Shown here in pieces: positions 1 to 64,000 of a DNA stretch of 64,000 bases. Location of the stretch: the IMG/VR virus record IMGVR_UViG_3300044641_009805, positions 1 through 64,000 of that record; one strand, given 5' to 3'. The number at the start of each line of letters is the position of its first letter. Position 1 is the stretch's first letter. Under the pieces are notes generated by a model. That model did no database searches. It was given only the letters and a program-made list of their open reading frames with translations, and had not been told where the DNA came from. Made by a program: the position numbers and the translations under genes.

Positions 1-1
1 T

Positions 2-127
2 TTTGGTGTTTTTGTTGGAACAACCAAGAAGGGTTATCCAATGAGAAGATTGAAGATGAGGTTTTTGGTGGATGGTGTTGTTCAAGAGATACCAAATGGA
101 TTGATATTTAAACTTGAAGTTGTGTGA
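2..127 (+). CDS. 3' part of small hypothetical protein (truncated by window edge), probably same SH3-like family
   Basis: Open frame FGVFVGTTKK...FKLEVV* whose TGA overlaps the next ATG. Confidence 0.5.
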   Translation, partial: FGVFVGTTKKGYPMRRLKMRFLVDGVVQEIPNGLIFKLEVV

Positions 128-336
128 TGAAAACCGGGGATCTCATTTGGTACTGTGATGAACATAATTCCTTGAGGAATGATTTCCTTGGGATATACCT
201 AAGTTCCAGAGGAACCAAATGGAGTGATAAACATATGTTCCATAAGGTGATCCTGTGTGGGGGAGGAATAGATGAGTTTATTTTGAGGATTGGTGGAGAA
301 GGTAAGATAGAGGTGGTTCAGGGGTGGGAGGAATGA
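127..336 (+). CDS. small 'GDL' SH3/KOW-like hypothetical protein
   Basis: MKTGDLIW...IEVV; overlapping stop/start with neighbours. Confidence 0.7.
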   Translation: MKTGDLIWYCDEHNSLRNDFLGIYLSSRGTKWSDKHMFHKVILCGGGIDEFILRIGGEGKIEVVQGWEE

Positions 337-578
337 AAATTCGCCCAGGAGATTTGATGTTTTCCAATATAGGTACCAATGTTTGGGATACCCCTGGAGA
401 TCATTCTCCTTCCAGTGTTGTTGATCTTCTGGAGGAAAAACAACCGGTGATTGTGTTGGAAATTTACAAGAGAAAATACTATGAACACAACCTCACTGAA
501 ATAAAGGTTCTCACCCCCAATGGTGCGGTTGGGTGGGTTGCGATAGAGAAAGTGGATAAGGTTTGGGTGATAATGTGA
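333..578 (+). CDS. small SH3-like hypothetical protein
   Basis: MKIRPGDL...KVLTPNGAVGWV; ATGA overlap with the previous gene. Confidence 0.7.
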   Translation: MKIRPGDLMFSNIGTNVWDTPGDHSPSSVVDLLEEKQPVIVLEIYKRKYYEHNLTEIKVLTPNGAVGWVAIEKVDKVWVIM

Positions 579-835
579 TCCCCGGTGATTCAGTACGAGT
601 TCTCTCGGTAAAAAACCACCACAACCCTCTCCACCGGGTTTACGATATCCCCGATAAATTCCGTTGGGTAGGTGAATCCGTGGTACCACGTTCCTTCATC
701 TTCAAGGTTCCAGGAGGATCACTTGGAATCATTCTGGAAATCCAAGGTGAACAACTCAAGGTTCTGTTCCACGGTGGTTCCGTGGGGTGGATCAAGAGTG
801 AACTTGTGGAAGTTGTGGATATCCACACCCTGTGA
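575..835 (+). CDS. small SH3-like hypothetical protein
   Basis: (V)IPGDSV...KVLFHGGSVGWIKSELVEVV; GTGA overlap. Confidence 0.7.
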   Translation: MIPGDSVRVLSVKNHHNPLHRVYDIPDKFRWVGESVVPRSFIFKVPGGSLGIILEIQGEQLKVLFHGGSVGWIKSELVEVVDIHTL

Positions 836-867
836 AATCCTCCACCCACAGGTGATACAATATACCT
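832..867 (+). promoter_or_regulatory. leaderless sigma70-like promoter (GTGAAA-N18-TACAAT-N6-ATG)
   Basis: Matches the 36-nt promoter architecture repeated across the window. Confidence 0.6.
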
Positions 868-1092
868 ATGGAATACCATCCCGGTGATCTCATCCTGGTA
901 AAACCCGGAACCCATGTTCCACCAGGATCCAGATATTCCTCCGGAATCCTACTGGATGTACGAGAGGATCCGCGATTCACCCATTGGAATGGAATCCCCG
1001 AGGTATACCTAAAAATCCTCTGGGTGGATGGGCACCAATCAACCGAGGATATTCGAAAGGTATCACCCTACTATGAATTCATCCACCCTTAA
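868..1092 (+). CDS. small SH3-like hypothetical protein
   Basis: MEYHPGDLILV...KILWVDG. Confidence 0.7.
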   Translation: MEYHPGDLILVKPGTHVPPGSRYSSGILLDVREDPRFTHWNGIPEVYLKILWVDGHQSTEDIRKVSPYYEFIHP

Positions 1093-1336
1093 ACCCGGTT
1101 CACTTCTCAAGGTAAACCACCACGTGGTACCCGAACTCAGGTTCTACCGCGAACTCAAGGATGATATCCAATGGGATGATATCCAATGGGATGGAAAATC
1201 CAAACTATATCCCAACGATATCCTCATTTACCTCGGATCGGAAATGGTTCGTTTCGTTCTATTCGCCCATGTTTTCTCATCTTCCCAAGGTAAAACCGGT
1301 TACGCGGCTCTCACTTACCTCTCGGATCTCAAATGA
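1073..1336 (+). CDS. small SH3-like hypothetical protein
   Basis: MNSSTLKPGSLLKV...VFSSSQGKTGY; paralog of the next ORF. Confidence 0.65.
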   Translation: MNSSTLKPGSLLKVNHHVVPELRFYRELKDDIQWDDIQWDGKSKLYPNDILIYLGSEMVRFVLFAHVFSSSQGKTGYAALTYLSDLK

Positions 1337-1578
1337 AACACCCCGAATTTCCAGGAGGAACCCTTCTCAAGCTCCACGGTTCCCTTCTCTCCACCTCATT
1401 CCACAATGATGGTGTGGATAACCTATGGAATGGAGAACATCGAATCCATCCCCAGGAAATCCTCATTTCCCTGGGGAAAACCCTCAGGACTTTCACCCAC
1501 TACACCCTCGTTTTCTCTCCCACCCACAATCGGGCAGGTTACATTAGAACCGATCACATCTCGGAAATTCAACAGTGA
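1333..1578 (+). CDS. small SH3-like hypothetical protein
   Basis: FPGGTLLKL...VFSPTHNRAGYI. Confidence 0.65.
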   Translation: MKHPEFPGGTLLKLHGSLLSTSFHNDGVDNLWNGEHRIHPQEILISLGKTLRTFTHYTLVFSPTHNRAGYIRTDHISEIQQ

Positions 1579-1787
1579 AACCCGGTGATCTGGTGAGCAT
1601 CACCCACATCGTTGGGATTCGCATGGAAACCAAAACCACGGTAGGAATACTTCTCTCCTACGAACCGGTTGAACCCAACATGTACGATAACATCTACGAT
1701 CTTGAGATACTCACCACCGAAGGTAACGTAATCGGGCTCGGAATTTTTCACGGGGATAAACTGGAGGTGATCAATGAAGATTGGTGA
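1575..1787 (+). CDS. small SH3-like hypothetical protein
   Basis: MKPGDLVSI...LEVINE. Confidence 0.7.
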   Translation: MKPGDLVSITHIVGIRMETKTTVGILLSYEPVEPNMYDNIYDLEILTTEGNVIGLGIFHGDKLEVINEDW

Positions 1788-1986
1788 TCTACTCATCCCA
1801 CTCAACTCCTCCACATCCCACAAACATCATCCAGGATTGGTAACAGGTTTAACCGATAAAAGCTCCAACTTCAACGTGGTATACATCACCTGGAGGAATG
1901 GAGTAACCGATGGTTGGGATCACAACTTCGTTATCAAAAACTTTGAGGTTATCAGTGCACAAAACCCGAATCCCAAGTGTAAATGA
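1774..1986 (+). CDS. small SH3-like hypothetical protein
   Basis: MKIGDLLI...YITWRNG...FEVIS. Confidence 0.7.
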   Translation: MKIGDLLIPLNSSTSHKHHPGLVTGLTDKSSNFNVVYITWRNGVTDGWDHNFVIKNFEVISAQNPNPKCK

Positions 1987-1987
1987 T

Positions 1988-2143
1988 GTGATTCCAGGGG
2001 TACTGGTTCTCCACCATCTCACCCCAGAAATCGGAATTGTTCTCCGTGTAAATTGGGAGGTGGTTGAGTTACTATCGTGCAATGGATCGGTTGTTAGGTG
2101 GGAACTCGATTCATTTCGAAGCACCTATGAGATTCCACTATGA
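1988..2143 (+). CDS. small SH3-like hypothetical protein
   Basis: (V)IPGVLV...IGIVL; start uncertain (track ORF begins 1910). Confidence 0.5.
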   Translation: MIPGVLVLHHLTPEIGIVLRVNWEVVELLSCNGSVVRWELDSFRSTYEIPL

Positions 2144-2322
2144 AAAAAGGTGATCTGGTTCTAATCGATCATTATCATCCCAGAGATAAAACCTATGGGA
2201 TCTACATCAAGGATATTCAACTACGAGATCCTCGATACATACCATCATTTCCAACCTGTGAAATCATCACCTCCAATGGTTTACAGGTAATTGGAGTGGA
2301 AAGAATCCATGTACTCCTATGA
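2140..2322 (+). CDS. small SH3-like hypothetical protein
   Basis: MKKGDLVLI. Confidence 0.7.
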   Translation: MKKGDLVLIDHYHPRDKTYGIYIKDIQLRDPRYIPSFPTCEIITSNGLQVIGVERIHVLL

Positions 2323-2507
2323 AAATGAAACCCTCTGAGGTTCAGGTTGGAGATCTTATGATCACAACAGATTTTCTAGAAGCAGAGTTACAACTGGTAC
2401 TTCGAGTGGATCACAACCGGGATCTCGTTGAGATTTACAACACCAGGTTAGGAAAGGTGGAACACTATCGTTTATCCTGGGTTATGGGTTGTGAAAAGGT
2501 ATGTTAA
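2319..2507 (+). CDS. small SH3-like hypothetical protein
   Basis: VQVGDLMI. Confidence 0.65.
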   Translation: MKMKPSEVQVGDLMITTDFLEAELQLVLRVDHNRDLVEIYNTRLGKVEHYRLSWVMGCEKVC

Positions 2508-2959
2508 ACCTCTATTATTTCCTTTATCCAACTCCTAGGAATCGAAGGTAAGGATGTTCCTATTTCTCCATCCACACCATCAGGAAATTCATTCATAAAC
2601 TCATAGTAACCATCATCACCACTTCCAAACCTATCATCAGGAACCACATACTGGGGATTCAAATATTTCTTTGGAATTTCAACCCTAACCATCACCCCTT
2701 CATTGGTTACCCACCTAGGAGAATCATACCATCCCACGGTAAAATAAATTCCATGTGATTCCGATTGAAGTTTTAATCCAACCCTATCAATCGATTCCTT
2801 ATTACTCAATGGTGATTCATGGGTTACACGAAGAAAACCTCCACCCTCATCCGCAAGATGTTTTAAGGTGGAATAAAACCAAACCTTCTCAGGAATCCAA
2901 TCCTCTTCCTCCAGGTTTTCCCTAATCAATCTTCTCAAATCACCAAGTGAAATCTTCAT
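2504..2959 (-). CDS. LRxxIRE-leader protein with putative ADP-ribosyltransferase (Tpt1/KptA-like) fold
   Basis: N-term MKISLGDLRRLIRE; VTHES..SI..GL..GIYFT and C-terminal IPRSWI resemble ART/Tpt1 motifs (inference). Confidence 0.55.
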   Translation of the reverse strand: MKISLGDLRRLIRENLEEEDWIPEKVWFYSTLKHLADEGGGFLRVTHESPLSNKESIDRVGLKLQSESHGIYFTVGWYDSPRWVTNEGVMVRVEIPKKYLNPQYVVPDDRFGSGDDGYYEFMNEFPDGVDGEIGTSLPSIPRSWIKEIIEV

Positions 2960-2988
2960 GGGGTTAATTATACAATTGAGTTGATATT

Positions 2989-3210
2989 ATGGTTCCTGGT
3001 TCCCTAATCACTCCATCGTGTGCAACCGTTCACATGTATAAATCCATCGAGTTACACCTTGGAGAGTATGTTTCTTCATTTTCCTTCGGTGATTTTGGAA
3101 TCGTAATCGAAACTGGAATTTCACCTTGGGATGTTCAGTATCTAAAGGTTCTACTTCCAGATGGAAAAATTGGGTGGCTCCGCAGAGAAAAAGTGGAAGT
3201 TCTTCTATGA
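2989..3210 (+). CDS. small SH3-like hypothetical protein
   Basis: MVPGSLI...KVLLPDGKIGWL. Confidence 0.7.
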   Translation: MVPGSLITPSCATVHMYKSIELHLGEYVSSFSFGDFGIVIETGISPWDVQYLKVLLPDGKIGWLRREKVEVLL

Positions 3211-3383
3211 AAACCGGTGATCTGATCAAGTTCATCAACCTAACACCTTATGGTAAACGTGCGTACCTAGGGGTTGTTCTGGAATATCATGGAACTTGGG
3301 CGAAGATGTTGTGGTGTTCCGATGTTCATGAACAAATTCAAGATTCCATCATTGTTCCAAAACAATGGAAGGTTATCCAGTGA
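3207..3383 (+). CDS. small SH3-like hypothetical protein
   Basis: MKTGDLIKF; ATGA overlap. Confidence 0.65.
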   Translation: MKTGDLIKFINLTPYGKRAYLGVVLEYHGTWAKMLWCSDVHEQIQDSIIVPKQWKVIQ

Positions 3384-3577
3384 AACGGGGTGATCTTCTC
3401 CATTTTCCGGATGAACCACAATATGTTCACCGTGGAAAATTATACCTTGCCCTCAGGTTTTTCCAGTGGGAATCTCCACACAATGGGGTGGTATTCAATG
3501 AGGTTGATGTGTTGGAATTTGGAACCACCGAAATAAGAAAATTTAGGGTGGAACATCTCAAGGTGGTTGAACGGTGA
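3380..3577 (+). CDS. small SH3-like hypothetical protein
   Basis: (V)KRGDLLHF; GTGA overlap. Confidence 0.65.
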   Translation: MKRGDLLHFPDEPQYVHRGKLYLALRFFQWESPHNGVVFNEVDVLEFGTTEIRKFRVEHLKVVER

Positions 3578-3780
3578 AGATAGGTGATTTATTACTAATT
3601 AAAAACCCGTGTTGGTTGAGGGATGATCCTATTGGTGGTGGTAGTATTGAAAAATATCACCAAGGAACCATGGTAACTCTACTCCAGGAGGATGATCCGG
3701 AATTATACCACCACAAGGTTCTAACCCCGGATGGAAAAACCGGGTGGATCTTTAAGGATAACCTGGAGTTGATACAATGA
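3574..3780 (+). CDS. small SH3-like hypothetical protein
   Basis: MKIGDLLL...KVLTPDGKTGWI. Confidence 0.7.
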   Translation: MKIGDLLLIKNPCWLRDDPIGGGSIEKYHQGTMVTLLQEDDPELYHHKVLTPDGKTGWIFKDNLELIQ

Positions 3781-3992
3781 GTTTCATTGGTAAATTGGTT
3801 CGAATGGATCTTCCTCCACCTCATCCTCACTATGGTGAAACCGGTGTGATTATCCGTGTAAGGAAACCAACCGGTGGAACCGGAGATACCTACCGGGAAT
3901 CCAGGATTCGATATGATATTCTCGTTGGTGATGAGGTTCTTCACGATCAACTCTATGAATACTTTGTTGAATTGGATTTGAGGAAGGGATGA
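3777..3992 (+). CDS. small KOW/SH3-like hypothetical protein
   Basis: IGKLVR...YGETGVII. Confidence 0.65.
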   Translation: MSFIGKLVRMDLPPPHPHYGETGVIIRVRKPTGGTGDTYRESRIRYDILVGDEVLHDQLYEYFVELDLRKG

Positions 3993-4225
3993 GAATTGGT
4001 GATCTTGTTTGTACTCATGTGTTTGGTGTTGATGTATTCCTTGGTGTTGTATTGGATATCCAACCAATGAAGGATGTTTACAAGGATTCCAACCGTGGGG
4101 AGAAGATGAATTCGGTAAAGATCCTATGGGAAAAACCTGTACCAAGTTGGTTAGGTGAAGGAAGAATTTGTGAAGTAACTGATTCAATTCTTCAGGTGGT
4201 GGAACCGGAGGAATTGGATGAGTGA
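3989..4225 (+). CDS. small SH3-like hypothetical protein
   Basis: MRIGDLVC...GVVL...KILW. Confidence 0.7.
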   Translation: MRIGDLVCTHVFGVDVFLGVVLDIQPMKDVYKDSNRGEKMNSVKILWEKPVPSWLGEGRICEVTDSILQVVEPEELDE

Positions 4226-4415
4226 TAAACACCGTGGATTTTTACCTGGTGATCAGGTGAAGGTGGTTAATCCCTGGTACACCAGGAAACCCCCACAACT
4301 CGGTGTTGTTATCGAGGTGGTTCCTAGTGGTGGTGTGGTTAATTCTAACAGGATAAAATTGGTGGTTCCTGAAGGAATTACCTGGAGATGGGATCATGAG
4401 TGCGAGAGAATTTGA
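4218..4415 (+). CDS. small SH3-like hypothetical protein
   Basis: FLPGDQVKV...GVVIEV. Confidence 0.65.
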   Translation: MSDKHRGFLPGDQVKVVNPWYTRKPPQLGVVIEVVPSGGVVNSNRIKLVVPEGITWRWDHECERI

Positions 4416-4635
4416 GTTAGGTTCTCTGGTGAAATTGAACAGAACCTATATTCAACACCCATCCAAACCTATACTTGGTATCCTACTTGAATATGAAAAG
4501 TTTGATGATAACAATGGGGCCTTTGGAAAGGTTTCAAAAATAAAACTATTGTTATCCAATGGAATTTCCAAAGATTATTTCCTGTTCAAGGAGGATGAAT
4601 TGGAGATGGTAAATGAGATCAATATCCCCAGGTGA
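4396..4635 (+). CDS. small SH3-like hypothetical protein
   Basis: FELGSLVKL...GILLEY. Confidence 0.65.
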   Translation: MSAREFELGSLVKLNRTYIQHPSKPILGILLEYEKFDDNNGAFGKVSKIKLLLSNGISKDYFLFKEDELEMVNEINIPR

Positions 4636-4792
4636 TTTGGTGATTCATTCCTATGGAGTTCCAATGATCGGTATGGTGTTGGAGGTTAGAGGTGAATTTC
4701 CTTGGAGTTACCGAGTGGTGTGGAATTCAGGGGAGATAAAGGATTGTGATTTGGGTACCGTGAGGAGAGTGTGGTGTTATGAAGGTAGGTGA
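4613..4792 (+). CDS. small SH3-like hypothetical protein (59 aa, below the ORF-track cutoff)
   Basis: MRSISPGDLVIHSYGVPMIGMVLEV...YRVVWNSG read from the sequence. Confidence 0.65.
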   Translation: MRSISPGDLVIHSYGVPMIGMVLEVRGEFPWSYRVVWNSGEIKDCDLGTVRRVWCYEGR

Positions 4793-5027
4793 TTTGGTTA
4801 CTCCAGATCCTAAGGGATGTACCGATAGAGGTTTACATGTTTACCCATTTTGGGGTTCCAAGGATACCGGAATACCGGTACCGGTGGGAAGTTGGAAGTT
4901 GGGTGAGGTTGGTGTGTTACTGGAATCACTTGAGGTTCAAGGTGGAAATGGTTGTAAGGTGTTGTGTGGTAGTGTTTCAGGTTGGGTTTACCTATGTTAC
5001 CTGAAAATTGTGGATGATGAAAAGTAA
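4779..5027 (+). CDS. small SH3-like hypothetical protein
   Basis: MKVGDLVT...KVLCGSVSGWV. Confidence 0.7.
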   Translation: MKVGDLVTPDPKGCTDRGLHVYPFWGSKDTGIPVPVGSWKLGEVGVLLESLEVQGGNGCKVLCGSVSGWVYLCYLKIVDDEK

Positions 5028-5114
5028 AATGAGGTTTTACTTTGGTGTAGGAAAGGTAACTCCAGGGATACTTTTGTGAGGAGGAGAAACACCTCAGGAA
5101 TATGGCCTTTGGAT

Positions 5115-5297
5115 ATGCTCACCGGTGATTTGGTGTTGCGTGAGGATTTTGATGGGAGAAATATATTGGTGTTTATGGGATGGGTGGATAGGAACAAATA
5201 CCATGCCATGATTTATGATTATCAGGGTTATAGGCCATTTTGGTTCAACCCGAATTATTCGATGGAGAAATGGTGGATTATAAACCCGATAGAATAA
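5115..5297 (+). CDS. small SH3-like hypothetical protein
   Basis: MLTGDLVL. Confidence 0.6.
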   Translation: MLTGDLVLREDFDGRNILVFMGWVDRNKYHAMIYDYQGYRPFWFNPNYSMEKWWIINPIE

Positions 5298-5482
5298 CGG
5301 TTGGTGATCTGGTGAATTGGTATGAGAAGGAATTTGGGGCCAGTGTTGTTGGTTTGGTTTTAGGGGTGAAACCCCATACATTTTATCCGGAAGTTGATAT
5401 ATACTCAATTCTGGATTTTGATGGATTGAAGAGGGAGATATATTCCTCGTTGTGGTCGGAGTATAGGATATTGAATAGATGA
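5270..5482 (+). CDS. small SH3-like hypothetical protein
   Basis: ITVGDLVNW...GLVL. Confidence 0.65.
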   Translation: MVDYKPDRITVGDLVNWYEKEFGASVVGLVLGVKPHTFYPEVDIYSILDFDGLKREIYSSLWSEYRILNR

Positions 5483-5718
5483 AGAATGTGTGGAATAGTA
5501 GCGATAATGGAGGAAATCCACCTGAGGGGTTGGATGAAAAGGTGAGGAAGGGTGATCTGGTTAGGTTTACCCATTTTCCTTCATTTAATGGTTTTGTTGG
5601 GATTTACCTGGGGGTTGATGTTGAGGGTGGTAGATCCAAGTGGAAGTTTGCCACCGATAGGGGAATGGAATGGGTGGATCCAAAGGGGTTGTCACATTAT
5701 AGGGTTGATTTGGTGTGA
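5479..5718 (+). CDS. small SH3-like hypothetical protein
   Basis: VRKGDLVRF...GIYLG. Confidence 0.65.
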   Translation: MKNVWNSSDNGGNPPEGLDEKVRKGDLVRFTHFPSFNGFVGIYLGVDVEGGRSKWKFATDRGMEWVDPKGLSHYRVDLV

Positions 5719-5763
5719 AAATAAGCTGTGTAAAACAATCGCTGCGAGATGTAGATTTTACAC

Positions 5764-6762
5764 GTGAATGGAATTTTACCTCTAATCGGCCTGATAGGCT
5801 CTACACTTCTTTCAGTTTGGGCTGCTTTCAAATACCTGCTAACATCATCTTATCGGCTTGAGGATGGTGTATCAAAGCTTCTCCTGTCGCGTATTCGAAA
5901 AGAAAAGCCCCTATCCTGGATGTTCGGTGGAGAACATGTAACACCGCCACGATTTCCAGAGCTGTGGGAAGGTTTTCTGTTGTTGGACAAGATTCCCCTG
6001 TATTTCCACCGCAACGAGAGGTTGATGACTGCCGGGTGGAAATCAAAGGAATCGATCTCAACCCTGTCGTTCTTCAGGTGGAATAGGTCACAAGTGGATA
6101 GGTTGTTGGCCCATGTGAACACAGGTGAATCGATACAGGTTTCAGCTCTTACACCCCACGGAACCGATAGGCTTGGTGAACTTGAACCTGGCGGTGAAGG
6201 TGAGTTGTACCTGAATCCTGGGAGCTACGAGGATATTGAGGAGGATGTGAAGAGGGTTTTGTCAGGAGAGTTGAATAAAACTGGTGCTCTTCTCTATGGA
6301 TCTCCAGGAAATGGAAAGACTCGATTCGTTCGTTACCTGTCAAAGAAGTATTCGTTGCCAATCAATGTTGTTTACCTCCTTCCAGACTACAACAACCTCG
6401 ACATCAGTCTCATGTTCTCCAATATTCCTCAACGATCAATCGTTCTTCTCGAGGACTTCGACAACCTCTTCGACGGGCGGAAGTGCACCATTCCAAACGA
6501 CCAGATAAAGTTTACCTTCGACTCTATCATCAATGCCCTCGATGGGGTACACAACGATTATCGACAGGTGGTATTCATCATGACCGTGAATGATATTGGA
6601 AAGGTGGATGACAGCATCAAAGAGAGGCCATCAAGGTTCAAGTTTGTCAAGGAATTTGGTCCGCCAAAACTTGAGGTGCGGGAGAGAATTTTGGGTGATA
6701 GGAACCTTGCTATCATTGCTGAAGGATTGTCATTAGATAAGGTGGTTCATTTTAAAAATTAA
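5764..6762 (+). CDS. membrane-anchored AAA+ ATPase (BCS1-like)
   Basis: N-terminal TM helix; Walker A GSPGNGKT, Walker B LLEDFD, INALDG, sensor TVN, RPSRF. Confidence 0.8.
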   Translation: MNGILPLIGLIGSTLLSVWAAFKYLLTSSYRLEDGVSKLLLSRIRKEKPLSWMFGGEHVTPPRFPELWEGFLLLDKIPLYFHRNERLMTAGWKSKESISTLSFFRWNRSQVDRLLAHVNTGESIQVSALTPHGTDRLGELEPGGEGELYLNPGSYEDIEEDVKRVLSGELNKTGALLYGSPGNGKTRFVRYLSKKYSLPINVVYLLPDYNNLDISLMFSNIPQRSIVLLEDFDNLFDGRKCTIPNDQIKFTFDSIINALDGVHNDYRQVVFIMTVNDIGKVDDSIKERPSRFKFVKEFGPPKLEVRERILGDRNLAIIAEGLSLDKVVHFKN

Positions 6763-6806
6763 AAAGAAGACATTTGTAAATGTGATTGATATTTAGGCTG
6801 CAATAT

Positions 6807-7154
6807 ATGAGAAAAGTTAATAAGCCTTGGGGTTACGAATTGATCTGGGCAGAAAATCCAAAATATCTTGGTAAGATTCTTTACGTCATGGCTGGTAAAC
6901 GTTTATCCTTGCAATACCACAAAGTGAAGGATGAAACAATTCTTGTTAAGAAAGGCACCATGAAGCTAGAGTTTGGAAATTCGAAGACCGGTCTCCAAGA
7001 GATTGAAATGAATGAAGGAGACTCCTTCCACATCTCACCTGGGCTTCTTCACAGGATGGCTGCCGTCACTGACTGCGAAGTCATCGAGGTCTCGACTTCC
7101 GAGCTAGCAGACGTGGTCAGAGTAGAAGATGATCATGGTCGTGTGAAACCCTGA
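6807..7154 (+). CDS. cupin domain protein (mannose-6-phosphate isomerase type II C-terminal-like)
   Basis: KPWGYE, RLSLQYHKVKDET, HRM, IEVST, DVVRVEDDHGR motifs. Confidence 0.85.
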   Translation: MRKVNKPWGYELIWAENPKYLGKILYVMAGKRLSLQYHKVKDETILVKKGTMKLEFGNSKTGLQEIEMNEGDSFHISPGLLHRMAAVTDCEVIEVSTSELADVVRVEDDHGRVKP

Positions 7155-8702
7155 TCACTGGTCTTCGAACCATGAGATTGAAAAAGTAGCTTCTGAAGTG
7201 TTCTTATTCGTTTTGGCTGCTATTGTCAATATCTCGCCGCTCGTGAGGAAGAAATTTTCTGCCTGTATGGTCAAGATGGTAGCCTCGTTCGCACCAACTA
7301 TGAAGCTTTTGACGAGTTGAGTATTAGGTCCGATGCTTATTGAAGTCGCAGACAGATCAGCTGCAGCTATTGATTTATTTGTATCAACGTGTTGAAAGTT
7401 GACAGGACCTCCGAGCACGGCATTCTTGTATACATAGACTTCCGTCAAAATTGTGCTCGTGGCATTGCCTGTGTCCGTACCGACCGATATGTTGAAAAGA
7501 TCTATCTCGCCGTAATTACATTGACCCAGGAAGTTTCTGTTGGCACGTATGGTCAACACAGGTGTGAGCGTGGTGTCAAGATCAAGTGCTGCCCCGACGC
7601 GAGCAGAACCCGTAGCAAATGCTGGTCCTATGTTACGAATCACCAATCCTTCAGCGAAAACTCCTGCTGAAGCACCTTTGATGGTGACAGGTGTAGCCAA
7701 CGATCCGCTGTTGTAGACACCCCACTTGGCGGTCATCTGGGGATTTCTGAGGACAGTGGTGGACCTGCTGTTGGCGTTCTTTATCATGTGGCACCCAGCC
7801 AACAGGCCCGTTTCGGAGTTCTCCACCGCAAAGAATGCATTGCCGAACCCGAGATACTGGAAGCCGACGGAGTAAACATTTCCATACCTCGGGTTCAAGG
7901 CAAATCTCGATTCACCTGTTCCGTCCATCTTATCGATGTTCCACTGGGACTGTGAGATGAATGTCTCGACCGGTAGTTCTCCCGTTTGAACCACCGCCGT
8001 TGTGGCTATCTGAGTTGCTCCGTTGAACAGAGAAAAAGTTCCTCCTATGGGCCCTGGGCGTCTCGATACGAAGAAGACGGTTCCATCGATGGATTCAGCA
8101 TCCCAGCCTGAACCGACCTGTGAGTAATCTGCCTGTGATAATTGGTAAGAAGTCTGGTTGGCGGAACTACCGCCATTTATCGCGACAGTTCTCGTGGCCC
8201 CTCCGAGGGTGACCGTGATGGTGGCAGCTCCGACTGGGGGTACCGTGATGGAAAAGCTCCTGATTTCTCGTTTGGATCTCTCGCGGTGAAGTATGCCGAA
8301 CTCATTATTCCGTTGAGCGAAGAAGTAACCGGTCTCTTCGTTACCGATCCCTGCCAGCTGAAGCGTGTTGGGTGCACCTGGATCGAAGATCGCAGTCATC
8401 CTACACATGGAGCCCTGTCCAGGGCGATACTTGAGACTTCGAGACAGCCTCACCTCAGCGGATCCTGATGTAGATGTTCCTGAAGAGCTCGTCATGATTC
8501 CTAGTGAAGCGGCCACAAATGCACCAGTCCCAGCTGACGATGTGGTCCATTGTACTGGATTTACGGTGTAGATGAACGCAGCCTGAGCCGTGGGGTGTGC
8601 TTCGGACACAAGGGGAGACCCGAAAGGACCGACAGCGTTAGCGTTGATGCTTCCCTCGCTGGCAAATAAAGATTTCTTACCAATCGTCGTAAATCCTGAC
8701 AT
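7155..8702 (-). CDS. putative virion structural protein (beta-rich)
   Basis: 515 aa Ser/Thr/Gly-rich; YRPGQG and FQYLGFG segments seen in phage structural proteins; GGAG RBS. Confidence 0.55.
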   Translation of the reverse strand: MSGFTTIGKKSLFASEGSINANAVGPFGSPLVSEAHPTAQAAFIYTVNPVQWTTSSAGTGAFVAASLGIMTSSSGTSTSGSAEVRLSRSLKYRPGQGSMCRMTAIFDPGAPNTLQLAGIGNEETGYFFAQRNNEFGILHRERSKREIRSFSITVPPVGAATITVTLGGATRTVAINGGSSANQTSYQLSQADYSQVGSGWDAESIDGTVFFVSRRPGPIGGTFSLFNGATQIATTAVVQTGELPVETFISQSQWNIDKMDGTGESRFALNPRYGNVYSVGFQYLGFGNAFFAVENSETGLLAGCHMIKNANSRSTTVLRNPQMTAKWGVYNSGSLATPVTIKGASAGVFAEGLVIRNIGPAFATGSARVGAALDLDTTLTPVLTIRANRNFLGQCNYGEIDLFNISVGTDTGNATSTILTEVYVYKNAVLGGPVNFQHVDTNKSIAAADLSATSISIGPNTQLVKSFIVGANEATILTIQAENFFLTSGEILTIAAKTNKNTSEATFSISWFEDQ

Positions 8703-8755
8703 ATTTCTCCCCTAACAAAAATCTTGTAGTATAATTAGGTAAGGGATCATAAAAT

Positions 8756-9148
8756 ATGTCGCTAAGTTGGCCACAGAATGGAGAGTATTACGCACCAGCC
8801 TATCAGGTATCGGCGTTACCCTATCTGTCCTCATCAATTATATCTGTCGGGAACGTGCACAAGTATGAGTTCCCCTACGTCACCAAGTTCATCAACATCG
8901 TCAACAGAGGTGCTAACGTCGGCGACAAAATTGCTCTGGCATTTACCGAAAATGGTCTTCGGACAGGAAACTACATCACGCTCGATCAAGGTGTCGCCAT
9001 CGACCAAGAGATCAGGACTTCCGTTCTCTTCATCTCAGGTTCCGATGGGACATCCGTCGACTATCAGATCTTCTGCGGGCTCACGACAATCCCAACCAAA
9101 AACTTCTTGACGCTCACCGGCTCCAACGGACACTCAGGCGTCGGTTGA
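8756..9148 (+). CDS. putative structural protein, paralog of 19075..19479
   Basis: Shared YQVSALP/FQTSGLP, FP.VTK.I, FTENG..NY, LTTI, LTGS..GVG. Confidence 0.6.
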   Translation: MSLSWPQNGEYYAPAYQVSALPYLSSSIISVGNVHKYEFPYVTKFINIVNRGANVGDKIALAFTENGLRTGNYITLDQGVAIDQEIRTSVLFISGSDGTSVDYQIFCGLTTIPTKNFLTLTGSNGHSGVG

Positions 9149-9252
9149 TCGCAACAGAAAAATAATTGCACGACGGCGTGTAAAAGCCCGCATACCTAGG
9201 TTACTATAGGATCATCAAACAACGGAGGAAACGAACTCTAAGTTGTTGATTC

Positions 9253-9561
9253 GGAACGGTAAATCAATAGGTTCAGATTAGCGGTCTCATCAAAATGGTG
9301 ACTTCAATCAGTAATGATTGTCGAAAATCGGATGAATTCGGGGAAGTCTAAGTCGCAAGATATGATAATCCCGAGCCAAGTCCACCAAGCATGGTGGAAA
9401 GGTGTAGAGACTACCTGGTGTTGAATGATCTTTCAACGTAATACAGGGTTAGCGTCCGACACCCTAACAGTTAGGCTGAGGGTGATGATATAGTCCACAG
9501 AGTCAAGAAATTGACACAAATGTGAAACCGAAATGTGTGGGTTCGAGTCCCACCCGTTCCA
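9253..9561 (+). tRNA. tRNA with CAU anticodon (probably Ile2, lysidine type), interrupted by a group I intron
   Basis: Exon1 9253-9290 ends CTCAT and exon2 9525-9561 starts AAACCG; acceptor GGAACGG/CCGTTCC-A; T-loop GTTCGAGTC. Confidence 0.85.
9291..9524 (+). ncRNA. group I self-splicing intron in the tRNA anticodon loop (after position 36)
   Basis: P1 with U.G wobble (TCAT|CA-aaa-TGGTGA); core elements AATTCGGGGAA, AATCCCGAGCC, GTAGAGACTA, GATATAGTCC; terminal G. Confidence 0.9.
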
Positions 9562-9571
9562 CAAGGAACCT

Positions 9572-10360
9572 TCAGCATAAACCGCTGAAGGTTCCTTTTT
9601 TTATTTCTTCGATCTCTTGCTTTTTGAGAACAATCAATTTTTCAGGAAACTGAGACCATTTGGCTAGATCTCTTTCTCTTTCATAGCCCTTGACTTCGAT
9701 GTATAGATCTAGATTAGGCAGATAAAAGTCAGGAAAGTATGTTCTAGATCCGTTCCATTCATAGGGAAACCCTTTCGTACACCTTTGAGGATCAAGACCA
9801 TTTATTTTTGCCCATTTATAAAATTCTACTTCCCATTTACCTTGAAGTTTGATTCCGTCCATGATAACTTGCTTTACTCTGCCTCTTCTTCCACCCATGA
9901 AAGCTTCAGGATTTTCAGCGATTCTTTTCTTCATCATTTCTGATATTTGTTTTCTCTTTTCTTCAGACATCTTGAAAGGACGCTTTTGCTTTCTAATAAA
10001 ATTTCTTTTTTGACGAGCATCATATCTTTTCTTTTCTTCTTCAGACATGTCTTCTATGGTGAGATATTCAGGAGTTTCTCTTCCTCCCCTATGTTCATCA
10101 CACCACTTCTTCGTTTTGCTGGCTGCAAGAAATATTTTTCCACATTTTGCGCATGTAATCTCATATCTTTTTTCAAAAGTTTTTCCTGCGCTCCATCCTT
10201 TTTGTCCCATCAACTTTTTTGAAACCTTTTCGTTAATCTCTTTTCTCTTTTTAGAAGTTGAAGTAGATCTAGCACAAGGCTGGCTACAAAATCTCCCTGA
10301 TCCATAGAATTTTTCTGGTATTTTTCCACATTTTTCACACGGTTTTAGATTATTTTCCAT
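9572..10360 (-). CDS. free-standing homing-endonuclease-like protein (Zn ribbons + NUMOD3-like + PD-(D/E)XK nuclease)
   Basis: CEKC..FCSQPC, CAKC, MSEEKRKQIS, YFPDFYLP..IEVKG. Confidence 0.75.
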   Translation of the reverse strand: MENNLKPCEKCGKIPEKFYGSGRFCSQPCARSTSTSKKRKEINEKVSKKLMGQKGWSAGKTFEKRYEITCAKCGKIFLAASKTKKWCDEHRGGRETPEYLTIEDMSEEEKKRYDARQKRNFIRKQKRPFKMSEEKRKQISEMMKKRIAENPEAFMGGRRGRVKQVIMDGIKLQGKWEVEFYKWAKINGLDPQRCTKGFPYEWNGSRTYFPDFYLPNLDLYIEVKGYERERDLAKWSQFPEKLIVLKKQEIEEIKKGTFSGLC

Positions 10361-10505
10361 GACGATAAGTATAGAACTTGAACCGAGAAGTAGACTCTTG
10401 ATCTATATTTTACGAAAAAAGTAGTCTAATCCCAAACAAAAAACCGGCCAGGATTTCTCCCAGGCCGGTCATGTTAGGTGAACTGATTATATAATCAGGC
10501 GATCA

Positions 10506-11060
10506 TCACCAGCCGCCGCCGCCGCCTCCACCACCACCGAAGCCGCCACCGCCGCTCATCACGTAAACAACGATTTTGAAAGAGATTCCAGAAACAACAG
10601 CGATGAAATTATACATTGTGAAACCAGGTAACTCGGGATTCGTATTTGAATAAGTGCTGCCGTAATAATCAGAGAAGTATATGTCACCGAGGTTGAGTGG
10701 CACGTTTCCGCTGGCTATTTGAGAGACAGCGTTGAAAGACGAATCTGATGTTGATATCGTATACGCCTGAGATGCATATGTTGATGTCAACGAATTGGAC
10801 ATTGCGAAGAAGTTCTGGAATTCAACTACGTCGCCTGGATTGACTGGGACCGACACGTTATTCCCTGTCATAAAGTCTGGGTAGGTCCAATATACTGCTG
10901 GACCGCCTCCGCCTCCGCCTCCGCCTCCGCCACCGCCGCCACCGCCGCCACCATCGAGTGGTGCCGTGCCTGCTCCCATTCTTCCTCCCAGTCCCAAATC
11001 AATCAATTTGATTGTTTGACCTGGTGTATAATTTTCTGTTTTTTTCCATTTAATGGCCAT
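10506..11060 (-). CDS. Gly-linker putative virion appendage/decoration protein
   Basis: MAIKW start with GGAG RBS; poly-Gly linkers; beta-rich domain. Confidence 0.55.
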   Translation of the reverse strand: MAIKWKKTENYTPGQTIKLIDLGLGGRMGAGTAPLDGGGGGGGGGGGGGGGGGPAVYWTYPDFMTGNNVSVPVNPGDVVEFQNFFAMSNSLTSTYASQAYTISTSDSSFNAVSQIASGNVPLNLGDIYFSDYYGSTYSNTNPELPGFTMYNFIAVVSGISFKIVVYVMSGGGGFGGGGGGGGGW

Positions 11061-11146
11061 AAAGATCTCCTGATCGAACGCGATGTTGAGCGCTCGACGC
11101 AAATATAATTATGTAATCTTTAGTAGAATCGTTGTAATATAGAATC

Positions 11147-14100
11147 ATGTTCCGAAAATTCGCAGTTGTTTTTTCGATGATTCTGTTTGTTGTTGTAGGA
11201 GTCTACTCTACCGCTCGAGCCCAGTTCACTCCGCCCCTTGATTCTAAGGTGAAGATTCCGAACGTTCTCCTTCTCGTCGACACGAGTGCCTCAATGACTT
11301 GGGCACTGGATGGAAATAACGCAGATTGCAAGGACGAGCTGAACCCGAAGAAGGCGCGTTACACCATCCTTGGTGAGGTTCTTACAGGAACTGTGGATGA
11401 TCTCGATTGTTGGTCAAACAACGATCCGCTCAACATCGACGGTCCGCCTGTTCCCCTTATGTCGAACTCAGAACGACATCAACCCGGTGGTCAGAACTGT
11501 GTCCCTACTTTAAACCTTGATGTTGATATCATCAATTCCCTCAAGGCACAACCCTTCGGTTGGCCTTACGAAGCCGCAGATAAAGACAATTCATCCGCAA
11601 TCACTTACTGTGGAGGCAAAACTTCTCTCAAGTTCGCACGATGTTTCTCCTCTTCGGGTTGGAGTAATCGAGATGTTTGCAGCAAGGCCACAATCGGGTG
11701 GAACCAGGCGGCCGATGGATTGCTGGACACATATGGATCCAAGATTCGATTTGGAATGATGTCTTTCGATTCACTTGTGTGGCCAGGATATTCAACATCC
11801 GACCTCTATTCCAACAAGACCATGGCATGGTGGACACCTGAGACAGGAGGTCCTGTAACTTTTACATATGATCCATTGTGTAGGAACAACACGATGGGAC
11901 ACTATTGCTTCCTGTATTCATATTCGCTTATGTACTATGATACGGCTGAGTGGTCATATTGGCACGGCACGGGAAGCACCTTGAGCTCAACATGGTTGAC
12001 AGGAGCAAGATCTGCAACACTGTTTCCTACGACTGCAATCGTCGGCGGGGCATACACACTTGCAAGCTCGGACATTGGAGCAAGAAATTCTAGGGCTCTT
12101 CCTCACAAGGGCCGCATGATTGGTTTTGGTCATCCGGACGCTGTTGCGACCGATACTGTTGCTCACAATGAAATGGTTCAGGATGCAATCCTTGGATTAT
12201 CCACGAACCTCGAACACAACACTCCTCTTGCTGCTCTCATGCGAGATGCCTTCGAGTTTGTTGCCAATGATGTTTCCACCAATGGTGTCACAATTCCACA
12301 CCCAACGACATCTGTTCCCAATTTGGTAACAATCGGTCCTCAAACTGATCCATATTTCTCATCCACAGCTCGATGCCGGGATACACTAGTCATCCTCATC
12401 ACCGACGGAGAGCCTACTGGGGATCTAAACGATAGAATGTCCTTTTGGGCAGGAAGATTGGCAACCGAGCAGGATGTCAAGACAATTGTATTTGGAATTG
12501 GATTGGAAACAGCTCGATGGAAACCTGGATCAACCATCCTCACAAAGAAGTGCGATGATCTAGCTCCATCAGATTACAGCTCAGTTTCCACCGGAACAAC
12601 CATGTGCACACGAGATGGCTTGAGCTGGAAATACGCGGATAATCCACTCTTCACATTTGGCCTGACAACTACAGATCGATCCGCCATTCGTGCCTGTTGT
12701 AACCTGTTGGAAACTGCGATCCTTGGAGATCCAACCAATTCCTACGGTCAGGTTCCATATTTTCCCAACGATCAGGCACAGCTAAAACAAACACTCGACA
12801 CGATCCTCAAGTCGATCGCAGGAACAACTGTGAGCAGAACAGTTCCGGTCTTCGCCAACATCTCTTCAACGTTTCAGTCAGGTAATGCTCCTGCTTCATA
12901 CTACGAGCTACGATCCGCACTCATTCCTGCCTCTAAGCCCACCAGTGGAACCCTCGAGCGGGTGAGGTATGCGTGCAATAATTCATTCGAACCTATCAGA
13001 CAAAGCGTTGAGGAGACCAAGGGAGATCAATTCCACAAGAACCTCGATGCCACATCTGTCAGGCCACGAAAGTTCATCACGGTGGTTCCTCTGAAGGCCG
13101 GAAGTGTTGTGAAACCAATGTGGACAGTGAGACCTGCAGTGGTTGTCGAGGATCAACTCATGGGTTCACCTGCAACATCAGGAAACTTTGTCAGGCTGGA
13201 TGTAACAGCTCCTGATCTCACAGCTCCATACCAACCTGATTTTGGTGTAGGTATCGACACGCTTGCATCTACTGTCAATTCCTTGGGCGGAACATATCCA
13301 AAAAGTTCAGAGCTGTTGAACCTTTCCAATTCCGACAAGAGCACATGTCTCAGTCAGGTTGGAACAACCGACCTAGAGGAATGCGCCAAACGCGTGTTGC
13401 AGTGGTACGGAGGAAGTCCTCAGGTTTATTCCCTTGGTGCAGGTAAGTTCTCACCATCACGAGATCCAAATGTTTGCGGAGGATGGGACAAGTGTGGACC
13501 GCTGGGTGCGATCTTCCGTTCCAACCCAGTCATCGTTGAACCGCCAAGCCAAAATGCTGCTGAGCAGGCCTACTCGAACAATAGACCAACAGGAACAACA
13601 TCCTTCTACCAGCAACAAAGAACTCGTCCAACGATGTTGTATTCACAAACAATCGATGGTATGCTGCATGCATTTGTTCTATCGAAGAATGCTGCCCTTC
13701 CCGATTCGTATGCAAACGTATCCACGGTAGACTCGCTTGAGAACAACGAGCTATGGAGCTTCATTCCTCCTGCGATCCTTCCACAGATCTGGCCCAACTT
13801 CAAGACAGAGGCTCGATTGCTTGATGGGCCTCTAACTGTTGGCAACGTTGTTTTCAGCAGGAACATGACGCAGACTTCTGAGGGAACAACAAATCTTTCA
13901 GGATTCAGGACGGTCCTCGTTGGTTCATCAGGATATGGAGATTCTGGGTTCTATTATGCGGTGGATGTGACAAATCCAATTGAACCACGTTTCCTGTGGC
14001 AGCTCGTGAATTCATCCGGTGGTAATGCCTTGTTTGGCAAGGTTCTTCCAGGGGCAGCAATTACCATGTTGAAGATCAAGGATCCAAAGGATGGGATCAT

Positions 14101-15391
14101 CAAGCAGGTTGGAGTTGCCATCCTCCCGGGTGGAAGGGATCCTGGAACACCCACCGCCACGATGTCACGTAGGATCTTCAGCACATCACGATCTCCACTC
14201 TTCGCGTGGAATGGTCAATACTATCCACGAACACTGATTAGAAATTGGGGTGCGAAGGTACCATCCAGATCTTTGACCGTTGTAGAATTGGAGACAGGTA
14301 GGATCATCGCGCGGCTGGCAGGCGAGTGGGGTGATAATCCTGGCAAGACCTCAACATCCACATGTTCAGGTGGGCCTGGTGGTGCCGATTCCCTGACTTG
14401 CGGGTTATCACCTACAGTAATTGTGAATCCCACGCGAGTCAGTTTCGATTCTCCGCTCACGGGAACACCTGTTCCTTTCCCATCAGGCGTGGCTCAAACA
14501 TCCACACGCGCGTATGTTGGTGATGCTGATGGTGTCGTCTGGCGGATCAACATGGCAGATCCTGAACCGCTCAAGTGGACAGCTGAAATTGCATGGGATG
14601 CATACAATCACACGTCTGTCCCAGATAATTCTTTGAAATTATCATACGTAGTTAATGGCATCAATTCTGGGAACCCTCTGAACCTATCGACAACCTCGTT
14701 GGTTGCTGCAACCATGGGCCAACCAATCGAACAGGCACCCATTGTTTCCGTAGATTCTCGCGGTGTCACAACTGTTACGTTGACAACAGGTGACGGCGAA
14801 TCTTTCAACACAGTTTCACCGGGCACACTCAACTTCCTCGCAACATTTGTAGATGACTTGAATGCAAGTGGAACATCTTTCGCACCAACCATCAATGCAA
14901 CACAAGGCATTTCGATGGCGTTTACGGATGGGGGCAGGGTGACAGGACCCCCTACACTCTTCGATGGCAAACTATTCTTCAGTTACTTCTCGCCTCAAAC
15001 GGCGACAGTTTGCACCTCAGGTAAGAGTGGTTGGTGCGCCGTTGATTTCTTGAATGGTAACAATTCAACTCCTCTCGCTGTCATGGATGTGGATCCGCTT
15101 CTTCCAGGTAACGATCGTTGTACCACATTCCAGAACGGTGAGGTCGTCTTCGGTCTTGCAATCAATGCAGTTCCATCATGCGTTCAAACTGAGGACAACT
15201 TCAATGATCAGTGGTTGGCAGGTCAGTACAACAGCTATTCATCATCAAAGGGTATGAACTACCAACTCGTTATGCAAACAAGTCAAGGTGGAACATCTGA
15301 AAATAATTCAACAATTAATTCCACACGAATCACACTTCCTCCACCACGAGCCAAAACTCGATTGCAATCGTGGGTCTCCGTGATGCAATAA
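11147..15391 (+). CDS. pilY1: PilY1/PilC-like type IV pilus adhesin (signal peptide, vWA, PilC beta-propeller)
   Basis: Signal peptide ending ARA; MIDAS LLVDTSASM..NTPLA..ITDGEP; GMLHAF..ELWSFIPP..LDG; AYVGDADGVVWRI. Confidence 0.8.
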   Translation: MFRKFAVVFSMILFVVVGVYSTARAQFTPPLDSKVKIPNVLLLVDTSASMTWALDGNNADCKDELNPKKARYTILGEVLTGTVDDLDCWSNNDPLNIDGPPVPLMSNSERHQPGGQNCVPTLNLDVDIINSLKAQPFGWPYEAADKDNSSAITYCGGKTSLKFARCFSSSGWSNRDVCSKATIGWNQAADGLLDTYGSKIRFGMMSFDSLVWPGYSTSDLYSNKTMAWWTPETGGPVTFTYDPLCRNNTMGHYCFLYSYSLMYYDTAEWSYWHGTGSTLSSTWLTGARSATLFPTTAIVGGAYTLASSDIGARNSRALPHKGRMIGFGHPDAVATDTVAHNEMVQDAILGLSTNLEHNTPLAALMRDAFEFVANDVSTNGVTIPHPTTSVPNLVTIGPQTDPYFSSTARCRDTLVILITDGEPTGDLNDRMSFWAGRLATEQDVKTIVFGIGLETARWKPGSTILTKKCDDLAPSDYSSVSTGTTMCTRDGLSWKYADNPLFTFGLTTTDRSAIRACCNLLETAILGDPTNSYGQVPYFPNDQAQLKQTLDTILKSIAGTTVSRTVPVFANISSTFQSGNAPASYYELRSALIPASKPTSGTLERVRYACNNSFEPIRQSVEETKGDQFHKNLDATSVRPRKFITVVPLKAGSVVKPMWTVRPAVVVEDQLMGSPATSGNFVRLDVTAPDLTAPYQPDFGVGIDTLASTVNSLGGTYPKSSELLNLSNSDKSTCLSQVGTTDLEECAKRVLQWYGGSPQVYSLGAGKFSPSRDPNVCGGWDKCGPLGAIFRSNPVIVEPPSQNAAEQAYSNNRPTGTTSFYQQQRTRPTMLYSQTIDGMLHAFVLSKNAALPDSYANVSTVDSLENNELWSFIPPAILPQIWPNFKTEARLLDGPLTVGNVVFSRNMTQTSEGTTNLSGFRTVLVGSSGYGDSGFYYAVDVTNPIEPRFLWQLVNSSGGNALFGKVLPGAAITMLKIKDPKDGIIKQVGVAILPGGRDPGTPTATMSRRIFSTSRSPLFAWNGQYYPRTLIRNWGAKVPSRSLTVVELETGRIIARLAGEWGDNPGKTSTSTCSGGPGGADSLTCGLSPTVIVNPTRVSFDSPLTGTPVPFPSGVAQTSTRAYVGDADGVVWRINMADPEPLKWTAEIAWDAYNHTSVPDNSLKLSYVVNGINSGNPLNLSTTSLVAATMGQPIEQAPIVSVDSRGVTTVTLTTGDGESFNTVSPGTLNFLATFVDDLNASGTSFAPTINATQGISMAFTDGGRVTGPPTLFDGKLFFSYFSPQTATVCTSGKSGWCAVDFLNGNNSTPLAVMDVDPLLPGNDRCTTFQNGEVVFGLAINAVPSCVQTEDNFNDQWLAGQYNSYSSSKGMNYQLVMQTSQGGTSENNSTINSTRITLPPPRAKTRLQSWVSVMQ

Positions 15392-15396
15392 AAAAC

Positions 15397-15418
15397 GGCA
15401 GGATAGAAATATCCTGCC
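15397..15418. terminator. hairpin between convergent genes
   Basis: GGCAGGATA-gaaa-TATCCTGCC flanked by A-runs. Confidence 0.6.
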
Positions 15419-15528
15419 TGAAAAAGCACTACTTAAGCATAATCAATGAAACCAGGTGATTTGGGCATGTGACCGCCATGTTTGTTGGCATCTTGTGCAA
15501 TCATACTTTTTGTGTAGGTGGTTCACGC

Positions 15529-16323
15529 TCACAGACCGAAACGTGTTCTAGTAGCATCCCAGTTCTGTGTTAGTTCGCTGGTGTTAAGCGCCCTATTGTA
15601 GAAGGCTACGGAACCTACGGTACATGACAGGTACACAGGGGATGCGTAACCGGTCCATTTGGAGGCAATTCTGTAGCCTTCCAAACCATTTAATCCTCCT
15701 ATTGCCCCCGCCGCCGAAGAGGCCACCAAGGAATTGTTGGAGTACAATTTGAATCCTGCTGAGTCCTTCATACCGACAAGGAAGTAGAAGGCGCCAAGGG
15801 TCGCTGAGAAGGGTGAACCCGAGGTGCCGAACCAATTATTGCCAATGACATATGTGTTTGTTGAGACTCCTGATGTTGAGTACAGGTGTCCTAAGCAATA
15901 GTTGACGCTTCCATTCCCACTTGGTGAGGTCTCGTCGGTGAAAAACTGCTCAGACCCTGAGGGATCGTCTGCATCCCTTCTGACCCACATGCAGATGGTC
16001 CATTCGGTCTGAGCACCGAGAGCAGGACCGGCCGCATACTGTGTGGAAGGTTTGCTGAACGATACTATCCCGCCATTCGTTGCTGAATAAGTCGGCGAAT
16101 TGTAGAGTGTGGCATGTTTTCCGTTTCCGCTCAAGTCGGTCCATGTTGTACCGCTGCCAGGATAGGATGCTGGGTTACCTGCGTCGAGATGGAGGATTAA
16201 ACCCGACGAGACGATGGGAGAACCTCCGCCACTACCTCCCCCTCCCGACGAAGTAACCTTCATACCTCCCCCTGTTCCTCTAAGTCTGAACGAACCACCT
16301 GAACCTGTTATCTTTATAGCCAT
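15529..16323 (-). CDS. LamG/concanavalin A-like lectin domain virion protein
   Basis: LILHLDAGNPASYPGSGTTWTDLSGNG...FYNRALNTSE..QNWDATRTRFGL. Confidence 0.8.
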   Translation of the reverse strand: MAIKITGSGGSFRLRGTGGGMKVTSSGGGGSGGGSPIVSSGLILHLDAGNPASYPGSGTTWTDLSGNGKHATLYNSPTYSATNGGIVSFSKPSTQYAAGPALGAQTEWTICMWVRRDADDPSGSEQFFTDETSPSGNGSVNYCLGHLYSTSGVSTNTYVIGNNWFGTSGSPFSATLGAFYFLVGMKDSAGFKLYSNNSLVASSAAGAIGGLNGLEGYRIASKWTGYASPVYLSCTVGSVAFYNRALNTSELTQNWDATRTRFGL

Positions 16324-16387
16324 AAAATCTCCTCGACAAAGTTCATTTCTCTGTCTGTAGTTATTAACTAATGCCGCTCAAATAAAA

Positions 16388-16411
16388 CGGGTGCAAAATA
16401 AATTGCACCCG
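16388..16411 (-). terminator. rho-independent terminator
   Basis: CGGGTGCAA..TTGCACCCG followed by T-run on the minus strand. Confidence 0.6.
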
Positions 16412-16438
16412 AAAACCTTAAAGGTTTATTACGTTTCT

Positions 16439-17275
16439 TCAGATCGATATTCCGTATTTGTTTGCTAGGTATTGCGTAACTTGAAGACGCTTAGTATTAT
16501 CGTGTTGCTCGCTGTATATTAAACCTTCGGCAAACTTACCACAGAAATTACGTATTCCAAGGTCGCCGACTGCAGATCCTATGACTAGCATAACTGGATT
16601 AATAGACAGAGTATAACCATAACCTGCATAGCCTGGCTGAACAGTCCCTACTTGATCGTTTACATATAACTCTGTAGTGGCAGGGTGAGCACCTGCTGAC
16701 AGAGACACGGATATTACGACCGCAGGGGGCCCGTGCGCGTCATTTTTCTTAACAGCATAATCACCAGTGTTGTAATTTATGAAGTAAGCAGGACCGCCCC
16801 ATGCTGGTTGTAATGAACTTACCGAGGCCTGCGCCATCGTCGCCGCCTGTCCCCAACCTAAGATGGTAAAAGTAGAATCAGAGTTGGTGTTATCAGCATA
16901 AGCCACTACGTACATTGAGTACGCTGTGGCGCCTGATGGTAGACCCGATGGAGAGCTTTTGTAAAGAAAGGAAGACCCATTGAAGCTAACGCTAGGCATG
17001 TTGCCGAATTGAGCATCAGATGCGTTATAAGTGGGAGTACCGCCATATCCATTCAGAGTGTTTCCACCTGCACTGTCCGTCCATGATGTGACGGTAGCTC
17101 CATTTGATAGACCCAATGCGTCAGCCTTAAACCAAGAGCTGAGATTACCTAGAGAAGATGGATCAAATCCTCCTCCGCCGCCGCCGCCACCACCGCCTGA
17201 TGAAGTGATGCTTATACCACCGCCTGTTCCGCTAAATTTGATGGATCCACCGGATCCTTTTGTCACTATTGCCAT
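16439..17275 (-). CDS. LamG-like domain virion protein
   Basis: WFKADAL..VTSWTDSAG..GKFAEGLIY..YLANKYGI. Confidence 0.75.
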   Translation of the reverse strand: MAIVTKGSGGSIKFSGTGGGISITSSGGGGGGGGGGFDPSSLGNLSSWFKADALGLSNGATVTSWTDSAGGNTLNGYGGTPTYNASDAQFGNMPSVSFNGSSFLYKSSPSGLPSGATAYSMYVVAYADNTNSDSTFTILGWGQAATMAQASVSSLQPAWGGPAYFINYNTGDYAVKKNDAHGPPAVVISVSLSAGAHPATTELYVNDQVGTVQPGYAGYGYTLSINPVMLVIGSAVGDLGIRNFCGKFAEGLIYSEQHDNTKRLQVTQYLANKYGISI

Positions 17276-17438
17276 AAAATCTCCACTGAACAGCTTAAAT
17301 GCTGTTCAACAAATTATAAATATCAACACCACTAACGAATTAATGAATTTACGTTTGTTCTCCTCGGAAAGTCCCATGTAATTCCCGACAAATTGGTCCT
17401 GTGAAAACCTCATCATAATTGCTGTAATATCAGGAGAC

Positions 17439-18047
17439 ATGATCAGGTTCCTAGGAAAGCTACCTCGGAAGTGCGTTGTTGCCTTCAGCAGCGGAGTTGA
17501 TTCGGTGGCTGTAACTGATTTCCTTCTGAACGGTAAACGTGATGTTCACCTGGCGTTTTTTCACCATGGAACTGCGACGTCCGATGAGGCCGAGGTATTC
17601 GCCAAGGAATTTTCCAAGGAACGTAACCTCACGCTCTCAATCGGGCGGATCAGCGGTGAAAAACCTCCTGGGGAATCGATGGAGGAATACTGGAGGAATG
17701 AAAGGTATCGTTTCCTTTCGATGTACGAATTTCCTGTTATTACCGCCCATCACCTTGGAGACGCGGTGGAAACATGGATCTTCAATTCTCTCCATGGAAA
17801 TCCTAGGGTGTTGCCCTACCAGAGGAACAACGTCATCAGGCCTTTTCTCATCACCCCAAAGTCTGAGCTGATTGATTGGGCGGAGAAAAAAGGATTGAAG
17901 TGGATGGAGGATGAATCCAACAACGATCTGAAGTACATGAGGAACTTGATCAGGCACAAGATCGTTCCTGAAGCGATGGTGGTTAATCCTGGTCTTGACA
18001 AGGTTGTAAAGAAGATGTATATTAAAGAAGAGATGAAAGAGGGGTAA
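17439..18047 (+). CDS. tilS: tRNA(Ile)-lysidine synthetase, compact catalytic-domain-only form
   Basis: PP-loop VAFSSGVDS, HHG, RYRFL, TAHHLGDAVET, IRPFL, EDESN..Y.RN.IRH. Confidence 0.9.
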   Translation: MIRFLGKLPRKCVVAFSSGVDSVAVTDFLLNGKRDVHLAFFHHGTATSDEAEVFAKEFSKERNLTLSIGRISGEKPPGESMEEYWRNERYRFLSMYEFPVITAHHLGDAVETWIFNSLHGNPRVLPYQRNNVIRPFLITPKSELIDWAEKKGLKWMEDESNNDLKYMRNLIRHKIVPEAMVVNPGLDKVVKKMYIKEEMKEG

Positions 18048-18050
18048 ACT

Positions 18051-18302
18051 ATGGAAATGTTTAGAAAACCTACATGGATTGAGTTGCGAGTTCCGCCTCC
18101 TGCAGCTGGGATGGTTTTCATCCACGTTGCAAGACCTGATCGGCCATTAATGATAACGGATATTTTAGAGGATGAGATACAGCGTGTAGACGTGGCGGGC
18201 GTCACGGCACCTTGGGGGTCCATTGAAGACTGGCGAGATGAGGTTCGCCATAGAAATATAGAGGTTGTTTATGACCCAAAGCATTACATTCAAAAAAGGT
18301 GA
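18051..18302 (+). CDS. hypothetical protein
   Basis: ORF with GAGGGG RBS in operon. Confidence 0.55.
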   Translation: MEMFRKPTWIELRVPPPAAGMVFIHVARPDRPLMITDILEDEIQRVDVAGVTAPWGSIEDWRDEVRHRNIEVVYDPKHYIQKR

Positions 18303-18507
18303 TTTGGTTCTCTACGATAAGTTTGGATCTTATCATGAGTCAGTATCCCCTTCTGTCTTCATTGACGATTTTGCTGTAGGAATTATTCTTGAAATTGTAG
18401 AGGAAAAAAGCGGAGGTGCTGACAACGCTTTCGCAGAGATCATAAAGGAAGATGGGTCAAAAGGTTTCTTTTCTTTATCTTATCTAAATTCGTTCGAACA
18501 GCCATAA
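18271..18507 (+). CDS. small SH3-like hypothetical protein
   Basis: FKKGDLVLY...GIILE...DGSKGFF. Confidence 0.6.
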   Translation: MTQSITFKKGDLVLYDKFGSYHESVSPSVFIDDFAVGIILEIVEEKSGGADNAFAEIIKEDGSKGFFSLSYLNSFEQP

Positions 18508-18520
18508 AAAAGGAAATTTG

Positions 18521-19096
18521 ATGAGTGACTTGAAAAATCCGTCGTGGCCACAGGGACAGTTCGATCATAGGAACGTCATCGATTATTACAAATATTGGGA
18601 GCACGATGCGATCCTAGCCGACCAAGACAAGAACAGGTGCCGTTTGAAAATCGTGGCTGAGAATTTTGGAAATGACTTCAACATCTCAACCGTCGTGAGA
18701 TCTTCAAATGCTTTCTTGTGCAACGAAGTGATCATCGTTGGTCGAAGGCGTTGGGATCGGCGCGGAGCTTGCGGTACGCATAATTATGAGCACGTAAACT
18801 ATGAAGAGAATATTGGGAGCGTTATCTCCAAGAACCCGAATCATAGAGTGGTCGTGCTAGATAATGTTCCAGAAGCCTCTTCGATTTATGATTATAAATG
18901 GTATGAAGATACATTGCTTGTTTTAGGGCAAGAATCAATTGGGGTATCTCCTGAATCAATGGTGGCGGCCCATGATGTGATCTACATCCCGCAATGGGGA
19001 TCGGTTAGATCGTTGAACGTCGGATCAGCCGCCACAGTAGCCATGGCGTTTTATCGAGGACAGTGGGGTAAAGATCAGCCGACACCATCCCAATAA
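18521..19096 (+). CDS. SpoU/TrmH family RNA methyltransferase
   Basis: N..FNISTVVRS, LVLGQESIGV, IYIPQWGSVRSLNVGSAA. Confidence 0.9.
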   Translation: MSDLKNPSWPQGQFDHRNVIDYYKYWEHDAILADQDKNRCRLKIVAENFGNDFNISTVVRSSNAFLCNEVIIVGRRRWDRRGACGTHNYEHVNYEENIGSVISKNPNHRVVVLDNVPEASSIYDYKWYEDTLLVLGQESIGVSPESMVAAHDVIYIPQWGSVRSLNVGSAATVAMAFYRGQWGKDQPTPSQ

Positions 19097-19479
19097 TTGG
19101 ATCCGTCGACAGAACCGGTTAGAATTGGCATGAACCTTCCATCGATCGTGGTTAACGCGCAGTAAACGCTGTACGTATATGCTCCTGAAGCGTTTGCTCT
19201 AATGAATATTTCTTTCACTCTTGCATCAAGGGTGATAGTTTGACCACCATTTACTAATACGTAATTTGTGCCGTTAATTCCATTCTCAGTAAATCCAATC
19301 CTGATTCTATTGGTTGCCGTCGTGTCAGTATTCACGAAAGTTATACTTTTAGTGACTTTTGGTAAAGAGTACTTGGTGACGATTACTCCGCTAGTGGCAG
19401 CTGTAACTGTCCATGGCAAACCTGAAGTTTGAAATTCTGGTGTGCTAAAAAAGCCTGAACTTGGATTATTAAGTGACAT
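19075..19479 (-). CDS. putative structural protein, paralog of 8756..9148
   Basis: Shared motifs with 8756..9148. Confidence 0.6.
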   Translation of the reverse strand: MSLNNPSSGFFSTPEFQTSGLPWTVTAATSGVIVTKYSLPKVTKSITFVNTDTTATNRIRIGFTENGINGTNYVLVNGGQTITLDARVKEIFIRANASGAYTYSVYCALTTIDGRFMPILTGSVDGSNYWDGVG

Positions 19480-19525
19480 AATTTCTCATTATATGTATAA
19501 TGGGAGCGAGTAAACGGAAGCTAAA

Positions 19526-19891
19526 ATGAAAGTATTGGTTCTAAACGATTCTGAGAGTGAGTTTCTTGCAATTGCAGCGCACCACGAAAATTCTGATGTG
19601 TTACATGCGCACCGTTACCTACAATTTTTGCAGCAGATAGACGGGCAAGATTGGGACATCGTGTACCTCGATGATGACCTTTCCTCTGCAGCTGAACCTG
19701 ATTCTTGGTTCGACGGCAACGGGTTCAAGAGACTTTACGATGGCATTCATGCCGCAAGGGCGATAGCTACGTTGGCTGAAATTGGGAAGAACCCCACGAA
19801 GCGAGTCATCATTTCTTCGGACTCGGCCGCAGCGAGCAAAATGCTACAGATTTTATCTGACGTCGGAGTAAACGTCACAAAAAGTACTTGA
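19526..19891 (+). CDS. receiver-fold protein (cyclic-phosphate-processing receiver-like)
   Basis: KVLVLND...DIVYLDDDL...DG...VIISS pattern. Confidence 0.5.
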   Translation: MKVLVLNDSESEFLAIAAHHENSDVLHAHRYLQFLQQIDGQDWDIVYLDDDLSSAAEPDSWFDGNGFKRLYDGIHAARAIATLAEIGKNPTKRVIISSDSAAASKMLQILSDVGVNVTKST

Positions 19892-19927
19892 GTTTGAACA
19901 AAGAATCTTACATTGATTAATTTAACA

Positions 19928-20434
19928 ATGATGAAAATTACACCTTCACAAAAGTTGTTTCTACATAACGTTCTTTTTCACTATCTCATGCTCCCAGATG
20001 TCAGTATGAGAACTCAAGATGGAGTTGAAGAAATCATGCATCTTCTCGAAGATGAACTCATTCATCATGATGATGAAGACAATGATTTAGAGGATGATCA
20101 AGATGAAAAAGTAAAAGTAGAACTTCGGTCTCATGATGAGGAGGTTTCAGCATGGAGTTTAATGGATTTGCCTCCTTGTCGAGCCAAAACTTCTGACGAA
20201 GAGACGGGCAATCTATCTTTTTTTGGTGATGATGTAGATCTTCGATTCGACATCATTAATGACGATGGAACTGTCGTTGAAGAAGGAGATAGAGTTTTGC
20301 AGGTTATCCGCCGCGGAAAAGAAATCACACTGGTAAATGAGGAAGGTGATGAAAAGACTTTTCAAGTTTCAAAGTTTCCAAAGGAATGGACCAGTTTACT
20401 TAAAGCCAACCTATTTTATGGTGTGATGGATTGA
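19928..20434 (+). CDS. acidic hypothetical protein
   Basis: ORF only. Confidence 0.55.
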   Translation: MMKITPSQKLFLHNVLFHYLMLPDVSMRTQDGVEEIMHLLEDELIHHDDEDNDLEDDQDEKVKVELRSHDEEVSAWSLMDLPPCRAKTSDEETGNLSFFGDDVDLRFDIINDDGTVVEEGDRVLQVIRRGKEITLVNEEGDEKTFQVSKFPKEWTSLLKANLFYGVMD

Positions 20435-20436
20435 AT

Positions 20437-20757
20437 ATGATGTTACAATTATCGCCGCAAGAATTGCTCGATTTATATAAAGCTGTGTTACTTTCGAACG
20501 ACTCTGTTTCTCGCCACGATATTCTTATGAAAATAGAGCATATAATGCTTTCTTCATTGGAAAATTCTTGGCAAAAAACCGTAACAACTGGGTTCGATAA
20601 ATGGTTAAAGTCTGAGACAAACAAGATTAAAGATCTAGAAGACGAGATTAAGAAAATAAATGAATCAATACCTAGAGAAGAATTAATTAAAAAATTTGTG
20701 CCTGCTTCTTCTTCCTCAAGAAATAAGCAAAAAGGAAGACCACGAAAAAGCAAATGA
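20437..20757 (+). CDS. hypothetical protein with C-terminal AT-hook-like KGRPRK
   Basis: Coiled coil followed by KGRPRKSK. Confidence 0.55.
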   Translation: MMLQLSPQELLDLYKAVLLSNDSVSRHDILMKIEHIMLSSLENSWQKTVTTGFDKWLKSETNKIKDLEDEIKKINESIPREELIKKFVPASSSSRNKQKGRPRKSK

Positions 20758-20761
20758 TTCA

Positions 20762-21136
20762 GGGGCCAAAATAGTTTCGACGTGGTTTTGACATCGATCT
20801 ATGCAGGCCCAGGTGCACGAGGAACCTGGTAAAAATCCAAGTGACGTATAGTTGCCAACGACAACGGCTACGCTCCAGCTGCCCTAGCGGCCTGACTGGT
20901 TGGGTGGTGACAACCTAGAAACAGAAAGTCACAATCAATGGTTATCCTCATTGTATGAGGTGGGTTTCTCTCGGAAGGTGGTTCCGGAAGACGACTAACG
21001 GGTTTCGATCCGACCGGTCGTAAAATTGGTCAGATCGAATAGACTAGGATGGCGTCGATAAAATCATTCCAAGCCTGTGGACGAATTGTTTGATTGAAGA
21101 ATTGCGGACACCGGGGCAGTACCGGTTGGCTCCACC
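20762..21136 (+). ncRNA. ssrA: tmRNA; tag peptide ANDNGYAPAALAA (20854-20895)
   Basis: 5' GGGGCCA..TTTCGAC; 3' T-arm + TGGCTCCACC with G3.U70; resume codon GCC AAC GAC AAC; tag ends LAA*. Confidence 0.92.
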
Positions 21137-21165
21137 TGTTGTATATTTATAATCTGTAAAAACAT

Positions 21166-21768
21166 ATGAATATCATTAAAGACATCTCAAAACGTTTAGA
21201 AAAAGTCGAGCTACGTTACAACCCAGTGATCATCAGGGTGAATAAATTTGATGAGGAAGCCGCCGAAAAGTTCTCCAATCAAATGTCGGCCGCGCAGTCC
21301 ACGGGTCAAACGATGATCCCAGTGGTCATAGACTCTTATGGGGGTCAAGTCTACTCTCTCATGTCCATGATCGCAAACATTAAGGCTTCAAACATTCCGG
21401 TGGCAACAATCGTCGAAGGTAAGGCCATGTCATGTGGTGCGTTGTTGTTCAGCTACGGTACTTCTGGTTATCGTTTCATGGATAAGCACGCCACCATCAT
21501 GATCCATGATGTTTCTAGTGGTGCCAGGGGAAAGATCGAAGAGATCAAGGCCGACGCAAAAGAAGGTGATAGACTAAACCAGCTTGTTTATAGAGAAATG
21601 GCGGCAAATTGTGGCAAGGAACCTGAATTCTTTTTGAAGCAAATTCATGATAGGTCACACGCCGACTGGTATTTGGACGCAGAAGAAGCCCAATCGATCG
21701 GTCTGGCAAACCATTTACGAGTGCCTAGCCTCAAGGTGAAGGTCGACGTGTCTTATAGCTTTGAGTGA
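21166..21768 (+). CDS. clpP: ClpP-family protease subunit
   Basis: IDSYGG, GKAMSCGA (catalytic Ser), IMIHDVS, DWYLDAEEA..GL. Confidence 0.85.
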   Translation: MNIIKDISKRLEKVELRYNPVIIRVNKFDEEAAEKFSNQMSAAQSTGQTMIPVVIDSYGGQVYSLMSMIANIKASNIPVATIVEGKAMSCGALLFSYGTSGYRFMDKHATIMIHDVSSGARGKIEEIKADAKEGDRLNQLVYREMAANCGKEPEFFLKQIHDRSHADWYLDAEEAQSIGLANHLRVPSLKVKVDVSYSFE

Positions 21769-21830
21769 TTAAACAATTATAATTCGTTGGCGATTTTAAG
21801 CCATAATTATTCTTGTGGGACATCTGCAGG

Positions 21831-21884
21831 TGTCTCTGAGGAGTAGTTATGGCTATAAATTTTAATGGCGTAAGAATAAAACCT
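21831..21884 (+). repeat. 54-bp direct repeat (RBS + N-terminus) identical to 23753..23806
   Basis: TGTCTCTGAGGAGTAGTTATGGCTATAAATTTTAATGGCGTAAGAATAAAACCT at both sites. Confidence 0.9.
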
Positions 21885-22754
21885 TGCGCAGGAGGTGGTG
21901 CAGCATCACCTTCCAACAACATAACAAGTTTCGAAACAATAACTGGTGATTCATACACGAAATTTTTGGCACACTTTGACGGTGCGGATGGATCAACATC
22001 TTTTACAGATGATTCATCTAATCCAGGAACAGGAACATTTTCAGGAGCTGCCGTAATAAAGACTGCTCAGTCAAAATTCGGCGGTTCTTCGTTGTATTTC
22101 AACGGCAATAATGCTTCTAAATTTAAGTGCACTAATACTAATAACAAGGTAAACTTTGGTCCTACAGGTGGAAGTAGTTTTACCATTGAGTTATGGTTCT
22201 ACTACATATCACTCATACCTTGGACGTCGCTGATACATTTTAATACTTCAGCTTGGTATCAAGGACCTGCTCTAATAATGAACAACGCAGGTCAACTATA
22301 CCTTGAAAATTCGTATGGAGGATCTTTCCACTACGCGGTGAGCCCAGGATGGGTTCCGCCAACTGGTCAATGGCATCACATCGCCATTGTTGGCACTTCA
22401 GGTCAACATATCAAAATTTATATTAATGGTACGCTATATGTTACAAGAGCAGGCAGTTATTTTCTTAGCATGCCATCTGCCGGAGACATTGGGTTAGGTC
22501 ATTCTTTAAGTCTACCCGGCGGTCTTCCTGGAGATACCGGAGTGCGTACCATTAATGGATACATTGATGAGGTCAGGTTCTCTGATACTGCTAGATACAG
22601 TGCAAACTTCACCCCTTCCACTTCAGCTTTTGGAACAGGGGTTTTAACCTACCCAACAGCAGAGCTTGGAAAAATGGCCAAAGACAGCAATGGCTTTCTT
22701 TACGAATGTACTGATGCGGCAGTTCCCACATGGCGTAGATACACCTTAGGTTGA
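21849..22754 (+). CDS. LamG-like lectin domain virion protein (MAINFNGVRIKP family)
   Basis: HFDG..SKFGGSS..FTIELW..WHHIA..GYIDEVRFS..ARYSANFTP. Confidence 0.8.
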   Translation: MAINFNGVRIKPCAGGGAASPSNNITSFETITGDSYTKFLAHFDGADGSTSFTDDSSNPGTGTFSGAAVIKTAQSKFGGSSLYFNGNNASKFKCTNTNNKVNFGPTGGSSFTIELWFYYISLIPWTSLIHFNTSAWYQGPALIMNNAGQLYLENSYGGSFHYAVSPGWVPPTGQWHHIAIVGTSGQHIKIYINGTLYVTRAGSYFLSMPSAGDIGLGHSLSLPGGLPGDTGVRTINGYIDEVRFSDTARYSANFTPSTSAFGTGVLTYPTAELGKMAKDSNGFLYECTDAAVPTWRRYTLG

Positions 22755-22777
22755 GAACAATAAAAGGAGATTAAATT

Positions 22778-23635
22778 ATGACTATAAATTTTAATGGCGT
22801 AAGAATTAAACCTTGCGCCGCACCAGTCAATTCAAACACAGCAACTTATATTCAACCCGTTGGTGATTCAACGGTTTCTTTGCTTCTTCACATGGATGGA
22901 GCCAATAATAGCACGACATTTACCGACAGTTCTTATACACCAAAAACCGTCACCGCTTACGGCAATGCTAAAATCAGCACTGCTGCAAGTAAGTTTGGTG
23001 GTTCTTCTGCGGCATTTGATGGTAATGGTGATTACATAGAATTTGACAGAGGAACAGATCTTCAATTTGGAGCAGGTGATTTCACAATTGAAGGATGGGT
23101 AAATCTAAATTCTTTTGCAAGTTATCAAAGCGTTTTCGGCGGTTACGATATAGGCTTTGATATTCAAAATTCAACAACGATCGTGGTGGGATACAATGCT
23201 ATAGGTGGCGGGTTCATGTCAAGAACAGTTTCAGCAATGTCAACAGGAACCTGGTACCACTGGGCAATGTCAAAAACTTCTGGCACATTTAGATTGTTCT
23301 GGAATGGAGTACAGGCTGGCGCCAGTGCTGTGGCTCCTGCGATGAACAATACAGTAAGCAAATGGGTCATTGGTAAAAATGCCACCAACAACACCTCACA
23401 TCATCTTAATGGATATGTTGATGAAGTTAGGGTCACAAAGGGAGTAGGTCGTTACACCGCAAACTTCACGCCTCCTGCCTCAGCTTTCTCAAATGCAAAT
23501 GGATCTGTTGAGCTACCATCGAGCCCAATAGTTGGTCAAGCTGTCTATTCTGATGATAGAGCTTACATCTGCACGAGTGCCTCACCAGTTACCTGGAAGG
23601 TGTTCGATCAGGCAGGCAGAAACATCAATATCTGA
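22778..23635 (+). CDS. LamG-like lectin domain virion protein
   Basis: LLLHMDG..SKFGGSS..DFTIEGW..GYVDEVRVTKGVGRYTANFTP. Confidence 0.8.
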   Translation: MTINFNGVRIKPCAAPVNSNTATYIQPVGDSTVSLLLHMDGANNSTTFTDSSYTPKTVTAYGNAKISTAASKFGGSSAAFDGNGDYIEFDRGTDLQFGAGDFTIEGWVNLNSFASYQSVFGGYDIGFDIQNSTTIVVGYNAIGGGFMSRTVSAMSTGTWYHWAMSKTSGTFRLFWNGVQAGASAVAPAMNNTVSKWVIGKNATNNTSHHLNGYVDEVRVTKGVGRYTANFTPPASAFSNANGSVELPSSPIVGQAVYSDDRAYICTSASPVTWKVFDQAGRNINI

Positions 23636-23658
23636 TTAAGAATAATCAATAAAAACTT

Positions 23659-23692
23659 TTCAGGACCTCGGCCTTTCGACCTTGGTCCTGAA
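23659..23692 (+). terminator. repeated terminator hairpin, copy 1
   Basis: TTCAGGACCTCGG-cctttcga-CCTTGGTCCTGAA + T-run; also at 24768 and 25649. Confidence 0.75.
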
Positions 23693-23770
23693 TTTTATTT
23701 AATGACTAATTCATAATTGAATTTATATTTATTCTTAAGAGATGTCTACAGATGTCTCTGAGGAGTAGTT

Positions 23771-24742
23771 ATGGCTATAAATTTTAATGGCGTAAGAATA
23801 AAACCTGCATCTGGTGGTGCTGGTGGTGGAGTTTCCTGGCCTGGTGATGGAACAAAAATTTTGGCAGGTGATGGATCACAGGTTGTTGTTGGCGATGGTC
23901 TGGATTTGTCTGCAGGCACTCTAACATCCAATGGGCCTTCATCTACATACATAGCAACGGTAGGAGACTCTTCAGTCTCTTTGCTTCTTCACATGAATGG
24001 AGCAAACAACAGCACGACGTTTACCGACAATTCTTATACACCAAAAGCTGCCACAGTTAGTGGCAATGCAAAGATTAGTACAACCGATAGCAAATTTGGC
24101 GGGTCTAGCGGATATTTTGATGGAAATGGTGACTATTTCTATTATTCATATAATAACGATTTCAACTTAAGTACAGGAGATTTTACGATAGAAGGTTGGG
24201 TAAACCCCAGCTCTCTCGCATCTCAAATGTGTCCAATTGCAAAACATCAAACTACCATTTCTCAAGATTGGCAATTTTATATTATAAATTCTACGACAAT
24301 TGGCTTTGCTGCATCTGGTCTTGTGACGAGAACGGTTCCAACGATAACAACGGGAACCTGGTATCACTTTGCCGTAGTAAAACTCTCAGGTAACACATCC
24401 ATCTATTGGAATGGTATTAGACAAGGAGCAACTTTTGCCAACGTACCAACTAATTCCGTAGCTGCAGTTGTAATTGGCGCTGACAGATTGAACGCTATTC
24501 AATATCCATTTCACGGATATATCGATGAAATTAGAGTCAGCAAAGGTATCGCAAGATATTCTGCTGATTTCACACCTTCTGCAACAGCTTTCGCAAATCC
24601 AGATGGCTCGGCTGAACTGCCTGCCGCTCCCGTGGCAGGAGATGTCGTTTACTCCGACACGGGAATCTACGTTTGTTCTAGTGCTTCTCCTGTTGTTTGG
24701 AAAAAATTTGACGGAGCACCAACACAGACCATAACGATCTAA
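23771..24742 (+). CDS. LamG-like lectin domain virion protein
   Basis: Same family; close paralog of 22778..23635. Confidence 0.8.
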   Translation: MAINFNGVRIKPASGGAGGGVSWPGDGTKILAGDGSQVVVGDGLDLSAGTLTSNGPSSTYIATVGDSSVSLLLHMNGANNSTTFTDNSYTPKAATVSGNAKISTTDSKFGGSSGYFDGNGDYFYYSYNNDFNLSTGDFTIEGWVNPSSLASQMCPIAKHQTTISQDWQFYIINSTTIGFAASGLVTRTVPTITTGTWYHFAVVKLSGNTSIYWNGIRQGATFANVPTNSVAAVVIGADRLNAIQYPFHGYIDEIRVSKGIARYSADFTPSATAFANPDGSAELPAAPVAGDVVYSDTGIYVCSSASPVVWKKFDGAPTQTITI

Positions 24743-24767
24743 ACATCAAACATAACGACAAAAACTA

Positions 24768-24801
24768 TTCAGGACCTCGGCCTTTTAGCCTTGGTCCTGA
24801 A
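24768..24801 (+). terminator. repeated terminator hairpin, copy 2
   Basis: Near-identical to 23659..23692. Confidence 0.75.
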
Positions 24802-24863
24802 TTTTCATGACTTTTTGATACTTTGTAAAGCGGATACATATACCTAATTTAGAAGAGGACTTT

Positions 24864-25634
24864 ATGAGTATAAAATTAAATGGTGTTAGAGTAAGACCTG
24901 CAGTTGTTGCACCTGAACCCAGCCCACCCACGGATTCATTGGGAGCATGGTACAGGGCAGATGATATCAATCAGTCGAATGGTTCAACGGTTTTTACTTG
25001 GACAGATCGATCTGGAAATGGAGTCGACTTGGTACCTGTACCAAGTGTCTCTCAACCCACACTCTCTACAAGTTCACCTGAGTTTAACAGTCGAAAGGCT
25101 ATTAGCTTCAATGGGTCTCAGCAGCTGTATCGTCTCACACCTCCTAATTGGTCAACGGGTTCAAGTGCTTTTAGCATATATGTAGTAAATGATCCCACAT
25201 TTTCGACAGACTTGCTGGGTCTCGTCGGTTGGGGTCAAGAAGGTTCTACTAATGGTCGAGTGTGTTTTTGCTATTATGGTCCTGCTCCTCACGTAATAGG
25301 AGTTGACGGTTACGGCAATGCCTCCAAAAAGTATGTAGCAAACTCAAACGCACAAATTTCAGCAGCATTTTCTGCGAGCGGTGCAAACATGTCTAGCGCT
25401 GAAATTTTGATCAATGGTTCAACTGGCACACTTGCAAGTTCCGGGGATGCTGTTCCTTGGAATATTCCAAATCCTTGCCCGGAACTTCGAATTGGTGGAT
25501 TTGCACAGGCTTCTTACGGTCCATTCGTCGGGAAAATTGCTGAAATTCTAATTTATCACAAGCAACATGCCTCGACTGAACGCACAGATACGTTGAACTA
25601 CTTGTCCAATCGTTACGGTATTTCTTTAGTTTGA
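24864..25634 (+). CDS. LamG-like domain virion protein
   Basis: MSIKLNGVRVRP leader; WYRADD..WTDRSGNG..GKIAEILIY..YLSNRYGI. Confidence 0.75.
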   Translation: MSIKLNGVRVRPAVVAPEPSPPTDSLGAWYRADDINQSNGSTVFTWTDRSGNGVDLVPVPSVSQPTLSTSSPEFNSRKAISFNGSQQLYRLTPPNWSTGSSAFSIYVVNDPTFSTDLLGLVGWGQEGSTNGRVCFCYYGPAPHVIGVDGYGNASKKYVANSNAQISAAFSASGANMSSAEILINGSTGTLASSGDAVPWNIPNPCPELRIGGFAQASYGPFVGKIAEILIYHKQHASTERTDTLNYLSNRYGISLV

Positions 25635-25648
25635 TTTATAGAAAACAA

Positions 25649-25682
25649 TTCAGGACCTCGGCCTTTCGACCTTGGTCCTGAA
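25649..25682 (+). terminator. repeated terminator hairpin, copy 3
   Basis: Identical to 23659..23692. Confidence 0.75.
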
Positions 25683-25743
25683 TTTTTATTTATTTGTGTT
25701 TGGCAACATCAAATAATTATTGGAAGAATATTCTTGATATCAC

Positions 25744-27678
25744 TTACGCGTCACGCCACAAATTATTTGAAGCATACACAAGAATTTCTTCTGCGCTTTC
25801 GGCGGTGTATCCATGATCCTTGATGAGTGTTGCCACCATCTCATTGTACTTTTCCTTCTGCTCCTCGTCGCGAGTTTTGCTCTTGGTCACGACTCGAGCA
25901 AGTGATTTGACCGATGAGATGAGGAATGATTCAATGGCTTCTCGGAGTGGTTCATAGGAACGGAATCCAACCTTTTCACCACGACGCATCTTGGCGAACA
26001 TGTAGGCAGCAACGTCGGAGCGGAAACCATCACGGGCTGAACCGCTGATACCGATCTGTTCTTCGATCGAAGCCATGAACTGTTCGTCTGGCTTTCTCTC
26101 TTCCTTTGTAACACGATCCTTGAGTTTGACACGGGTCGTGTATGCTTCAGCGTTGTCGAGATATGTATCGAATAGAGATTGAGCCTGCTCCTCGTATGCG
26201 GAGATAAATGCCTTTGCGATCTCATTCTCAAGGATCTTGAGGTATTCTTCTCGTACCGTCTTTTGGAGGATTTCTAGGCACTTTGTCTTGAACGTCTCGT
26301 CGTTGATCTGCTCCTTCACCATCTTGGTCAAAGACTCAATGACAGAAACTGGTGTAATCATTCCCTTGTCGGATGCCGTGAGGGCATTGTCCAATGCCTT
26401 GGTGATGAAACGCGTAGAGATACCATCCATGCCTTCGTGTTTAGCTTCCTCACGAAGATCCTTGATGTCGACCTTACGAACGCGACCCTTCTCAAGGACG
26501 TCCTCGCCGTTATAGATCTTCATTTTCGTCAATAAATCACATTTAGCTGATGGCTTCAAGCGGCTCATGACCGAGAACATTGATACAACCTTGAGGGTGT
26601 GAGGTGCGATGTGTGCCTTGAAGTCTGATTTACCTAGCATCTTCTCATAGATCTTCTGTTCCTGATCCACCTCAAGACAGTATGGAACTGCGATCTTCAC
26701 GATGCGGTCCATGATGGCTTCATTGGTGTGTTCTGACTGGAAGCGATTCCACTCAGCCTCATTACAGTGTGCGAGGATGACTCCGTCGAAGTGAAGCATA
26801 TCGCTCTTTCCGGGTGATGGAACCCTCTTCTCCTGTGTGGCGGTGATGATTGTATGGAGGAACTCAATCTCGTTCTTGAAGACCTCGACCAGTTCCACGA
26901 TGCCACGGTTACCTACGTTGAATGCTCCCGTGAGCGAAAGAGCTCGTGGATCATCCTCGGCAAACTTATCCAACTTAGAGATATCTACCGACCCAATGAG
27001 AACAGACACGTCCTGACTATTGGCATCCATTGGAGGAACAGCCGCGACACCTCTACGACCACGTTGCGAGAATGTCGTCTCCTCAACCTCGAAGTCCTCA
27101 TATTTACCGCCGTAATCGTTGAGAAGCTTGTGGCGGGCGACTGGTGAAATATCTCCATCAATCTTCACGTTGAGTGCCTTCTCAAATTCCGAGCGAAGAG
27201 AACGTGGTACGAGTTGCAGGGGTTCACCACGATGAGGATCTCCCTTGAGGTGATAGTACTTCTTGCCTTCGAGCGCACGTTTAATGTGTTCGGTTAATGC
27301 TGACTTACCAGCTCCAACTGGTCCCATGAGAAGAAGAACCTGACGAGATTCCTCGCCCTTATGTGCCGCTGAAGACAGGAACGACATGACCTTGTCAATG
27401 ACCGTCTCCATTCCGAAGAATTCACCTTCAAAGTACTTGTGGACCTTCACGGCATCGCCATCGAACACCTTGAATTTACGTGAATCCGAATCAGGCATCA
27501 CGTAGGAACCATGTTCCTCAATGGCCTCATATAACCTACGATGCGCTGATTTTACTATCGACGGTTCTTTCTCGACGAGGTCGACGTAATCCATAAGATT
27601 ACCAGAGAACTTTTTTGTTTTGGATGACTCTTCTCGAGCCGTTTGAATTTGTTTGAGTAGTTGCTTCTTGACGCTCAT
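25744..27678 (-). CDS. prkA: PrkA/YeaG family AAA+ serine kinase
   Basis: FFGME, LLLMGPVGAGKS, GNRGIVELVEVFK, HCNEAEW, EGMDGISTRF. Confidence 0.93.
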   Translation of the reverse strand: MSVKKQLLKQIQTAREESSKTKKFSGNLMDYVDLVEKEPSIVKSAHRRLYEAIEEHGSYVMPDSDSRKFKVFDGDAVKVHKYFEGEFFGMETVIDKVMSFLSSAAHKGEESRQVLLLMGPVGAGKSALTEHIKRALEGKKYYHLKGDPHRGEPLQLVPRSLRSEFEKALNVKIDGDISPVARHKLLNDYGGKYEDFEVEETTFSQRGRRGVAAVPPMDANSQDVSVLIGSVDISKLDKFAEDDPRALSLTGAFNVGNRGIVELVEVFKNEIEFLHTIITATQEKRVPSPGKSDMLHFDGVILAHCNEAEWNRFQSEHTNEAIMDRIVKIAVPYCLEVDQEQKIYEKMLGKSDFKAHIAPHTLKVVSMFSVMSRLKPSAKCDLLTKMKIYNGEDVLEKGRVRKVDIKDLREEAKHEGMDGISTRFITKALDNALTASDKGMITPVSVIESLTKMVKEQINDETFKTKCLEILQKTVREEYLKILENEIAKAFISAYEEQAQSLFDTYLDNAEAYTTRVKLKDRVTKEERKPDEQFMASIEEQIGISGSARDGFRSDVAAYMFAKMRRGEKVGFRSYEPLREAIESFLISSVKSLARVVTKSKTRDEEQKEKYNEMVATLIKDHGYTAESAEEILVYASNNLWRDA

Positions 27679-27711
27679 GTTGTTATGTATACCTCTCCCT
27701 GCTCCAGTGTA

Positions 27712-29022
27712 TCAAATCTCCCAAGTTTCATCTTCAATAACCGTGAAAAACTTCACATCGCTACCCCATAGGGTCTTGACATGTTCCACGACCTTATTGG
27801 CATGACTTAATTCTAGATCTCGACCATCATGCTCATGTTTGATGATCAATGTGCCATCTCTCTTTACGTCGTCCACAAAGACAGCTGGAATTGATCCACC
27901 TGCCACTTGGTTGACAAGATCTTTCTTAACCTCTTCCCAGCCTAAATCATCTGAAACCTCATCGACAGTGACACCTTCATGACGTTTTGATGAGTACGTG
28001 AAGAGATTGAGATCCACACAGTCCTCCTCCGTGAGATATTGACGGAGGAAAGAAGCATCATGGCATGTCTCCCTTGCGATGAAACACTCTTCAATGCCAT
28101 GTCTCTCCTTGATCTTCTGGAAGAGATGGAAACCTAAGTGATAAGGATTTATCGCGCCCACATGAGGTCGAACCACTTGGTTGTGCATTTTGATAAAAGG
28201 TAAATGCATACCATCAGGCAGATCTAATTCATGACACATGGTGTAGTGCCAGTAGGAAGCCCAACCTTCATTCATCACCTTCGTTTGAATTTGTGGCCAG
28301 AAGTACTGACCTTCATCACGACAGACGTCAATTATATCACGCTTCCAGTCAGGCATCTTACCGTGCTCTGATATGAAGCCTAATAAATCGTAGTCAGGTT
28401 CTAAGGGAATTCTATTGATGTCAAAGAACTTATATTCATTTTTCTTGTCGTTGTTCATCAGCTCAACGTATTCCGCCTTGAGCTCCGCATGTGTTCTGCG
28501 AATTTGCCCATACTTCGTCGTCTGGAACTGTATTGCATGACAGGCATCTATCACCTCTTCCACATTTTCCACACCAATGTTGGGATTCTCAATGTAAGAC
28601 TGGATTCTCTTCTTCGCTGCTCTGAACCGAGGCACGACTGTCTCAGGACGTGTGGCCTTGAACATCCTGTTGTTCTTAAAGAAATCGCTATGTCCAACGC
28701 AATGCGCCATGATGAGGATCTGCAGGTATAGTGGATTCTCACGCATGAGGTAAGCGATCGACGGATCACTGTTGATGATTAATTCATACGGCAAACCTTC
28801 CATACCTAGGTTATAACGGTGGAAGGTTTGTTCGAACGTTTTGCCGTAAGACCAATGATCGAAGTGTGTAGGAAGACCATGATAGGCCATGGCACCGATC
28901 ATTGAGTAATAATCGAGGGTTTCATAGGCAATCTCAAACCAATCGAGATTGTGACCCTTGGCCAACTTGCAGATTTTATCATCCCATTCTGCCAATGTAT
29001 CTAATGTGTAATCCATTTTCAT
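27712..29022 (-). CDS. spoVR: SpoVR/YcgB family protein
   Basis: HWSYGK, YELIINSDP, AHCVGHSDFFKNN, TKVMNEGWASYWH, NPYHLG. Confidence 0.93.
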   Translation of the reverse strand: MKMDYTLDTLAEWDDKICKLAKGHNLDWFEIAYETLDYYSMIGAMAYHGLPTHFDHWSYGKTFEQTFHRYNLGMEGLPYELIINSDPSIAYLMRENPLYLQILIMAHCVGHSDFFKNNRMFKATRPETVVPRFRAAKKRIQSYIENPNIGVENVEEVIDACHAIQFQTTKYGQIRRTHAELKAEYVELMNNDKKNEYKFFDINRIPLEPDYDLLGFISEHGKMPDWKRDIIDVCRDEGQYFWPQIQTKVMNEGWASYWHYTMCHELDLPDGMHLPFIKMHNQVVRPHVGAINPYHLGFHLFQKIKERHGIEECFIARETCHDASFLRQYLTEEDCVDLNLFTYSSKRHEGVTVDEVSDDLGWEEVKKDLVNQVAGGSIPAVFVDDVKRDGTLIIKHEHDGRDLELSHANKVVEHVKTLWGSDVKFFTVIEDETWEI

Positions 29023-30191
29023 CCTTTGGTCAAAGACACGCCTGTACCACCCATCAATGTTCTAAAAGCAGGCCATACGTCTGCCTTCTCTACCACTCTA
29101 ACGGTCTTTAATTTTGGTCCGACGAGAGGTTGCATCGTTGTATGGAGCTTGTCTTGATTGTAATACCTTTCAGGTTCAATCTCGCAGTAACCGTACAGCT
29201 GACAGATGTCTTTTAGCTCACGTGCGAGATTTATGAACTTTTCATTATCAGATGAGAAGTTATCGCCATCGGACGCCTGAAACGTGTAGATGTTCCACGA
29301 TGATGGATGAAATCGTTTATCTATCTCTTGTAACGTCAGCTCCAAAGCGCTGGATGCAATCGTTCCTCCGCTGGTCGCTTCCGTGAAGAATTCTTTCTCT
29401 TCGACCACCCTCGCCTCAGTGTCATGCGTGATGAAAACGACCTCGACCGTTTCGTACTTGGACCTGATGAACTGGTAGAGTAAAAAGAAGAAAGATCTTG
29501 CCAGGAACTTCTTGTCTTGCGTCATAGACCCGCTGACGTCCATCAAGAAGAATATGACTGCGTTGGTGCAAGGTTTCGGTGTGACCTTGAAGTGTCTGTA
29601 CCGCAGATCGTCTTCGTGGAAAGAGAAGGTTTCTCCTTCTTCGGCTTTTTCAGGGTCAAATCCAGCCGCCTTCATTCTCTTGATTCGAGCGATTGCAGAC
29701 TTCTTCTTGTCCAAGCGTGGAAGAATACCGTCAGTACGATACCCATTTCTCTTTAATTTATCAGCTGATATGTTCGACAGTTGACGTCTCTGCAACTCAG
29801 GAAGCTGTAGTTCAGCGAAGAGATACTCTGCGAGTTCTTCCAACGTGATCTCAACGTCGTAATATTCTTCTCCTTTTTGATCACTGGCCTTCTGCGGTTT
29901 TCCTTGACCTTGCTGTTGTCCCTCACCGATTTTTTGGCCTCGTTTGACATCCTTACCAGGAGCCGATCCAACCTGCTTATTGCCGTTGTTGTCGCCGTAG
30001 ACAAACTTGTATTCCTTAATTCCTCTAACAGGAACTCTGAACTTTTTCTTGCCATCTTGACCTATGATGCTCTCATCAGCGACAATATGATGAATACCAT
30101 CTCGAATTGCCTTCTCGATTTTCTGTTTGTGACGACGTCGATCGGAGGCGGATCGATCAGCGATTGTCTTATGTTCCTTAAAGATCGACAT
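29019..30191 (-). CDS. yeaH: YeaH/YhbH (DUF444) vWA-like protein
   Basis: DRRRH, DDLRYR, AVIFFLMDVSGSM, SGGTIASSA, WNIYTFQASDGDN. Confidence 0.92.
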   Translation of the reverse strand: MSIFKEHKTIADRSASDRRRHKQKIEKAIRDGIHHIVADESIIGQDGKKKFRVPVRGIKEYKFVYGDNNGNKQVGSAPGKDVKRGQKIGEGQQQGQGKPQKASDQKGEEYYDVEITLEELAEYLFAELQLPELQRRQLSNISADKLKRNGYRTDGILPRLDKKKSAIARIKRMKAAGFDPEKAEEGETFSFHEDDLRYRHFKVTPKPCTNAVIFFLMDVSGSMTQDKKFLARSFFFLLYQFIRSKYETVEVVFITHDTEARVVEEKEFFTEATSGGTIASSALELTLQEIDKRFHPSSWNIYTFQASDGDNFSSDNEKFINLARELKDICQLYGYCEIEPERYYNQDKLHTTMQPLVGPKLKTVRVVEKADVWPAFRTLMGGTGVSLTKG

Positions 30192-30224
30192 AGTTTTTAT
30201 TATACTTCATTCTGAGGTTTATTT

Positions 30225-30896
30225 TTAACCCAAACGTTCTTTTTCGAATCTTTCCACACCAGCTCTAGATATTCGTGCTAACAACGAATCGACATCGACG
30301 TCTTTGTCACTAAGACGTTCAATAAAACTATCATGATTGGATAGAAGTTTTTGAAAGATAGAATTCTCATTTCCCTTCGGGAAATATGCATTATCAAGCA
30401 CGGGATCTCCTACCCACCGTCCTGTAATTTTATCAAGATTCCAATTTCTAACTCTACAGTCATCGGAATCATCTTTAGGAGTGGCTTTCTTGTCATCATC
30501 TGCGTAAAAATTATCAAGAGCCGCTTTTTTGCGGGATCCCTGTTTGCTCCATCCTCTCACGGCATCGTCAGTAAGCGAATTTCTGTCAGGTATGAGTGGA
30601 CCTCCAACAGCAGCAAACATCGCTGGGTATAAAATCCCACCATACCCTCGTCCCCCGGCCATTTTAATTTCCCATGCGCCTGCGCAACGTTGTTTAGGCT
30701 TTTGTGCGGCAATGTATCCGACGACCCCTTGTGAGACATCGTCCAAATTCTTTTGAACCTGAGATGGATAATATAAGGTGATAGCCTTCATACCCCAATC
30801 GCTGGCGTCTTCATAGAATCCTGCTAGCTCTTCCGTGGGAGAACTAACTTCCATTAAAACTTGTCTGATGAATCTTCTAAGCTGCGTTTCTGACAT
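30225..30896 (-). CDS. LRxxIRE-leader protein, GNAT-like paralog 1
   Basis: LRRFIRQVLME; VVGYI..C.GAW..GRGYGGILY..PDR..DDC. Confidence 0.6.
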   Translation of the reverse strand: MSETQLRRFIRQVLMEVSSPTEELAGFYEDASDWGMKAITLYYPSQVQKNLDDVSQGVVGYIAAQKPKQRCAGAWEIKMAGGRGYGGILYPAMFAAVGGPLIPDRNSLTDDAVRGWSKQGSRKKAALDNFYADDDKKATPKDDSDDCRVRNWNLDKITGRWVGDPVLDNAYFPKGNENSIFQKLLSNHDSFIERLSDKDVDVDSLLARISRAGVERFEKERLG

Positions 30897-30973
30897 CCAA
30901 GTGTAAATATACAGGCTGCCATGTTAATCTTTCGAAAGTAAGCACAAAAAACGCTTATAAGAGGGTTACTCAA

Positions 30974-31801
30974 ATTCCTGAAGGTCCCGAGCTTCGTCAT
31001 TCAAGAGATCTTTTAAGAGAGATTTTGCTCAACAAACGCATCAAAAAGTTCGACCTCGTCGGCGGACGATACACCAAGAAACCCATCGAGGGATTGCACG
31101 AATTTCTGCGAGATAACGAGAAGAATTCTTACGTTGTCGAATCCGTCGACGTCAAAGGCAAGTTCATGTGGTGGACGATGGGTCCCTGGAAAATGTGGTG
31201 CACATATGGTATGTCAGGTCAATGGACAACCACACCGCCAGATAGAAACACCGCCGTGATACTCTCGTATGGTGAAGATTCAAAGAGCATCGGGTTTCAC
31301 GACGTTCGTAGGTTCGGTACACTAAAATTCGTCAAAGATGAAGGAGTGCACAGAAAGAAATTGGAAAGTCTCGGTCCTGATGTTCTTGGAGATGACGAAT
31401 TGACACCAGAAATATTCACAAAAAGAACGCTGGGTAAACCCAATAGGACAATCTGCGAGGCCCTCATGGATCAATCTACGGTGGCTGGGATTGGCAACTA
31501 TCTACGTGCAGAGATTCTGTTCGCCTGCGGTGTTGATCCATGGTGTAACGTGACTGACATATCTTCTCAAGAGTACATAAGGTTATGTGAGGAATCCGCG
31601 AAGATTTCTCGTCAGTCCTATTTGTCTCAAGGAGCCTCTATCAAGACCTACAGGGACGTGAATGGATTAACGGGAACATCTCAATTTTTCTTCAAGGTGT
31701 ACGCTAGATCACGATGTCCCAAGGGTCATGAGATCCGCAGCGAACGTGACAACGGAGGAAGGATGGTCCACTGGTGTCCACAATGTCAGCCACCACGGTG
31801 A
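30974..31801 (+). CDS. mutM: Fpg/Nei family DNA glycosylase/AP lyase (ATT start)
   Basis: In-frame (M)PEGPELR upstream of the track start; KGK, GMSG, DVRRFG, LMDQ..AGIGNYL..E (H2TH), C-terminal Zn finger. Confidence 0.9.
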   Translation: MPEGPELRHSRDLLREILLNKRIKKFDLVGGRYTKKPIEGLHEFLRDNEKNSYVVESVDVKGKFMWWTMGPWKMWCTYGMSGQWTTTPPDRNTAVILSYGEDSKSIGFHDVRRFGTLKFVKDEGVHRKKLESLGPDVLGDDELTPEIFTKRTLGKPNRTICEALMDQSTVAGIGNYLRAEILFACGVDPWCNVTDISSQEYIRLCEESAKISRQSYLSQGASIKTYRDVNGLTGTSQFFFKVYARSRCPKGHEIRSERDNGGRMVHWCPQCQPPR

Positions 31802-31833
31802 AAAGTCATCATCCATCATGTTATGATGGATCC

Positions 31834-32172
31834 ATGCTAAGAGAATGCGTGGAGTGTAGTTGCATGTTCGATACAAATTCGCCTGCAAAGATTCGTGCCG
31901 GTGGCCGAGTCAACACGTGCCCGGAATGTTCGGTAGAATCTACGGTGAAATACCTGGGATTGGCCAATGGCGACGGCAAACAGGCTTCTGTCACCGTTCT
32001 TGCTTTTGACTCTACTGCTGATCGCGAAAAGTACTCATCATTTTACAGGAACAACGCAGGATACCATAAGGGCAAGAGCTGTCAATTAGGATCTCATCTG
32101 TCCACTGATCCAGGCGTAAGATTTAAGACGATCACTCAATCTTCGGCAACTAATCACAAGGGAAGAATGTAA
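31834..32172 (+). CDS. Zn-ribbon hypothetical protein
   Basis: CVEC..CPEC; start set by the 36-nt promoter at 31798. Confidence 0.6.
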   Translation: MLRECVECSCMFDTNSPAKIRAGGRVNTCPECSVESTVKYLGLANGDGKQASVTVLAFDSTADREKYSSFYRNNAGYHKGKSCQLGSHLSTDPGVRFKTITQSSATNHKGRM

Positions 32173-32402
32173 TGACTTTAAAGGCAGCTGTATCACTTGC
32201 TTTTTTGACAGCTTTGGCATTCGTTGGTTTCAAATCGTTCTCAAATCCAGATTCAGCGATGATAGGTATGACCATCATTTGTTACGGGTGGGTAGCTACG
32301 CAAATAATCGCTGAAGGATTTGTTGCGATTATTTGGCTTGCTTTTAAACGAATCATCGAAAAAACGTTGGATCAAAATTCTGACGATCATGACGAAAGCT
32401 GA
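32172..32402 (+). CDS. small membrane protein
   Basis: Two hydrophobic segments. Confidence 0.55.
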   Translation: MTLKAAVSLAFLTALAFVGFKSFSNPDSAMIGMTIICYGWVATQIIAEGFVAIIWLAFKRIIEKTLDQNSDDHDES

Positions 32403-32419
32403 TAATTATTGATAAGAAA

Positions 32420-32704
32420 ATGATGAGCGCAGCTGAAACCAGCGAGCCTGACGAAATTCTTCAAGATTTACGGAAAATCAGCATGCCGTGTCATCTTCCT
32501 CAGAATAAACCTATCATTGGTGATATAGTTCGCTGGATTTACGAATGGGTTGAAGATCCTCTATACGGGTCTCTTTACATCGTCGCTGGATTTCATGCTG
32601 AAGTCCAAGACATCGCCGTCGTTAGAGTCTTGAATAATCCCTTTGAAGTTCGAGAATTTCACGTGTCTCAATTAGAAACTGTTTCTAACAAATCTACGTC
32701 TTAA
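32420..32704 (+). CDS. SH3-like hypothetical protein
   Basis: IGDIVRW...LETV. Confidence 0.5.
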   Translation: MMSAAETSEPDEILQDLRKISMPCHLPQNKPIIGDIVRWIYEWVEDPLYGSLYIVAGFHAEVQDIAVVRVLNNPFEVREFHVSQLETVSNKSTS

Positions 32705-32764
32705 GCCCCAGAGTCGCCACAAATATTCCGATTCCTATGAGAAGGAACAAGACGCCTACCAACA

Positions 32765-33181
32765 TCACTTTTCTTTCATAATTTCTTTTATAAATTCTCT
32801 AACGATCGATTCGCCGATGTCAAGAGTCTTTGGGTAACCTTTTTCGCCTGGTCGCTTTGGTCGCTTTCCAGCTTTTCGACGCGCGTGAATATTAGCCCAT
32901 AATCCTTTCTTCTTCTTACGACCTTCAAGAACTTCGCCTGGTACTTCTGGAGATTCTTCGTGAGATTCATACTCGATATAAGCAAAAGCGTCGTTTAAAT
33001 CATTGTACGCTCTCGTGATCTTGTATTGTATCCAACCTGGTATTTCGTCATTCTCACCTATGACATCCAACATCATGTTCGACATCTCCACTATTCTGTG
33101 AAGTTGTGCGACAGCCATGTACCCTTCGTGATCTTCCTCTCCTTCATTCCAGTCTCTGCCAACGCTTTCGTCATTCATCAT
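32765..33181 (-). CDS. hypothetical (putative internal virion) protein
   Basis: HEGYMA..IPGWIQYKI; basic KKGLWANIHARRK..GEKGYP; C-terminal VREFIKE. Confidence 0.6.
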   Translation of the reverse strand: MMNDESVGRDWNEGEEDHEGYMAVAQLHRIVEMSNMMLDVIGENDEIPGWIQYKITRAYNDLNDAFAYIEYESHEESPEVPGEVLEGRKKKKGLWANIHARRKAGKRPKRPGEKGYPKTLDIGESIVREFIKEIMKEK

Positions 33182-33242
33182 GACAATATGTATTCAAATA
33201 TTTGTAAATATGATATGCTGAATCCATATATAGTCTTTGCGT

Positions 33243-33422
33243 ATGAAGCTAAGATTGTCTGAACTCCGAAGAGTCATTAGAGAAATAATCGAAGAGGAAA
33301 CGTGGATGCCAGGACGTTGGATGGGATTCGTGAACGATCCTTTGGATGTAGAAGAGTTAGAGATGCTTGGTTCTCAAGGTTATATTGAGGAAGATCTCGA
33401 AGATGAGAACGATCAAAATTAG
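33243..33422 (+). CDS. LRxxIRE-leader small protein
   Basis: MKLRLSELRRVIREIIEE. Confidence 0.65.
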   Translation: MKLRLSELRRVIREIIEEETWMPGRWMGFVNDPLDVEELEMLGSQGYIEEDLEDENDQN

Positions 33423-33708
33423 CCTCAAAGAGTTACGTAAAATCATCAGGAAGCATCTGCAAGAGGGCCCATCTGGTCCTGGAGTCACGGCCGACCCCAC
33501 TGAAAAATCTGGGTTTTATCCCTATGAGATTGAACGAGGCGTGGACATCCAAGGATATTGGTACAGATCTCCAGGAAGAGCGCAAGGATCTGATGGGGAC
33601 CCAAGCCGTCCCGCCGACGCTGCAGAGTATATAGGTTTTAAAACTAAGGGAGCTACGCCTGCAGACGCAGCAGCAGAAGCCGCCCCTAAAGAGGAAACCA
33701 AAGAATAG
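33403..33708 (+). CDS. LRxxIRE-leader protein
   Basis: IKISLKELRKIIRKHLQE. Confidence 0.65.
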   Translation: MRTIKISLKELRKIIRKHLQEGPSGPGVTADPTEKSGFYPYEIERGVDIQGYWYRSPGRAQGSDGDPSRPADAAEYIGFKTKGATPADAAAEAAPKEETKE

Positions 33709-33760
33709 ATTATAAGAAGCTCGTATATACTTATCGTAAATTTGTAGAAAGTTTATTTAC

Positions 33761-34159
33761 ATGCAGGTCACCATAAGCATTTTAAGAGAGATCATAAGTG
33801 AAGCTTTCATGTTGATGGAAGCAGGGGTATTCGATGAGTACGAGCTCAACGTTGAACAAATCGACATGTTGACAGAAGCTGAGTATCGAGGTCGTGATGT
33901 TCAACTCGGCAAACCCATGAAAGGTGACGTAAAAAAATACAAGGTCTACGTCAAAGATAAGAGGACGGGAAATGTGAAGAAAGTCAACTTCGGGGATCCT
34001 AACATGGAAATTCGACGTGACAATCCGAAAGCTCGTAAGTCTTTTAGGGCCCGTCACGGATGTGGTACAAAAAGGGCTTCAGATAGGACAAAAGCAGCCT
34101 ACTGGAGCTGCCGCCTATGGTCTAGAAAACCAGTTTCTCAAATTTTGAGAGGAAAATGA
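33761..34159 (+). CDS. conserved basic phage protein with LRxxIRE-type leader
   Basis: ILREIISE; EAEYRGR..KYKVYV..VNFGDPNM..RKSFRARHGC..AYWSCRLW. Confidence 0.7.
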   Translation: MQVTISILREIISEAFMLMEAGVFDEYELNVEQIDMLTEAEYRGRDVQLGKPMKGDVKKYKVYVKDKRTGNVKKVNFGDPNMEIRRDNPKARKSFRARHGCGTKRASDRTKAAYWSCRLWSRKPVSQILRGK

Positions 34160-34243
34160 TTGTCTGAATACATTGTAAACAATGCTTGAATGTGATATAT
34201 TCTTTGTATCAACCGTACTTTCGGTTGACAAGGTTAAAGAAAA

Positions 34244-34468
34244 ATGATCAAGAATACTATCGCATTGTTTATCGTCGCCGCCGTCGCTCTCGCTGCTTGC
34301 GGCGATGATTCAGGTTCGACTGGTACCGGCGCCGGTGGAGCCGGTGGTGCTGGTCAAGGTGGTGCAGTTACTTCGACGGGTGGAGCACCTGGAACTGGTG
34401 GCACGGGAGTTGGTGGTGGTGCAACAGGTGGGGCACCGGGTGTTGGTGGTGCCGGCGGCGGCGTTTGA
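34244..34468 (+). CDS. Gly-rich lipoprotein
   Basis: Lipobox LAAC followed by GDD and a Gly/Thr/Ala tail. Confidence 0.7.
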   Translation: MIKNTIALFIVAAVALAACGDDSGSTGTGAGGAGGAGQGGAVTSTGGAPGTGGTGVGGGATGGAPGVGGAGGGV

Positions 34469-34491
34469 AAAATAAAAAAGCATAAAGCTTT

Positions 34492-34523
34492 AACCGCAGG
34501 AGGGAATACTCCCTCCTGCGGTT
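34492..34523 (+). terminator. rho-independent terminator
   Basis: AACCGCAGGAGGGA-atac-TCCCTCCTGCGGTT + T-rich tail. Confidence 0.7.
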
Positions 34524-34544
34524 GTATTTATTTGTCGAAAATCT

Positions 34545-35087
34545 ATGAATCGAAAAGATGAAAAACTCCTTAGAGAATACATCAAAGAATCTCTGGGCAC
34601 TAGATCGTTGGTGCAGGAAGATATAATTACTGAACGCATAGTATATACTGCAGGAGATCTTAGACAAGCTCTACAGTTTATACAAAAGCATAAAAATATA
34701 GCGAAAGCTAAAGAAGCAGCAAAATCTGTTGGAAAAGCAACTGTTGTTGGGATAATTGGTGCGCTCGCTGGCGCGGCGAGCGCGCCAGCGTTAATTGCCG
34801 CGGCAGCGAAGATGGGGGCGATTGAAGCTGGCACGGCGGCATATGATGCTTACAAAGCTGCACAAGAATTAGACCCCGCAGAGAAAAAGAAAAATCCATT
34901 CTTCGACTACCTTTCCATCGATCCTGACACCACTGATATTGTGGACGATAAATTAGAAAATGAATTCGAAAAAGAGTTTCTAAGTCGACTTAGATATTAT
35001 GACGATGAAGATGAATTGCCCGATGCTGATAGAGCATTTACTTCATGGTTGAAAAATAAATTTAACCAGTCTCATGTCACGAAGTGA
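34545..35087 (+). CDS. LRxxIRE-leader protein with Ala/Gly hydrophobic hairpin
   Basis: LLREYIKESL; VVGIIGALAGAASAPALIAAAA. Confidence 0.6.
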   Translation: MNRKDEKLLREYIKESLGTRSLVQEDIITERIVYTAGDLRQALQFIQKHKNIAKAKEAAKSVGKATVVGIIGALAGAASAPALIAAAAKMGAIEAGTAAYDAYKAAQELDPAEKKKNPFFDYLSIDPDTTDIVDDKLENEFEKEFLSRLRYYDDEDELPDADRAFTSWLKNKFNQSHVTK

Positions 35088-35226
35088 GGACGTCAATATG
35101 TTATAGACGAAGATGTGATATTCGAAATAAGCTCACTTATAGTGGATGTGGAAAACATGCGGAACAAATCTTTGGAGGAAGTACCTAGCTTTGGCGGCGA
35201 GCCTTGATTTAAACTTAAAAACGAAT

Positions 35227-35256
35227 AAAAAGCTGTGGAGCTCCACAGCTTTTTTT
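35227..35256. terminator. bidirectional terminator
   Basis: AAAAAGCTGTGG-agct-CCACAGCTTTTTTT. Confidence 0.7.
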
Positions 35257-35279
35257 ATTTGCTTGAGATAAGTATTGAC

Positions 35280-35507
35280 GTGAATTCTGACGAAAAAGCA
35301 TTAAGAATTTTAATAAAAGAATTCGTGAAAGAATACTCTTCTCATGCGGGATCTCATCCGGAAGAGAGCTATCATGAAGATCTACTAGATGATCCTGCTT
35401 ATAAAGCAGACAGCGTTTACGTTCCCAATGACATAAAAGATAAAATAAACAAGTGGGCAGAAGACATGGGTCTGAAATCTAAGAAAAGTAAAAAGGAAAC
35501 TAAGTAA
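35280..35507 (+). CDS. LRxxIRE-leader small protein
   Basis: EKALRILIKEFVKE. Confidence 0.6.
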   Translation: MNSDEKALRILIKEFVKEYSSHAGSHPEESYHEDLLDDPAYKADSVYVPNDIKDKINKWAEDMGLKSKKSKKETK

Positions 35508-35848
35508 TGCAACAGAGTGAGAAGCGTTTGAGAAAACTCATTAGAGAGTTTCTAGAAGCAGCCAATTTAAATGAGATGTCCGCGAAAGGTCTCAAGAAGA
35601 CCAGCTTTGAAGAAATACAAAAGAAGTTTCCAAGGTTCGCCAAAATACTTCAGGCAAAATACAAACAACCTGAATTAGACGCAGCTTCATTTGCAGTCCA
35701 AGGTTCTGGAAGTATGTTTGGATTTGGAACAAATGTTCCAATGATGGTCACAAAAGGTTATGATGATCCTGTTGTCCTGTGGCAAGACGATTCGCTAAAA
35801 TACAATGGCAGCGAGACGTTGGCTGACGCAGTAAGAAATGCTCAGTAA
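35507..35848 (+). CDS. LRxxIRE-leader protein
   Basis: EKRLRKLIREFLE. Confidence 0.65.
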   Translation: MQQSEKRLRKLIREFLEAANLNEMSAKGLKKTSFEEIQKKFPRFAKILQAKYKQPELDAASFAVQGSGSMFGFGTNVPMMVTKGYDDPVVLWQDDSLKYNGSETLADAVRNAQ

Positions 35849-35911
35849 ACCCAGAAATTTAAAAGGTATCATCGAATGACAGGCTAATGATGGAATGGAA
35901 GAAAAGGTAAT

Positions 35912-36061
35912 ATGTGCTATAGAAGACGTTGCGATATTTGCAACAAACTGACATATGGAGGTTGCGGAAAACACGTTGAATATGTGCTTGCTGGTGTGCC
36001 ACAAGAAGACAGGTGCCAAGGGCATGGTATCGTTCAAAGTGATGAAGAAGATTCAGATTAA
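35912..36061 (+). CDS. 49-aa Cys/His-rich putative Zn-binding peptide (not in ORF track)
   Basis: MCYRRRCDICNKLTYGGCGKHVEYVLAGVPQEDRC. Confidence 0.6.
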   Translation: MCYRRRCDICNKLTYGGCGKHVEYVLAGVPQEDRCQGHGIVQSDEEDSD

Positions 36062-36378
36062 TAAGGTTCAGGGCAACCTAGATTTATGATGTTCTGTATT
36101 GGATCACAAAAAACCTGAATTTCTACCATATACTTCACACCATCTTTTTCAAGAATTAAATACGTGTCAACTGGACATGGTCCACCAAAGCTTTCGTCGT
36201 CGTGATCATCTTTCGTTACAGGTTCTGGTTTTTGATCATGATTTTTCGGAGGCTGAGAGATCTCGGTGGATTCTTCGTCGGCCATTTCTTCACTTTCTTC
36301 AAAAGAAGAATCGCTGCCGACACACCCAGATAAGGTCACGCAAAAAAAACATACCGCATTCAGGAAACGTAAGTTCAT
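36058..36378 (-). CDS. putative lipoprotein
   Basis: Lipobox-like LSGC; acidic linker; Cys-containing C-terminus. Confidence 0.55.
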   Translation of the reverse strand: MNLRFLNAVCFFCVTLSGCVGSDSSFEESEEMADEESTEISQPPKNHDQKPEPVTKDDHDDESFGGPCPVDTYLILEKDGVKYMVEIQVFCDPIQNIINLGCPEPY

Positions 36379-36455
36379 AATGAACCCCCTGCCGTATAAT
36401 AATAGTTATAGAAAAAACAAAGGTTTTTTAGATAATTTTATAAGATAGAGAACAA

Positions 36456-36827
36456 ATGCCATACAAGATACGTAAACAAAAATGTAAGCAGAGTGACGGA
36501 GATTCTGGCGGTTACGTGCTTTCTTATACTGATAAAAAAGGTAAAAAGCACAGGGCTTGTCATACATCTAAAAAGAAAGCCAGGGGTCAAATAGCTGCCA
36601 TAGAGGCTGAAGGTACAAAGATGAATAACGAAGATAGTCTTTTGGAGTTAAGAGCTTTTATTAGAGATGTTGTGAAAGAAGAACTGCATGCAGAGGGATC
36701 GCAAGAAGATTTAGACAAAGATGATGATGGTGACAAAGATTTTGCTGACATTTTGATATCTAGAATGATGGCAGGCGGGCTGTCAAAGAAAAAAGCAATC
36801 AAGAAGTCTAGAAAATACGACTCTTGA
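36456..36827 (+). CDS. hypothetical protein with internal LRxxIR motif and EF-hand-like loop
   Basis: MPYKIRK..CH.SKKKA; LRAFIRDVVKEE; DKDDDGDKDFAD. Confidence 0.6.
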   Translation: MPYKIRKQKCKQSDGDSGGYVLSYTDKKGKKHRACHTSKKKARGQIAAIEAEGTKMNNEDSLLELRAFIRDVVKEELHAEGSQEDLDKDDDGDKDFADILISRMMAGGLSKKKAIKKSRKYDS

Positions 36828-36962
36828 TCTTACTTCATTAATCTCTTACACGTTTAATCTAGCCAAGTTATTCACATTAAGTATTTTTTAACTTAGGTTG
36901 TGAATAAAATTTCACAACTACGGTAAATACACTCTCATAAAAGTGTTATAAACGTTCATAAG

Positions 36963-37295
36963 ATGAGCCGAACAATCAATAATTATAGTTTGATGAAGTT
37001 AGGTTCGAAAGAGCCGATGCAACGATATAACATGAAGACTAGAGGGAACTCAAATATTCCGATCAGCGAATGCACTGAGTTTACCATGCACGTTTCGCAG
37101 AAAACAGAATTTGCAAACTCTAAGAAAAAGCTCATTGATTACACTGAATATAAACTGATAAAGTACATTGAGAAAATTAAAGATAAACAACAAGAATTGA
37201 TCCTAAATGTAATGTTGGTCGATTATGTCAAGGGTCACATAGCTGTTGCTTGGAGAAAAGGACAACCTGTGTACGTAAATGTCACCAAGGGATAA
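36963..37295 (+). CDS. hypothetical protein
   Basis: ORF; start uncertain. Confidence 0.5.
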   Translation: MSRTINNYSLMKLGSKEPMQRYNMKTRGNSNIPISECTEFTMHVSQKTEFANSKKKLIDYTEYKLIKYIEKIKDKQQELILNVMLVDYVKGHIAVAWRKGQPVYVNVTKG

Positions 37296-37334
37296 AATCC
37301 TGTACAAATACTTAGGTGAGTTTACTATACTGGT

Positions 37335-38957
37335 ATGTCTTTTGAACCCCATCCTCCTAAATCTAATAATTGCGTGTTATTTTCTAGCGATGCTAGAAAA
37401 AAGCTATATGCAGGTCTTAGCATAGCAGCTGAAGCAGTAAGCTGCACTTTAGGTCCGAATGGAAAAACAGTCTTAATCCAAAATGGAAATGATTCTCCGA
37501 TCATTACAAAAGACGGCGTAACGGTCAGCAAATCCGTAAAACTAGATGATCCAGTAGAGATGATGGGAGTAAGGCTACTGAGAGAAGCAGCGTCTCAAAC
37601 CAATGACACAGCTGGCGATGGAACGACTACCTCGACCGTCCTTACACATGCTTTAGTAAAAAATGGATTAAATTTGTTAGAGGCGGGTTACAACGCGAAA
37701 AAATTAGTAGAAGGAATGGACATCGCGATCAAATTAGTGACTGATGCCGTTGTTTCTCAGGCACATCCAGTCGAAACGACTGAAGAAATTGCGCAAATTG
37801 GTACCATTTCAGCCAATGGTGATAAGAAAATAGGTGAGCTAATTTCAGCTGCAATGGAAAAAGTTGGAAGAGATGGAATCATTACTGTAGAAGATGCTAA
37901 GGGAATGGCGACCACTCTTGACGTGGTTGACGGAATGCAGTTTGATAGGGGTTATTTAAGTCCTTACTTCGTTACGAACAACGAAAAGATGCATGCTTCT
38001 TATAATGATGCATATGTTCTAATCACAGATAAAAAAATATCTGTATTAAAGGATCTTGTTCCTATTCTTGAATCTGTGGTAAATTCTAGAAAACCTCTTC
38101 TCATCATTGCTGATGATGTTGACGGAGAAGCATTACAAGGGTTAGTTCTTAATAGAGTGAAATCTCAATTACCGATTGTTGCCATTAAGTCTCCTGGATT
38201 TGGAACTTCAAAAGATGAATATCTTATTGATATTTCAAAACTGACAGGAGCTAAGCTGGTTTCTAGCTCTACTGGTTTGTCTTTGGACAAAGTAAAACTA
38301 TCAGATCTGGGAACTGCAAAGAAGTTTGTTGTCGATGCAAAAACCACTACGATCGTTGGTCCTTCATCTGCGAGAGAGCAGGTCCAAGAGCATGTTTCTG
38401 ATTTAAAAGTGAGGCTTAATGATGTAACAATAAGCTCTCTTGAAATGAATAACCTAAGAACCAGAATTGCTCGGCTCGCTTCTGGGGTTGCTGTCGTACG
38501 AGTCGGCGGGGCCACCGAGATGGAAATGATCGAACGCAAATATAGAATAGAAGATGCTCTTCATGCGACACGCGCAGCGACTGAAGAAGGAATAATTCCG
38601 GGCGGAGGAACAGCTTTATACACGGCATCGATAGCAGCCAGAAAAGCTACAAAAAATGTCTCTTATGAAAGGGACGTGTTGGCCGGAATTGAAATGGTTT
38701 TTAAATCTTGCGTAGAACCATTGAGGAGAATTGCTCATAATAGTGGCAAATCGCCAGACGTCATTGAAGAATGTATGAGTAAGAATGTCAATAACAACTT
38801 CGGATATGATGCTTCTTCAGGCGAGTTTGTCGATCTTGTGGCGGCTGGTATTATCGACCCAGTCAAGGTTACTAAAATGGCTCTTAAGAATTCTTCTTCA
38901 GTTGCTAGACTGTTTTTAACTTTAGACGCTGTCTTGGTCAATGGAGAAACTGCTTGA
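37335..38957 (+). CDS. groEL: chaperonin GroEL
   Basis: TLGPNG, ITKDGVTV, AGDGTTT, GMQFDRGYLSPYF, EEGIIPGGG, IIDPVKV. Confidence 0.95.
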   Translation: MSFEPHPPKSNNCVLFSSDARKKLYAGLSIAAEAVSCTLGPNGKTVLIQNGNDSPIITKDGVTVSKSVKLDDPVEMMGVRLLREAASQTNDTAGDGTTTSTVLTHALVKNGLNLLEAGYNAKKLVEGMDIAIKLVTDAVVSQAHPVETTEEIAQIGTISANGDKKIGELISAAMEKVGRDGIITVEDAKGMATTLDVVDGMQFDRGYLSPYFVTNNEKMHASYNDAYVLITDKKISVLKDLVPILESVVNSRKPLLIIADDVDGEALQGLVLNRVKSQLPIVAIKSPGFGTSKDEYLIDISKLTGAKLVSSSTGLSLDKVKLSDLGTAKKFVVDAKTTTIVGPSSAREQVQEHVSDLKVRLNDVTISSLEMNNLRTRIARLASGVAVVRVGGATEMEMIERKYRIEDALHATRAATEEGIIPGGGTALYTASIAARKATKNVSYERDVLAGIEMVFKSCVEPLRRIAHNSGKSPDVIEECMSKNVNNNFGYDASSGEFVDLVAAGIIDPVKVTKMALKNSSSVARLFLTLDAVLVNGETA

Positions 38958-39172
38958 TTTTACCTAGATTTTCCAAGGGAGACCTTGTCAAATTTAAAAT
39001 GAAAAGTCCTGAAAAAAATGGTATTGTTATAGACGTACACCATTCTAATTCATGCAAAAGCAAACACGTCGAGCACATGTCCAATAGCTATTCTCAAGTT
39101 TACTATGTTCTTGTAGACGGAACTTCAGTTGAAGGACCATACTTTTTTGATGAGCTATTGAGGGTGGTTTGA
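38954..39172 (+). CDS. small SH3-like hypothetical protein
   Basis: FSKGDLVKF..GIVIDV. Confidence 0.55.
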   Translation: MILPRFSKGDLVKFKMKSPEKNGIVIDVHHSNSCKSKHVEHMSNSYSQVYYVLVDGTSVEGPYFFDELLRVV

Positions 39173-39558
39173 AAAATCATGCAAAGATTTCTTCATCTGG
39201 AAAAGTAGAAGAGATTATCTTACCTAGTTACATGTCGTCTCTGTGCACAGAAGAAATTCTAGTAATAAAAGAAAAAATGAGAAAGAACGTGATAATCGCT
39301 TGTGGTTATCATCATTCATCTAAACGAATAGTCATCTTAAATGAAGATTCTAACATTTTGGAATTAATTCCTGAAGATTTTTTTGGAATGAATTTAACGA
39401 TTCTACAAGCGGTCCCTATAAAGTCTGGGTCTAAAATTGAAATTACCACTTCCAGGACTTTTATAGAAGTTGATTCAAGAGACGTTATTAGCGCATCTAA
39501 CTACGTAGACATATCGAATTTGGAAATAGATATGATACATGAAAATCAAGTTATCTGA
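39169..39558 (+). CDS. hypothetical protein
   Basis: ORF only. Confidence 0.45.
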   Translation: MKNHAKISSSGKVEEIILPSYMSSLCTEEILVIKEKMRKNVIIACGYHHSSKRIVILNEDSNILELIPEDFFGMNLTILQAVPIKSGSKIEITTSRTFIEVDSRDVISASNYVDISNLEIDMIHENQVI

Positions 39559-39757
39559 ATTAAGAAAGATTATAAGAGAAGAAGTTGAAAGAAATTTACG
39601 TTGGTCTGCAGGATACTTTGGAGGAGATTTAAGTAGTCCTCAAAAAGGAATAAATTACGTACCTCTCCAAGGGTTAGGAAGTTCGACAGAAGAAGAAAAA
39701 AAACAAATAGAAAATTATGAAGAAGAAGAAGAACTCGAAAGAGACATCACAGATTGA
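39539..39757 (+). CDS. LRxxIRE-leader small protein
   Basis: MKIKLSELRKIIREEVE. Confidence 0.7.
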   Translation: MKIKLSELRKIIREEVERNLRWSAGYFGGDLSSPQKGINYVPLQGLGSSTEEEKKQIENYEEEEELERDITD

Positions 39758-39968
39758 AAGAGAAGATAGTTTAGAGCTCACAGGAACTGTCGAAGAGGCA
39801 TTACCTGGCACCTTATTCAAGGTAAAAACAACAACAGGCCAGACTGTATTGGCAACGCTGTCAGGAAAGTTAAGGCAAAATCACATCGTCGTATTACCAG
39901 GGGATGATGTAACAGTTGAAGTTTCAATCTACGATACTACAAGAGGTCGAATCTCGTGGCGCAGATAA
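39717..39968 (+). CDS. infA: translation initiation factor IF-1
   Basis: G.VEEALP..FKV..VLA.LSGKLRQNHIVVLPGDDV.VE.S.YD.TRGRI.WR. Confidence 0.92.
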   Translation: MKKKKNSKETSQIEREDSLELTGTVEEALPGTLFKVKTTTGQTVLATLSGKLRQNHIVVLPGDDVTVEVSIYDTTRGRISWRR

Positions 39969-39981
39969 ACGGGAGAATGAA

Positions 39982-40140
39982 ATGATTCAATGGGCGCTTG
40001 AACACCCTTACTTGTTTTTTACTATGTTTTTATTTTCACTAGTAACAATGGTAAGCATTACAGCAGAAATTAGCAACTCTATAGCGTCATGTTTCGCTAA
40101 GAATGTAGCAGAAAAAGAAAAGTCTACTAAAGAATCCTAG
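39982..40140 (+). CDS. small membrane protein
   Basis: One TM helix after GGAG RBS. Confidence 0.45.
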   Translation: MIQWALEHPYLFFTMFLFSLVTMVSITAEISNSIASCFAKNVAEKEKSTKES

Positions 40141-40150
40141 TTATAAGCAT

Positions 40151-40438
40151 ATGAAAAACAAAATCTTGAGAGAGTATATCAAAGAAACAATCAGAGAGGT
40201 GTTAGAAGGACCTCACATCAGCAATGTACTTTCTCAAGATTTAACTTCAAGAGAACAGTTGGGTTCTATCGCTGATCCTGAAGATGAAAAAATTATATCG
40301 CATCTTTCAGAACCAGAAGTAGATCTCGAAGATTGTTACGGACCAGTTCCTCCAATTTCAGACGACGTTGGTGTCTTTCCAGACATGTATACAAAAGATT
40401 ATCACGTGATTCCTCATAGCCCAATATACAGGTCATGA
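40151..40438 (+). CDS. LRxxIRE-leader protein
   Basis: ILREYIKETIREVLE. Confidence 0.65.
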   Translation: MKNKILREYIKETIREVLEGPHISNVLSQDLTSREQLGSIADPEDEKIISHLSEPEVDLEDCYGPVPPISDDVGVFPDMYTKDYHVIPHSPIYRS

Positions 40439-40773
40439 ATACTTTTAAGCATGCCTTTAATGTTTTTTTTGCTACCATTAGAGAAAAATCTAAGGAGCTT
40501 AGAAGAGACAAATTATGGCCGCTGGTAAGAGCAGCGCATTTAGAACTTAATGAATCGTGTGTGGCATGCGGAAAGAAAAAGAAAATACAAGTTCATCATA
40601 TAATTCCAGTACACATTGATCCTTCTTTCGAACTAGACAGCGAAAACTTGATCACCTTATGTATGGATCAATACGAGTGTCATTTGAACATAGGCCACAA
40701 AGGTTCATGGCGAAATCACAATCCTAATGTAAGAAAAGATGCTCAAGATTTCTACTCAAAGTTAAAAACATGA
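40435..40773 (+). CDS. HNH endonuclease
   Basis: CVACG..QVHHIIP..NLITLC..CHLNIGH. Confidence 0.85.
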   Translation: MNTFKHAFNVFFATIREKSKELRRDKLWPLVRAAHLELNESCVACGKKKKIQVHHIIPVHIDPSFELDSENLITLCMDQYECHLNIGHKGSWRNHNPNVRKDAQDFYSKLKT

Positions 40774-40936
40774 AAAAATCAGAAAAAGATCTGTATTCGT
40801 CGATCGTAGAAAAAACCGCTTCTGGCATTTCTCTTAAAATTAAAGAAGAGCAAAGAAAAGACGCTCTTTCGCTCGTTGATCAAGAACTGTGTTATTGGAG
40901 TCTAGACTACGATCACATTTGCTCTTACTAGATCGA

Positions 40937-41362
40937 TCAACCGATCATATTCCACATAATGTTATATACATCATGTTGCTTAATCAACATGTTGAAAACT
41001 CCTGTATTTTCTCCACCTAGTAAAAACCCAAGAGCTACATTAGAAGATCCATCGATATCAATAATTTTCTTATCAAGAACTATCCCTAATCCCAATGACA
41101 TATTTGGAATTGAATGATAAGGTTCCCAAGCACCATCATTCAAAGGTTTCCATATTATGCTTCTATCTGGAAGTATGGGATCTCCGTTTTTTGCGCAACC
41201 GATAATCAATAACTTGTCATAATCTGTCGGGCTTTTATCAAAAAAGCCCCAACAACCAAGCGAGGGTGACCACACCCTCGCTTGGTTTTTTTCTTTTGCA
41301 AAAAATTCTTTTGCAATTCTTTCTATAAGTTCAAGTCCGCAAACTTCATGTAATCCTGGCAC
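40937..41362 (-). CDS. hypothetical protein
   Basis: ORF only. Confidence 0.45.
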   Translation of the reverse strand: MPGLHEVCGLELIERIAKEFFAKEKNQARVWSPSLGCWGFFDKSPTDYDKLLIIGCAKNGDPILPDRSIIWKPLNDGAWEPYHSIPNMSLGLGIVLDKKIIDIDGSSNVALGFLLGGENTGVFNMLIKQHDVYNIMWNMIG

Positions 41363-41487
41363 GGTTGCCTTTGGAAAAGTAAGTACAATGTCCTGAATCG
41401 TTGGAATAAATAATCTTGTATATAACTTAATAGTTTTCGATTGGAAGATTTTTCCGAATTATTCAGGCCATCATACATAACTATGTA

Positions 41488-41949
41488 TCAACATCCGCCA
41501 GACTTCGTGCAACGTTTTTCAACTAAAGTCTTCATACCACCACATTTACCTGATGCGTATGCACCAAGAGCTGGTCGAAGACCTCCACAGGTTTTATTTA
41601 ACGAACGAATCACGCCTAGTCCTGCCTTGAAACCTGCCACTGCTGAGGAACGTAGCTTATCACAAGACACGCCTCCTGTCCTCGGCATTACTTGCATGAT
41701 TCCACAGGATCGACCACCATCTCCCAACGCATCATGCTTCCATGACGATTCCCAATATGACCAAGCGATGAGAAGTTTACCTAGCTTTTCTCTTGCGGCT
41801 TTTGGGTCATTGGACAATTCAGGATATAGTTCGGTCGCATCCACGTCTGCAATAACTACAGAAATGGCATCAACTGCTGTTCGAGCCCTTGTCTCTGCTC
41901 CGCCACCCGAAAGCGTAAGAGCGAGGGCAATAAGTGCTTCTTTCAACAT
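41488..41949 (-). CDS. secreted lytic transglycosylase (SLT-like)
   Basis: Signal peptide; WESS, GIMQV, ALGAYASG motifs. Confidence 0.75.
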   Translation of the reverse strand: MLKEALIALALTLSGGGAETRARTAVDAISVVIADVDATELYPELSNDPKAAREKLGKLLIAWSYWESSWKHDALGDGGRSCGIMQVMPRTGGVSCDKLRSSAVAGFKAGLGVIRSLNKTCGGLRPALGAYASGKCGGMKTLVEKRCTKSGGC

Positions 41950-42102
41950 ATCATGTCTACCTTTCTAATTCGTCAGCGAATATTCAAGACGCTGCCTCCT
42001 TAAATATGGAGGTTGCTCAAATGTAATCAACTTAAGTACGTTGTATTCCGTTCGCACGTTTAATCTGAATAAAACTTTTAGAAGTAGAATATAATTAATG
42101 TC

Positions 42103-42399
42103 ATGAGTTCACCTGGAAAAGTAACGGAAAATCTTCTCAGGAAATTGATAAGAGAAATCATATTAGAGAAGAAAAAACCGGGCGGAGGAATTACGAAAAT
42201 AGGGGCAAAAAAGATAGTAGATCCTAGTTCAGCTGACATAGAGATTAGGAATGCTCTTGCAGATGAGCAAGGATCCGTTTCTGACGCGGCTGAAACATTA
42301 GATGTCTCTACAAGAACTCTTTACAATTACATCGACGATGACTCTAGACTGAAGAGAGTAAAAGACAAATTTGAAAAAAACGACGAAAAGAACAAGTGA
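42103..42399 (+). CDS. LRxxIRE-leader protein with Fis-type HTH
   Basis: LLRKLIREIILE; GSVSDAAETLDVSTRTLYNYI. Confidence 0.7.
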   Translation: MSSPGKVTENLLRKLIREIILEKKKPGGGITKIGAKKIVDPSSADIEIRNALADEQGSVSDAAETLDVSTRTLYNYIDDDSRLKRVKDKFEKNDEKNK

Positions 42400-42406
42400 G
42401 TCAGAC

Positions 42407-43237
42407 ATGAAAAGAAGCAATTACGTTCTAGAGAAAATCTACAAAAGACTCTTAAAAGAGGCTGAAGAAGATAAGCAGCTTTCAGCTCAGCAAATAGATT
42501 ACGCAAAAAAAATCGCTGAAAAACTTGCGAGTGCTGCCAAAAAAGACGTAGGGCTTCTAACTGAAAAATATGGAGATACGGGAATTGCAATAGTTCTCTA
42601 TAAAACAAACGTATTTGTCGGTAATGTGTTAGCCAGCTTGAACACAGAAGAAGGTAAGGGAGGAGACACACAGGCCATAGCTGACGCCACTGAAAATAGC
42701 ATCGTTGGCATGATTGTTATAGACAAAGCGCCTGATAGGTGCAATGATGCCATGGTCGTCAAATATGTCTTTGCAAAAGAGAAGTACGGACCATTATTGT
42801 ACATAATAGCCATGCAATTCTCACCTTCAGGCAGAATCATATCTGATAGAACAGCGGTAAGTGATGATGCTAGACCAATGTATGTGACCTTAGGTCAACG
42901 CGGCGACATTGAGAAAAAACCACTTGACGACAATCTTCTTCCTATGAAAAAAAGAAGAACGCCTGATGATCCATCTGATGACTGCGAAGTCTGGAATCAC
43001 AAGGGTCAACGTCCTAAAGAGGAGTTCCTCGATTACTCATATGGTGGTGCTTCCATCGATGTTAACAGGTTGAAGAATCATCACAAAGAATCTATGGAGA
43101 TGCTGAACAGATACGTGCAGAAGTATCTTGGATGGTCTCCAGACTTTGCTGCTGATTATCTGTCAAAAGTGGCATCTATGCTGTTTATGAGAATTTATCA
43201 CGCAATGCCGATATCAAAAAGAGGATTAAAAAACTAG
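42407..43237 (+). CDS. GNAT-like paralog 2
   Basis: IVGMI..C.DAM..YGPLLY..SPSG.IISDR..DDC..EFLDYSY. Confidence 0.6.
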   Translation: MKRSNYVLEKIYKRLLKEAEEDKQLSAQQIDYAKKIAEKLASAAKKDVGLLTEKYGDTGIAIVLYKTNVFVGNVLASLNTEEGKGGDTQAIADATENSIVGMIVIDKAPDRCNDAMVVKYVFAKEKYGPLLYIIAMQFSPSGRIISDRTAVSDDARPMYVTLGQRGDIEKKPLDDNLLPMKKRRTPDDPSDDCEVWNHKGQRPKEEFLDYSYGGASIDVNRLKNHHKESMEMLNRYVQKYLGWSPDFAADYLSKVASMLFMRIYHAMPISKRGLKN

Positions 43238-43247
43238 AAGTTAAAAG

Positions 43248-43457
43248 TCACAGCTTCCAATCTTTTCTCCTCATTTTTAACCATTCAACAGGAAATTTTC
43301 CACAGGAATCTGCCCATTCCTTCACATTGGATAAAAATTCCTCCTCCCAACCTTCTGCTTTTGACTTTTCTCTTAATTGATCCATCAATTTCCACAAGGC
43401 TGAAATTTCTTCGCTACTCCAGGTGGCAGGGTCTGCAATCTCGTTCTTAAATCGCAT
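43248..43457 (-). CDS. hypothetical protein
   Basis: ORF only. Confidence 0.5.
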   Translation of the reverse strand: MRFKNEIADPATWSSEEISALWKLMDQLREKSKAEGWEEEFLSNVKEWADSCGKFPVEWLKMRRKDWKL

Positions 43458-43556
43458 AGAATATGTAGGAACTCACGTTTCGGCGAACAAACGGTAAAAT
43501 ACAGCTTTTTAATCGACAACGCCGCGCATTCTTGTTACGATTCATACATATTCTTT

Positions 43557-43781
43557 ATGAAGATTCGAAAGACATCCAAGCAAAATGCTAGAGAACCCTC
43601 ATATAAAGATCTTCACGATGCGTGGTGGTGCATCTATAACGCTCTTAAACACATAAAACCAAATATTGTAAGAGATTATTTCGTTCGAATCACGTTCGAG
43701 TCATTGTTAGAACAGTGTAATTGGAAAATAGAAGAATGGAATGAACAAACTATGTTAGCAAAGAAAAAAGGCCTTGAATAA
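43557..43781 (+). CDS. hypothetical protein
   Basis: ORF only. Confidence 0.5.
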   Translation: MKIRKTSKQNAREPSYKDLHDAWWCIYNALKHIKPNIVRDYFVRITFESLLEQCNWKIEEWNEQTMLAKKKGLE

Positions 43782-43815
43782 GAATTCAAGGCCTTTGCAC
43801 GTCAAGATTGTTATT

Positions 43816-44382
43816 TCAATCTATCTCAGCAGCTTTTCTTGCTTCGAACAAGTCGCGCACCGCAGACAATAACTTGCTCTCATATAATTCTACCGGAGGA
43901 TTTTTCGTCCAGTACGGAATTTGTTGCGTACCTTCATTTTTGTCTCCATAATTGTTCAGGCAGAAGATAGACTCAGGAAATACGCCGACCGTTGGCAGCA
44001 TGACTTTTTCCCAAACGATTTGGGGTCTGCAAACCTTTCCGCTTTCAGATTCCAAAAATGATACTTTTAGATCCCATCGCCAGGGACGAATCGACGAATT
44101 CGAACATTGATCGACGAATTGCTTGACCCATTCCTCCGTAACATCAAGATAATGAGCAACTTTTGCAATCCAAATGTCTGGTGAGGGGATCCAAAAGGTG
44201 TCATATTCGTTACCTTCTTTTCTCGTCTCAGAGTACCAAAGAACGCACATTGCAGGAGAAAATTCTTTCTTATCCCAGTCCGCCCATCTTACTCGAGTCG
44301 TTACTTTGCATGCGTCTCGAGTTCCGACGCCTTTTGAATTAACCCACTGACACGCTTCCATGATACGATCTAGTCGTTCCAT
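43816..44382 (-). CDS. hypothetical protein
   Basis: ORF with GTGAAA-N18-TAGAAT promoter just upstream. Confidence 0.6.
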   Translation of the reverse strand: MERLDRIMEACQWVNSKGVGTRDACKVTTRVRWADWDKKEFSPAMCVLWYSETRKEGNEYDTFWIPSPDIWIAKVAHYLDVTEEWVKQFVDQCSNSSIRPWRWDLKVSFLESESGKVCRPQIVWEKVMLPTVGVFPESIFCLNNYGDKNEGTQQIPYWTKNPPVELYESKLLSAVRDLFEARKAAEID

Positions 44383-44438
44383 GGAATTTATTCTACACCA
44401 TTTGATCTAGTTATTTCACGACAACAAAAATGTTATAC

Positions 44439-44951
44439 TCATGCTGGATTGATTATCAGATAAGAAGCTGTATCAGAATCTCCTGCTGCGCTCGAAACCA
44501 CCGTAAAGCTGCCGTTGGACTTAGAAGACACAAGAGGTGTACCAGCTGGGTACGTTGCGGACTGTTTCGTCAAAAAAATCATAGAAGAAGTTTTTGCAAG
44601 AGTATTGGATATCGTGACAGGATTGCTTCCATTTAAGATCAATGTCCCCATCGGAACGTTAGAACCACTGCTCAACGATATCTCCCCAGTTACCAGTAAA
44701 GAACCTGTCACAACCAAAGATCCGACATCATCAATGATGAAATCTCCGCCAGTCATTGAAAAAGAACCAGTCATTTCAAAAGCCATCGAAGAACCGCCAG
44801 TTATCTCTAGAGGACCGTCTACAATCGTGGATCCTGAGACCGCAAGAGAACCAGATACAGTAACGTTGGTAAATGTAACATTATCAGCTAAATCATCGGA
44901 AGTTATTGTCCCATCCTGTATTTGCCCACCTCTAATCTGAGTTCTTGTCAT
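44439..44951 (-). CDS. putative virion structural protein (V/ITGS beta repeats)
   Basis: TQIRGGQI; repeated VTGS/SGS. Confidence 0.6.
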   Translation of the reverse strand: MTRTQIRGGQIQDGTITSDDLADNVTFTNVTVSGSLAVSGSTIVDGPLEITGGSSMAFEMTGSFSMTGGDFIIDDVGSLVVTGSLLVTGEISLSSGSNVPMGTLILNGSNPVTISNTLAKTSSMIFLTKQSATYPAGTPLVSSKSNGSFTVVSSAAGDSDTASYLIINPA

Positions 44952-45014
44952 TTTCTCTCAATAATTATATGCTTCAAAGTAATTGATAATTATATAGACG
45001 AGCTAGGGTGAGAA

Positions 45015-45713
45015 ATGAAGATCAGGTTGTCACAATTGAGAAAAATTATAAGAGAAGAAATCGTGCGACCTACTTTGTTTGAAAACCTCGACGATCTCAT
45101 TACCTCAGACATGGCCGCGGTGGTCTCAGACACGGGAACCTCACGTACCGCAGTGGTCTATAACGTCGATGCGTTGATAACCGCGTTGGGTAGACGTCGT
45201 CTCGACACTCTTAAAGTCGTAGGCATAGTTCAGATATCCGAACCTCGAGGAGCGCCATGCAGAGGCGCTTGGATGATTCGAGGCATCACAGGACCTGGGA
45301 AGATCATGTACGGTCTTGCTTATGCCATGTCCCCTACGGGGTTGGTCGTGCCAGATAGGTCAAGTGTGTCACCTTCGGCCACAGCAGCGTGGAAGAAATA
45401 TTCATTGAAAGCAGGTCCAGGCAAAATGTTACCTCTCGACGACGCCAGCCATCCAAAGCCTGGGACGGATCCTCATCATGACAAGCATCACACTGAAGAT
45501 CCCAATGATGATTGCTTTACATCACATGACGAAGAATTTCTCAATGCTGCCTATAAGGGACCCGGAGGAGAAGCCGCACTTCTTGATCGATTGACCAATA
45601 ATCATGAAAGAGCGTTGAAGATGATCGATGCAACGGGTCGCCGCCGAGAAGAGATAGAGACAGAGCTTCTCGATGCAGGATTCATGGCCTTCGACATTGC
45701 AATGGATTTTTAA
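45015..45713 (+). CDS. LRxxIRE-leader protein, GNAT-like paralog 3
   Basis: MKIRLSQLRKIIREE; VVGIV..C.GAW..GPGKIMY..PDR..DDC..EFLNAAY. Confidence 0.65.
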   Translation: MKIRLSQLRKIIREEIVRPTLFENLDDLITSDMAAVVSDTGTSRTAVVYNVDALITALGRRRLDTLKVVGIVQISEPRGAPCRGAWMIRGITGPGKIMYGLAYAMSPTGLVVPDRSSVSPSATAAWKKYSLKAGPGKMLPLDDASHPKPGTDPHHDKHHTEDPNDDCFTSHDEEFLNAAYKGPGGEAALLDRLTNNHERALKMIDATGRRREEIETELLDAGFMAFDIAMDF

Positions 45714-45717
45714 GCGT

Positions 45718-46431
45718 TCACTCGAGGAGATCGTTTTGGAAAATAATGTCGCATATCAAACGAGAAACTTTCGTGTCTGATGGATAGTGGATCGCGACGA
45801 CCTCTCTAGAAAAAGCAATTTTTTTCCCCAAAGATCTCAAGGGGATTGACAAGCGAGGATATTTTCGTGAATAATACTCACTCATTACGAACCCAACCAA
45901 CGCATGACCGCTAGGATATGAAGCTGTCATGGCGTCAGTGCGTATAAGAGGATAGATTGGAAGCCCGAAATGACGAGCCAGCTGATATGGCCTGGGTCTA
46001 TCAATGACTTCTTTCAAATAAAACAGCAATGACAATGTTTGATTGTCAATCCTGTAGTACTCTTCCAAAGATTCCTCATATCCATTTTCAGACAGAAAAG
46101 AAAGAAACAATTCTGCTATGTTGCTTTCGTCATCCACGAACTTGGAAAAAGCTACATCTTCCTGCGTAGCTTCTCTCGTCAACTTCAACAACTTTTCAAG
46201 ATCTCTCTTGGTAACTTCGCCGTCATTGGTAGGCGCCGAACCTTGTATCTTCTCAGCCCAACCAGAACGAATGAACCACTCTTTGATGCGATCATCGGAC
46301 TTCCGCGCCAATTTAACGAATTCTATTGGTGCGTGACCATAACGAATGGAATTTGTCGGAATTAACCCTTTTTCGGGTTCGAAGATTTCTTCTCTAATAA
46401 TCTTCCGCAATTCACCAAGTTCAATCTTCAC
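45718..46431 (-). CDS. LRxxIRE-leader PAP2/acid phosphatase superfamily protein
   Basis: VKIELGELRKIIREE; K..IDRPRP, SYPSGH, SR....HYPSD. Confidence 0.85.
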   Translation of the reverse strand: MKIELGELRKIIREEIFEPEKGLIPTNSIRYGHAPIEFVKLARKSDDRIKEWFIRSGWAEKIQGSAPTNDGEVTKRDLEKLLKLTREATQEDVAFSKFVDDESNIAELFLSFLSENGYEESLEEYYRIDNQTLSLLFYLKEVIDRPRPYQLARHFGLPIYPLIRTDAMTASYPSGHALVGFVMSEYYSRKYPRLSIPLRSLGKKIAFSREVVAIHYPSDTKVSRLICDIIFQNDLLE

Positions 46432-47125
46432 GATACAACTCCTCCAACAACGCATCCAAATCCAATGACTTCATGTTCTGGTCCACAACGCTTATTCCTT
46501 TGAACGCCTTCCCGTAATCCACGAGACTCTTGACGTATTTGATTACGTCAGGATTGAAAGCCCCAACATCTGTCAAGACGATGGCCACAGGCCGCCAGTT
46601 GTCCAGCACACCCTCATTGCCCATAGATCCGGCCTCCTTGAAGCTCGCAGCATCAATGACGTAGTCCTCGAGGGCGCTCATGTTCATCATCGTACCGCGT
46701 CGGACCGCACCGGATGTTTTTGCATGTTGCGGTTGGGCCTCGTCGGCGTATCCGGTCCATATCGACCCCATGTCATTCGAGGCTAGGGTGACACGACCTT
46801 GAAGGACCACGCCAACGCCAGGCTCCATCCAAGCCGAAGCGGGTGATACCTTCTTGCCGGGGAGGTACAAACCGACGGACACCTCATCGCGACCCCTACC
46901 TTCGTCAAAGAAACTGAGGGCCTGATAACGACGAACCCAATGGACCTTCGTCAACCCGGCGAAGAAATCGTGGTCGGCTTCTGCATTCCACAATCGTTTG
47001 ATGTCTCGCGGTGCAGAAGGGCTCTTTCCCTTGATGATCGGCTCCGAGGCGGAAAGGAAAGACCCCTTGTCCTCTAGGAGAACCTTCTGAATAACCCGGC
47101 GTAATTCTGCTAATCGTATTTTCAT
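46421..47125 (-). CDS. LRxxIRE-leader protein, possible ART-like domain
   Basis: MKIRLAELRRVIQKVLLE; VHW..EVS..NEGVLDNW (inference). Confidence 0.55.
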   Translation of the reverse strand: MKIRLAELRRVIQKVLLEDKGSFLSASEPIIKGKSPSAPRDIKRLWNAEADHDFFAGLTKVHWVRRYQALSFFDEGRGRDEVSVGLYLPGKKVSPASAWMEPGVGVVLQGRVTLASNDMGSIWTGYADEAQPQHAKTSGAVRRGTMMNMSALEDYVIDAASFKEAGSMGNEGVLDNWRPVAIVLTDVGAFNPDVIKYVKSLVDYGKAFKGISVVDQNMKSLDLDALLEELYRED

Positions 47126-47137
47126 TCAGTTACCTCC

Positions 47138-47821
47138 TCATCGCCAAGCGGCTCTATAACGAGTTCGCCAATAAGATAGACCTGCCTCTGTCAAGACTTT
47201 CTCTACCTCTTCTCTCGTCAGTATGCCGCCCTTCGTGGCTCTGGCGATCATAACTTCATGGTTATCATGCATCGTCTCCAAGACGCCCATCTCCCAACCT
47301 TCGGCTCCATAGGCATAATTGAGGAATTCTTCCGGACGTAAGACACAATCATCATTGGGCTCAGGCGTCGCAGGTTCAGAAACATTGTCTAACTTTTTCT
47401 TGTCACGATTACCCTTGGTCGACATATTACGCCAGGCTGAGACTGCAACATCAGTCATAGAATCGCGATCGGAGATCAAGAGACCAGAGGGGGACAAAGC
47501 ATAGGCAATACCATACATCAGCTTGCCAGGACCAGCAATGGAAGCAATCATCATCGCATCCCAACAAGGATCCTTCGGCTTCACCACCTGGACCCAACCG
47601 ACCATATACTCTTTCAACTTCGCCATCAGTTCAGGCGACCGGTCAACAACATCTCCAGGCAACTTACGCATCATGTTCTCAATGGGTACAGGATGATACA
47701 CGACCACTTTGGCCCCACCATCATTTTCAGTCAACATCGCCGCGAGCTCATCTGTGTTGAGTTGTGCCGCCTCAGCCGCCTCACGAATAATCCTGCGTAA
47801 TTCCCCTAACCGTATCTTCAT
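47138..47821 (-). CDS. LRxxIRE-leader protein, GNAT-like paralog 4
   Basis: MKIRLGELRRIIREAAE; MVGWV..CWDAM..GPGKLMY..SDR..DDC..EFLNYAY. Confidence 0.65.
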   Translation of the reverse strand: MKIRLGELRRIIREAAEAAQLNTDELAAMLTENDGGAKVVVYHPVPIENMMRKLPGDVVDRSPELMAKLKEYMVGWVQVVKPKDPCWDAMMIASIAGPGKLMYGIAYALSPSGLLISDRDSMTDVAVSAWRNMSTKGNRDKKKLDNVSEPATPEPNDDCVLRPEEFLNYAYGAEGWEMGVLETMHDNHEVMIARATKGGILTREEVEKVLTEAGLSYWRTRYRAAWR

Positions 47822-47924
47822 GTCATTTATCCCGAATATTCGTGTATAACTATGCGGCTCGCGTGGGATGACAAATCTAGAAATGCACGATACCTATAAA
47901 CGAACCAACAAGGAAACACCGCCC

Positions 47925-48278
47925 ATGAAACTAACCGTCAACCAACTAAGATCAATCATCAGAGAAGAAGTCCAGAAGGCGACACATCGTCGTCACCTCA
48001 CCGAAACGGTCCTCGACGTCTCACCCTCTGCCATCCCCGATATAGCAATGAACATCGCCTCAATGGCAGGCACAGGAACGCCCAATGACTTCAGGGGCGT
48101 GGCAAGAGCCATCGTCGGCATGAAAACAGCCTACGGCTACAGGTACACCACAAGCCCAATCAACCCCACCATGGAACTGGAACGCCTCCTCGACATGGCT
48201 GCCTTTGACGCAAACCTCACCCTCACATCATCAGCCACCAACCTCGCCCGCGACCTCGCCAACATGTACAACCTCTAA
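47925..48278 (+). CDS. LRxxIRE-leader protein
   Basis: MKLTVNQLRSIIREEVQK..LTE. Confidence 0.65.
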   Translation: MKLTVNQLRSIIREEVQKATHRRHLTETVLDVSPSAIPDIAMNIASMAGTGTPNDFRGVARAIVGMKTAYGYRYTTSPINPTMELERLLDMAAFDANLTLTSSATNLARDLANMYNL

Positions 48279-48376
48279 ACCCCCGCACCCACCCGGGCGG
48301 AGACAAATTCCAGAACTCCTCCATCCTCCATAATACATATAGACGATCCCGCGGCGGGAGAAAGACAAACACCCAC

Positions 48377-48643
48377 ATGAAACTCACAACAACACAGCTA
48401 AGAAAACTCATCGCAGAAGAAGTGAAAGCTGCTCGGGGCAAGAACAACCCCACAAGAATCACAGAAGCACTCAGCCCAGAAGAAGTGGACATGGCAAAAA
48501 ACCGCATCCTCAGATCCCTAGGCGAGGCACGGATGGAACTGGCAGAACTCTTCGAAATGACCGACGACTCCAACGCCATGTCGGCCGCAAACGACCTCGA
48601 CGACCTCATCACACTCGTAACAAACATCACAGGCACACCCTAA
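48377..48643 (+). CDS. LRxxIRE-leader helical protein
   Basis: MKLTTTQLRKLIAEEVK..ITE. Confidence 0.65.
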   Translation: MKLTTTQLRKLIAEEVKAARGKNNPTRITEALSPEEVDMAKNRILRSLGEARMELAELFEMTDDSNAMSAANDLDDLITLVTNITGTP

Positions 48644-48670
48644 CACACCCCCACAAGAAACTGAACACCC

Positions 48671-48919
48671 ATGAAACTCACAGCAACACAACTAAGATCA
48701 ATCATCAGAGAAGAAGTACAGAAGGTAAGATCCCGTCGGGGTCTCAACGAAGACTCCGCAACAGACACAGAAATAGAATTCACCAAAGAAGAACTGATGC
48801 GATCCCTATCCTCCGCCTCGGCAGAACTATCCAACCTGGCAGAACTAACAGGCAACCAAGCCTACAGCGACGCCGGTACACAAATCGCATCCATAATGGA
48901 ACTCGTGGATAACCTCTGA
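48671..48919 (+). CDS. LRxxIRE-leader helical protein, paralog of 48377
   Basis: MKLTATQLRSIIREEVQK..LNE; shared RSL..A..EL. Confidence 0.65.
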   Translation: MKLTATQLRSIIREEVQKVRSRRGLNEDSATDTEIEFTKEELMRSLSSASAELSNLAELTGNQAYSDAGTQIASIMELVDNL

Positions 48920-49377
48920 CCCACCCCCCATCAGAACAAAACCCCGGTAGCGGATCCTCACATCCCTCCGGGGTCTTCCCATTTAACCACCACAACACCA
49001 CCCCCACGCTGCCCTCTCCTACCACGCTCCACCACTTCTTACCACTCACCTCCACTTTCCACCACAAATGCCACCCCACGAGCGAGGACAAGTGGACACA
49101 ATCTCGAGCTATACTGGTGACTCAGGAGGGCATCTTTTCTGCAAATGTGCCCTGGTGTGTGCGGGATGTGCAGGAGTGGCTAGTGAACTCCTTACGCCTC
49201 ATCCTGGACGAATTTGCTGCCGTCAGCGGAAGTGCCCCCACGAGCGCCCACGACCCTTTCGGTCTGCTTGCTCCGGTGGTGGACAGTTGCTCTGCGTGGG
49301 GACCGCCGCTCCTGATGCTCGTGGGTGGGGGTAGCTCGTGTGGTCATGGGTGGCAAGTGCCCTCATGCATCGTGGTG

Positions 49378-49599
49378 TCAGGTTCGGTCTGCTTTTCGTG
49401 CTAGTCGACATGAGCCCTTGTGGATCCAGGCGGTCTTTCCTGAGGGGAGGATGATGTTGAGGTAGAAGCCGTGGATGGAGACGACGAGGGCGGTGAGGTG
49501 GTCTTCCGTGGTGAGGGCAGCAGGAGAGGAGTAGGCCGCTGGGTATAGGGAGGCGTGGGGTGATATGGTGACGAGGTCGCCGAGGCCTACTTCGGTCAT
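49378..49599 (-). CDS. small SH3-like hypothetical protein
   Basis: GLGDLVTI..ILPSGKTAWI. Confidence 0.6.
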   Translation of the reverse strand: MTEVGLGDLVTISPHASLYPAAYSSPAALTTEDHLTALVVSIHGFYLNIILPSGKTAWIHKGSCRLARKADRT

Positions 49600-49609
49600 G
49601 TGAGTGCAA

Positions 49610-49809
49610 CTAGTTGCAAGGTGGGGTCAGTTCGTCGAGGTGGATGAGGTCGATGGCCGATTCCCATCGGGGTCCTGTGGGGAAGAGGACCTCCACGTCG
49701 GCGATGGGGTGGGTGGTGACCAGTTGGATGACGATTCCCGTGTCGAGGGGTTTGTTGTGCCAGTCGATCTTGACGACTTGGGAGCCTGGGAGAAGTCTCG
49801 TATCTTCAT
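49610..49809 (-). pseudogene. SH3-like gene with apparent 1-nt frameshift near its start
   Basis: ATG (MKIRD) lies in a different frame from LLPGSQVV..GIVIQL..VEVLFP. Confidence 0.4.
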
Positions 49810-50006
49810 GTCTCCCCGCTCGAGTGGACTGTGAAGGTGGGTGCCCATTCCCAGAAGGTGTCCCCGTGTGGGGAGAGGACGTGGACCATCGTGTCTGATC
49901 CATTGGGTGATTCCACCTTGATGACCGGGTAGACCGCCGATCGATCTCGTTCATTCCAGGTCAGTACGCCGGGGCGGAAGGTGACCATGTCTCCCACGCG
50001 GATCAT
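49806..50006 (-). CDS. small SH3-like hypothetical protein
   Basis: MIRVGDMVTF; ATGA overlap with the vWA gene stop. Confidence 0.6.
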   Translation of the reverse strand: MIRVGDMVTFRPGVLTWNERDRSAVYPVIKVESPNGSDTMVHVLSPHGDTFWEWAPTFTVHSSGET

Positions 50007-51310
50007 CGCCAGGCTCCGGACTTGGGGGTCGTGGGATCTAGGGAGATGGTGATCTCGTTGGTGGGGAATTCCAGCTTGTGGCCGGGGGAGATGACCCAGC
50101 CGCGCTTGACTCGGGAGGGGCCGGGGGCAGAGCACTCACCGTCGGTCATGATGAGCATGCCGTCCCACTTGCCCCGGTTCTTCGGGTCGTTGACGATCTT
50201 GGTGGGGGCGTTGAAGTCAGTACCTCCGCCTCGGACCCGCTTGGCGTCCACGTTGCTTCCCTTCTTCCATTCGAAGGCATCGCGGAGGTCTGCTGCGCAG
50301 TCGAAGGGGAGGATGGTGACCGTGACCTTCTTCGTGAGGGTGGCGAGTTCGTTGAAGAAGAGGGCGAGCTGGCGGTCATCCACGCTTCCGGATTGGTCGA
50401 TGGCGATGAGGAGCTTGGCGACGTAGCCACGCTTGACGCCGGGGTGGATGTAGGGGTAGCGCTTGTTGATACGCTTGATGGTGGTGGTGCGTTCACCGCG
50501 GGCGATGTTACCGATGAATTGGCGGAGAACGTTGCGCCAGTCGACGAGCTTGCTGACCGAGCGGCGGATCTCTTCGCGGAGTTCGGAGGGGATGTTGCCC
50601 CATCCGTTCGCCTGGGAGTCGGCGTGCTTCGTGGCCTTCTCCACCATGCCGTTGACCTTAGAGGCGACCATCTCCTTCTGTTCATCGGTCAGCTCGTCCC
50701 AGGCCGAGTGGTCATCGAAGGAGTCGAGGCCGCCGAAGGGGTCACCGTCGGGGTGAGGGGTGCCCTTGGCGTTGTCACCCTTCTTGCGTTCCTCCTCAAC
50801 CTTGTCCTTGAGCTTCTCGAAGTACCACTCCGAGGATTGCCCCTTGGGGAAGTCAGCGATGAGTTGGGCGATGGGCATGGCGGCTTTCTCCTCCGCCGTC
50901 CACTCGCGACCTTCGGGACCGGCAGGGAAGACGCCTGGCATGAGGCAACCGGCCGGCAGTGTCATGTTCGAGTGGCCGGAGATGATCGAGTTGATGGCGA
51001 GGTCCGTCGCCACGTTCCACATCTTCGCCGGCTTCTTGCGGCGGGTCGTGAGGTGGCAGAAGATGAGGTGGTAGAACTCGTGGGTGAGGACGCCACGGAT
51101 CTCCTGGTCGCTCATCGGCCGGAAGAACTCAGGGTTCCAGTACAGGGTGATGTCGTCGAACTCCGGGTCGAAGGCCACCGCCGCCGTGGGCATGTCGAGG
51201 GTGGGCGTCTTCCGGATGTGCCGGCTCAGTTCCGCAAAGAACGGCGTGTCCTGGAGGAACGAGATGAGGTGCCGGTCCAGGTTGAAGTCTGTGTCCGTGT
51301 GGCTGAACAT
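50003..51310 (-). CDS. HExxH metallopeptidase-like + vWA domain protein (DUF2201-type)
   Basis: LTHEFYH, WNVATDLAIN, DDHSAW, IDQSGSV, GGGTDF, MTDG. Confidence 0.85.
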   Translation of the reverse strand: MFSHTDTDFNLDRHLISFLQDTPFFAELSRHIRKTPTLDMPTAAVAFDPEFDDITLYWNPEFFRPMSDQEIRGVLTHEFYHLIFCHLTTRRKKPAKMWNVATDLAINSIISGHSNMTLPAGCLMPGVFPAGPEGREWTAEEKAAMPIAQLIADFPKGQSSEWYFEKLKDKVEEERKKGDNAKGTPHPDGDPFGGLDSFDDHSAWDELTDEQKEMVASKVNGMVEKATKHADSQANGWGNIPSELREEIRRSVSKLVDWRNVLRQFIGNIARGERTTTIKRINKRYPYIHPGVKRGYVAKLLIAIDQSGSVDDRQLALFFNELATLTKKVTVTILPFDCAADLRDAFEWKKGSNVDAKRVRGGGTDFNAPTKIVNDPKNRGKWDGMLIMTDGECSAPGPSRVKRGWVISPGHKLEFPTNEITISLDPTTPKSGAWR

Positions 51311-51387
51311 AGATACATCCTATCACAGGTGGTGTATACTTTGCACCGGTCCCGAAAAAAAATCTCAAGAGAAAGATAGTTATATTG

Positions 51388-51567
51388 ATGAAGGGCCTCA
51401 GGTCATCCGAGTCGTGGAGGACGTTTCTTGCAGGATTCCTGTTGGGGTACCTGGCCGCCTGGGGGTTCCACTGGGCTACCACCTTCTACGCGTGGGGTAT
51501 ACCTACCCATCATCACATTCCAGGTCTCACCCCCGAGCCTCCTGCCGCGGAGGGCCATGGACGATAA
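51388..51567 (+). CDS. small membrane protein
   Basis: FLAGFLLGYLAAWGF TM helix. Confidence 0.45.
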   Translation: MKGLRSSESWRTFLAGFLLGYLAAWGFHWATTFYAWGIPTHHHIPGLTPEPPAAEGHGR

Positions 51568-51817
51568 ATCCTGCAAGAAGTGTGCGGAACGGGAGGAGGC
51601 GTGGGACATGCTCTTCCAGGTGAAGGATATGTTGGCATCCGTAGACACCATGATCTATCAGGCCACCGAGGCAGGATTGGACCAGGGTCGCATCGTAGGA
51701 CTCCTTGAGGCCGCCACGGCCCTGGAAAAAGCCGGATATGGGGAACTGGCTGACATTATTCGCAAGTTAATCCAGGAGGACGTGATGATCCTCGGGAAGC
51801 ACGACGGAGAAGCCTAG
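51557..51817 (+). CDS. hypothetical protein
   Basis: MDDKSCKKC after GGAGG RBS. Confidence 0.55.
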   Translation: MDDKSCKKCAEREEAWDMLFQVKDMLASVDTMIYQATEAGLDQGRIVGLLEAATALEKAGYGELADIIRKLIQEDVMILGKHDGEA

Positions 51818-52014
51818 AGTCCCGACAGGTTCTCGAACGTTTCCGAGACCCGTCCCATCATGGACACCGCGTCGACGAGGCTCATGATCCGGCTTTCTTC
51901 TCCGACCTTCACGTGGATTCGTCCGTGATTCGAGACGGAGAAGACGAGATCGCCCAGTTCGTAGGCGGTGGTCCAACGTTCGAGACGGGAGGCTAGATCG
52001 ATGACTTTGAACAT
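51814..52014 (-). CDS. hypothetical protein
   Basis: Preceded by a 36-nt leaderless promoter (52015-52050). Confidence 0.6.
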   Translation of the reverse strand: MFKVIDLASRLERWTTAYELGDLVFSVSNHGRIHVKVGEESRIMSLVDAVSMMGRVSETFENLSGL

Positions 52015-52059
52015 GGTGTCAGGGTATCATGTCCTGTCAGGACATTGCACCGAGATTTG

Positions 52060-52146
52060 CGGAGAAGGAGAGATTCGAACTCCCGGTGGGCTTTCACCCA
52101 CGACGGTTTTCTAAACCGTTGCCATCGACCACTCGGCCACTTCTCC
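52060..52146 (-). tRNA. tRNA-Ser(AGA)
   Basis: Stem ACGGT/ACCGT, loop TT-AGA-AA, long variable arm, G73. Confidence 0.85.
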
Positions 52147-52147
52147 A

Positions 52148-52223
52148 TGGAGCCTTCTGTCAGAATCGAACTGACGACAGGCAGTTTACAAAACTGCTAC
52201 TCTACCAACTGAGTTAAGAAGGC
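52148..52223 (-). tRNA. tRNA-Thr(TGT)
   Basis: Cloverleaf with CCA. Confidence 0.9.
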
Positions 52224-52224
52224 T

Positions 52225-52298
52225 TGGTGGACCCGGTGAGAATCGAACTCACAAGTGCGCCGTGCAAAGGCGCCAGTTTCCCATTAGCTTACAGGCCC
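52225..52298 (-). tRNA. tRNA-Ala(TGC)
   Basis: G3.U70, CCA. Confidence 0.9.
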
Positions 52299-52332
52299 GA
52301 CTTTTCTATATATTCATTCACATAAGTTTTTG

Positions 52333-52419
52333 CGGAAAGAGAAGGATTCGAACCTTCGGTAAGTTTTCACCTACGTGTGCTTAGCAAGCACATGCCTTAG
52401 GCCACTCGGCCATCTTTCC
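52333..52419 (-). tRNA. tRNA-Ser(GCT)
   Basis: Long variable arm, loop TT-GCT-AA. Confidence 0.9.
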
Positions 52420-52424
52420 ATTCG

Positions 52425-52498
52425 TGGAACGTGGTGGATTCGAACCACCGACCTTCTCCTTATCAGAGAGACTATCTAACCAACTGATATAACGTTCC
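52425..52498 (-). tRNA. tRNA-Ile(GAT)
   Basis: Loop CT-GAT-AA. Confidence 0.9.
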
Positions 52499-52503
52499 TC
52501 TAG

Positions 52504-52585
52504 TGGGGCATGATGGACTCGAACCACCGAAGTCTTTGACAGCTGATTTACAGTCAGCCCCCTTTGCCGCTCGGGACAATACCCC
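52504..52585 (-). tRNA. tRNA-Tyr(GTA)
   Basis: Loop CT-GTA-AA, variable arm. Confidence 0.9.
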
Positions 52586-52588
52586 ATG

Positions 52589-52663
52589 TGGAGCGGAGGA
52601 CGGGACTCGAACCCGCAACAATCAGTTTGGAAAACTGGGACTCTACCATTGAGTTACCTCCGC
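52589..52663 (-). tRNA. tRNA-Gly(TCC)
   Basis: Loop TT-TCC-AA, U73, CCA. Confidence 0.9.
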
Positions 52664-52703
52664 AAGCTTTTCTACTATACAACCTTTACGTGATTTGTAT
52701 CGG

Positions 52704-52778
52704 TGGCTGGGGAACAGGGACTCGAACCCCAATTCGCGGATTCAAAGTCCGCTGTCCTAACCATTGAACGATTCCCCA
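52704..52778 (-). tRNA. tRNA-Gln(TTG)
   Basis: Loop CT-TTG-AA, CCA. Confidence 0.9.
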
Positions 52779-52779
52779 G

Positions 52780-52856
52780 TGGCGTCCTTGAGAGGGCTCG
52801 AACCTCTGACCCGTTGCTTAGAAGGCAACTGCTCTATCCAACTGAGCTACAAGGAC
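52780..52856 (-). tRNA. tRNA-Arg(TCT)
   Basis: Loop CT-TCT-AA, CCA. Confidence 0.9.
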
Positions 52857-52859
52857 ATG

Positions 52860-52933
52860 GGCTCCGGGGGTTGGGATCGAACCAACGACCGGGCGGTTAA
52901 CAGCCGCCAGCTCTGCCGCTGAGCTACCCCGGA
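52860..52933 (-). tRNA. tRNA-Asn(GTT)
   Basis: Loop CT-GTT-AA. Confidence 0.9.
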
Positions 52934-52976
52934 AAAACCTCCACCCCGACCTGCAGGGTGGAGGCAGTCACAGCAA

Positions 52977-53234
52977 TCAGCGACGACGCGTTGGGCGCTC
53001 TACTGGTCGAACCTCTGCAAAGTAGGCTGAGTAACCGTCTGGGCGACGATAGTTGATGTTCGACGCGCATGACTGCGCCTCCTCGCGGGTGTCGAATGTC
53101 GTGGCCTCATCGAACGTACCCCAGACGCCTTGAACTCGACCGCTGTACGTTGGCCGGGTAAGGAAGCGGCGGCTGTTGGCCTCACGAACGACGTATGCTG
53201 TGATTGTGCTGTTGTTCTTGTTTGTCATGATCAT
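52977..53234 (-). CDS. hypothetical protein
   Basis: ORF with WG..DEA..F.TREEA motif. Confidence 0.6.
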   Translation of the reverse strand: MIMTNKNNSTITAYVVREANSRRFLTRPTYSGRVQGVWGTFDEATTFDTREEAQSCASNINYRRPDGYSAYFAEVRPVERPTRRR

Positions 53235-53427
53235 ATGGTATTCTTTCTTTTTTTGTTTTACAAGCGGGTCATGCGATTAGTTGCATGACGAAATTTTTTG
53301 GAGGATGGTTACTGTCCCGATGTGTGGCCCGGGAGGTCACCTGCTTATAATAGGAGCTTTCCTCGCGACGCCGGGGTCCACAGCTGCAAGATATATCTAA
53401 GTCTCCAGTATTCGTCGTTCGTGGAGA

Positions 53428-53503
53428 TGGTGGGTCCGGTGGGGTACGATCCCACAACTTATCGCTTAAAAGGCGACTACTCTACCAATTGAGTTACGGA
53501 CCC
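53428..53503 (-). tRNA. tRNA-Lys(TTT)
   Basis: Loop CT-TTT-AA, CCA; atypical T-loop. Confidence 0.85.
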
Positions 53504-53513
53504 GTAACAACAA

Positions 53514-53723
53514 TCAATCTTCTGACCAAGAGATGACTTCGGTCAGAGAATTGAGAACCTCTTTTTCAATTTCTGATTTGATCGTATCGCTGCTCGGCGA
53601 TTCGGCGTACTTGAATGCTCGATTCCAACCGCGATGGATTCCATCCTCCACCGCACGAGAGATAATCACGTATGTGTTGATCTTCAGTTCTGCACGGGGG
53701 TGAAGTCGTCTTGTGAGCTTCAT
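53514..53723 (-). CDS. hypothetical protein
   Basis: MKLTRR..AVEDGI..GWNRAFKY. Confidence 0.55.
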   Translation of the reverse strand: MKLTRRLHPRAELKINTYVIISRAVEDGIHRGWNRAFKYAESPSSDTIKSEIEKEVLNSLTEVISWSED

Positions 53724-53730
53724 TGTTGTG

Positions 53731-53806
53731 TGGTGCCTACCGTGGGATTCGAACCCACCCTGTATCGATTTTGAGTCGACTGCCTCTGCCACTGGGCTAC
53801 GTAGGC
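53731..53806 (-). tRNA. tRNA-Leu(CAA), short variable arm
   Basis: Loop CT-CAA-AA, A73, CCA. Confidence 0.85.
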
Positions 53807-53849
53807 GTGTTGTTTGGATGTTCTTAATCTACCCCATCGGGGTATCTTT

Positions 53850-54338
53850 TTACACCGTCCGAATCATATTCGGATCATCAAGGAGATATTTGTTCTGTCC
53901 GACGAGGACTGTGCGGAATGCACGGTCAACAACATTACCTTCGACATGCGAAGAGCCTGCTGAACGCTTCATCTTGACGGTGGTCATGCCGAGGTACACT
54001 GCGAACGTTCCTTGAGGAAGTTGCTCACCGCCAGGGATGTTTGCATACGTCACCGGCCCCCGCATGGTCAGAATGGGCGTTCCTTCTGATTTCTTCAAGA
54101 CAGGAAGCGGGAAGCCAGGAGATGACACTACCTTGGCCGCTGTGGCGAAGGTAATGGGCGATCCTTGGTTGATCTCGTCCCACGCCACCCGAGCGGCATC
54201 ACTCATCGGAGGTTCAAGGTAGAACCATGGCTCATTGGTCACGCGAGTGATGCCGCTCGGGCGGGGGCGTCGAGGAGCCTTCTTGACCGCGGGTGTCGCA
54301 GACGGATTGGTCCACGTGATCTTCGGCCTGGGCTTCAT
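53850..54338 (-). CDS. hypothetical protein
   Basis: 36-nt leaderless promoter upstream. Confidence 0.6.
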   Translation of the reverse strand: MKPRPKITWTNPSATPAVKKAPRRPRPSGITRVTNEPWFYLEPPMSDAARVAWDEINQGSPITFATAAKVVSSPGFPLPVLKKSEGTPILTMRGPVTYANIPGGEQLPQGTFAVYLGMTTVKMKRSAGSSHVEGNVVDRAFRTVLVGQNKYLLDDPNMIRTV

Positions 54339-54377
54339 GGTCCAATGGTATCCTATTGGACTTTGACTTTACACTGG

Positions 54378-55001
54378 TCAATCTTTTTTCTTGGGTTTCA
54401 TGCCTTTAGACTTCATGTAGGCCGCGAGGATGACATCACGTTTTTTCTGGGGGGCAGAGGCCCATTGCCATAGGATGGAATTCTCGATATTTTTCAGGCG
54501 TCCTTCTAGGTCCCCTGCGACCTTCTCCAGTCTGGTCACCGCCGCCATGGATGCCTCAGGTAGGTCCATGCCTAGCTCTAGTGCGACGGCCACGATCTCG
54601 TCGATGGACCCGTCCGCCATGGCTGCTGCAGCCCTCCTGTAGAGTTCCGACTTGGCTACATCTCCACCGGTCTTGTCAGGGTGGGTGGCGACGGCGATCT
54701 TCTTCCAAAGAGCTTTTATTTCGTCTGGGATTTCTGGATCTTCACGCGTCGGAAGATCGGGTTCAGAGGTATGATCCCCTTCGGTCCGATCTTCGACGAC
54801 GGTCGTGGCAGGGCTGGGAGGCGCAGGCGAGGCGGGTTGTTCAGGAGGTTCTTCTGTGTCAGCTACTTTCGAAAGTTCTTCCATGAACTGTTTGGTGATG
54901 TCGTCCATCGTTTCTTCGTGGTCTTCGATTTCGAGGCGAAGATGTTCCACCTTCAACGTCAGGCTTTTCCACTTGCGTTTGCCGTTGCCCTTCATGGGCA
55001 T
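54378..55001 (-). CDS. J-domain (DnaJ-like) protein
   Basis: IKALWKKIAVATHPDKTGG. Confidence 0.75.
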   Translation of the reverse strand: MPMKGNGKRKWKSLTLKVEHLRLEIEDHEETMDDITKQFMEELSKVADTEEPPEQPASPAPPSPATTVVEDRTEGDHTSEPDLPTREDPEIPDEIKALWKKIAVATHPDKTGGDVAKSELYRRAAAAMADGSIDEIVAVALELGMDLPEASMAAVTRLEKVAGDLEGRLKNIENSILWQWASAPQKKRDVILAAYMKSKGMKPKKKD

Positions 55002-55023
55002 AAATATTCATGAAAGAATTATT

Positions 55024-55584
55024 CTAGGGGTGGCTCTCGAAATCTGGGTCTTTTAGAGCCCACCGCATGTAGGACTTGATGAACTTTGATTTCAGTTCAT
55101 TCCAACGCATGTCGTTGATCTCTATGTTCAATTTCTTGGCGAGTTTGCGGCCGCGGTGCCATGCCTCAAATTCTTCTTCGATGACAGCGCAACGGTGGAT
55201 GAACTTGCCCTTGACGGCTGGATCATAAATCGAAGGGTAGCCTAAGGTGAACCTTGGATTGGTCGTCCCGTCGCCTGATCCTACGAGGAGGTGACCACAC
55301 TCGTGGAGGAGGATGAAGAGTTGGTTCTCGTATGATTGAGTGGAGTTGACGTAAATCTTTTTTTCGTCAGACACGAAGGATCCTGCTTCACGTCTGTTGG
55401 TAAATTCTACTTCTATTTTTCGGGAGGCACACCATGCGACAACGAGGTTTAAACTCGCAGAGGATGTTATATCTACATCCAAACGGGCCCGAGCCTTGGG
55501 CTCGGCGGCAGGATCCTTTGACCTCTGCTTTTCATACCGGGCCCAGGCTCGTTCCTCCCAGAGTCCGCGCTGGAAGGATGGCAT
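55024..55584 (-). CDS. HExxH zinc metallopeptidase (ImmA/IrrE-like)
   Basis: ILLHECGH..EEEFEAW. Confidence 0.7.
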   Translation of the reverse strand: MPSFQRGLWEERAWARYEKQRSKDPAAEPKARARLDVDITSSASLNLVVAWCASRKIEVEFTNRREAGSFVSDEKKIYVNSTQSYENQLFILLHECGHLLVGSGDGTTNPRFTLGYPSIYDPAVKGKFIHRCAVIEEEFEAWHRGRKLAKKLNIEINDMRWNELKSKFIKSYMRWALKDPDFESHP

Positions 55585-55588
55585 GTGT

Positions 55589-56707
55589 TCACTTCTTCTT
55601 CTTCGGCGTCGTTACCGACTTCGTATCTGCCGGGGTGAGGGCCTTGGCGGCTTCGCCCTTGTCGACACCGAAGACCGAGAGGATGTGGTTGACACACCAC
55701 TTGTGGACCGACTTGGCGAGCTCGAGGTTGTTGACCCCGCCGGCCGTGAGCTTTGACCAGGCCGCCACTCGGAGCTCCGCGGGGAGGTCACCCATGAAGT
55801 CTCGGAGGTTGGCACCTTGGTTGTCGTCGAGAACCTTCAGGTTCTTCGTGACGTAGTCGGCTACCTTCTCGATGGAGACGTTGAGCTTCTCCTGACCGAG
55901 CTTGGCGATCTTCGACTTGACCTTAGCGTAGCCCTCGATGATCTCCTCACCGGTGACCTGGGCGTCGATCGTCTTGACGTAGCCGTGGAAGGCGATGGTC
56001 GCCTCCGTACCGACGTAACCGAGACACATCGGGTAGAAGAGGGCGTCATCCGGGAGGTCCGCGACCCCGTTGGAGACCAGAGCGTGGGACAGACGTTCCC
56101 AGCTGCGGCGGCTGGGGGAGACGGCCGAGGCCTCGCCACCCTTGGGCGGGTCGAGCCACTTCTCGTTGCCGGCGATGAAGGTGATGATGTTCTCGTGGAT
56201 GGCCCCGGACTCCTTGGCCCAAGTGAGCCAGTCCTGCGTGTCCGGCGTCAGGTCGATGGCCCAGAAGCGATCGAGGAGCGCAGGGTCCATCTCGTTGACC
56301 GAGTAGGCCGCCGAGGAGTTGATGGCCGCGTAAACGCGGGTCTGCGGGTGGAGCTTCCAGCCGTTGAGCTCACGGTCGAGGACGACCTGGAAGGCGGCCT
56401 GCATGACCTCGGGGGTGGCACGGTTGAGCTCGTCGAGGAACAGGGCCACCGGCTTCTTGCAGGCGTTCTTGTACCACTCCGGCGGGTTGAACCGCGTGAC
56501 CTCGCCGTCCGTGGACGGGAGACCGATCATGTCGCCTTCGCTCATCTGTGAGAGGCGGCGGTCGATGACCTCGAGACCGAAGCCCTTGGCCACCTGGCGG
56601 ACGACCTGGGACTTACCGATGCCGTGGTTGCCACGGAGGAGGACCGAGGTCTCGACGGGGAGCTTGGAGGAGACCTTGAGGAACGTGCGGACGGACATGG
56701 TGGTCAT
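55589..56707 (-). CDS. MoxR/dynein-related AAA+ ATPase
   Basis: GNHGIGKS, LFLDELNRA, AAIN, MDPALLDRF, SRRSWE. Confidence 0.88.
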   Translation of the reverse strand: MTTMSVRTFLKVSSKLPVETSVLLRGNHGIGKSQVVRQVAKGFGLEVIDRRLSQMSEGDMIGLPSTDGEVTRFNPPEWYKNACKKPVALFLDELNRATPEVMQAAFQVVLDRELNGWKLHPQTRVYAAINSSAAYSVNEMDPALLDRFWAIDLTPDTQDWLTWAKESGAIHENIITFIAGNEKWLDPPKGGEASAVSPSRRSWERLSHALVSNGVADLPDDALFYPMCLGYVGTEATIAFHGYVKTIDAQVTGEEIIEGYAKVKSKIAKLGQEKLNVSIEKVADYVTKNLKVLDDNQGANLRDFMGDLPAELRVAAWSKLTAGGVNNLELAKSVHKWCVNHILSVFGVDKGEAAKALTPADTKSVTTPKKKK

Positions 56708-56836
56708 TGCGTTGTTTCCTTGTTAGGAGGTGATGGTTAGATACTACCAGGATGTCTGCGGACTTTGCACAGCTTCTCAAAAAAAGTTTCGACGAAGGGA
56801 TCCAGTCTGGATGAGGACCCCAGGTCGAGATGGTGG

Positions 56837-57514
56837 TCACCCCACGGCTGCGATGGGAGATGACTCGTTCGAGAGGGGCTCTTGGATCTGGAGGACCTCA
56901 ACATCGCTGGTGAACAGGTACACGGGACGCTTGGCACCGGGGACGTTGACGTAACACCGAATCCGCTGTGCACGATCGACCGTACCGAACTTGCCGACGA
57001 ACCGTGGATCACCACCAATGATTCGGACCTTGGCACCTGCCACGACTCGCTGGCCGAGGGCTCGTTCCGTGGCCTTCGCCCTGTTGAAGTGCTGGAGGTG
57101 GAGCGCAAGGGCCATCGTCTGCTCTGCAGAGAAGTTCGTCGTTGCCTCGTCGAACAAGCGCTGAACCTCGTTCTGCATCGCAGGCAACTTTGCCGCAGCC
57201 GTCTCGATCTTCTTCATGTGGACGGGCTTCTTACCTGAAGTTGCCTCTGCCTTCTCCTCACGGCGCTTCTGGCGCTCTGCGTCACGGACTGCCTTGGCTG
57301 CCTCGCGGGCTGCCTTCAGAGCCTCTGTCTTCTGCGACTTCGCGACCTCAGGATGCGTTTCCTTCTTTGCCTTAGGCTGCTTCGCGGGTGCATCGGCCTC
57401 CGTGGCGGGCTCCTCGCTTGCCTGGCGGGCTGCCTTGCGGGCCTTAGCGGCGGCGAGCGCCTTGTCGATGGCCGAGAGCTTCGTGTCGAGGTTCGTGTCA
57501 TTCGTGGTCTGCAT
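56837..57514 (-). CDS. Lys/Ala-rich protein with C-terminal KOW/SH3-like domain
   Basis: GAKVRIIGG..FVGKFGTV. Confidence 0.6.
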   Translation of the reverse strand: MQTTNDTNLDTKLSAIDKALAAAKARKAARQASEEPATEADAPAKQPKAKKETHPEVAKSQKTEALKAAREAAKAVRDAERQKRREEKAEATSGKKPVHMKKIETAAAKLPAMQNEVQRLFDEATTNFSAEQTMALALHLQHFNRAKATERALGQRVVAGAKVRIIGGDPRFVGKFGTVDRAQRIRCYVNVPGAKRPVYLFTSDVEVLQIQEPLSNESSPIAAVG

Positions 57515-57622
57515 GATGTAATCCTTTCCGTGGGTTAGGCTGTTTGCCTGTTGATGTTTCTGTTATACCTTGTTGGCCGAGAACTTTACACTGACGTTTT
57601 TTCTTTTTTTTCTTCCGAGAAT

Positions 57623-57832
57623 TCAGCTGGGCTTGTTGCGGTCAGACAGGAGGCGTTTCGCCTCACCTGCTCCTGCTTTCAATCCTCCCCCGAGGCCTGC
57701 CCCGAGTGCGCCGATCTTGGTCTTGATTCCGAAGAGAAACATCTTGACCTTCAAGAACGCCAGCTGAACGTAGGTCTTGGTGACGAGCGGGATGTAGAAG
57801 AACAACCAGATGAGACGTTTGAGAAACTGCAT
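57623..57832 (-). CDS. small hypothetical protein
   Basis: ORF only. Confidence 0.4.
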   Translation of the reverse strand: MQFLKRLIWLFFYIPLVTKTYVQLAFLKVKMFLFGIKTKIGALGAGLGGGLKAGAGEAKRLLSDRNKPS

Positions 57833-57906
57833 GAAGTTTTTTCTTGTTGGAGGAATGTTGTAACTAGTTGCAATGAAAGGGGTAGGTTACCCTACCCCGT
57901 GGATGA

Positions 57907-58671
57907 TCAGTCGTTGTAGCTGATGACGCCCTTCTCGTAGAGTCCCTTCTTCTCGAGGCCGAGGATGAAGGTCTTGCCGGAGCAACCGAACCGGTTCTTC
58001 TGCACCTCGAAGAGGCGCTCACCGAAGGTCTCCGAGTTCTTCTTGTCGTCGATGTAGAGGTGGGCGTGGGCATCCACCGTGTGCTTGATCTGTTGCTTGC
58101 CGGCGAACTCGCCACCCTTGGTGACCTGGCCGATGATGATGGCCACGCCGAACGTCTCCTTGCACCAGTTGGTGATCATCTCAGTGGCGCGAACCTGGCT
58201 CATCGAGTTGGTGAAGCCGTCCTTATACTTGCCGTCGTCCAGCGTCTGGAGCGAATCGACGACGATGAAGACCTGCTTACCGGGGTTCTTCTTACGCAGC
58301 TCGTCGCCGTGCTTGAGGATGTCCGAGACGAGCGTGTCCTGGCCGGCGACGAAGCCGTGCTTCATCTCGAGGCGCTTGGCCACCTTGCGAACCTGGAAGA
58401 GCGACTCCTCGCCGGTGTTGAAGAGGCAGATGTTGCCTGCGCCGGTGATGGCGTCCGCGAGTTGGAGGCTGAGAGTCGTCTTACCGGCGCCGGGGGTACC
58501 GGTGAAGAGGAGGGCCGTGGAAGGCGTCATGCCCTCACCACCCATGGCATCGTCGAAGAACTTGACGCCGGTGCGAACCGTGCGCTCGAGCTGGGCGGGG
58601 ACCTCGAGGTCGAGGATGTTGGTGCCGTTCTTCCAGGACTTGAGGCCGACGTTCATCTTCATCTGCGACAT
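57907..58671 (-). CDS. radA: RadA/Sms-like RecA-fold ATPase (ATPase core only)
   Basis: GTPGAGKTT, TGEES..QV, VVDSLQTL, IGQVTKGG.FAG, H.VD, KNRFG. Confidence 0.85.
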   Translation of the reverse strand: MSQMKMNVGLKSWKNGTNILDLEVPAQLERTVRTGVKFFDDAMGGEGMTPSTALLFTGTPGAGKTTLSLQLADAITGAGNICLFNTGEESLFQVRKVAKRLEMKHGFVAGQDTLVSDILKHGDELRKKNPGKQVFIVVDSLQTLDDGKYKDGFTNSMSQVRATEMITNWCKETFGVAIIIGQVTKGGEFAGKQQIKHTVDAHAHLYIDDKKNSETFGERLFEVQKNRFGCSGKTFILGLEKKGLYEKGVISYND

Positions 58672-58760
58672 GGCGTTCTCCTTGGTGGCTGGCTTCCGAA
58701 CCAGCCGATAGATCAGTTATACCAGGATTCGTCTGAGCTTTGCACCGCGGCGATGCAATT

Positions 58761-58976
58761 TCAGAAGTGTTTGTAGACGATGTCGGACGCGATGTCCTGA
58801 TCGAGGCCTTCGTCGACGAGGTACATCTCGACGCTGAAGAGGTCGTCGGTCCGTCCGAAGAGCTTCTTGAGACCGCGGACCCCTGAGTCGAAGAGCTTTG
58901 CGTCGACCGTACGGCCGGCCGCGTCCATGGACTTGACGATCATCTGACCGGCGGAGAGCTTGGTGGCGTTCTTCAT
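58761..58976 (-). CDS. small early hypothetical protein
   Basis: MKNATK start set by the 36-nt promoter. Confidence 0.6.
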   Translation of the reverse strand: MKNATKLSAGQMIVKSMDAAGRTVDAKLFDSGVRGLKKLFGRTDDLFSVEMYLVDEGLDQDIASDIVYKHF

Positions 58977-59020
58977 GGTCCTAGTATATCCTTTCGACGA
59001 GGAACTTTGCACTGGGCGGA

Positions 59021-59034
59021 TGCAACTAGTTGCA
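59021..59034. promoter_or_regulatory. perfect palindrome TGCAACTAGTTGCA (candidate operator)
   Basis: Also at 49605-49618; variants at 57858 and 53269. Confidence 0.5.
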
Positions 59035-59104
59035 AACCACATTGGACCCCTGGAATTGATAGGTAATCTCCTCCAGGGGTGGAGGGGCAGAAGCCCCCGA
59101 TAGG

Positions 59105-59320
59105 TCAGGCGACCGAGTGCGTTTCGATCGTGACGTAGTGGCCGGACTTGGCCGACCAGGAGTGACCGCGGCCGGGCTTGTACTCGTGGGAGGCGATGTC
59201 CTCGTCCGTCTCCATGTAGTTCTTGGCTGCTGCGAGGGCCGCCTCCTCCGTGGCGTGGACGGAGACGAGGTTGTGCGAGGCGTAGTGCTCACCGGCGAAG
59301 ACGATGTATACCTTGTCCAT
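59105..59320 (-). CDS. small early hypothetical protein
   Basis: MDKVYIV..SVHATEEAA; 36-nt promoter. Confidence 0.65.
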   Translation of the reverse strand: MDKVYIVFAGEHYASHNLVSVHATEEAALAAAKNYMETDEDIASHEYKPGRGHSWSAKSGHYVTIETHSVA

Positions 59321-59424
59321 GTCCTTATCCTACCTTTTCTGCAGAGAACTTTGCACTGAGTGGAGAGTTTTTTTGCCCCGCGGGGAGCGGGGGGGCGGGC
59401 CGAAGGCGCCCGCCCCGAGGGGTC

Positions 59425-59631
59425 TCACTGAGCAGGGGTGAAGGTGCCTTGGTTGACGTAGAGCCCCTCGAGTGCCTCGACGTCGTACAGGTTGAAGAGC
59501 TTGTCGTGGTACTTCGCGTCGGGCATGAAGACGAGCTCACCGCGGGAGGTGGTGACGTAGCCCGTCATGGTGCCCATCTTGGGGAGCTGGGGGTGAACGA
59601 AGGTGCCCTTGGTCTTGGTGGCGTTGTTCAT
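59425..59631 (-). CDS. small early hypothetical protein
   Basis: 36-nt promoter. Confidence 0.6.
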   Translation of the reverse strand: MNNATKTKGTFVHPQLPKMGTMTGYVTTSRGELVFMPDAKYHDKLFNLYDVEALEGLYVNQGTFTPAQ

Positions 59632-59967
59632 GGTCTTATATTACCCTTTCCTCTGTGAACTTTGCACTTTTGCGAGAACTTTTTTCTTTTTTTTCTCTCT
59701 CTTTACCTTGCCGCTCCGTTCCTTTCCATGGTTCCAATATAACATGCGGCGGCCGTACTTTGCACTTTGCTCTCACTTTTTTCTGTGAAAGTAACTTTCA
59801 ACAAGAGCGGTACTTTTGCTCAACCGCCGGGGCAAATAAGGGGCACGGCCGCCGTAGGCTCAGGATGCCCTTGGAAGGCTTTTCTCGAGTCGAATGAGGT
59901 TACCCCTTGGCTCAAGGTGAGGCCTCTCCAAGGGCATCCTGGCTCTTTTACAAATTGTTTGGGGGCT

Positions 59968-60003
59968 GTGCAAAGTCGCTACCGAGTTTGGTATATTGGA
60001 CCC
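59968..60003 (+). promoter_or_regulatory. leaderless promoter GTGCAA-N18-TATATT-N6-ATG (type example)
   Basis: Same architecture at 60319, 60604, 60847, 61488, 62214, 63595 and others. Confidence 0.75.
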
Positions 60004-60303
60004 ATGGAACACAACAAGGCAGCAAGCTCCTTCGTCGTCCAAATCGTCCACCTCCTCGAGGTCGACCGCAGCGGAGCTCCCCGCTTCTCCCCTGCGCAGA
60101 TCCTCGCCGTAACGGGGTCGATCGACGAGGCACGTTCGATCGCGCACCGCTTCCCCAAAGGCCCGACGGCAGACGTCCAGATCCTCGAGGTCGTCCCGCC
60201 GGTCGACGTCGGCGGTGTCGGGCTCCGGTTCCTCACCCCAATCCGCCGGGCGGTCATCGAACCCAAGGCCAAACCGGTCCGGAAGGCGCGCAAAGCCGCC
60301 TGA
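60004..60303 (+). CDS. small early hypothetical protein
   Basis: Start set by the promoter. Confidence 0.6.
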   Translation: MEHNKAASSFVVQIVHLLEVDRSGAPRFSPAQILAVTGSIDEARSIAHRFPKGPTADVQILEVVPPVDVGGVGLRFLTPIRRAVIEPKAKPVRKARKAA

Positions 60304-60354
60304 AAATCTGCGGGAATAGTGCAAAGTTCATCCACGAAAGGATATACTAAGGTC

Positions 60355-60603
60355 ATGGACATCCAGAGCATCTCTCCCTCGCAGGTGGTCAAGGCGTACG
60401 TCGGCAAGGTCGGCTGCATGTGCGGCTGCAAGGGCAAGTACTACGGCCATGCCGCAGGCATCGAGATCGACCGGGCCGACCCGAAGATGGTGACCAAGAT
60501 CCTCCGGACCATCCAGGCCAATGAGGAGGCGGTCGAGGTGGATGACGGCATCCTCGCCTACGAGGCCAAGGGCAAGTCCTGGGTCGTCTATCTCTCGGCC
60601 TGA
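60355..60603 (+). CDS. small early hypothetical protein (GCMCGCKG motif)
   Basis: Y.GK.GCMCGC.G.Y. Confidence 0.65.
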   Translation: MDIQSISPSQVVKAYVGKVGCMCGCKGKYYGHAAGIEIDRADPKMVTKILRTIQANEEAVEVDDGILAYEAKGKSWVVYLSA

Positions 60604-60639
60604 GTGCAAAGTCAGCCTCGAACCTGATAGGGTTGAACT

Positions 60640-60864
60640 ATGGATCTAGAAGAGTTCCTCCAGTTGGCTTTGGAACCTCATGGTCAAGGTCAGCGGCGCG
60701 GGCAAGCTTTCATGAACGTTGTGTCCACTCTCCACCCGCATCTCTACCGAGACCTCCTTGCGGTTCAGCTCGATGCCTTCTACGACGACTCCAAGATGTG
60801 GCCGGCCGTGGAGTGGATCACGCGGAACGCACATAACTACTTCTCTGTGCAAAGTTCAACCTAG
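60640..60864 (+). CDS. small early hypothetical protein
   Basis: R.GQAFMN..P..DAFYDD. Confidence 0.65.
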   Translation: MDLEEFLQLALEPHGQGQRRGQAFMNVVSTLHPHLYRDLLAVQLDAFYDDSKMWPAVEWITRNAHNYFSVQSST

Positions 60865-60882
60865 AAAAGGTAGGATAGAACC

Positions 60883-61161
60883 ATGATCAATCTGTTCATC
60901 GGGTGGGGCGTCTCGGCCTTGATGGGGACCGGAACTCTCTACCTCATCCTCATGGTCTTCGCGCTGGCCTTCCCGCGGCTTTTCCGAGTGGGCTACTGGC
61001 TTTTCATGTTGCCCATCATGTCGCTAGGACCTGCCATCCTTGGGTGGCTCTTCTTCGGCTTCTTCCTCGGCTGGAACACCGCAACATTCATGTTGACTCT
61101 CGCAGGTGGCACGGCCTTCGGGGTTGCCTTTTGTCTTTGGTCGGATCCTAAACAAGATTGA
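60883..61161 (+). CDS. small membrane protein
   Basis: Three hydrophobic helices. Confidence 0.65.
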   Translation: MINLFIGWGVSALMGTGTLYLILMVFALAFPRLFRVGYWLFMLPIMSLGPAILGWLFFGFFLGWNTATFMLTLAGGTAFGVAFCLWSDPKQD

Positions 61162-61170
61162 GGATAAGCC

Positions 61171-61389
61171 ATGAACTCTCGACTCAAAGAAGCATTGCTG
61201 TTCTACATCAAGGGAACGCTGACAGACCCCGCTGGGGTGGATGAGATGGTGATGTTGGCTTTGTACAAACTTCGTGGCGAGTCAACTGACATGGGCCTTC
61301 GTCAAGACCTCGACGCGCTGATCGCTCGGGTCGAGAAGAGAGGCGAAAGGTACCACTTGGCGTCTCCCGAACGGATGAGTGTGGCTTAA
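61171..61389 (+). CDS. hypothetical protein
   Basis: GAGG RBS. Confidence 0.55.
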   Translation: MNSRLKEALLFYIKGTLTDPAGVDEMVMLALYKLRGESTDMGLRQDLDALIARVEKRGERYHLASPERMSVA

Positions 61390-61523
61390 TGGCTACCTTG
61401 GTCTTGAAGATCATCTGCTGCTTCGTGATGGCTGTGCTCTTCCCCTTGGGGGTTGTAGCCACCCTGGACAACAAATAGCTCGTGGCAGTGCAAAGTTCCA
61501 GCTTGACGTGATAGGATCTAACC

Positions 61524-62135
61524 ATGAACGACGACACCATCCTGCCGCCCCCGTTCGAGGAACCCGAGTTTGAGTCGATCTCCTCGATCCTTGCGAACGA
61601 GGCGAAAGAGAAGGCCCGCCTCGCGCAGAAGCCCATCATTGACCTCCTCGAGGATGCCATCGAGTTGGACGAGGACGGTGTGCCCGTGTTCACGATCCCT
61701 CCAGGCGAGCGAGTCATCATCGAGCGTGTGGCCTCTGTTCTTCCTGGGAAGCAGTGGCTCGACACGAAGGTGTACACAGTGGAGACCATCGACGGAGTCA
61801 CCGGTAACCTGATGCTCTGGGACGACGCAGGCAAGTGTCACGCCATGTCGAACTACCTCACCGCGCCAAAGGTTGGCTACCGGTTCAAGGTCCCGCCGGC
61901 CAAGGGTGGTCTGCAGATTCAAGGTCGTAAGCGTGGTCGGCCCCGTAAGGTGGTGCCCCTTGGCCAGGAGAAGCCGGTAGAGCCTGTCCAACTGGACGAG
62001 AATGGTCAACCGATCAAGAAGAAGCGTGGGCGTCCGCCGGGGACCAAGAACCGACCGAAGGAGATCGTGGTTGCGGAACGTAAGGCCAAGGCAGAGATGA
62101 AGGCCAAGAAGAAAGCAAAGCGTAAGAAGGCTTGA
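61524..62135 (+). CDS. AT-hook DNA-binding protein
   Basis: RKRGRPRK and KKRGRPPG; acidic N-terminus. Confidence 0.7.
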   Translation: MNDDTILPPPFEEPEFESISSILANEAKEKARLAQKPIIDLLEDAIELDEDGVPVFTIPPGERVIIERVASVLPGKQWLDTKVYTVETIDGVTGNLMLWDDAGKCHAMSNYLTAPKVGYRFKVPPAKGGLQIQGRKRGRPRKVVPLGQEKPVEPVQLDENGQPIKKKRGRPPGTKNRPKEIVVAERKAKAEMKAKKKAKRKKA

Positions 62136-62142
62136 TGGCCAT

Positions 62143-62216
62143 GCCGCTGTAGCTCAGACGGATAGAGCAGATCATTCCTAACGATCAGGCCACAGGTTCG
62201 ACTCCTGTCAGCGGTG
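62143..62216 (+). tRNA. tRNA-Arg(CCT)
   Basis: Loop TT-CCT-AA; T-loop GTTCGACTC. Confidence 0.85.
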
Positions 62217-62249
62217 CAAAGTTAACCTCAAACAAGGTAAGGTAGAACC

Positions 62250-63092
62250 ATGGACACGCAAGAGACGCTTCAACGGGCAGCTCAGCTATTGCGAGTAGCT
62301 GACGCACTCATCATCACGGCTGGAGCAGGAATGGGGGTGGATAGCGGTCTGCCCGATTTCCGAGGAGATGAAGGTTTCTGGAACGCCTATCCGGCGTACA
62401 AGCACCTTGGTCTCACCTTCTCCGACATGGCCAACCCGAGGTGGTTTGAGGATAACCCGGCGTTGGCATGGGGATTCTATGGTCACCGGCTCAACCTGTA
62501 CCGAGCGACCCAACCTCACGCAGGCTTCGACGTTCTTAAGCGTCTTGCTCGAGGCATGAAGCATGGTGCCTTCGTCTTCACGTCTAACGTGGATGGTGCC
62601 TTCCAGAAGGCTGGTTTCGACCCTGATCGTATCGTGGAATGCCATGGATCCATCCATCACGTCCAGTGTACAAAGGGATGTGGCATCGGCATTCTGCCTG
62701 CAGAACGTGTTAAGATCGACGTGGATTCCAAGACGTTTGAGGCCCAGAGCCCGCTACCCGCCTGCCCGCGCTGCGGAGAGCTCTTGAGGCCAAACATCCT
62801 GATGTTTGGCGATCCGGGATGGAATTTCTCTCGTGCCGATGAGCAAGACGAGAGGATGACGGAGTGGGTCCGGACCTTAGCAGATCGTCATGTCGCAACC
62901 GTTGTCATCGAGTTGGGCGCAGGCAAACACATCCCCAGCGTGCGGGCGAAGAGTTCTTTGTTGTCAAACAAACTCAATGCTCCACTCATTCGCATCAATA
63001 CTCGAGATTCCGATGGTTTCCCCAATACGTTGTCGTTGCCGATGAAGGCAAAGGAGGCTCTCATCGAACTGGAAATCTTGTCAAAATCTTAA
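62250..63092 (+). CDS. Sir2-family NAD-dependent deacylase
   Basis: TAGAGMGVDSGLPDFRG, TSNVDG, ECHGS, CxxC..CxxC, RPNILMF. Confidence 0.92.
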   Translation: MDTQETLQRAAQLLRVADALIITAGAGMGVDSGLPDFRGDEGFWNAYPAYKHLGLTFSDMANPRWFEDNPALAWGFYGHRLNLYRATQPHAGFDVLKRLARGMKHGAFVFTSNVDGAFQKAGFDPDRIVECHGSIHHVQCTKGCGIGILPAERVKIDVDSKTFEAQSPLPACPRCGELLRPNILMFGDPGWNFSRADEQDERMTEWVRTLADRHVATVVIELGAGKHIPSVRAKSSLLSNKLNAPLIRINTRDSDGFPNTLSLPMKAKEALIELEILSKS

Positions 63093-63183
63093 CACCACGC
63101 GGTGCAAACCTTAGACCCATCGTGATATACTGATTTCAACGCTGGCCACTAACCACAACCTCTTGACCTTGAAAGAAAAAGAA

Positions 63184-63375
63184 ATGAGCAACGAGAACAG
63201 CAACATCAGCACGGACACCTGCGACGACTGCGGACGACATGGCCCCGGGACACGTTACGTGCAGGACGACTCGACGACATACTTCATCTGCATGTCGTGT
63301 GGGCCAAAGCAATTCGAAAAGACCGCACGTCGGGACATCGACTCATGGCTGGCAGGAGGTGACTTCGGGGGATGA
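63184..63375 (+). CDS. small Zn-ribbon protein
   Basis: CDDC..CMSC. Confidence 0.55.
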   Translation: MSNENSNISTDTCDDCGRHGPGTRYVQDDSTTYFICMSCGPKQFEKTARRDIDSWLAGGDFGG

Positions 63376-63626
63376 GCTGGAATTACCGAGTTGTCCGCAA
63401 GATCCTCTCTGGTGAAGGATACACCACAACTCAGTACGGAATCCATGAGGTCTACTACGATGACGATCACGTACCGACTTCATGTACCGTCAACCCTGTC
63501 ACCCCTTATGGTGAGTCCGAGGACGAGTTGGCCCAAGACGTGCGGCATTACGCCTCGGCCTTGGAGAAGCCGGTTCTTGATTACGATTCGATCGGTGTAA
63601 AGTCAGAGTCGAACGTGGTAGAGTAG
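63372..63626 (+). CDS. conserved phage hypothetical protein
   Basis: MSWNYRVV..YGIHEVYYD..AL.KPVL. Confidence 0.7.
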   Translation: MSWNYRVVRKILSGEGYTTTQYGIHEVYYDDDHVPTSCTVNPVTPYGESEDELAQDVRHYASALEKPVLDYDSIGVKSESNVVE

Positions 63627-63630
63627 AACC

Positions 63631-63765
63631 ATGAAGAACAAGAGGAAGCAAAACCCTATCGCCGTGGCCATGACTCTTCGACACGCCACGACGACAACCC
63701 GTATGAAGGATCGTCGTAACCGGCGCCCGAAGGACGCCCGCCACAAGGAGGACTGGTACAAGTAG
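63631..63765 (+). CDS. 44-aa basic peptide (not in ORF track)
   Basis: MKNKRKQNPIAVAM..RMKDRRNRRPK; preceded by a 36-nt promoter at 63595. Confidence 0.6.
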   Translation: MKNKRKQNPIAVAMTLRHATTTTRMKDRRNRRPKDARHKEDWYK

Positions 63766-64000
63766 ACCCAACGGGTTTACCATTGGCGCAGCAGAGATAC
63801 ATTGCGGCAATGGCACGAAAGAAGAAGCAAGAGGCACAAGATAAGCAAGCCTCGATAATCGAGATTCAAATACCGGAAGCAAAGATGGTTCCTGCAAATC
63901 AAGTGGTGCCTGGACAGGTCGTCAAAATTCCAGGCGGTGAGTTTCACAAGGTCGTATCTGTGGATCCCATCCTCGACCCGTCTCACCCTCAGCTCTGGGG

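What the first reader, a model, noticed from the sequence alone, without database searches (positions are those of the whole stretch)
1..5720. 5.7-kb zone almost free of GpC, GAC and GTC
Seen: by eye only about 35-40 GC dinucleotides occur in 1-5720, and none between ~3452 and ~4401. GAC and GTC are nearly absent, while CG, CC, GG, GATC and CCGG are common. The proteins are therefore almost Ala-free, Asp is GAT and Val is almost never GTC. The constraint is at the DNA level: the unrelated minus-strand gene 2504-2959 obeys it too (1 Ala in 151 aa), and same-family genes at 49378-50006 do not. Normal composition resumes abruptly at ~5724. Inference: this may be first-injected DNA purged of restriction/defence target motifs (compare the T5 first-step-transfer region), or a region subject to a context-specific modification or mutator.
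Basis: partly seen in the sequence, partly recalled or inferred. Interest (0 to 1): 0.82.

Follow-up and report, generated by a model that had tools for sequence, protein, structure and literature searches.

The report
Jumbo-phage gene island purged of GAC/GTC
An uncultured freshwater jumbo phage keeps a block of small accessory genes (at least 5.7 kb, about 12 kb in relatives) almost free of the DNA words GAC, GTC and GC, so its proteins have nearly no alanine; this looks like target avoidance at a 2-3 base scale not reported before.

Summary
Window 1-5720 has 3 GAC/GTC (about 151 expected) and 36 GpC (about 264 expected). The rest of the window is normal, and the switch comes within 10 nt of a stop codon.

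The window is the start of a 278-kb metagenomic jumbo-phage contig, and the zone is cut by the contig end. In close relatives it spans about 12 kb.

It is a hypervariable island. It holds about 24 diverged SH3-like 70-aa paralogues and a probable ADP-ribosyltransferase-fold gene on the minus strand. Relatives also carry RtcB and a phosphodiesterase there.

GAC/GTC loss is the conserved core across lineages of 43-58% G+C. GpC loss is an extra of this lineage.

- The signal sits at 2-3 nt, because 4-mers match the expectation from 3-mers.
- It is equal for reverse-complement pairs, so it acts on DNA.
- It is actively maintained: only 8 GWC-changing substitutions against about 53 expected.
- There is no deaminase signature.
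- An IS200/IS605 element inserted in the zone has normal composition.

Best reading: selection keeps the island free of the target of a DNA-acting enzyme with very short specificity. That enzyme is unidentified. First entry could not be tested; zone depth is not doubled.

The parts
1..5720 (.). GAC/GTC-free, GpC-poor island. It is truncated on the left by the contig end.
   Evidence: Searches give the counts. Searches show that the window is positions 1-64000 of contig Ga0453727_0000002. Searches show that relatives extend the zone upstream.
127..2507 (+). Eleven tightly packed or overlapping genes for 60-90-aa SH3-like beta-barrel paralogues (N-terminal M-K-x-G-D-L-V motif). A partial twelfth gene lies at 2-127.
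   Evidence: Gene calls are and the alignment A1 (mean identity 16%). The AlphaFold model has pLDDT 87 and five strands. Foldseek finds only generic Tudor/SH3/KOW barrels at E > 0.08. Pfam gives a weak SH3_3 hit.
2504..2959 (-). 151-aa probable ADP-ribosyltransferase-fold protein. Its N-terminal motif is MKISLGDLRRLIRE. It has one Ala and obeys the same DNA constraint.
   Evidence: The model has pLDDT 80. Top Foldseek hits are Tpt1/KptA, DarT1 and PARP14/15, E 7e-3 to 0.1. Named neighbours in the ESM atlas are PARP, Tox-ART-HYD1 and Arr-ms. H47, D108 and D109 are invariant. There is no Pfam or PDB sequence hit.
3034..5718 (+). Thirteen more SH3-like small paralogue genes. The last one stops at 5716-5718.
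832..861 (+). Sigma-70-like promoter candidate, GTGAAATC..N..GATACAAT, in one of the few intergenic gaps.
   Evidence: It is a consensus match only. A second copy of the same motif lies at 2947-2976, and GATACAAT also occurs at 3771-3778.
2947..2976 (+). Second copy of the same promoter-like motif, in the gap after the minus-strand gene.
5728..5763 (.). Perfect 8-nt inverted repeat, GTGTAAAA-N20-TTTTACAC, in the 45-nt gap where normal composition resumes.
   Evidence: Its function was not tested.
5764..6762 (+). Membrane-anchored AAA ATPase (BCS1-like) with normal composition. It is the conserved neighbour of the island and was used as the anchor to fetch relatives.
   Evidence: Pfam AAA 4e-11. 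Relatives were fetched.

Best explanation
The zone is a hypervariable accessory-gene island of a jumbo tailed phage. Purifying selection on the double-stranded DNA keeps it free of a very short target: the triplet GAC/GTC (5'-GWC-3') in the whole clade, and in this lineage also the GpC step.

Shown:
- The depletion is at the 2-3 nt level.
- It is symmetric between strands.
- It is independent of reading frame and of gene family.
- Its borders are sharp.
- It is actively maintained in recent evolution.
- It is strong enough to remove alanine from about 25 proteins.

Inferred:
- The island must stay uncut, un-nicked or unmodified by a DNA-acting enzyme of 2-3 bp specificity at a time or place where the rest of the genome is protected in some other way or is not yet exposed.
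- The most likely such time is the start of infection. The island carries small host-takeover or counter-defence-type genes: an ART-fold protein here, and RtcB, a cyclic-phosphate REC domain and a phosphodiesterase in relatives.
- The same triplet is avoided in lineages with 43% to 58% G+C, which probably have different hosts. I therefore favour a clade-conserved, phage-borne enzyme (a host-DNA nuclease or nickase, or a base modifier) over a host restriction system.
- The GpC avoidance may be a host-driven addition or a widened specificity of the same enzyme.

The enzyme itself was not identified.
For: - Magnitude and borders.
- Acts on DNA: reverse-complement pairs are equally depleted although G is 24% and C is 19% on the coding strand.
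- Tied to the zone, not to a gene family: unrelated genes in the zone obey it. These are the ART-like gene; RtcB with 0 GWC vs 43 expected and 25 GAT/0 GAC; cREC_REC; and the phosphodiesterase. SH3-like paralogues outside the zone do not obey it.
- Short-word level: 4-mers equal the Markov expectation from 3-mers. The surviving GC show no missing NGCN context.
- Conserved core: GAC/GTC O/E is 0-0.11 in W, L017, L018, L037, L048, L010, L156 and L157. GC-containing triplets grade from 0.08 up to about 1. In the G+C-rich lineage only GAC/GTC is depleted, 20 vs 435.
- Active maintenance: in comparisons with relatives of about 91-97% identity, 8 GWC-changing differences were seen where about 53 are expected. 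For GC, 63 were seen vs about 81 expected.
- Not imposed by position alone: an IS200/IS605 inside the zone of L018 and a late structural gene next to the zone in L011 have normal composition.
- Real, not an artefact: the same zone is found in JGI, ENA, NCBI and Logan assemblies of many lakes.
- Concept precedent: the position of a motif in the first-injected, hypervariable, anti-defence-rich region decides restriction sensitivity in Autographiviridae (PMC12455610).
Against: - No enzyme with GWC or GpC specificity was found in the 73 kb of this genome that I could read.
- No classical enzyme that cuts at a 3-bp site is known to me (own knowledge).
- Time of expression and order of DNA entry are unknown.
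- Zone depth equals flank depth, and a relative gives a circular map. A fixed first-entering end is therefore unproven.
- The rest of the genome has normal GWC content. If the enzyme cuts, some further protection of the rest has to be assumed.
- A 1.6-kb IS with 29 GWC is tolerated in the zone of one abundant relative, so the cost per site cannot be absolute.
- The substitution test assumes a uniform mutation spectrum and ignores selection on the proteins.
Confidence: 0.5

Rival explanations
1. The island is the DNA that enters the cell first (T5-like first-step transfer, or slow T7-like entry). It is purged of the targets of host restriction or defence nucleases so that it survives until its products disarm them.
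For: - Island content fits early, anti-defence genes: many tiny genes, an ART-fold protein, and RtcB in relatives.
- The island is hypervariable, like known leading regions (PMC12455610).
- Nearly every contig that reaches the island ends in it. That would also happen at a physical genome end.
Against: - The target is a 2-3 nt word, not a 4-8 bp site.
- The same triplet is avoided in lineages of 43% and 58% G+C, whereas host restriction specificities turn over fast.
- There is no 2x depth.
- A relative assembles as a circle with the zone internal.
- The window contig starts in mid-gene, so that break is an assembly break.
- T5's FST region shows no such purge.
Confidence: 0.22
2. Avoidance of priming sites. 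5'-GTC-3' is the recognition triplet of T7-type primase-helicases. An island lacking GTC on both strands would never be primed by such an enzyme. The lagging strand would then stay single-stranded for longer, or primase loading would be kept out of a heavily transcribed early region.
For: - The triplet matches exactly the only enzyme class I know with this specificity (T7 gp4; PMC2910064).
- Strand-symmetric loss is what avoidance on both templates would give.
- The factor would be phage-borne and conserved in the clade, which fits.
Against: - No primase gene was seen in the 73 kb read.
- No known benefit of a priming-free zone.
- It does not explain the loss of GpC and ACG/CGT.
- A 12-kb stretch without priming is easily bridged by one long Okazaki fragment, so the strong selection seen is hard to justify.
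Confidence: 0.08
3. Context-specific mutation. A deaminase or other mutator acting on G(W)C, or a base modification that miscodes, has eroded these words within one region.
For: - A small zinc deaminase-like gene (HAE...PCxxC) lies at about 67.4 kb of the contig.
- GAT/ATC and GTT/AAC are enriched.
- C is lower than G on the coding strand.
Against: - States that replace lost GC are transitions in only 18 of 40 cases, no more than the overall spectrum.
- The deficit of new GWC (8 vs about 53) is larger than decay of hypermutable sites would give at this divergence (my estimate).
- All ORFs are intact, and RtcB keeps a Pfam score of 430 bits.
- An IS and neighbouring late genes are untouched, and the borders sit at gene ends.
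- Genes on both strands are affected.
Confidence: 0.07
4. Avoidance of binding or cross-linking sites of small DNA-damaging molecules, or of a dimeric enzyme acting on guanine. 5'-GC and 5'-GNC are the steps where guanines of opposite strands lie closest. From my own knowledge, these are the sites of actinomycin intercalation and of mustard- or azinomycin-type interstrand cross-links.
For: - In this lineage the avoided set is exactly G-N0-C and G-N1-C, while C-N-G is far less affected.
- AGC/GCT and ACG/CGT, which I recall as preferred anthracycline triplets, are the rarest GC- and CG-containing triplets.
Against: - In the G+C-rich lineage only GAC/GTC is lost. GGC/GCC and GC are normal, so the shared core is not 'GNC'.
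- A lesion anywhere in the genome would be harmful, yet only the island is purged.
- There is no evidence that the hosts make such compounds.
Confidence: 0.04
5. Foreign origin. The island was acquired from a donor whose whole genome has this composition, and it is only slowly drifting back.
For: Borders are sharp, and the island's position relative to the ATPase differs between relatives.
Against: - The constraint is being enforced now.
- It holds across lineages whose anchor protein is only 55% identical, and through the divergence of the paralogues to 16% identity.
- In the G+C-rich lineage the island has the G+C content of its own flanks.
- No donor-like genome was found among 130 loci.
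Confidence: 0.04

Closest known systems
Motif-free leading (first-injected) region of Autographiviridae phages that escape a Type I restriction system (PMC12455610)
   Same: A local, not genome-wide, absence of a target motif. The region is hypervariable, holds small early or anti-defence genes, and decides the outcome although the motif occurs elsewhere in the genome.
   Different: There the motif is one bipartite Type I site with a handful of copies, and entry order is known. Here a 3-nt word (about 150 expected copies in 5.7 kb) plus a dinucleotide are purged, the proteins are reshaped, and entry order is unknown.
Phage T5 first-step-transfer region (left terminal repeat, pre-early genes A1, A2, dmp)
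   Same: A block of roughly 10 kb of small early genes. It is the classic case of 'first DNA in must survive'. How T5 DNA escapes its own A1-dependent DNA degradation is still open (bioRxiv 10.64898/2026.04.02.716235).
   Different: T5's FST region shows no 2-3-mer below O/E 0.54. It is a terminal repeat, whereas depth here is not doubled. No A1, A2 or dmp family was named by the Pfam or PHROG scans; I ran no direct comparison with the T5 proteins. An injection stop signal cannot be recognised from sequence.
Genome-wide restriction-site avoidance in phages (for example GATC-free Staphylococcus phage K, GGCC-poor Bacillus phages; own knowledge)
   Same: Selection removes a nuclease target from phage DNA.
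   Different: Those cases concern 4-6 bp palindromes over whole genomes. Here the 4-mers are no rarer than their 3-mers predict, and the purge is confined to one island.
Very short-specificity DNA enzymes: chlorovirus nickases, nucleases and methyltransferases (CCD, RAG, RGCY, GpC), DpdA 7-deazaguanine insertion (GA, GGC), DarT ADP-ribosylation (TNTC), T7 primase (GTC)
   Same: They recognise 2-4 nt, the scale of the word avoided here. Several are virus-borne and are used against host DNA or to mark viral DNA. T7 primase is documented in PMC2910064 and DarT in PMC11543638; the others are from my own knowledge.
   Different: None is known to recognise GWC, apart from the primase's GTC. None was found in the sequence available. 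In those systems the virus protects itself by modification, not by leaving a motif-free island.

Membership tests
T5-type first-step-transfer (FST) region | Lies at a physical genome end inside a long direct terminal repeat | tested here: not met
   Contig word depth is 19-26 in the zone and 24.7 outside in run X1, and 9.6-14 vs 14.1 in X2. There is no doubling. Whether the zone is near an end could not be tested.
T5-type first-step-transfer (FST) region | Enters the cell first and pauses at an injection stop signal | not testable with these tools
   Only assembled contigs of the runs were served, with no read starts. An 8-nt inverted repeat sits at the border, but its function is unknown.
T5-type first-step-transfer (FST) region | Compositional purge comparable to the one seen here | tested here: not met
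   T5 positions 1-9140 have a lowest 2-3-mer O/E of 0.54. The purge is therefore not a known FST property.
Classical restriction-site avoidance | Specific 4-8 bp (mostly palindromic) sites are rarer than their sub-words predict | tested here: not met
   Across 31.7 kb of zones, 4-mer counts equal the Markov expectation from 3-mers. All NGCN contexts survive, and GGCC is over-represented among the surviving GC.
Leading-region motif avoidance (PMC12455610) | Local absence of a target in a hypervariable block rich in early or anti-defence genes | tested here: met
   Local purge. Hypervariability: variant unitigs, a 1790-bp deletion variant, and differing gene sets. Gene content.
Leading-region motif avoidance (PMC12455610) | The region is the first to be injected, and the motif is that of a host restriction system | not testable with these tools
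   The host is uncultured. The only hint is PrkA at 83% identity to a Bdellovibrionota MAG contig. There are no terminus or methylome data.
Regional hypermutation (deaminase or RIP-like) | Transition-biased replacement of the lost word, and decay of the genes | tested here: not met
   18 of 40 replacements of GC are transitions. ORFs are intact. RtcB scores 430 bits.
T7-type primase recognition site | The triplet 5'-GTC-3' on the template strand | tested here: met
   The avoided word is GTC on both strands. The specificity is taken from PMC2910064.
T7-type primase recognition site | The phage encodes a gp4-like primase-helicase | not tested
   None was seen in contig positions 1-73,092. The other 205 kb were not read.
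ADP-ribosyltransferase fold (H-Y-E/D clade) for gene 2504-2959 | ART fold with a conserved His, an aromatic residue and an acidic catalytic residue | tested here: inconclusive
   Foldseek to Tpt1, DarT1 and PARP gives E 7e-3 and TM 0.35-0.46. The ESM atlas neighbours are PARP, Tox-ART-HYD1 and Arr. H47, D108 and D109 are invariant. There is no sequence-profile hit.

The most novel reading that the evidence does not exclude
The island is immune by lack of target to the phage's own weapon. A clade-conserved, phage-borne enzyme, delivered with the virion or made early, cuts, nicks or chemically marks DNA at GWC (and at GpC in this lineage) to wreck or mark host DNA. The only phage DNA exposed or active at that moment is an island that carries no such sites. 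The rest of the genome would be protected by delayed entry, later modification or a shelter. This would be a sequence-based solution to the unsolved T5-type question of how a phage spares its own first DNA while destroying the host's. It would also imply a DNA enzyme with 3-bp specificity.
Probability: 0.2. Interest if true: 0.9.

Novelty: new variant of a known kind. Interest (0 to 1): 0.8.

Why it matters
Local target avoidance is known in phages, but only for a few copies of long restriction motifs. Here a trinucleotide is removed about fifty-fold, and a dinucleotide about seven-fold, from a block of roughly 12 kb. This holds in several diverged phage lineages and has forced about 25 proteins to do without alanine.

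Three consequences follow:
- It points to a DNA-acting factor of 2-3 bp specificity that nobody has described. Such a factor would be of interest as an enzyme.
- It gives a purely computational mark for an accessory gene island, probably early or counter-defence, in uncultured jumbo phages. The many unknown small proteins inside are candidates for host-takeover functions.
- It offers a natural experiment on how far protein sequence can bend to a constraint on the nucleotides.

Tried and rejected
- **Similar DNA.** Megablast of the zone against GenBank phages and PLSDB plasmids found nothing. tblastn of flank proteins found only distant cultured relatives at 27-34% identity. No genome with known termini could be used.
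- **Terminal overlap.** The first 33 nt of the contig do not recur at its other end.
- **Reaching the far end of the 278-kb and 282-kb contigs by exact-protein look-ups.** This failed. Those proteins are not on record there.
- **Reads.** Only Logan contigs were served, so there were no read starts, no strand information and no modification calls. The 'RNA' run looks like DNA.
- **Promoter and terminator scan.** No enrichment over shuffles.
- **RNA-level explanation (an RNase target).** Rejected because reverse-complement pairs are equally depleted on an almost one-stranded coding block.
- **Translation or codon explanation.** Rejected because the words are absent in all frames and across codon borders.
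- **Gene-family explanation.** Rejected.
- **Different motifs purged in different relatives.** An unbiased scan of 80 loci around the anchor gene found only GAC/GTC zones with their GC-containing companions, and only in the sub-clade with at least 55% anchor identity.
- **Function of the SH3-like paralogues.** The fold search gave only generic barrels.
- **Literature.** Searches for a trinucleotide-free phage region found nothing.

Full report
**What the window is.** The window is identical to positions 1-64000 of a 278,435-bp metagenomic contig. That contig is JGI 3300044641 Ga0453727_0000002, also held as IMGVR_UViG_3300044641_009805 and NCBI JBFDRI010012331.1. It is a tailed jumbo phage from lake water.
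- PHROG hits include virion and baseplate proteins.
- The window also holds a GroEL-type chaperonin, a PrkA-SpoVR-DUF444 operon, 13 tRNAs, a tmRNA and a group I intron.
- No cultured relative is closer than about 30% protein identity.
- The best cellular match of PrkA is 83%, to a contig of a Bdellovibrionota MAG. This is only a weak hint about the host.

In 1-5720 there are 36 GpC (O/E 0.14), 1 GAC and 2 GTC. Each triplet is expected about 74-90 times. Poisson P is about 1e-60 or lower.
- Any G followed one base later by C has O/E 0.08, and the effect fades by a spacing of 3-5.
- Outside the zone the longest GAC/GTC-free stretch in the window is 256 nt. Inside, the stretches are 3967 and 1488 nt.
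- The last zone gene stops at 5718, and GC reappears at 5725, 5741 and 5744.
- Alanine is 0.9% of codons against 7.4% elsewhere. Asp is 125 GAT/0 GAC, Val has 0 GTC, and Gly has 0 GGC.

**Extent.** The zone is cut by the contig end.
- The window starts in the middle of a small gene whose full copy is seen in a 97% relative.
- In that relative (L017) the first 11,990 bases of the contig hold only 6 GAC/GTC.
- In a 298-kb relative the zone is internal and about 12.5 kb long (L018 2450-15000). It is interrupted by a 1.6-kb IS200/IS605 element (TnpA plus TnpB) that has a normal 29 GAC/GTC.
- That 298-kb genome was assembled twice, at 297,894 and 297,898 bp, with different start points. It therefore has a circular map.
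- Almost every other contig that reaches the island ends in it.
- Logan contigs show why. The zone is broken into many short unitigs with alternative alleles and a 1790-bp deletion variant, while its depth (19-26) equals that of the flank (24.7).
- The island is therefore hypervariable and is not a collapsed long terminal repeat.

**Content.**
- In the window there are 24 tightly packed plus-strand genes of 58-90 aa. They form one very diverged family (mean identity 16%, N-terminal MKxGDLV).
- The family's confident model is a five-stranded SH3/Tudor-like barrel without a specific structural relative.
- The minus-strand gene 2504-2959 models as an ADP-ribosyltransferase-like fold. Foldseek hits are Tpt1/KptA, DarT1 and PARP14/15 at E about 1e-2. 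ESM neighbours are PARP, Tox-ART-HYD1 and Arr. The evidence is moderate.
- Its N-terminal motif (..LRRLIRE..) recurs on other proteins inside and outside the islands. It might be a virion-targeting or cleavage signal; this is my inference only.
- Relatives carry other genes in their zones, all free of GAC/GTC: an alkaline-phosphatase-superfamily lipoprotein, RtcB RNA ligase (Pfam 1.9e-128) and a cyclic-phosphate REC domain.
- This is the gene content of an accessory, host-takeover or counter-defence island. I could not test when it is expressed.

**What is conserved.**
- I fetched relatives through the neighbouring membrane AAA ATPase. An unbiased scan for any depleted 2-3-mer found zones only in the sub-clade with at least 55% anchor identity, and always with the same word.
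- GAC/GTC has O/E 0-0.11 in every zone.
- AGC/GCT and CGC/GCG are at 0.08-0.4, GCC/GGC and GCA/TGC at 0.15-0.6, and ACG/CGT at 0.36-0.7.
- In the G+C-rich lineage (L010, L156; 56-59% G+C) GAC/GTC is the only word specifically depleted, 20 vs 435, with GpC at 0.9.
- GWC avoidance is therefore the core. GpC avoidance is an add-on that is strongest in the window's lineage.

**Nature of the constraint.**
- It acts on DNA. Each word and its reverse complement are equally rare on a strand that is about 92% coding and has G 24%, C 19%.
- It is a property of the zone, not of a gene family. Unrelated genes obey it, and SH3-like paralogues outside zones do not (window 49378-50135; L018 1049-2450).
- It is a 2-3 nt signal. 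4-mers occur as often as their 3-mers predict, and the surviving GC sit in all sixteen contexts, GGCC included. Ordinary 4-8 bp restriction sites are therefore not the target.
- It is enforced now. Between the window and relatives of about 91-97% identity, 8 differences create or remove a GWC where about 53 are expected. For GC the figures are 63 against about 81. GWC is thus under strong selection and GpC under weaker selection.
- It does not look mutational. The states replacing lost GC are transitions in 18 of 40 cases, genes are intact, and the IS and adjacent late genes are unaffected.

**Mechanism.** I conclude that selection keeps the island free of the target of a DNA-acting factor with very short specificity.
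- The same triplet is avoided by lineages that differ by 15 points of G+C. A factor inherited with the phage, or a very conserved host enzyme, is therefore more economical than a host restriction system. This is an inference.
- The factor might be a nuclease or nickase used on host DNA, a base modifier from which the island must be exempt, or a primase. T7-type primases recognise exactly 5'-GTC-3' (PMC2910064).
- None of these was found in the 73 kb of the genome that I could read.
- First entry remains possible but unsupported. T5's own FST region has no comparable purge.

**Known analogues.** The nearest documented phenomenon is the motif-free leading region of Autographiviridae that escape a Type I system (PMC12455610). 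How T5 spares its own DNA from A1-dependent degradation is still open (bioRxiv 10.64898/2026.04.02.716235). Five literature searches found no report of a trinucleotide-free phage island.

**Verdict.** The feature is real, highly significant, evolutionarily maintained and so far undescribed. Its kind, local target avoidance, is known. Its scale and its target are not. The acting enzyme and the timing remain to be found.

Noticed in passing
window 9278-9517 (+), with ORF 9572-10360 (-): Group I intron (Rfam 93.6 bits) lying next to an endonuclease-like ORF (PHROG 15137). JGI and ENA gene calls differ around 7155-9148. I did not work out which gene it interrupts.
   Followed up: no
window 20762-21137 (+): Full-length tmRNA gene carried by the phage (Rfam 76 bits, model positions 1-374).
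   Followed up: no
window 52059-53806 (-) and 62143-62217 (+): Thirteen tRNA genes, including tRNA-Ala(UGC). There is none for Asp or Val, so the tRNA set does not explain the codon pattern of the zone.
   Followed up: partly
window 25744-30191 (-): A PrkA / SpoVR / DUF444 (YeaH) operon inside a phage. PrkA is 83% identical to a contig of a Bdellovibrionota MAG and 72% to Halobacteriovorax. This may hint at the host, or those MAG contigs may be mis-binned phage.
   Followed up: partly
window 48000-64000: G+C rises to 53-63%, against 35-50% in the first 48 kb. This is an unusually heterogeneous composition for one phage genome.
   Followed up: no
window 2504-2959, 48671-48919; L017 1893-2488; L010 12126-12638; L156 7953-8820: Unrelated proteins share an N-terminal motif, (M)K(L/I)(T/S)xxQLRR(I/L)IREE. 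It could be a capsid-targeting or protease-cleavage signal of proteins packed in the virion.
   Followed up: partly
window 5764-6762 and its relatives (alignment A2): A BCS1-like AAA ATPase with an N-terminal membrane helix. It lies beside the island in the relatives examined that have one, on either side of it, and directly abuts it only in some. About a hundred lake-metagenome contigs encode a relative of it.
   Followed up: partly
L018 6780-8367 (contig IMGVR_UViG_3300009181_000033): An IS200/IS605 element (Y1 transposase plus TnpB) inserted in the island of a jumbo phage, with normal composition.
   Followed up: yes
L027 15133-15489 (contig positions about 67,382-67,738); window 31025-31801 and 62250-63092: Other DNA- or NAD-related genes are a small zinc deaminase-like protein (HAE..PCxxC, Pfam dCMP_cyt_deam_1 at 1.7e-5), an Fpg/Nei-type DNA glycosylase and a SIR2-family protein.
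   Followed up: no
window 1159-1193: An exact 15-nt tandem duplication that gives DDIQW-DDIQW in one small paralogue. It is a sign of ongoing slippage or duplication in the array.
   Followed up: no
L117 (phage T5, NC_005859 1-45000): GAC/GTC is also among the rarest trinucleotides of T5 (O/E 0.55 in the FST region, 0.66 in the next 35 kb), though far from absent.
   Followed up: no

Follow-up and report, generated by a model that had tools for sequence, protein, structure and literature searches.

A large array of overlapping mini-genes predicted to encode SH3-like barrels in an uncultured lake-water phage

A large uncultured lake-water phage carries about 57 small, mostly overlapping genes, each of which encodes one free-standing domain that is predicted to be an SH3-type β-barrel with variable loops. 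We are not aware of a description of this family, whose members look like a set of binding modules. The genes were first seen in the window, which is the 64,000-nucleotide stretch (positions 1 to 64,000) of IMG/VR record IMGVR_UViG_3300044641_009805 that was analyzed. This window is the start of a 278-kb myovirus contig, and about 31 additional members reside at the opposite end of this contig (266395-278435), such that both contig ends lie inside arrays. The preliminary description, which reported about 24 translationally coupled mini-genes at 127-5718, is confirmed as an observation, although the array is larger than was reported.

An array of mini-genes at both contig ends

The ORF list for the window includes an unbroken run of plus-strand ORFs from 124 to 5718. 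With curated start codons, we count 24 co-directional genes of 58 to 90 aa, plus a 5′-truncated member at 2-127, and one minus-strand ORF (2504-2959) interrupts the run. The sequence motifs noted initially are evident in the family alignment (A1), wherein G is invariant in M-K-x-G-D-L-V and is followed by G-[IV]-[IV]-L, K-V-L-x-x-x-G, G-W, and L-E-V-V. The features are as follows, with E values from the family HMM unless stated otherwise.

2..127 (+), C-terminal half of a family member cut by the contig start; open frame ending in K-L-E-V-V
127..336 (+), family gene, 69 aa, beginning MKTGDL; E 7e-15; included as a row in A1
333..578 (+), family gene, 81 aa; ATGA overlap with the previous gene (junction -4); E 4e-16
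563..835 (+), family gene, 90 aa, with a long RT loop; E 1e-11
832..870 (+), promoter-like site GTGAAA-N17-TACAAT, with the ATG 6 nt after the -10 (possible leaderless start)
868..1092 (+), family gene, 74 aa; E 2e-10
1073..1336 (+), family gene, 87 aa (start uncertain); E 4e-11
1333..1578 (+), divergent family gene, 81 aa; E 2e-4
1575..1787 (+), family gene, 70 aa (GTG start, GTGA overlap); E 6e-15
1774..1986 (+), family gene, 70 aa; 14-nt overlap in which the upstream stop lies in the Gly-Asp codons GGTGAT
1955..2143 (+), family gene, about 62 aa (start uncertain); E 6e-12; nearest paralogue at genome 277273-277458, 52% identity
2140..2322 (+), family gene, 60 aa; E 7e-13
2319..2507 (+), family gene, 62 aa; E 3e-9
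2504..2959 (-), non-family ORF of 151 aa, a variable insertion; no Pfam or PHROG hit, absent from all related loci, and skipped in a strain variant (joint 2504->2998)
2947..2991 (+), second promoter-like site, GTGAAA-N16-TATACAAT
2989..3210 (+), family gene, 73 aa; E 7e-13; weak Pfam SH3_YKFC_2nd match, E 0.006
3207..3383 (+), family gene, 58 aa; E 3e-11
3365..3577 (+), family gene, 70 aa; E 5e-12
3574..3780 (+), family gene, 68 aa, the member that was folded; absent as a whole gene in a strain variant (joint 3571->3777)
3777..3992 (+), family gene, 71 aa (divergent); E 3e-7
3989..4225 (+), family gene, 78 aa; E 2e-8
4218..4415 (+), family gene, 65 aa; E 8e-13
4396..4635 (+), family gene, 79 aa; E 8e-12
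4613..4792 (+), family gene, 59 aa; E 4e-8
4779..5027 (+), family gene, 82 aa; E 4e-11
5076..5297 (+), candidate member, 73 aa, by motif only (T-G-D-L-V); E 6.2
5240..5482 (+), borderline member, 80 aa; E 0.06, and 2.9e-5 with the A1 profile
5479..5718 (+), family gene, 79 aa, last of the array; E 4e-11
5764..6762 (+), flanking AAA+ ATPase with a hydrophobic N-terminus; Pfam AAA, E 4e-11
15446..15472 (+), 8-codon stub of a family gene start (M-K-P-G-D-L-G-M-stop)
18271..18507 (+), scattered family gene, 78 aa; E 4e-11
38954..39172 (+), scattered family gene just after GroEL (TTG start assumed); E 4e-8
49378..50135 (-), three overlapping family ORFs in the GC-rich segment; E 5e-10, 1e-8 and 8e-12

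To assess whether the family is statistically real, an iterated HMM was run against all 2,970 stop-to-stop ORFs of at least 40 aa in six frames of the genome. This search yielded 58 unique hits at E<0.01, each of which lies in the coding frame, whereas the same ORFs reversed gave no hit (best E of 0.089). Among the 24 genes of the window array, 21 are solid (E 1e-7 to 1e-16), the gene at 1333-1578 is weak by HMM but is predicted to fold as an SH3 barrel, the gene at 5240-5482 is borderline, and that at 5076-5297 rests on the GDLV motif alone, which does not establish its membership. Of the scattered members listed initially, those at 18271 and 38954 and three minus-strand genes at 49378-50135 are confirmed, as is the stub at 15446, but the ORF at about 32420 is not significant (E 0.29).

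The initial statement that most genes are linked by ATGA or GTGA overlaps is about half right. Among 22 junctions in the window, 10 are the 4-nt NTGA overlap, 10 are longer overlaps (8-58 nt) and two are short gaps, such that 20 of 22 overlap; 41 of the 47 junctions examined in total do so. About 55 members sit in arrays at the two contig ends, which probably abut. An N-terminal half beginning M-K-P-G-N-L-V is present at 278387-278435, although this half and the C-terminal half at 2-127 are one base out of frame across a T5 run.

The genes carry translation signals. Shine-Dalgarno-like 5-mers precede 21 of 55 starts, compared with 10% of internal control positions (p=3e-8). The promoter-like motif has 10 matches in the genome versus 1.3 in shuffled sequences, and seven of these lie at the two contig ends that hold the arrays, although this sigma-70-like motif, located ahead of the sub-operons, is only a consensus match. 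Two sequencing runs labeled as RNA-Seq look like DNA and provided no usable RNA data, and expression early in infection remains an inference.

A predicted SH3 barrel that most closely resembles bacterial SH3b domains

AlphaFold2 models the 3574-3780 protein as an SH3 barrel with pLDDT 93.9 and pTM 0.81. Its best structural matches are bacterial SH3b cell-wall-binding domains (TM 0.81 by Foldseek; VIA Z 8.6-10.2), including those of the Clostridium phage phiSM101 endolysin (Z 10.2), NlpC1, LytB and DPP-VI. The very divergent protein from 1333-1578 was modeled with pLDDT 80.2 and SH3 strand order, and all of its top 50 Foldseek hits are SH3 domains, although this second model used the family alignment, which leans towards the family fold. 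The predicted fold is a five-stranded barrel with an RT loop, an n-Src loop, a distal hairpin and a 3-10 turn before the last strand. The five core strands are conserved and have low entropy, whereas the RT loop (4-41 residues) and n-Src loop (7-21 residues), which form the ligand-binding face in SH3 domains, vary widely in length and sequence.

The C-terminal domains of the phiSM101 endolysin (4krt) and Bacteroides DPP-VI (3npf, 4r0k, 3pvq) share the fold and strand order (Z 10.2 and 9.1, TM 0.8), as well as the sequence habit K-V-x-x-x-x-G-x-x-G-W-[IV] in the distal hairpin. However, none of 56 members scanned reaches a Pfam SH3b gathering score (the best is 16.7 bits against a cut-off of 27.4), only five weak SH3 hits appear in all, and no PHROG hit was obtained for the eight members searched. 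In a search of 1.84 billion proteins, the best hits of the family profile (E 1e-17 to 1e-10) are multi-SH3_3 cell-wall hydrolases with 5-16 SH3_3 repeats, but these scores are sums over repeats and the single stretches are short. The profile also matches the Pex13 SH3 domain at E 0.015.

The resemblance to SH3b raises the possibility that the mini-proteins bind cell walls or glycans. They would be released at lysis or act on peptidoglycan precursors, and might mask cell debris or receptors so that progeny phage are not lost, or modulate wall synthesis. We consider this unlikely, because the proteins begin directly with strand 1 (M-K-x-G-D-L-V), have no N-terminal hydrophobic segment or signal peptide, and are single domains with no fusion to a lytic domain. 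Furthermore, the phage's own endolysin uses PG_binding_1 rather than SH3b, and one conserved polymer does not call for about 57 paralogues at 25% identity with different loops.

A role as nucleic-acid-binding small barrels, in the manner of KOW, Sm/Hfq, Sso7d or chromo-like domains, appears less likely still. Such proteins would act as transcription or translation modulators, or as DNA-packaging or chaperone proteins. In favor of this view, NusG KOW domains match at Z 7.7-7.8, small SH3-fold proteins next to phage polymerases have been suggested as nucleic-acid binders (PMC7824862), and a fusion of a Zn-ribbon and a family domain exists at 2582-2929 of L001 (L numbers designate individual loci). 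However, SH3b scores higher than KOW, no member has a Pfam KOW, LSM or Hfq hit, and neither model has the N-terminal helix found in Sm proteins. The isoelectric points are also mixed (median 5.9 with a wide spread, and only 9 of 56 above 8), unlike the uniformly basic Sso7d-type binders.

Eukaryotic SH3 peptide-recognition domains and engineered Fyn-SH3 binders (Fynomers; 4afz and 4afq appear among the fold hits) are likewise small rigid barrels whose RT and n-Src loops set specificity, and these are the loops that vary in the phage family. The similarity is lower than to SH3b, and the conserved proline-peptide-binding residues of SH3 domains (the ALYDY and WW motifs) are not visible in the alignment.

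Old paralogues with turnover of whole genes

The paralogues are highly diverged (median 25% identity), and adjacent genes are no more alike than distant ones (p=0.17). Orthologues between phages (45-86% identity) are closer than paralogues within one phage, and those in related contigs exhibit dN/dS of 0.07-0.5, which indicates purifying selection. Small indels between strains stay in frame. Thus, the suggestion that the family is diversifying needs to be changed if it is taken to mean ongoing positive selection or recent tandem amplification. What changes is gene order, which is shuffled in L007 and L008, and gene presence, wherein indels that remove or add exactly one gene distinguish a 90-96% identical relative and variants in lake and estuary runs, with breakpoints at gene borders.

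Among 112 IMG/VR loci fetched with one pattern, at least 74 carry members, with arrays of up to 22 genes. The profile finds 734 representative clusters, and the Atlas clusters are viral and unnamed. We found no such arrays in cultured phages.

The turnover of whole genes is compatible with arrays that are largely selfish or neutral cargo, wherein small cassettes would spread between phages by recombination at their conserved ends, perhaps helped by homing endonucleases, with little benefit to the phage. A repeat-rich 263-aa ORF that looks like a homing endonuclease, and other strain-specific insertions, lie within the arrays, and the codon at the motif glycine is biased towards GGT (p=4e-4). 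This explanation seems improbable given the clear purifying selection on the orthologous proteins, the preservation of the core fold across about 57 old paralogues, the persistence of the family in many phage lineages with GC from 35% to 58%, and the retention of about 12 kb of coding capacity.

Another possibility, which we regard as the most doubtful, is that the proteins are adaptors or substrates for the neighboring, putatively membrane-anchored AAA+ ATPase or for the phage chaperonin, and would deliver chosen host proteins for unfolding or degradation. An AAA+ gene flanks the arrays here and in at least four related loci (L011, L012, L095 and L098), one member sits directly after GroEL, and SspB, a ClpX adaptor, is a small β-barrel. 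However, most array-bearing loci fetched show no AAA gene within reach (8 of about 100), and linkage alone is weak evidence.

A possible repertoire of intracellular binders

Several known systems offer partial precedents. Among lineage-specific expansions of small domains in jumbo phages, Bacillus phage G carries about 35 copies of a Zn-ribbon (PMC7824862), which similarly represent tens of paralogues of one small domain in a very large phage, although the phage family described here has a different fold, more copies, tight operon packing with overlapping genes, and documented gene-by-gene turnover between strains. The early host-takeover gene clusters of large lytic phages (the SPO1 terminal-redundancy module, T4 early regions) and anti-defense gene clusters also include many small, densely packed, co-directional genes whose content varies between relatives, but these clusters hold unrelated proteins whereas here nearly all genes are one family. 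The ankyrin, BTB/kelch and MORN multigene families at the genome ends of poxviruses and giant viruses are binding-domain families expanded in arrays that vary between strains and are thought to deal with host factors. In contrast, the family reported here belongs to a bacterial virus, its single-domain proteins are about 70 aa, and there is no sign of recent amplification.

The interpretation offered in the preliminary description is partly supported. An expanded family of small β-barrel proteins is consistent with the predicted folds, whereas the proposal that these are anti-defense proteins or decoy binders expressed at entry remains conjecture. Our analyses establish a multigene family of at least 57 members, its packing into short operons with overlapping stop and start codons, a single free-standing domain per gene that is predicted as an SH3 barrel with conserved strands and variable loops, old paralogues each kept by purifying selection, and differences between phages in gene content and order. 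All statements on binding, targets, expression and function are inferred from these features. We tentatively favor a model wherein each member is a cytoplasmic binding module with its own target, most likely a host protein or peptide. This target class is a guess, because the structural neighbors bind peptidoglycan rather than proteins. The purifying selection on orthologues and the great age of the paralogues fit any conserved function and not an arms race in particular. No known anti-defense gene or marker was found beside the arrays.

In this model, the stop-start overlaps and Shine-Dalgarno sequences, often laid down by the conserved C-terminal Glu-Val-Val codons (GAGGTGGT), would couple translation along each operon. 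The phage would make the set during infection to block or redirect host functions, including defense systems, and the gain, loss and exchange of whole genes between phages would adjust the set to the local host population.

Genome context of the array

The window is the first part of a single 278,435-bp contig with 42.6% GC, an IMG/VR virus record that is classed as linear and estimated to be 84% complete. The contig encodes a portal, at least two tail-sheath paralogues, a baseplate wedge protein, SbcCD and 13 tRNAs, and is therefore a jumbo myovirus. Additional features of the genome, as well as genes that flank or are embedded in the arrays, are listed below. L001 and L006 denote segments of this same contig that were numbered separately, where L001 position 16354 corresponds to genome position 278354.

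Features of the contig outside and within the arrays of family genes
Window 25744-30191 (minus strand): a complete PrkA/DUF444 (YeaH-like)/SpoVR operon.
Window 37335-38957 (plus strand): a GroEL-type chaperonin.
Window 48000-62000: a segment with 55-60% GC against about 42% elsewhere, holding 12 of the 13 tRNA genes and three family members on the minus strand.
Genome 180737-187076 (L006 4737-11076): two adjacent tail-sheath paralogues of about 1,020 aa; a third ORF of similar size lies just upstream at 177637-180684.
Window 5764-6762: an AAA+ ATPase with a hydrophobic N-terminal segment that flanks the array.
Window 2504-2959 (minus strand): a 151-aa ORF inside the array with no Pfam or PHROG match, absent from all related loci and skipped in a strain variant, and so a variable insertion.
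Genome 274937-275728 (L001 12937-13728, minus strand): a 263-aa ORF with about eight W-E-D-P-E-[YF] repeats, whose N-terminus resembles GIY-YIG homing endonucleases, although Pfam does not confirm this.
L001 8290-8833 and 12035-12552: a two-gene module (about 95 aa plus about 100 aa, neither detected by the family HMM) that is present twice within the upstream array and conserved in up to 11 related loci.
Genome 266915-267325 (L001 4915-5325): a half-size EamA-like membrane protein (136 aa, Pfam E 1.6e-9) that is embedded in the array and conserved inside the arrays of six related loci.
L001 2582-2929: a 115-aa protein that joins a Cys-rich, Zn-ribbon-like N-terminus to a C-terminal part that reads like a family domain (S-G-D-L-A through to a terminal H-V-H-E-I), and that may be a fusion form of the family.

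By portal protein, the nearest cultured relatives are Microcystis phage Mel-JY01 and Flavobacterium phage immuto, at only about 40% identity. Near-identical DNA occurs in lake, freshwater and estuary metagenomes from 19 studies. Among these data, the two runs labeled RNA-Seq, examined as Logan contigs only, look like DNA. The psbA gene is absent, and there is thus no sign that this is a cyanophage.

Family genes at both ends of the contig

A continuous run of plus-strand ORFs extends from 124 to 5718. When starts are chosen next to the N-terminal motif, this run comprises 24 genes of 58-90 aa and a truncated gene at 2-127, interrupted only by the minus-strand ORF noted above. An alignment of 56 members (A1) has one invariant glycine, located in M-K-x-G-D-L-V, along with the blocks G-[IV]-[IV]-L, K-V-L-x-x-x-G, G-W and L-E-V-V.

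To assess the extent of the family, an iterated HMM was run against every stop-to-stop ORF of at least 40 aa in six frames. This search finds 58 unique members at E<0.01, all in the expected frame, whereas the same ORFs reversed give none. The tandem array of about 24 genes reported in the preliminary description is real. Of its 24 genes, 21 are solid, the gene at 1333-1578 is weak by HMM but is predicted to fold like the rest, the gene at 5240-5482 is borderline, and the gene at 5076-5297 rests on the motif alone and is not supported as a member by the HMM. Of the scattered members that had been proposed, those at 18271, 38954 and 49378-50135 (minus strand) are confirmed, as is the 8-codon stub at 15446, but the ORF near 32420 is not significant.

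The array is much larger than could be seen from the window. About 31 more members lie at 266,395-278,435, the other contig end. The last 49 bases of the contig encode the N-terminal part of a member, whereas window 2-127 encodes a C-terminal part. These two halves (window 1-127 and genome 278354-278435, or L001 16354-16435) look like one family gene and together would make a protein of normal length, but their frames differ by one base across a run of five T at the junction. We take this as a sign that the two ends abut, and the contig may be circular or permuted despite its classification, although closure is not proven. Such an arrangement would give one super-array of about 17.8 kb with about 55 members and some 15 other genes.

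The genes are tightly packed. Of 47 junctions between adjacent members, 26 are 4-nt NTGA overlaps, 15 are longer overlaps, and 6 are gaps, and TGA serves as the stop in 46 of 55 genes. A recurrent 14-nt overlap places the upstream stop in the Gly-Asp codons (GGTGAT) of the next gene, which explains the frequent tails N-E-T-R and N-E-D-W seen here and in database relatives. GGT is favored at that glycine (p=4e-4). Shine-Dalgarno-like 5-mers precede 21 of 55 starts, compared with 10% of internal positions (p=3e-8), and many of these are the codons of the conserved C-terminal E-V-V.

Several of the few intergenic gaps in the arrays carry the motif GTGAAA-N17-TAnnAT, with the ATG six bases after the -10 element. 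There are 10 matches in the genome against 1.3 in shuffles, and 7 lie at the two contig ends that hold the arrays. This pattern, which is a consensus match only, suggests a sigma-70-like promoter class and short operons whose first gene is leaderless. Locations of the motif and of a related element are as follows.

Promoter-like elements
Window 832-870 and 2947-2991: GTGAAA-N17-TAnnAT followed after 6 nt by ATG.
Genome 269369, 271818, 273128, 273999, 276007 and 278350: the same recurrent motif.
58990, 60341 and 73972-74740: a related GATATACT-N6-ATG element.

The T4-type late promoter TATAAATA is under-represented genome-wide (7 found against 26 expected) and tells nothing about timing.

Predicted fold, variation and turnover

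AlphaFold2 applied to alignment A1 gives an all-beta model with a pLDDT of 93.9. Foldseek and VIA-align place this model with bacterial SH3b cell-wall-binding domains, wherein the phiSM101 endolysin scores Z 10.2, NlpC1, LytB and DPP-VI score Z 9.1-9.7, and TM is about 0.8. Eukaryotic SH3 domains follow, and KOW is lower. A very divergent member (1333-1578) gives the same predicted strand order (pLDDT 80), and its 50 best matches are all SH3 domains, although this prediction used the family alignment, which biases it somewhat. These structural neighbors raise the possibility that the proteins bind the cell wall or glycans as SH3b domains do, and a role in nucleic-acid binding is a further alternative.

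Sequence searches indicate that the family is unannotated. Pfam scans of all 56 members and PHROGs searches with 8 members gave nothing above threshold. Among 1.84 billion representatives, the best hits of the family profile are proteins with many SH3_3 repeats, followed by hundreds of unnamed 50-100 aa proteins that start M-K-P-G-D-L-V, with 734 clusters in all reaching E<=1e-3. Atlas neighbors are all viral "hypothetical proteins."

The strands are conserved across the family, whereas the RT loop ranges from 4 to 41 residues and the n-Src loop from 7 to 21. The pI is mixed (median 5.9), and there is no signal peptide or membrane segment. The paralogues are old, with a median identity of 25% and a maximum of 52% for the closest pair, and neighbors are no more alike than distant members (p=0.17). 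These findings reject recent tandem ("accordion") duplication. Orthologues in related metagenomic contigs are 45-86% identical, with dN/dS of 0.07-0.5.

Gene order and content differ among relatives. Order is scrambled in the more distant relatives, represented by loci L007 and L008. A relative that is 90-96% identical in shared blocks (IMGVR_UViG_3300022752_000015) lacks exactly the genes at 277,455-277,646 and 276,429-276,647, and it also lacks the repeat-rich 263-aa ORF. Contigs from lake and estuary runs show the same pattern, wherein one joint removes exactly the gene at 3574-3780 and another removes the minus-strand ORF at 2504-2959. Loose ends at gene borders read on into other family genes, and small indels are multiples of three. 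One alternative view of the arrays is that they are selfish cassettes. Another is that the proteins are adaptors for the neighboring AAA+ ATPase, homologues of which (52-68% identity) lie beside arrays in the related loci L011, L012, L095 and L098.

Distribution and interpretation

Because no stretch of alignment A1 is conserved enough to serve directly as a query for related loci, we used one degenerate DNA pattern, which fetched at least 112 IMG/VR loci. Of these 112, 74 carry members, with up to 22 co-directional genes in 10 kb. Their GC content ranges from 35% to 58%, and the contigs reach 298 kb. No member was found in the cultured phages examined: blastn of window 1-8000 against 50,697 phage records gave no match, tblastn of one family member against the same records gave no match, and the family profile did not match Microcystis phage Mel-JY01 or Flavobacterium phage immuto. 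Literature searches, which were limited to open-access papers, found no description of the family. The nearest precedent is the expansion of Zn-ribbon proteins to roughly 35 copies in Bacillus phage G.

The existence of the family, its predicted fold, the packing of its genes, the selection acting on them and their turnover are established by these analyses, whereas function is inferred. A fixed barrel with variable RT and n-Src loops is the design of peptide- and protein-binding SH3 domains. Dozens of old, individually conserved paralogues suggest dozens of different targets, and the inferred cytoplasmic location suggests that these are host proteins. We therefore tentatively favor a repertoire of intracellular binders used for host takeover or counter-defense over the rivals considered above, although expression early in infection, binding partners and phenotypes are all matters of inference. 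The interpretation in the preliminary description, wherein an expanded and diversifying family of small beta-barrels possibly provides anti-defense proteins or decoy binders expressed at entry, is partly supported.

A more far-reaching possibility, which we consider unlikely but consistent with the evidence, is that large environmental phages carry an inherited, exchangeable library of SH3-scaffold binders. In this view, dozens of fixed-framework proteins with different RT and n-Src loops would each neutralize a different host protein, defense systems included. The library would be re-assorted between phages one gene at a time by recombination at the conserved gene ends, namely the 5′ M-K-P-G-D-L-V codons and the 3′ Glu-Val-Val codons that double as the Shine-Dalgarno site. 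This would make it a cassette system without an integrase.

About 12 kb of this phage, and comparable stretches of many other uncultured large phages from lakes, estuaries and the sea, is spent on one unannotated protein family, which makes it one of the largest paralogue expansions in a bacterial virus of which we are aware. Even if the function proves mundane, a named profile for this family would annotate hundreds of "hypothetical" clusters in viromes. The single-gene turnover between near-identical strains offers a way to study how phage accessory repertoires are reshuffled. If the members are specific binders, they would be a new class of host-takeover or counter-defense factors, and they would also be a natural example of the fixed-scaffold, variable-loop design used in engineered SH3 binders.

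What the first reader, a model, noticed from the sequence alone, without database searches (positions are those of the whole stretch)
9253..10360. Group I intron in a phage tRNA(CAU), abutted by a free-standing endonuclease
Seen: a 234-nt ORF-less group I intron sits after anticodon position 36. A convergent Zn/NUMOD3/PD-(D/E)XK nuclease gene ends ~10 nt past the tRNA. The tRNA acceptor and D arms resemble the tRNA-Ile(GAT) at 52425 (GGAACG..ATCA..GGTT..AGAT). Established: the Azoarcus tRNA-Ile(CAU) intron occupies this site, and collaborative homing between an intron and an adjacent free-standing endonuclease is known in phages. Inference: the nuclease cuts intron-less alleles and spreads the pair.
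Basis: partly seen in the sequence, partly recalled or inferred. Interest (0 to 1): 0.65.

Follow-up and report, generated by a model that had tools for sequence, protein, structure and literature searches.

The report
Phage tRNA intron beside homing nuclease
A lake-water jumbo phage carries its only tRNA(CAU) gene split by a self-splicing-type group I intron, with a selfish-looking DNA nuclease gene next to it; related phages show that intron and nuclease come and go separately, so this is a polymorphic mobile-element hot spot of a kind not yet described for phage tRNA genes.

Summary
It comprises a tRNA(CAU) 5' exon (9253-9290), a 234-nt ORF-less group I intron (9291-9524; Rfam 93.6 bits), a 3' exon (9525-9561), and a convergent 262-aa nuclease ORF (9572-10360, minus strand). 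A related phage (L091) carries the same tRNA uninterrupted: 73/75 identical, and the two differences form a compensatory pair. So the insertion lies exactly between positions 36 and 37. Eight homologous pre-tRNAs support the fold: 98.6% of cells are paired, 49 of 86 pairs show compensatory changes, and the U·G at the splice site is invariant. The phage encodes TilS, so the tRNA is probably tRNA-Ile2.

The nuclease has a PD-(D/E)XK C-terminal domain (invariant E177, D211, E222, K224). Its family sits in phage tRNA arrays.

The "pair spreads together" idea is only partly supported. At the tRNA(CAU)-tilS locus all four states occur: empty, nuclease only, intron only, and both. Nucleases 91% identical flank both intron-less and intron-containing tRNAs. 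The intron is 88-94% identical between cassettes whose exons (42-71%) and nuclease genes (54-73%) have diverged.

The best reading is two separately mobile elements on one tRNA gene. No cleavage target and no splicing was shown. Cultured E. coli and Klebsiella jumbo phages carry the same intron, unannotated.

The parts
9236..10432 (.). Replaceable cassette: tRNA(CAU) with its intron, a terminator and the nuclease gene. In the sister phage L002 the flanks are 94% and 78% identical, but this interval holds a different cassette of the same design.
   Evidence: blastn of L002 against the window; sequence and ORFs of L002 4282-5467
9253..9290 (+). tRNA(CAU) 5' exon, positions 1-36. The anticodon CAT is at 9288-9290.
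   Evidence: Cloverleaf read; 37/38 identical to the 5' half of the uninterrupted tRNA in L091; helices show covariation
9291..9524 (+). ORF-less group I intron, 234 nt. The internal guide GUGA (9298-9301) pairs with U33-C34-A35-U36, with a U36·G9298 wobble. The terminal G is at 9524. The P7 strands lie at about 9406-9410 and 9489-9493. An extra hairpin (9414-9450) sits between P7 and P3'.
   Evidence: Rfam 93.6 bits; RNAalifold and pair counts on 8 homologues; splice-site comparison
9525..9561 (+). tRNA(CAU) 3' exon, positions 37-73. No CCA is encoded.
   Evidence: 36/37 identical to the 3' half of the L091 tRNA
9563..9604 (+). Intrinsic terminator of the tRNA transcript: a 14-bp stem plus a T run. 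It overlaps the last codons of the nuclease ORF on the other strand. The same hairpin is kept in L002, L006, L082, L083, L087 and L094.
   Evidence: Terminator scan; sequences
9572..10360 (-). Free-standing nuclease gene, 262 aa, 36% G+C. Cys4 motif: aa 8-29 (10274-10339). Cys3His motif: aa 70-90 (10091-10153). Helical linker with NUMOD3-like repeats: aa ~105-150 (9911-10048). PD-(D/E)XK domain: aa 161-262 (9575-9880), with invariant E177, D211, E222 and K224.
   Evidence: ORF list; phrog_15137 'endonuclease' at 1.6e-19; invariant columns in 120 homologues; AF2 model with pLDDT 82, >90 over the C-terminal domain; VIA matches to TnsA Z 8.9, I-Bth0305I 7.2, Vsr 7.1; G+C
10407..10435 (-). Promoter-like site upstream of the nuclease gene (TTGGGA, 17 nt, TAAAAT). 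It lies just after the terminator of the preceding minus-strand gene (10448-10463).
   Evidence: Consensus scan only; weak evidence
17439..18047 (+). Phage tilS: the N-terminal catalytic domain of tRNA(Ile)-lysidine synthetase, which would convert C34 of this tRNA. In related phages the tRNA(CAU) lies directly upstream of this gene.
   Evidence: PF01171 108.5 bits; TIGR02432 109.7 bits against a cut-off of 93.6; 61-69% identical to the tilS next to the cassettes in L006, L014, L077 and L081
52424..52498 (-). tRNA-Ile(GAU), which shares its acceptor stem and discriminator with the interrupted tRNA.
   Evidence: ARAGORN; half-by-half comparison

Best explanation
Two separate selfish elements sit on the phage's single tRNA(CAU) gene, which is probably tRNA-Ile2, read as AUA after lysidine formation by the phage's own TilS.

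(1) The intron. A group I intron of the bacterial tRNA-intron type lies between positions 36 and 37. Its guide sequence GUGA pairs only with U33 plus the CAU anticodon. It can therefore fold and splice in any tRNA(CAU), whatever the stems look like. After transcription it should remove itself by the usual two transesterifications and leave a normal 75-nt tRNA.

(2) The nuclease. A free-standing PD-(D/E)XK DNA endonuclease gene is inserted just 3' of the tRNA, convergent with it and sharing its terminator hairpin. It belongs to a large phage family that lives among tRNA genes. Its nuclease domain is conserved while its N-terminal DNA-binding modules are swapped between members. The most likely mode of action is 'intron-less homing', as with SegB of T4 and T6. 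In a mixed infection it cuts the tRNA(CAU)/tilS region of a phage that lacks it. Repair from the nuclease-bearing genome then copies the nuclease gene and whatever lies beside it, sometimes including the intron.

The intron therefore gains occasional lifts from the nuclease, but it also spreads and persists on its own.

Shown: the anatomy, the precise intron-less allele, structural covariation, all four occupancy states, and the uncoupled divergence.

Inferred: splicing, DNA cleavage, the target and the direction of transfer.

Sub-probabilities:
- Functional self-splicing intron: 0.9.
- Ile2 identity: 0.7.
- Nuclease is a homing-type DNase: 0.75.
- Its target lies in or next to tRNA(CAU): 0.45.
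- It mobilises the intron at least sometimes: 0.35.
For: Intron and fold:
- Rfam full-length hit at 93.6 bits.
- On 8 pre-tRNAs, 98.6% of cells are paired against 31-42% for slid controls. 49 of 86 pairs show compensatory change. The U·G at the splice site is invariant. The pair next to it appears as C-G, U-A and G-C. P7 is kept with one compensatory change.

Precise empty allele: L091 and L087.

Ile2 identity:
- No other CAU tRNA in the genome.
- tilS scores above the curated cut-off.
- The acceptor stem is shared with tRNA-Ile(GAU).

Nuclease:
- Invariant E177, D211, E222 and K224.
- The fold-search list is dominated by PD-(D/E)XK nucleases.
- 20 family loci hold 100 co-oriented tRNA genes.
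- 36% G+C against 48-50% in the flanks.

Decay and turnover:
- In-frame TGA at a conserved Trp in L002.
- A 23-codon remnant in L082.
- The window and L002 carry different cassettes at one site. Their nucleases share only the C-terminal domain, at 47%.

Independence of the two elements:
- Four occupancy states.
- Patchy intron state on the nuclease tree.
- Intron 88-94% identical, against exons 42-71% and nuclease DNA 54-73%.

Precedent: SegB lies beside the T6 tRNA array and cuts inside tRNA genes (PMC13096335).

RNA libraries: contigs cover only 9231-9486, and separately 9743-10004, of the 1.7-kb stretch laid.
Against: - No splice junction was seen. Only contigs were available, and a 75-nt product would not assemble.
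- No cleavage data exist, and no target site can be read from the sequence.
- The tRNAs beside near-identical nucleases differ widely (L006 against L094). This is awkward if the adjacent tRNA type is the target.
- Exon sequences differ within 3 nt of the intron boundaries between cassettes that share a 94%-identical intron. Classical double-strand-break homing with co-conversion is therefore not obviously how the intron moved.
- The TilS-anchored sample is small: 3 nuclease-only, 2 intron-only and about 7 empty distinct sites.
- Met or fMet identity of the tRNA is not excluded.
Confidence: 0.6

Rival explanations
1. Strict collaborative homing. The nuclease recognises the uninterrupted anticodon-loop region of tRNA(CAU). 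The intron disrupts that site and so protects its own genome. The intron and nuclease are then copied together into cut alleles.
For: - The convergent nuclease/intron-tRNA arrangement recurs in the window, L072, L006 and L074, with a second intron type in L002 and L286, and co-oriented in L012.
- The four nucleases closest to the window's (56-100% identity) all flank an intron.
- Each intron type goes with its own nuclease subfamily.
- An exact intron-less allele exists (L091/L087). A lake DNA run that also holds the window's cassette has a contig joining this tRNA's last 30 bases directly to the start of tilS.
- In cultured Escherichia phage Turkey5, an unrelated HNH endonuclease gene starts 20 nt after the intron-containing tRNA.
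- The mechanism is established for the psbA intron with F-CphI, and for mobE with I-TevIII (review PMC3984707).
Against: - L094/L099 carry a nuclease 91% identical to that of L006 beside an intron-less tRNA(CAU). The same is true for L077 (55%), L103/L104, L105 and L014.
- The intron stands without a nuclease in L081/L084.
- Intron divergence is uncoupled from exon and nuclease divergence, and no co-conversion tracts are visible.
Confidence: 0.25
2. The nuclease serves the phage rather than itself. It could process the tRNA transcript. It could also make breaks that amplify or exchange the tRNA locus under pressure from host tRNA-targeting defences. On this view its position beside the intron is incidental.
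For: - The family is embedded in tRNA arrays and co-oriented with them.
- SegB-driven amplification of a tRNA locus defeats Septu in T6 (PMC13096335).
- tRNA-splicing endonucleases appear among the weaker fold matches (Z about 5).
- The tRNA(CAU) bodies at this locus are unusually diverse, including forms with long variable arms.
Against: - Presence and absence among close relatives, an in-frame stop and deletion remnants are marks of a dispensable selfish gene.
- The invariant residues are those of a metal-dependent DNase, E...D...ExK, not the Tyr-His-Lys set of RNA-splicing endonucleases.
- The zinc-finger and NUMOD3-like modules are typical DNA-binding parts of homing endonucleases.
Confidence: 0.1
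3. The interrupted gene is a dead tRNA: the intron no longer splices and the locus is decaying.
For: - No spliced product was observed.
- There is a G27-A43 mismatch in the anticodon stem.
- There is an unusual extra hairpin between P7 and P3'.
Against: - All helices are kept with compensatory changes across 8 phages, the exon helices included.
- The 27-43 mismatch is also present in the uninterrupted alleles.
- It is the genome's only CAU tRNA, and the phage keeps tilS.
- The exons are 73/75 identical to an uninterrupted allele.
Confidence: 0.04

Closest known systems
Azoarcus sp. BH72 tRNA-Ile(CAU) group I intron (subgroup IC3)
   Same: The host gene type is the same and so is the insertion site, after anticodon base 36. 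P1 has the same design, CAU paired with GUG and a U36·G wobble. Both are ORF-less. The site and P1 of Azoarcus are from my own knowledge (Reinhold-Hurek and Shub 1992). An Azoarcus-like copy in L012 aligns with the window intron over the core.
   Different: Only 58% identical to the Azoarcus-like L012 intron. The window intron is 234 nt against 192 in L012. It has an extra hairpin between P7 and P3' and a longer P9 region. It lies in a phage, not a bacterium, and has a nuclease gene beside it.
Cyanobacterial tRNA-fMet intron encoding I-Ssp6803I (PD-(D/E)XK homing endonuclease)
   Same: [quoted passage not shown]
   Different: Here the nuclease is free-standing, not inside the intron. There is no sequence match to I-Ssp6803I and only a weak fold match (2ost Z 4.4). 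It also carries zinc-finger and helical N-terminal modules.
Collaborative (trans) homing: cyanophage S-PM2 psbA intron with F-CphI, and T4 mobE with the I-TevIII intron
   Same: An ORF-less or defunct intron lies next to a free-standing phage endonuclease gene. Genomes with only one of the two elements exist (review PMC3984707).
   Different: The host gene is a tRNA, not a protein-coding gene. The nuclease family is different. Convergence of the cleavage site and the intron site is untested here, and nucleases 91% identical coexist with intron-less alleles.
SegB of phages T4 and T6 (free-standing GIY-YIG endonuclease beside the tRNA array)
   Same: A free-standing endonuclease gene is embedded among phage tRNA genes. 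SegB cuts inside tRNA genes and drives preferential inheritance or amplification of that region (PMC13096335).
   Different: The catalytic fold is GIY-YIG, not PD-(D/E)XK. No intron is involved.
HNH endonuclease genes next to tRNA genes in large cultured phages (T5 F-Tfl enzymes; Muenster, Turkey5, WPEC5)
   Same: Free-standing endonuclease genes stand directly beside tRNA genes. In Turkey5 and Muenster they stand beside a tRNA(CAU) that carries an intron about 70% identical to the window's.
   Different: The nuclease family is unrelated. The T5 enzymology is from my own knowledge, and these records do not annotate the intron.

Membership tests
Group I intron (Rfam RF00028) | Covariance-model score above the curated gathering score, over the full model | tested here: met
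   93.6 bits against 50, model positions 1-253
Group I intron (Rfam RF00028) | P1 helix between the 5' exon end and an internal guide, with a U·G wobble at the splice site | tested here: met
   U36·G is present in 8/8 homologues. The neighbouring pair is C-G (6), U-A (1) or G-C (1).
Group I intron (Rfam RF00028) | Terminal G at the 3' end of the intron | tested here: met
   G9524. All 7 homologues also end in G before A37-A38.
Group I intron (Rfam RF00028) | Conserved core helices P3-P8, including the P3/P7 pseudoknot, kept by covariation | tested here: met
   17 helices, 98.6% of cells paired, 49/86 pairs compensatory, P7 5 bp with one compensatory change
Group I intron (Rfam RF00028) | Self-splicing with guanosine and Mg2+ | not testable with these tools
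   RNA-library contigs cover the unspliced region only. No joint was reported.
Subgroup IC3 (bacterial tRNA introns) | Assignment by subgroup-specific structure | tested here: inconclusive
   It aligns with an Azoarcus-like intron (L012). It also shares the P4-P6 core motif with more than 120 bacterial loci, the majority of which ARAGORN reads as intron-containing tRNA genes. No subgroup models were available, and the extra hairpin between P7 and P3' is atypical.
tRNA-Ile2 (CAU, lysidine-modified) | CAU anticodon together with a lysidine synthetase available | tested here: met
   Anticodon at 9288-9290. Phage tilS N-domain scores 109.7 bits against a cut-off of 93.6. The tRNA lies directly upstream of tilS in relatives.
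tRNA-Ile2 (CAU, lysidine-modified) | Discrimination from elongator and initiator tRNA-Met | tested here: inconclusive
   The acceptor stem and A73 are shared with the phage tRNA-Ile(GAU), and the genome has no other CAU tRNA. No Ile2-specific model was run.
PD-(D/E)XK nuclease superfamily | Catalytic signature E...(P)D...(D/E)XK | tested here: met
   E177, P210-D211, E222 and K224 are invariant in 120 sequences.
PD-(D/E)XK nuclease superfamily | Restriction-endonuclease-like fold | tested here: met
   Residues 161-262 match TnsA (Z 8.9), I-Bth0305I (7.2), VRR-NUC (7.1), Vsr (7.1) and Bax1 (7.0), and most rows of the list are nucleases of this fold. Foldseek E-values are weak, 0.03 at best.
NUMOD3 DNA-binding motif (PF07460) | Pfam match | tested here: not met
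   No PF07460 hit at E<=1 for the window protein. Two relatives carry it, and the family consensus has an SxETRxKxS motif.
FCS-type zinc finger (PF21319) | Pfam score above the gathering score | tested here: inconclusive
   17.7 bits against 26.6. PDB 2l8e FCS finger at E 0.0036. The four Cys are present (C8, C11, C25, C29).
Homing endonuclease gene (functional class) | Sporadic presence among close relatives, with decayed copies | tested here: met
   Present and absent at the same locus; in-frame stop in L002; remnant in L082
Homing endonuclease gene (functional class) | Site-specific cleavage of the allele that lacks the gene | not testable with these tools
   No assay possible
Collaborative homing pair | The endonuclease cleavage site coincides with the intron insertion site, and the intron confers immunity | not testable with these tools
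   Indirect evidence against a need for the intron: nucleases of the same clade flank intron-less tRNA(CAU).
I-Ssp6803I family | Sequence or close structural relationship | tested here: not met
   No phmmer hit in PDB sequences. 2ost Z 4.4, rank 34.

The most novel reading that the evidence does not exclude
The tRNA(CAU)-tilS locus of this jumbo-phage group is an arms-race hot spot. Free-standing nucleases that cut the tRNA(CAU) gene select for any change in its DNA that leaves the mature tRNA working. Candidates are group I introns at two different positions (36/37 and 33/34), inserted long variable arms, and wholesale stem swaps. On this reading, introns in phage tRNA genes act as armour against homing endonucleases. 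Because the intron's guide needs only U33 plus CAU, it may also hop between diverged tRNA(CAU) genes without exon co-conversion, for example by reverse splicing. That would explain a 94%-identical intron in exons that are 42-70% identical.
Probability: 0.2. Interest if true: 0.8.

Novelty: new variant of a known kind. Interest (0 to 1): 0.6.

Why it matters
The 2014 review of bacterial group I introns states that all phage introns seen to date were in protein-coding genes, despite the many phage tRNA genes (PMC3984707). My literature searches found no later report.

This work shows a phage tRNA intron with an exact empty allele. It also shows a second intron type in the same tRNA class, and further IMG/VR contigs with the same intron core in genes that ARAGORN reads as tRNA-Arg(UCU) and tRNA-Leu; I did not examine those by hand.

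It defines a large, uncharacterised family of free-standing PD-(D/E)XK nucleases that live among phage tRNA genes. It also gives a natural locus in which all four combinations of intron and nuclease exist. That is the material needed to test how ORF-less introns and free-standing endonucleases come together.

The same intron sits unannotated in cultured E. coli and Klebsiella jumbo phages, which have intron-less sister phages. The questions can therefore be taken straight to the bench. There is also a practical lesson: standard tRNA finders miss or mislabel these genes, so phage tRNA repertoires are undercounted.

Tried and rejected
- Megablast of 8000-11500 against GenBank phages found nothing. 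Only the 11-mer blastn search found the cultured-phage introns.
- ARAGORN default misses the gene. With introns allowed it misplaces the splice by 2 nt and names it Gln(CUG). I rejected this because the 5' exon would end in C, and in L019 and L020 the intron would end in A.
- The P1 register in the Rfam alignment puts a U-A pair at the splice site. I rejected it in favour of UCAU/GUGA with U36·G, which alone is kept in L006 and L012.
- The Rfam gathering scan missed the L002 intron. It scores 41 bits in E-value mode.
- phmmer against PDB sequences gave only the FCS finger. Foldseek against PDB gave no hit at E<=0.001.
- NCBIfam has no family for the nuclease.
- The one read-laying run showed no splice joint. 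Only assembled contigs were available, so this says nothing either way.
- In the nuclease tree, the L002 row was cut in the wrong frame (branch length 9.8) and must be ignored. Its relationship rests on BLASTP and tblastn instead.
- Two papers on tRNA intron positions (PMC110692, PMC179611) are not held. The Azoarcus site is therefore from my own knowledge.
Intron-less alleles were reached through the neighbouring tilS gene and compared exon by exon.
- The large representative-protein search, the complex prediction and the Atlas search were not needed.
Full report
**What is there**

The window is the first 64 kb of a 278-kb IMG/VR virus record, 84% complete by CheckV. The record is seen in at least 18 lake and freshwater DNA runs. 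The gene to the left of the finding (7155-8702, minus strand) is a virion structural protein (phrog_1645).

Rfam's group I intron model matches 9278-9517 over its whole length at 93.6 bits, against a gathering score of 50. It is the only such match in the genome. Reading the sequence gives these parts:
- a tRNA 5' exon at 9253-9290, ending CT-CAT;
- an intron at 9291-9524, 234 nt, ending in G;
- a 3' exon at 9525-9561.

Together the exons form a normal cloverleaf. A 14-bp terminator hairpin with a T run follows at 9563-9604. A 262-aa ORF runs the other way at 9572-10360. Its stop codon is 10 nt from the tRNA, and its last codons overlap the hairpin.

**Where exactly the intron sits**

ARAGORN misses the gene by default. 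With introns allowed it finds the 234-nt intron but shifts it 2 nt and reads Gln(CUG). Three lines of evidence fix the site between positions 36 and 37.
- Only that placement gives a U before the 5' splice site and a G at the intron's end in all eight homologues.
- Only the P1 register UCAU/GUGA, with U36·G, is kept in all eight. The pair next to it occurs as C-G, U-A and G-C.
- The related phage contig L091 carries the same tRNA uninterrupted. It matches the exons at 37/38 and 36/37. The two differences form the compensatory pair 2-71, and the junction is exactly CAT|AA.

The uninterrupted alleles were reached through the neighbouring tilS gene and compared exon by exon.

**Is the intron likely to work?**

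I aligned eight pre-tRNAs: the window, L072, L006, L074, L081, two cultured phages and an Azoarcus-like copy in L012. I counted pairs for a structure with the four tRNA helices, P1 to P9 and the P7 pseudoknot.
- 98.6% of cells are paired, against 31-42% when the partners are slid.
- 49 of 86 pairs show changes on both sides.
- No shuffle reached the observed values.

The phage clade has an extra hairpin between P7 and P3' (window 9414-9450) that the Azoarcus-like copy lacks.

Two river metatranscriptome assemblies contain contigs that cover 9231-9452 and 9302-9486 and nothing else of the 1.7 kb laid. A third covers 9743-10004, inside the nuclease ORF. This fits a stable structured RNA, but it does not show splicing. 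No joint was reported, and only contigs were available.

**Which tRNA**

The genome has 14 other tRNA genes and none with CAU. The window encodes the catalytic N-domain of lysidine synthetase TilS at 17439-18047 (TIGR02432, 109.7 bits, cut-off 93.6). In related phages the tRNA(CAU) lies directly upstream of tilS. The 5' half is the best match among all the genome's tRNAs (29/38). I take it as tRNA-Ile2 with probability about 0.7. No Ile2-specific model was run.

**The nuclease**

- Pfam gives nothing above cut-off.
- PHROGs gives phrog_15137, 'endonuclease', at 1.6e-19.
- The word search found 430 relatives, none with an informative name.
- In an alignment of 120 of them, W176, E177, Y200, Y208, P210, D211, F212, E222, K224, G225 and D231 are invariant. 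This is the E...PD...ExK signature.
- An AlphaFold model (pLDDT 82, above 90 over residues 161-262) matches TnsA (Z 8.9), the I-Bth0305I catalytic domain (7.2), VRR-NUC and Vsr (7.1), and Bax1 (7.0). Most of the list consists of nucleases of this fold.
- I-Ssp6803I, the PD-(D/E)XK enzyme of the cyanobacterial tRNA-fMet intron, is only a distant fold match (Z 4.4) and has no sequence match.
- The N-terminal half has a Cys4 motif with weak FCS-finger similarity and a Cys3His motif. Helices follow that resemble NUMOD3 but do not score as such.
- The gene is 36% G+C against 48-50% in its flanks.

**The family's habitat**

Twenty IMG/VR loci fetched with the family alignment hold 100 tRNA genes, all co-oriented with the nuclease gene. 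This is a family of free-standing nucleases that lives in phage tRNA arrays. None lies near any of about 120 bacterial loci carrying the same intron core motif.

**The comparative picture at this locus**

The nearest relatives of the window's nuclease all have the same convergent arrangement with an intron-containing tRNA(CAU). These are L072 (71% identity), L006 (62%) and L074 (56%).

More distant members flank uninterrupted tRNA(CAU): L077 (55%) and L014 (44%).

L012 (39%) has the nuclease gene upstream of, and co-oriented with, an Azoarcus-like intron-containing tRNA.

The usual neighbourhood is NADAR, PTH2, tRNA(CAU), [nuclease], tilS. Sampling 80 loci through tilS, which is blind to both elements, gave all four states:
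- empty: L083, L087, L088-L091, L096-L098, L101, L102;
- nuclease only: L094/L099, L103/L104, L105;
- intron only: L084 (the same contig as L081) and L082.

The fourth state, both together, is the one seen in L006 and its like, reached through the nuclease rather than through this sample.

L094 carries a nuclease 91% identical to that of L006, but beside a quite different, intron-less tRNA(CAU). L082 keeps only the last 23 codons of the nuclease gene, that is, the terminator hairpin and a little more. On a maximum-likelihood tree of the nucleases the intron state is patchy. The groupings are (L074 with intron, (L006 with intron, L094 without)), (window and L072 with intron), and a clade whose one member with a known tRNA (L077) lacks the intron. 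The mis-framed L002 row in that tree must be ignored.

**Uncoupled divergence**

Between the window and L072, L006 and L074, the intron is 94%, 88% and 88-91% identical. The exons are 42-71% identical and the nuclease gene 54-73% at the DNA level.

The window's exons are closest to uninterrupted tRNAs (L091, L087, L102), not to the exons that carry the most similar intron. Differences begin within 3 nt of the intron boundaries.

The intron has therefore moved between diverged tRNA(CAU) genes, or exons have been exchanged around it. This fits a guide sequence that needs only U33 plus CAU. How it moved is open. The lack of co-conversion tracts is not what simple double-strand-break homing predicts.

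**A second cassette at the same site**

The sister phage L002 has flanks 94% and 78% identical to the window. At exactly this position (window 9236-10432) it holds a different tRNA(CAU). That tRNA carries a different group I intron (41 bits) between positions 33 and 34. Its nuclease shares only the C-terminal domain with the window's (47%) and has an in-frame TGA where the family has Trp.

The same 33/34 intron type is in L082 and L286. Its P1 (GCU/GGC with U33·G) shows a G-C to A-U exchange between L002 and L082. L286 again has a convergent nuclease, of the subfamily found in L002 and L105. By ARAGORN's approximate placement, the 33/34 site also appears in bacterial tRNA(CAU) genes (19 of the fetched loci are read as interrupted tRNA(CAU)).

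**Cultured phages**

The 11-mer blastn search found an intron about 70% identical in two groups: Escherichia phages Turkey5 and TH47, and Klebsiella phages Muenster, KP13-7, RCIP0023, phiKp_21 and one more record. In Turkey5 and Muenster, whose sequences I read, it interrupts a tRNA(CAU) at 36/37 in an unannotated gap of the tRNA array. A free-standing HNH endonuclease gene starts 20 nt (Turkey5) or about 240 nt (Muenster) downstream. Sister phages such as WPEC5 and vB_Ec-M-J match the Turkey5 flank at 98-99% up to or within 10 nt of the last base of the 5' exon and carry an annotated, uninterrupted tRNA-Met there; I read the sequence for WPEC5.

**Interpretation**

The anatomy fits two separately mobile elements that have converged on one conserved tRNA gene. 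The nuclease most likely behaves like SegB, a free-standing enzyme beside the T6 tRNA array that cuts within tRNA genes (PMC13096335). It may give the intron occasional lifts.

In that model the nuclease cuts the intron-less site, the intron protects, and the pair spreads as a unit. The evidence against it is the nuclease-only genomes and the uncoupled divergence.

The 2014 review states that all phage introns then known were in protein-coding genes (PMC3984707). I found no later report of a phage tRNA intron in the held literature. I rate this a new variant of a known kind.

Noticed in passing
window 20762-21137 (+): The phage genome encodes a tmRNA (Rfam RF00023, 76 bits). Distant relatives L003 and L004 also carry tmRNA genes, with tag peptides ANNNKHFALAA and ANNNAHFDSVAVAA.
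   Followed up: no
window 17439-18047 (+): The phage encodes a TilS made of the N-terminal catalytic domain only, 202 aa. The family is 61-69% identical across this jumbo-phage group, with at least 271 relatives in IMG/VR.
   Followed up: partly
L002 4241-5100 (+); stop at about L002 5021-5023: The nuclease gene of the sister phage has an in-frame TGA exactly where the family has an almost invariant Trp. The reading frame continues to the conserved C-terminus, so this is a recent nonsense mutation or a sequencing variant.
   Followed up: partly
L083 2825-2910, L088 2899-2984, L094 1891-1973, L105 2014-2097: Some tRNA(CAU) genes at the tilS locus have a long extra arm in the variable region (83-86 nt in total). 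This is odd for Ile or Met tRNAs. They occur both with and without the adjacent nuclease.
   Followed up: no
L019 2468-2772 (PQ471516.1 about 289050-289354); L020 2457-2764 (MT708547.1 about 302826-303133): Cultured Escherichia phage Turkey5 (and TH47) and Klebsiella phage Muenster (and four more records) carry an intron-containing tRNA(CAU) that their GenBank records do not annotate.
   Followed up: yes
L282, L290, L292, L295 (tRNA-Arg UCU); L296 and L026 (tRNA-Leu UAA); L293 (tRNA CAU): Other IMG/VR phage contigs carry group I introns of the same core type in other tRNA genes. ARAGORN's splice placement for these is only approximate.
   Followed up: partly
window 9414-9450: An extra hairpin lies between P7 and P3' of the intron. 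It is kept with compensatory changes in the seven phage copies and is absent from the Azoarcus-like copy. This is an unusual place for a peripheral element.
   Followed up: partly
window 9533-9562, DNA run X6: An 82-nt contig from a lake DNA run joins the last 30 bases of this tRNA directly to the start of tilS. The same lake therefore holds a phage with the tRNA(CAU)-tilS arrangement without the nuclease.
   Followed up: partly
L006 about 4340-4410 (minus strand): About 60 nt upstream of the intron-containing tRNA lies a fragment that looks like the 5' half of another tRNA (acceptor and D arm only). It may be a scar of an earlier replacement.
   Followed up: no
window 10506-11102 (-): The ORF next to the cassette encodes runs of up to 17 glycines. 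Its L002 counterpart differs in the length of these runs.
   Followed up: no
L021 about 1290-3780 (OP793884.1): In Vibrio phage vB_VpaM_R16F the terminase large subunit is annotated in five pieces. Group I intron-like sequences related to the window's intron lie between the pieces (nhmmer hits at 2074-2260, 2501-2736 and 3196-3351).
   Followed up: no
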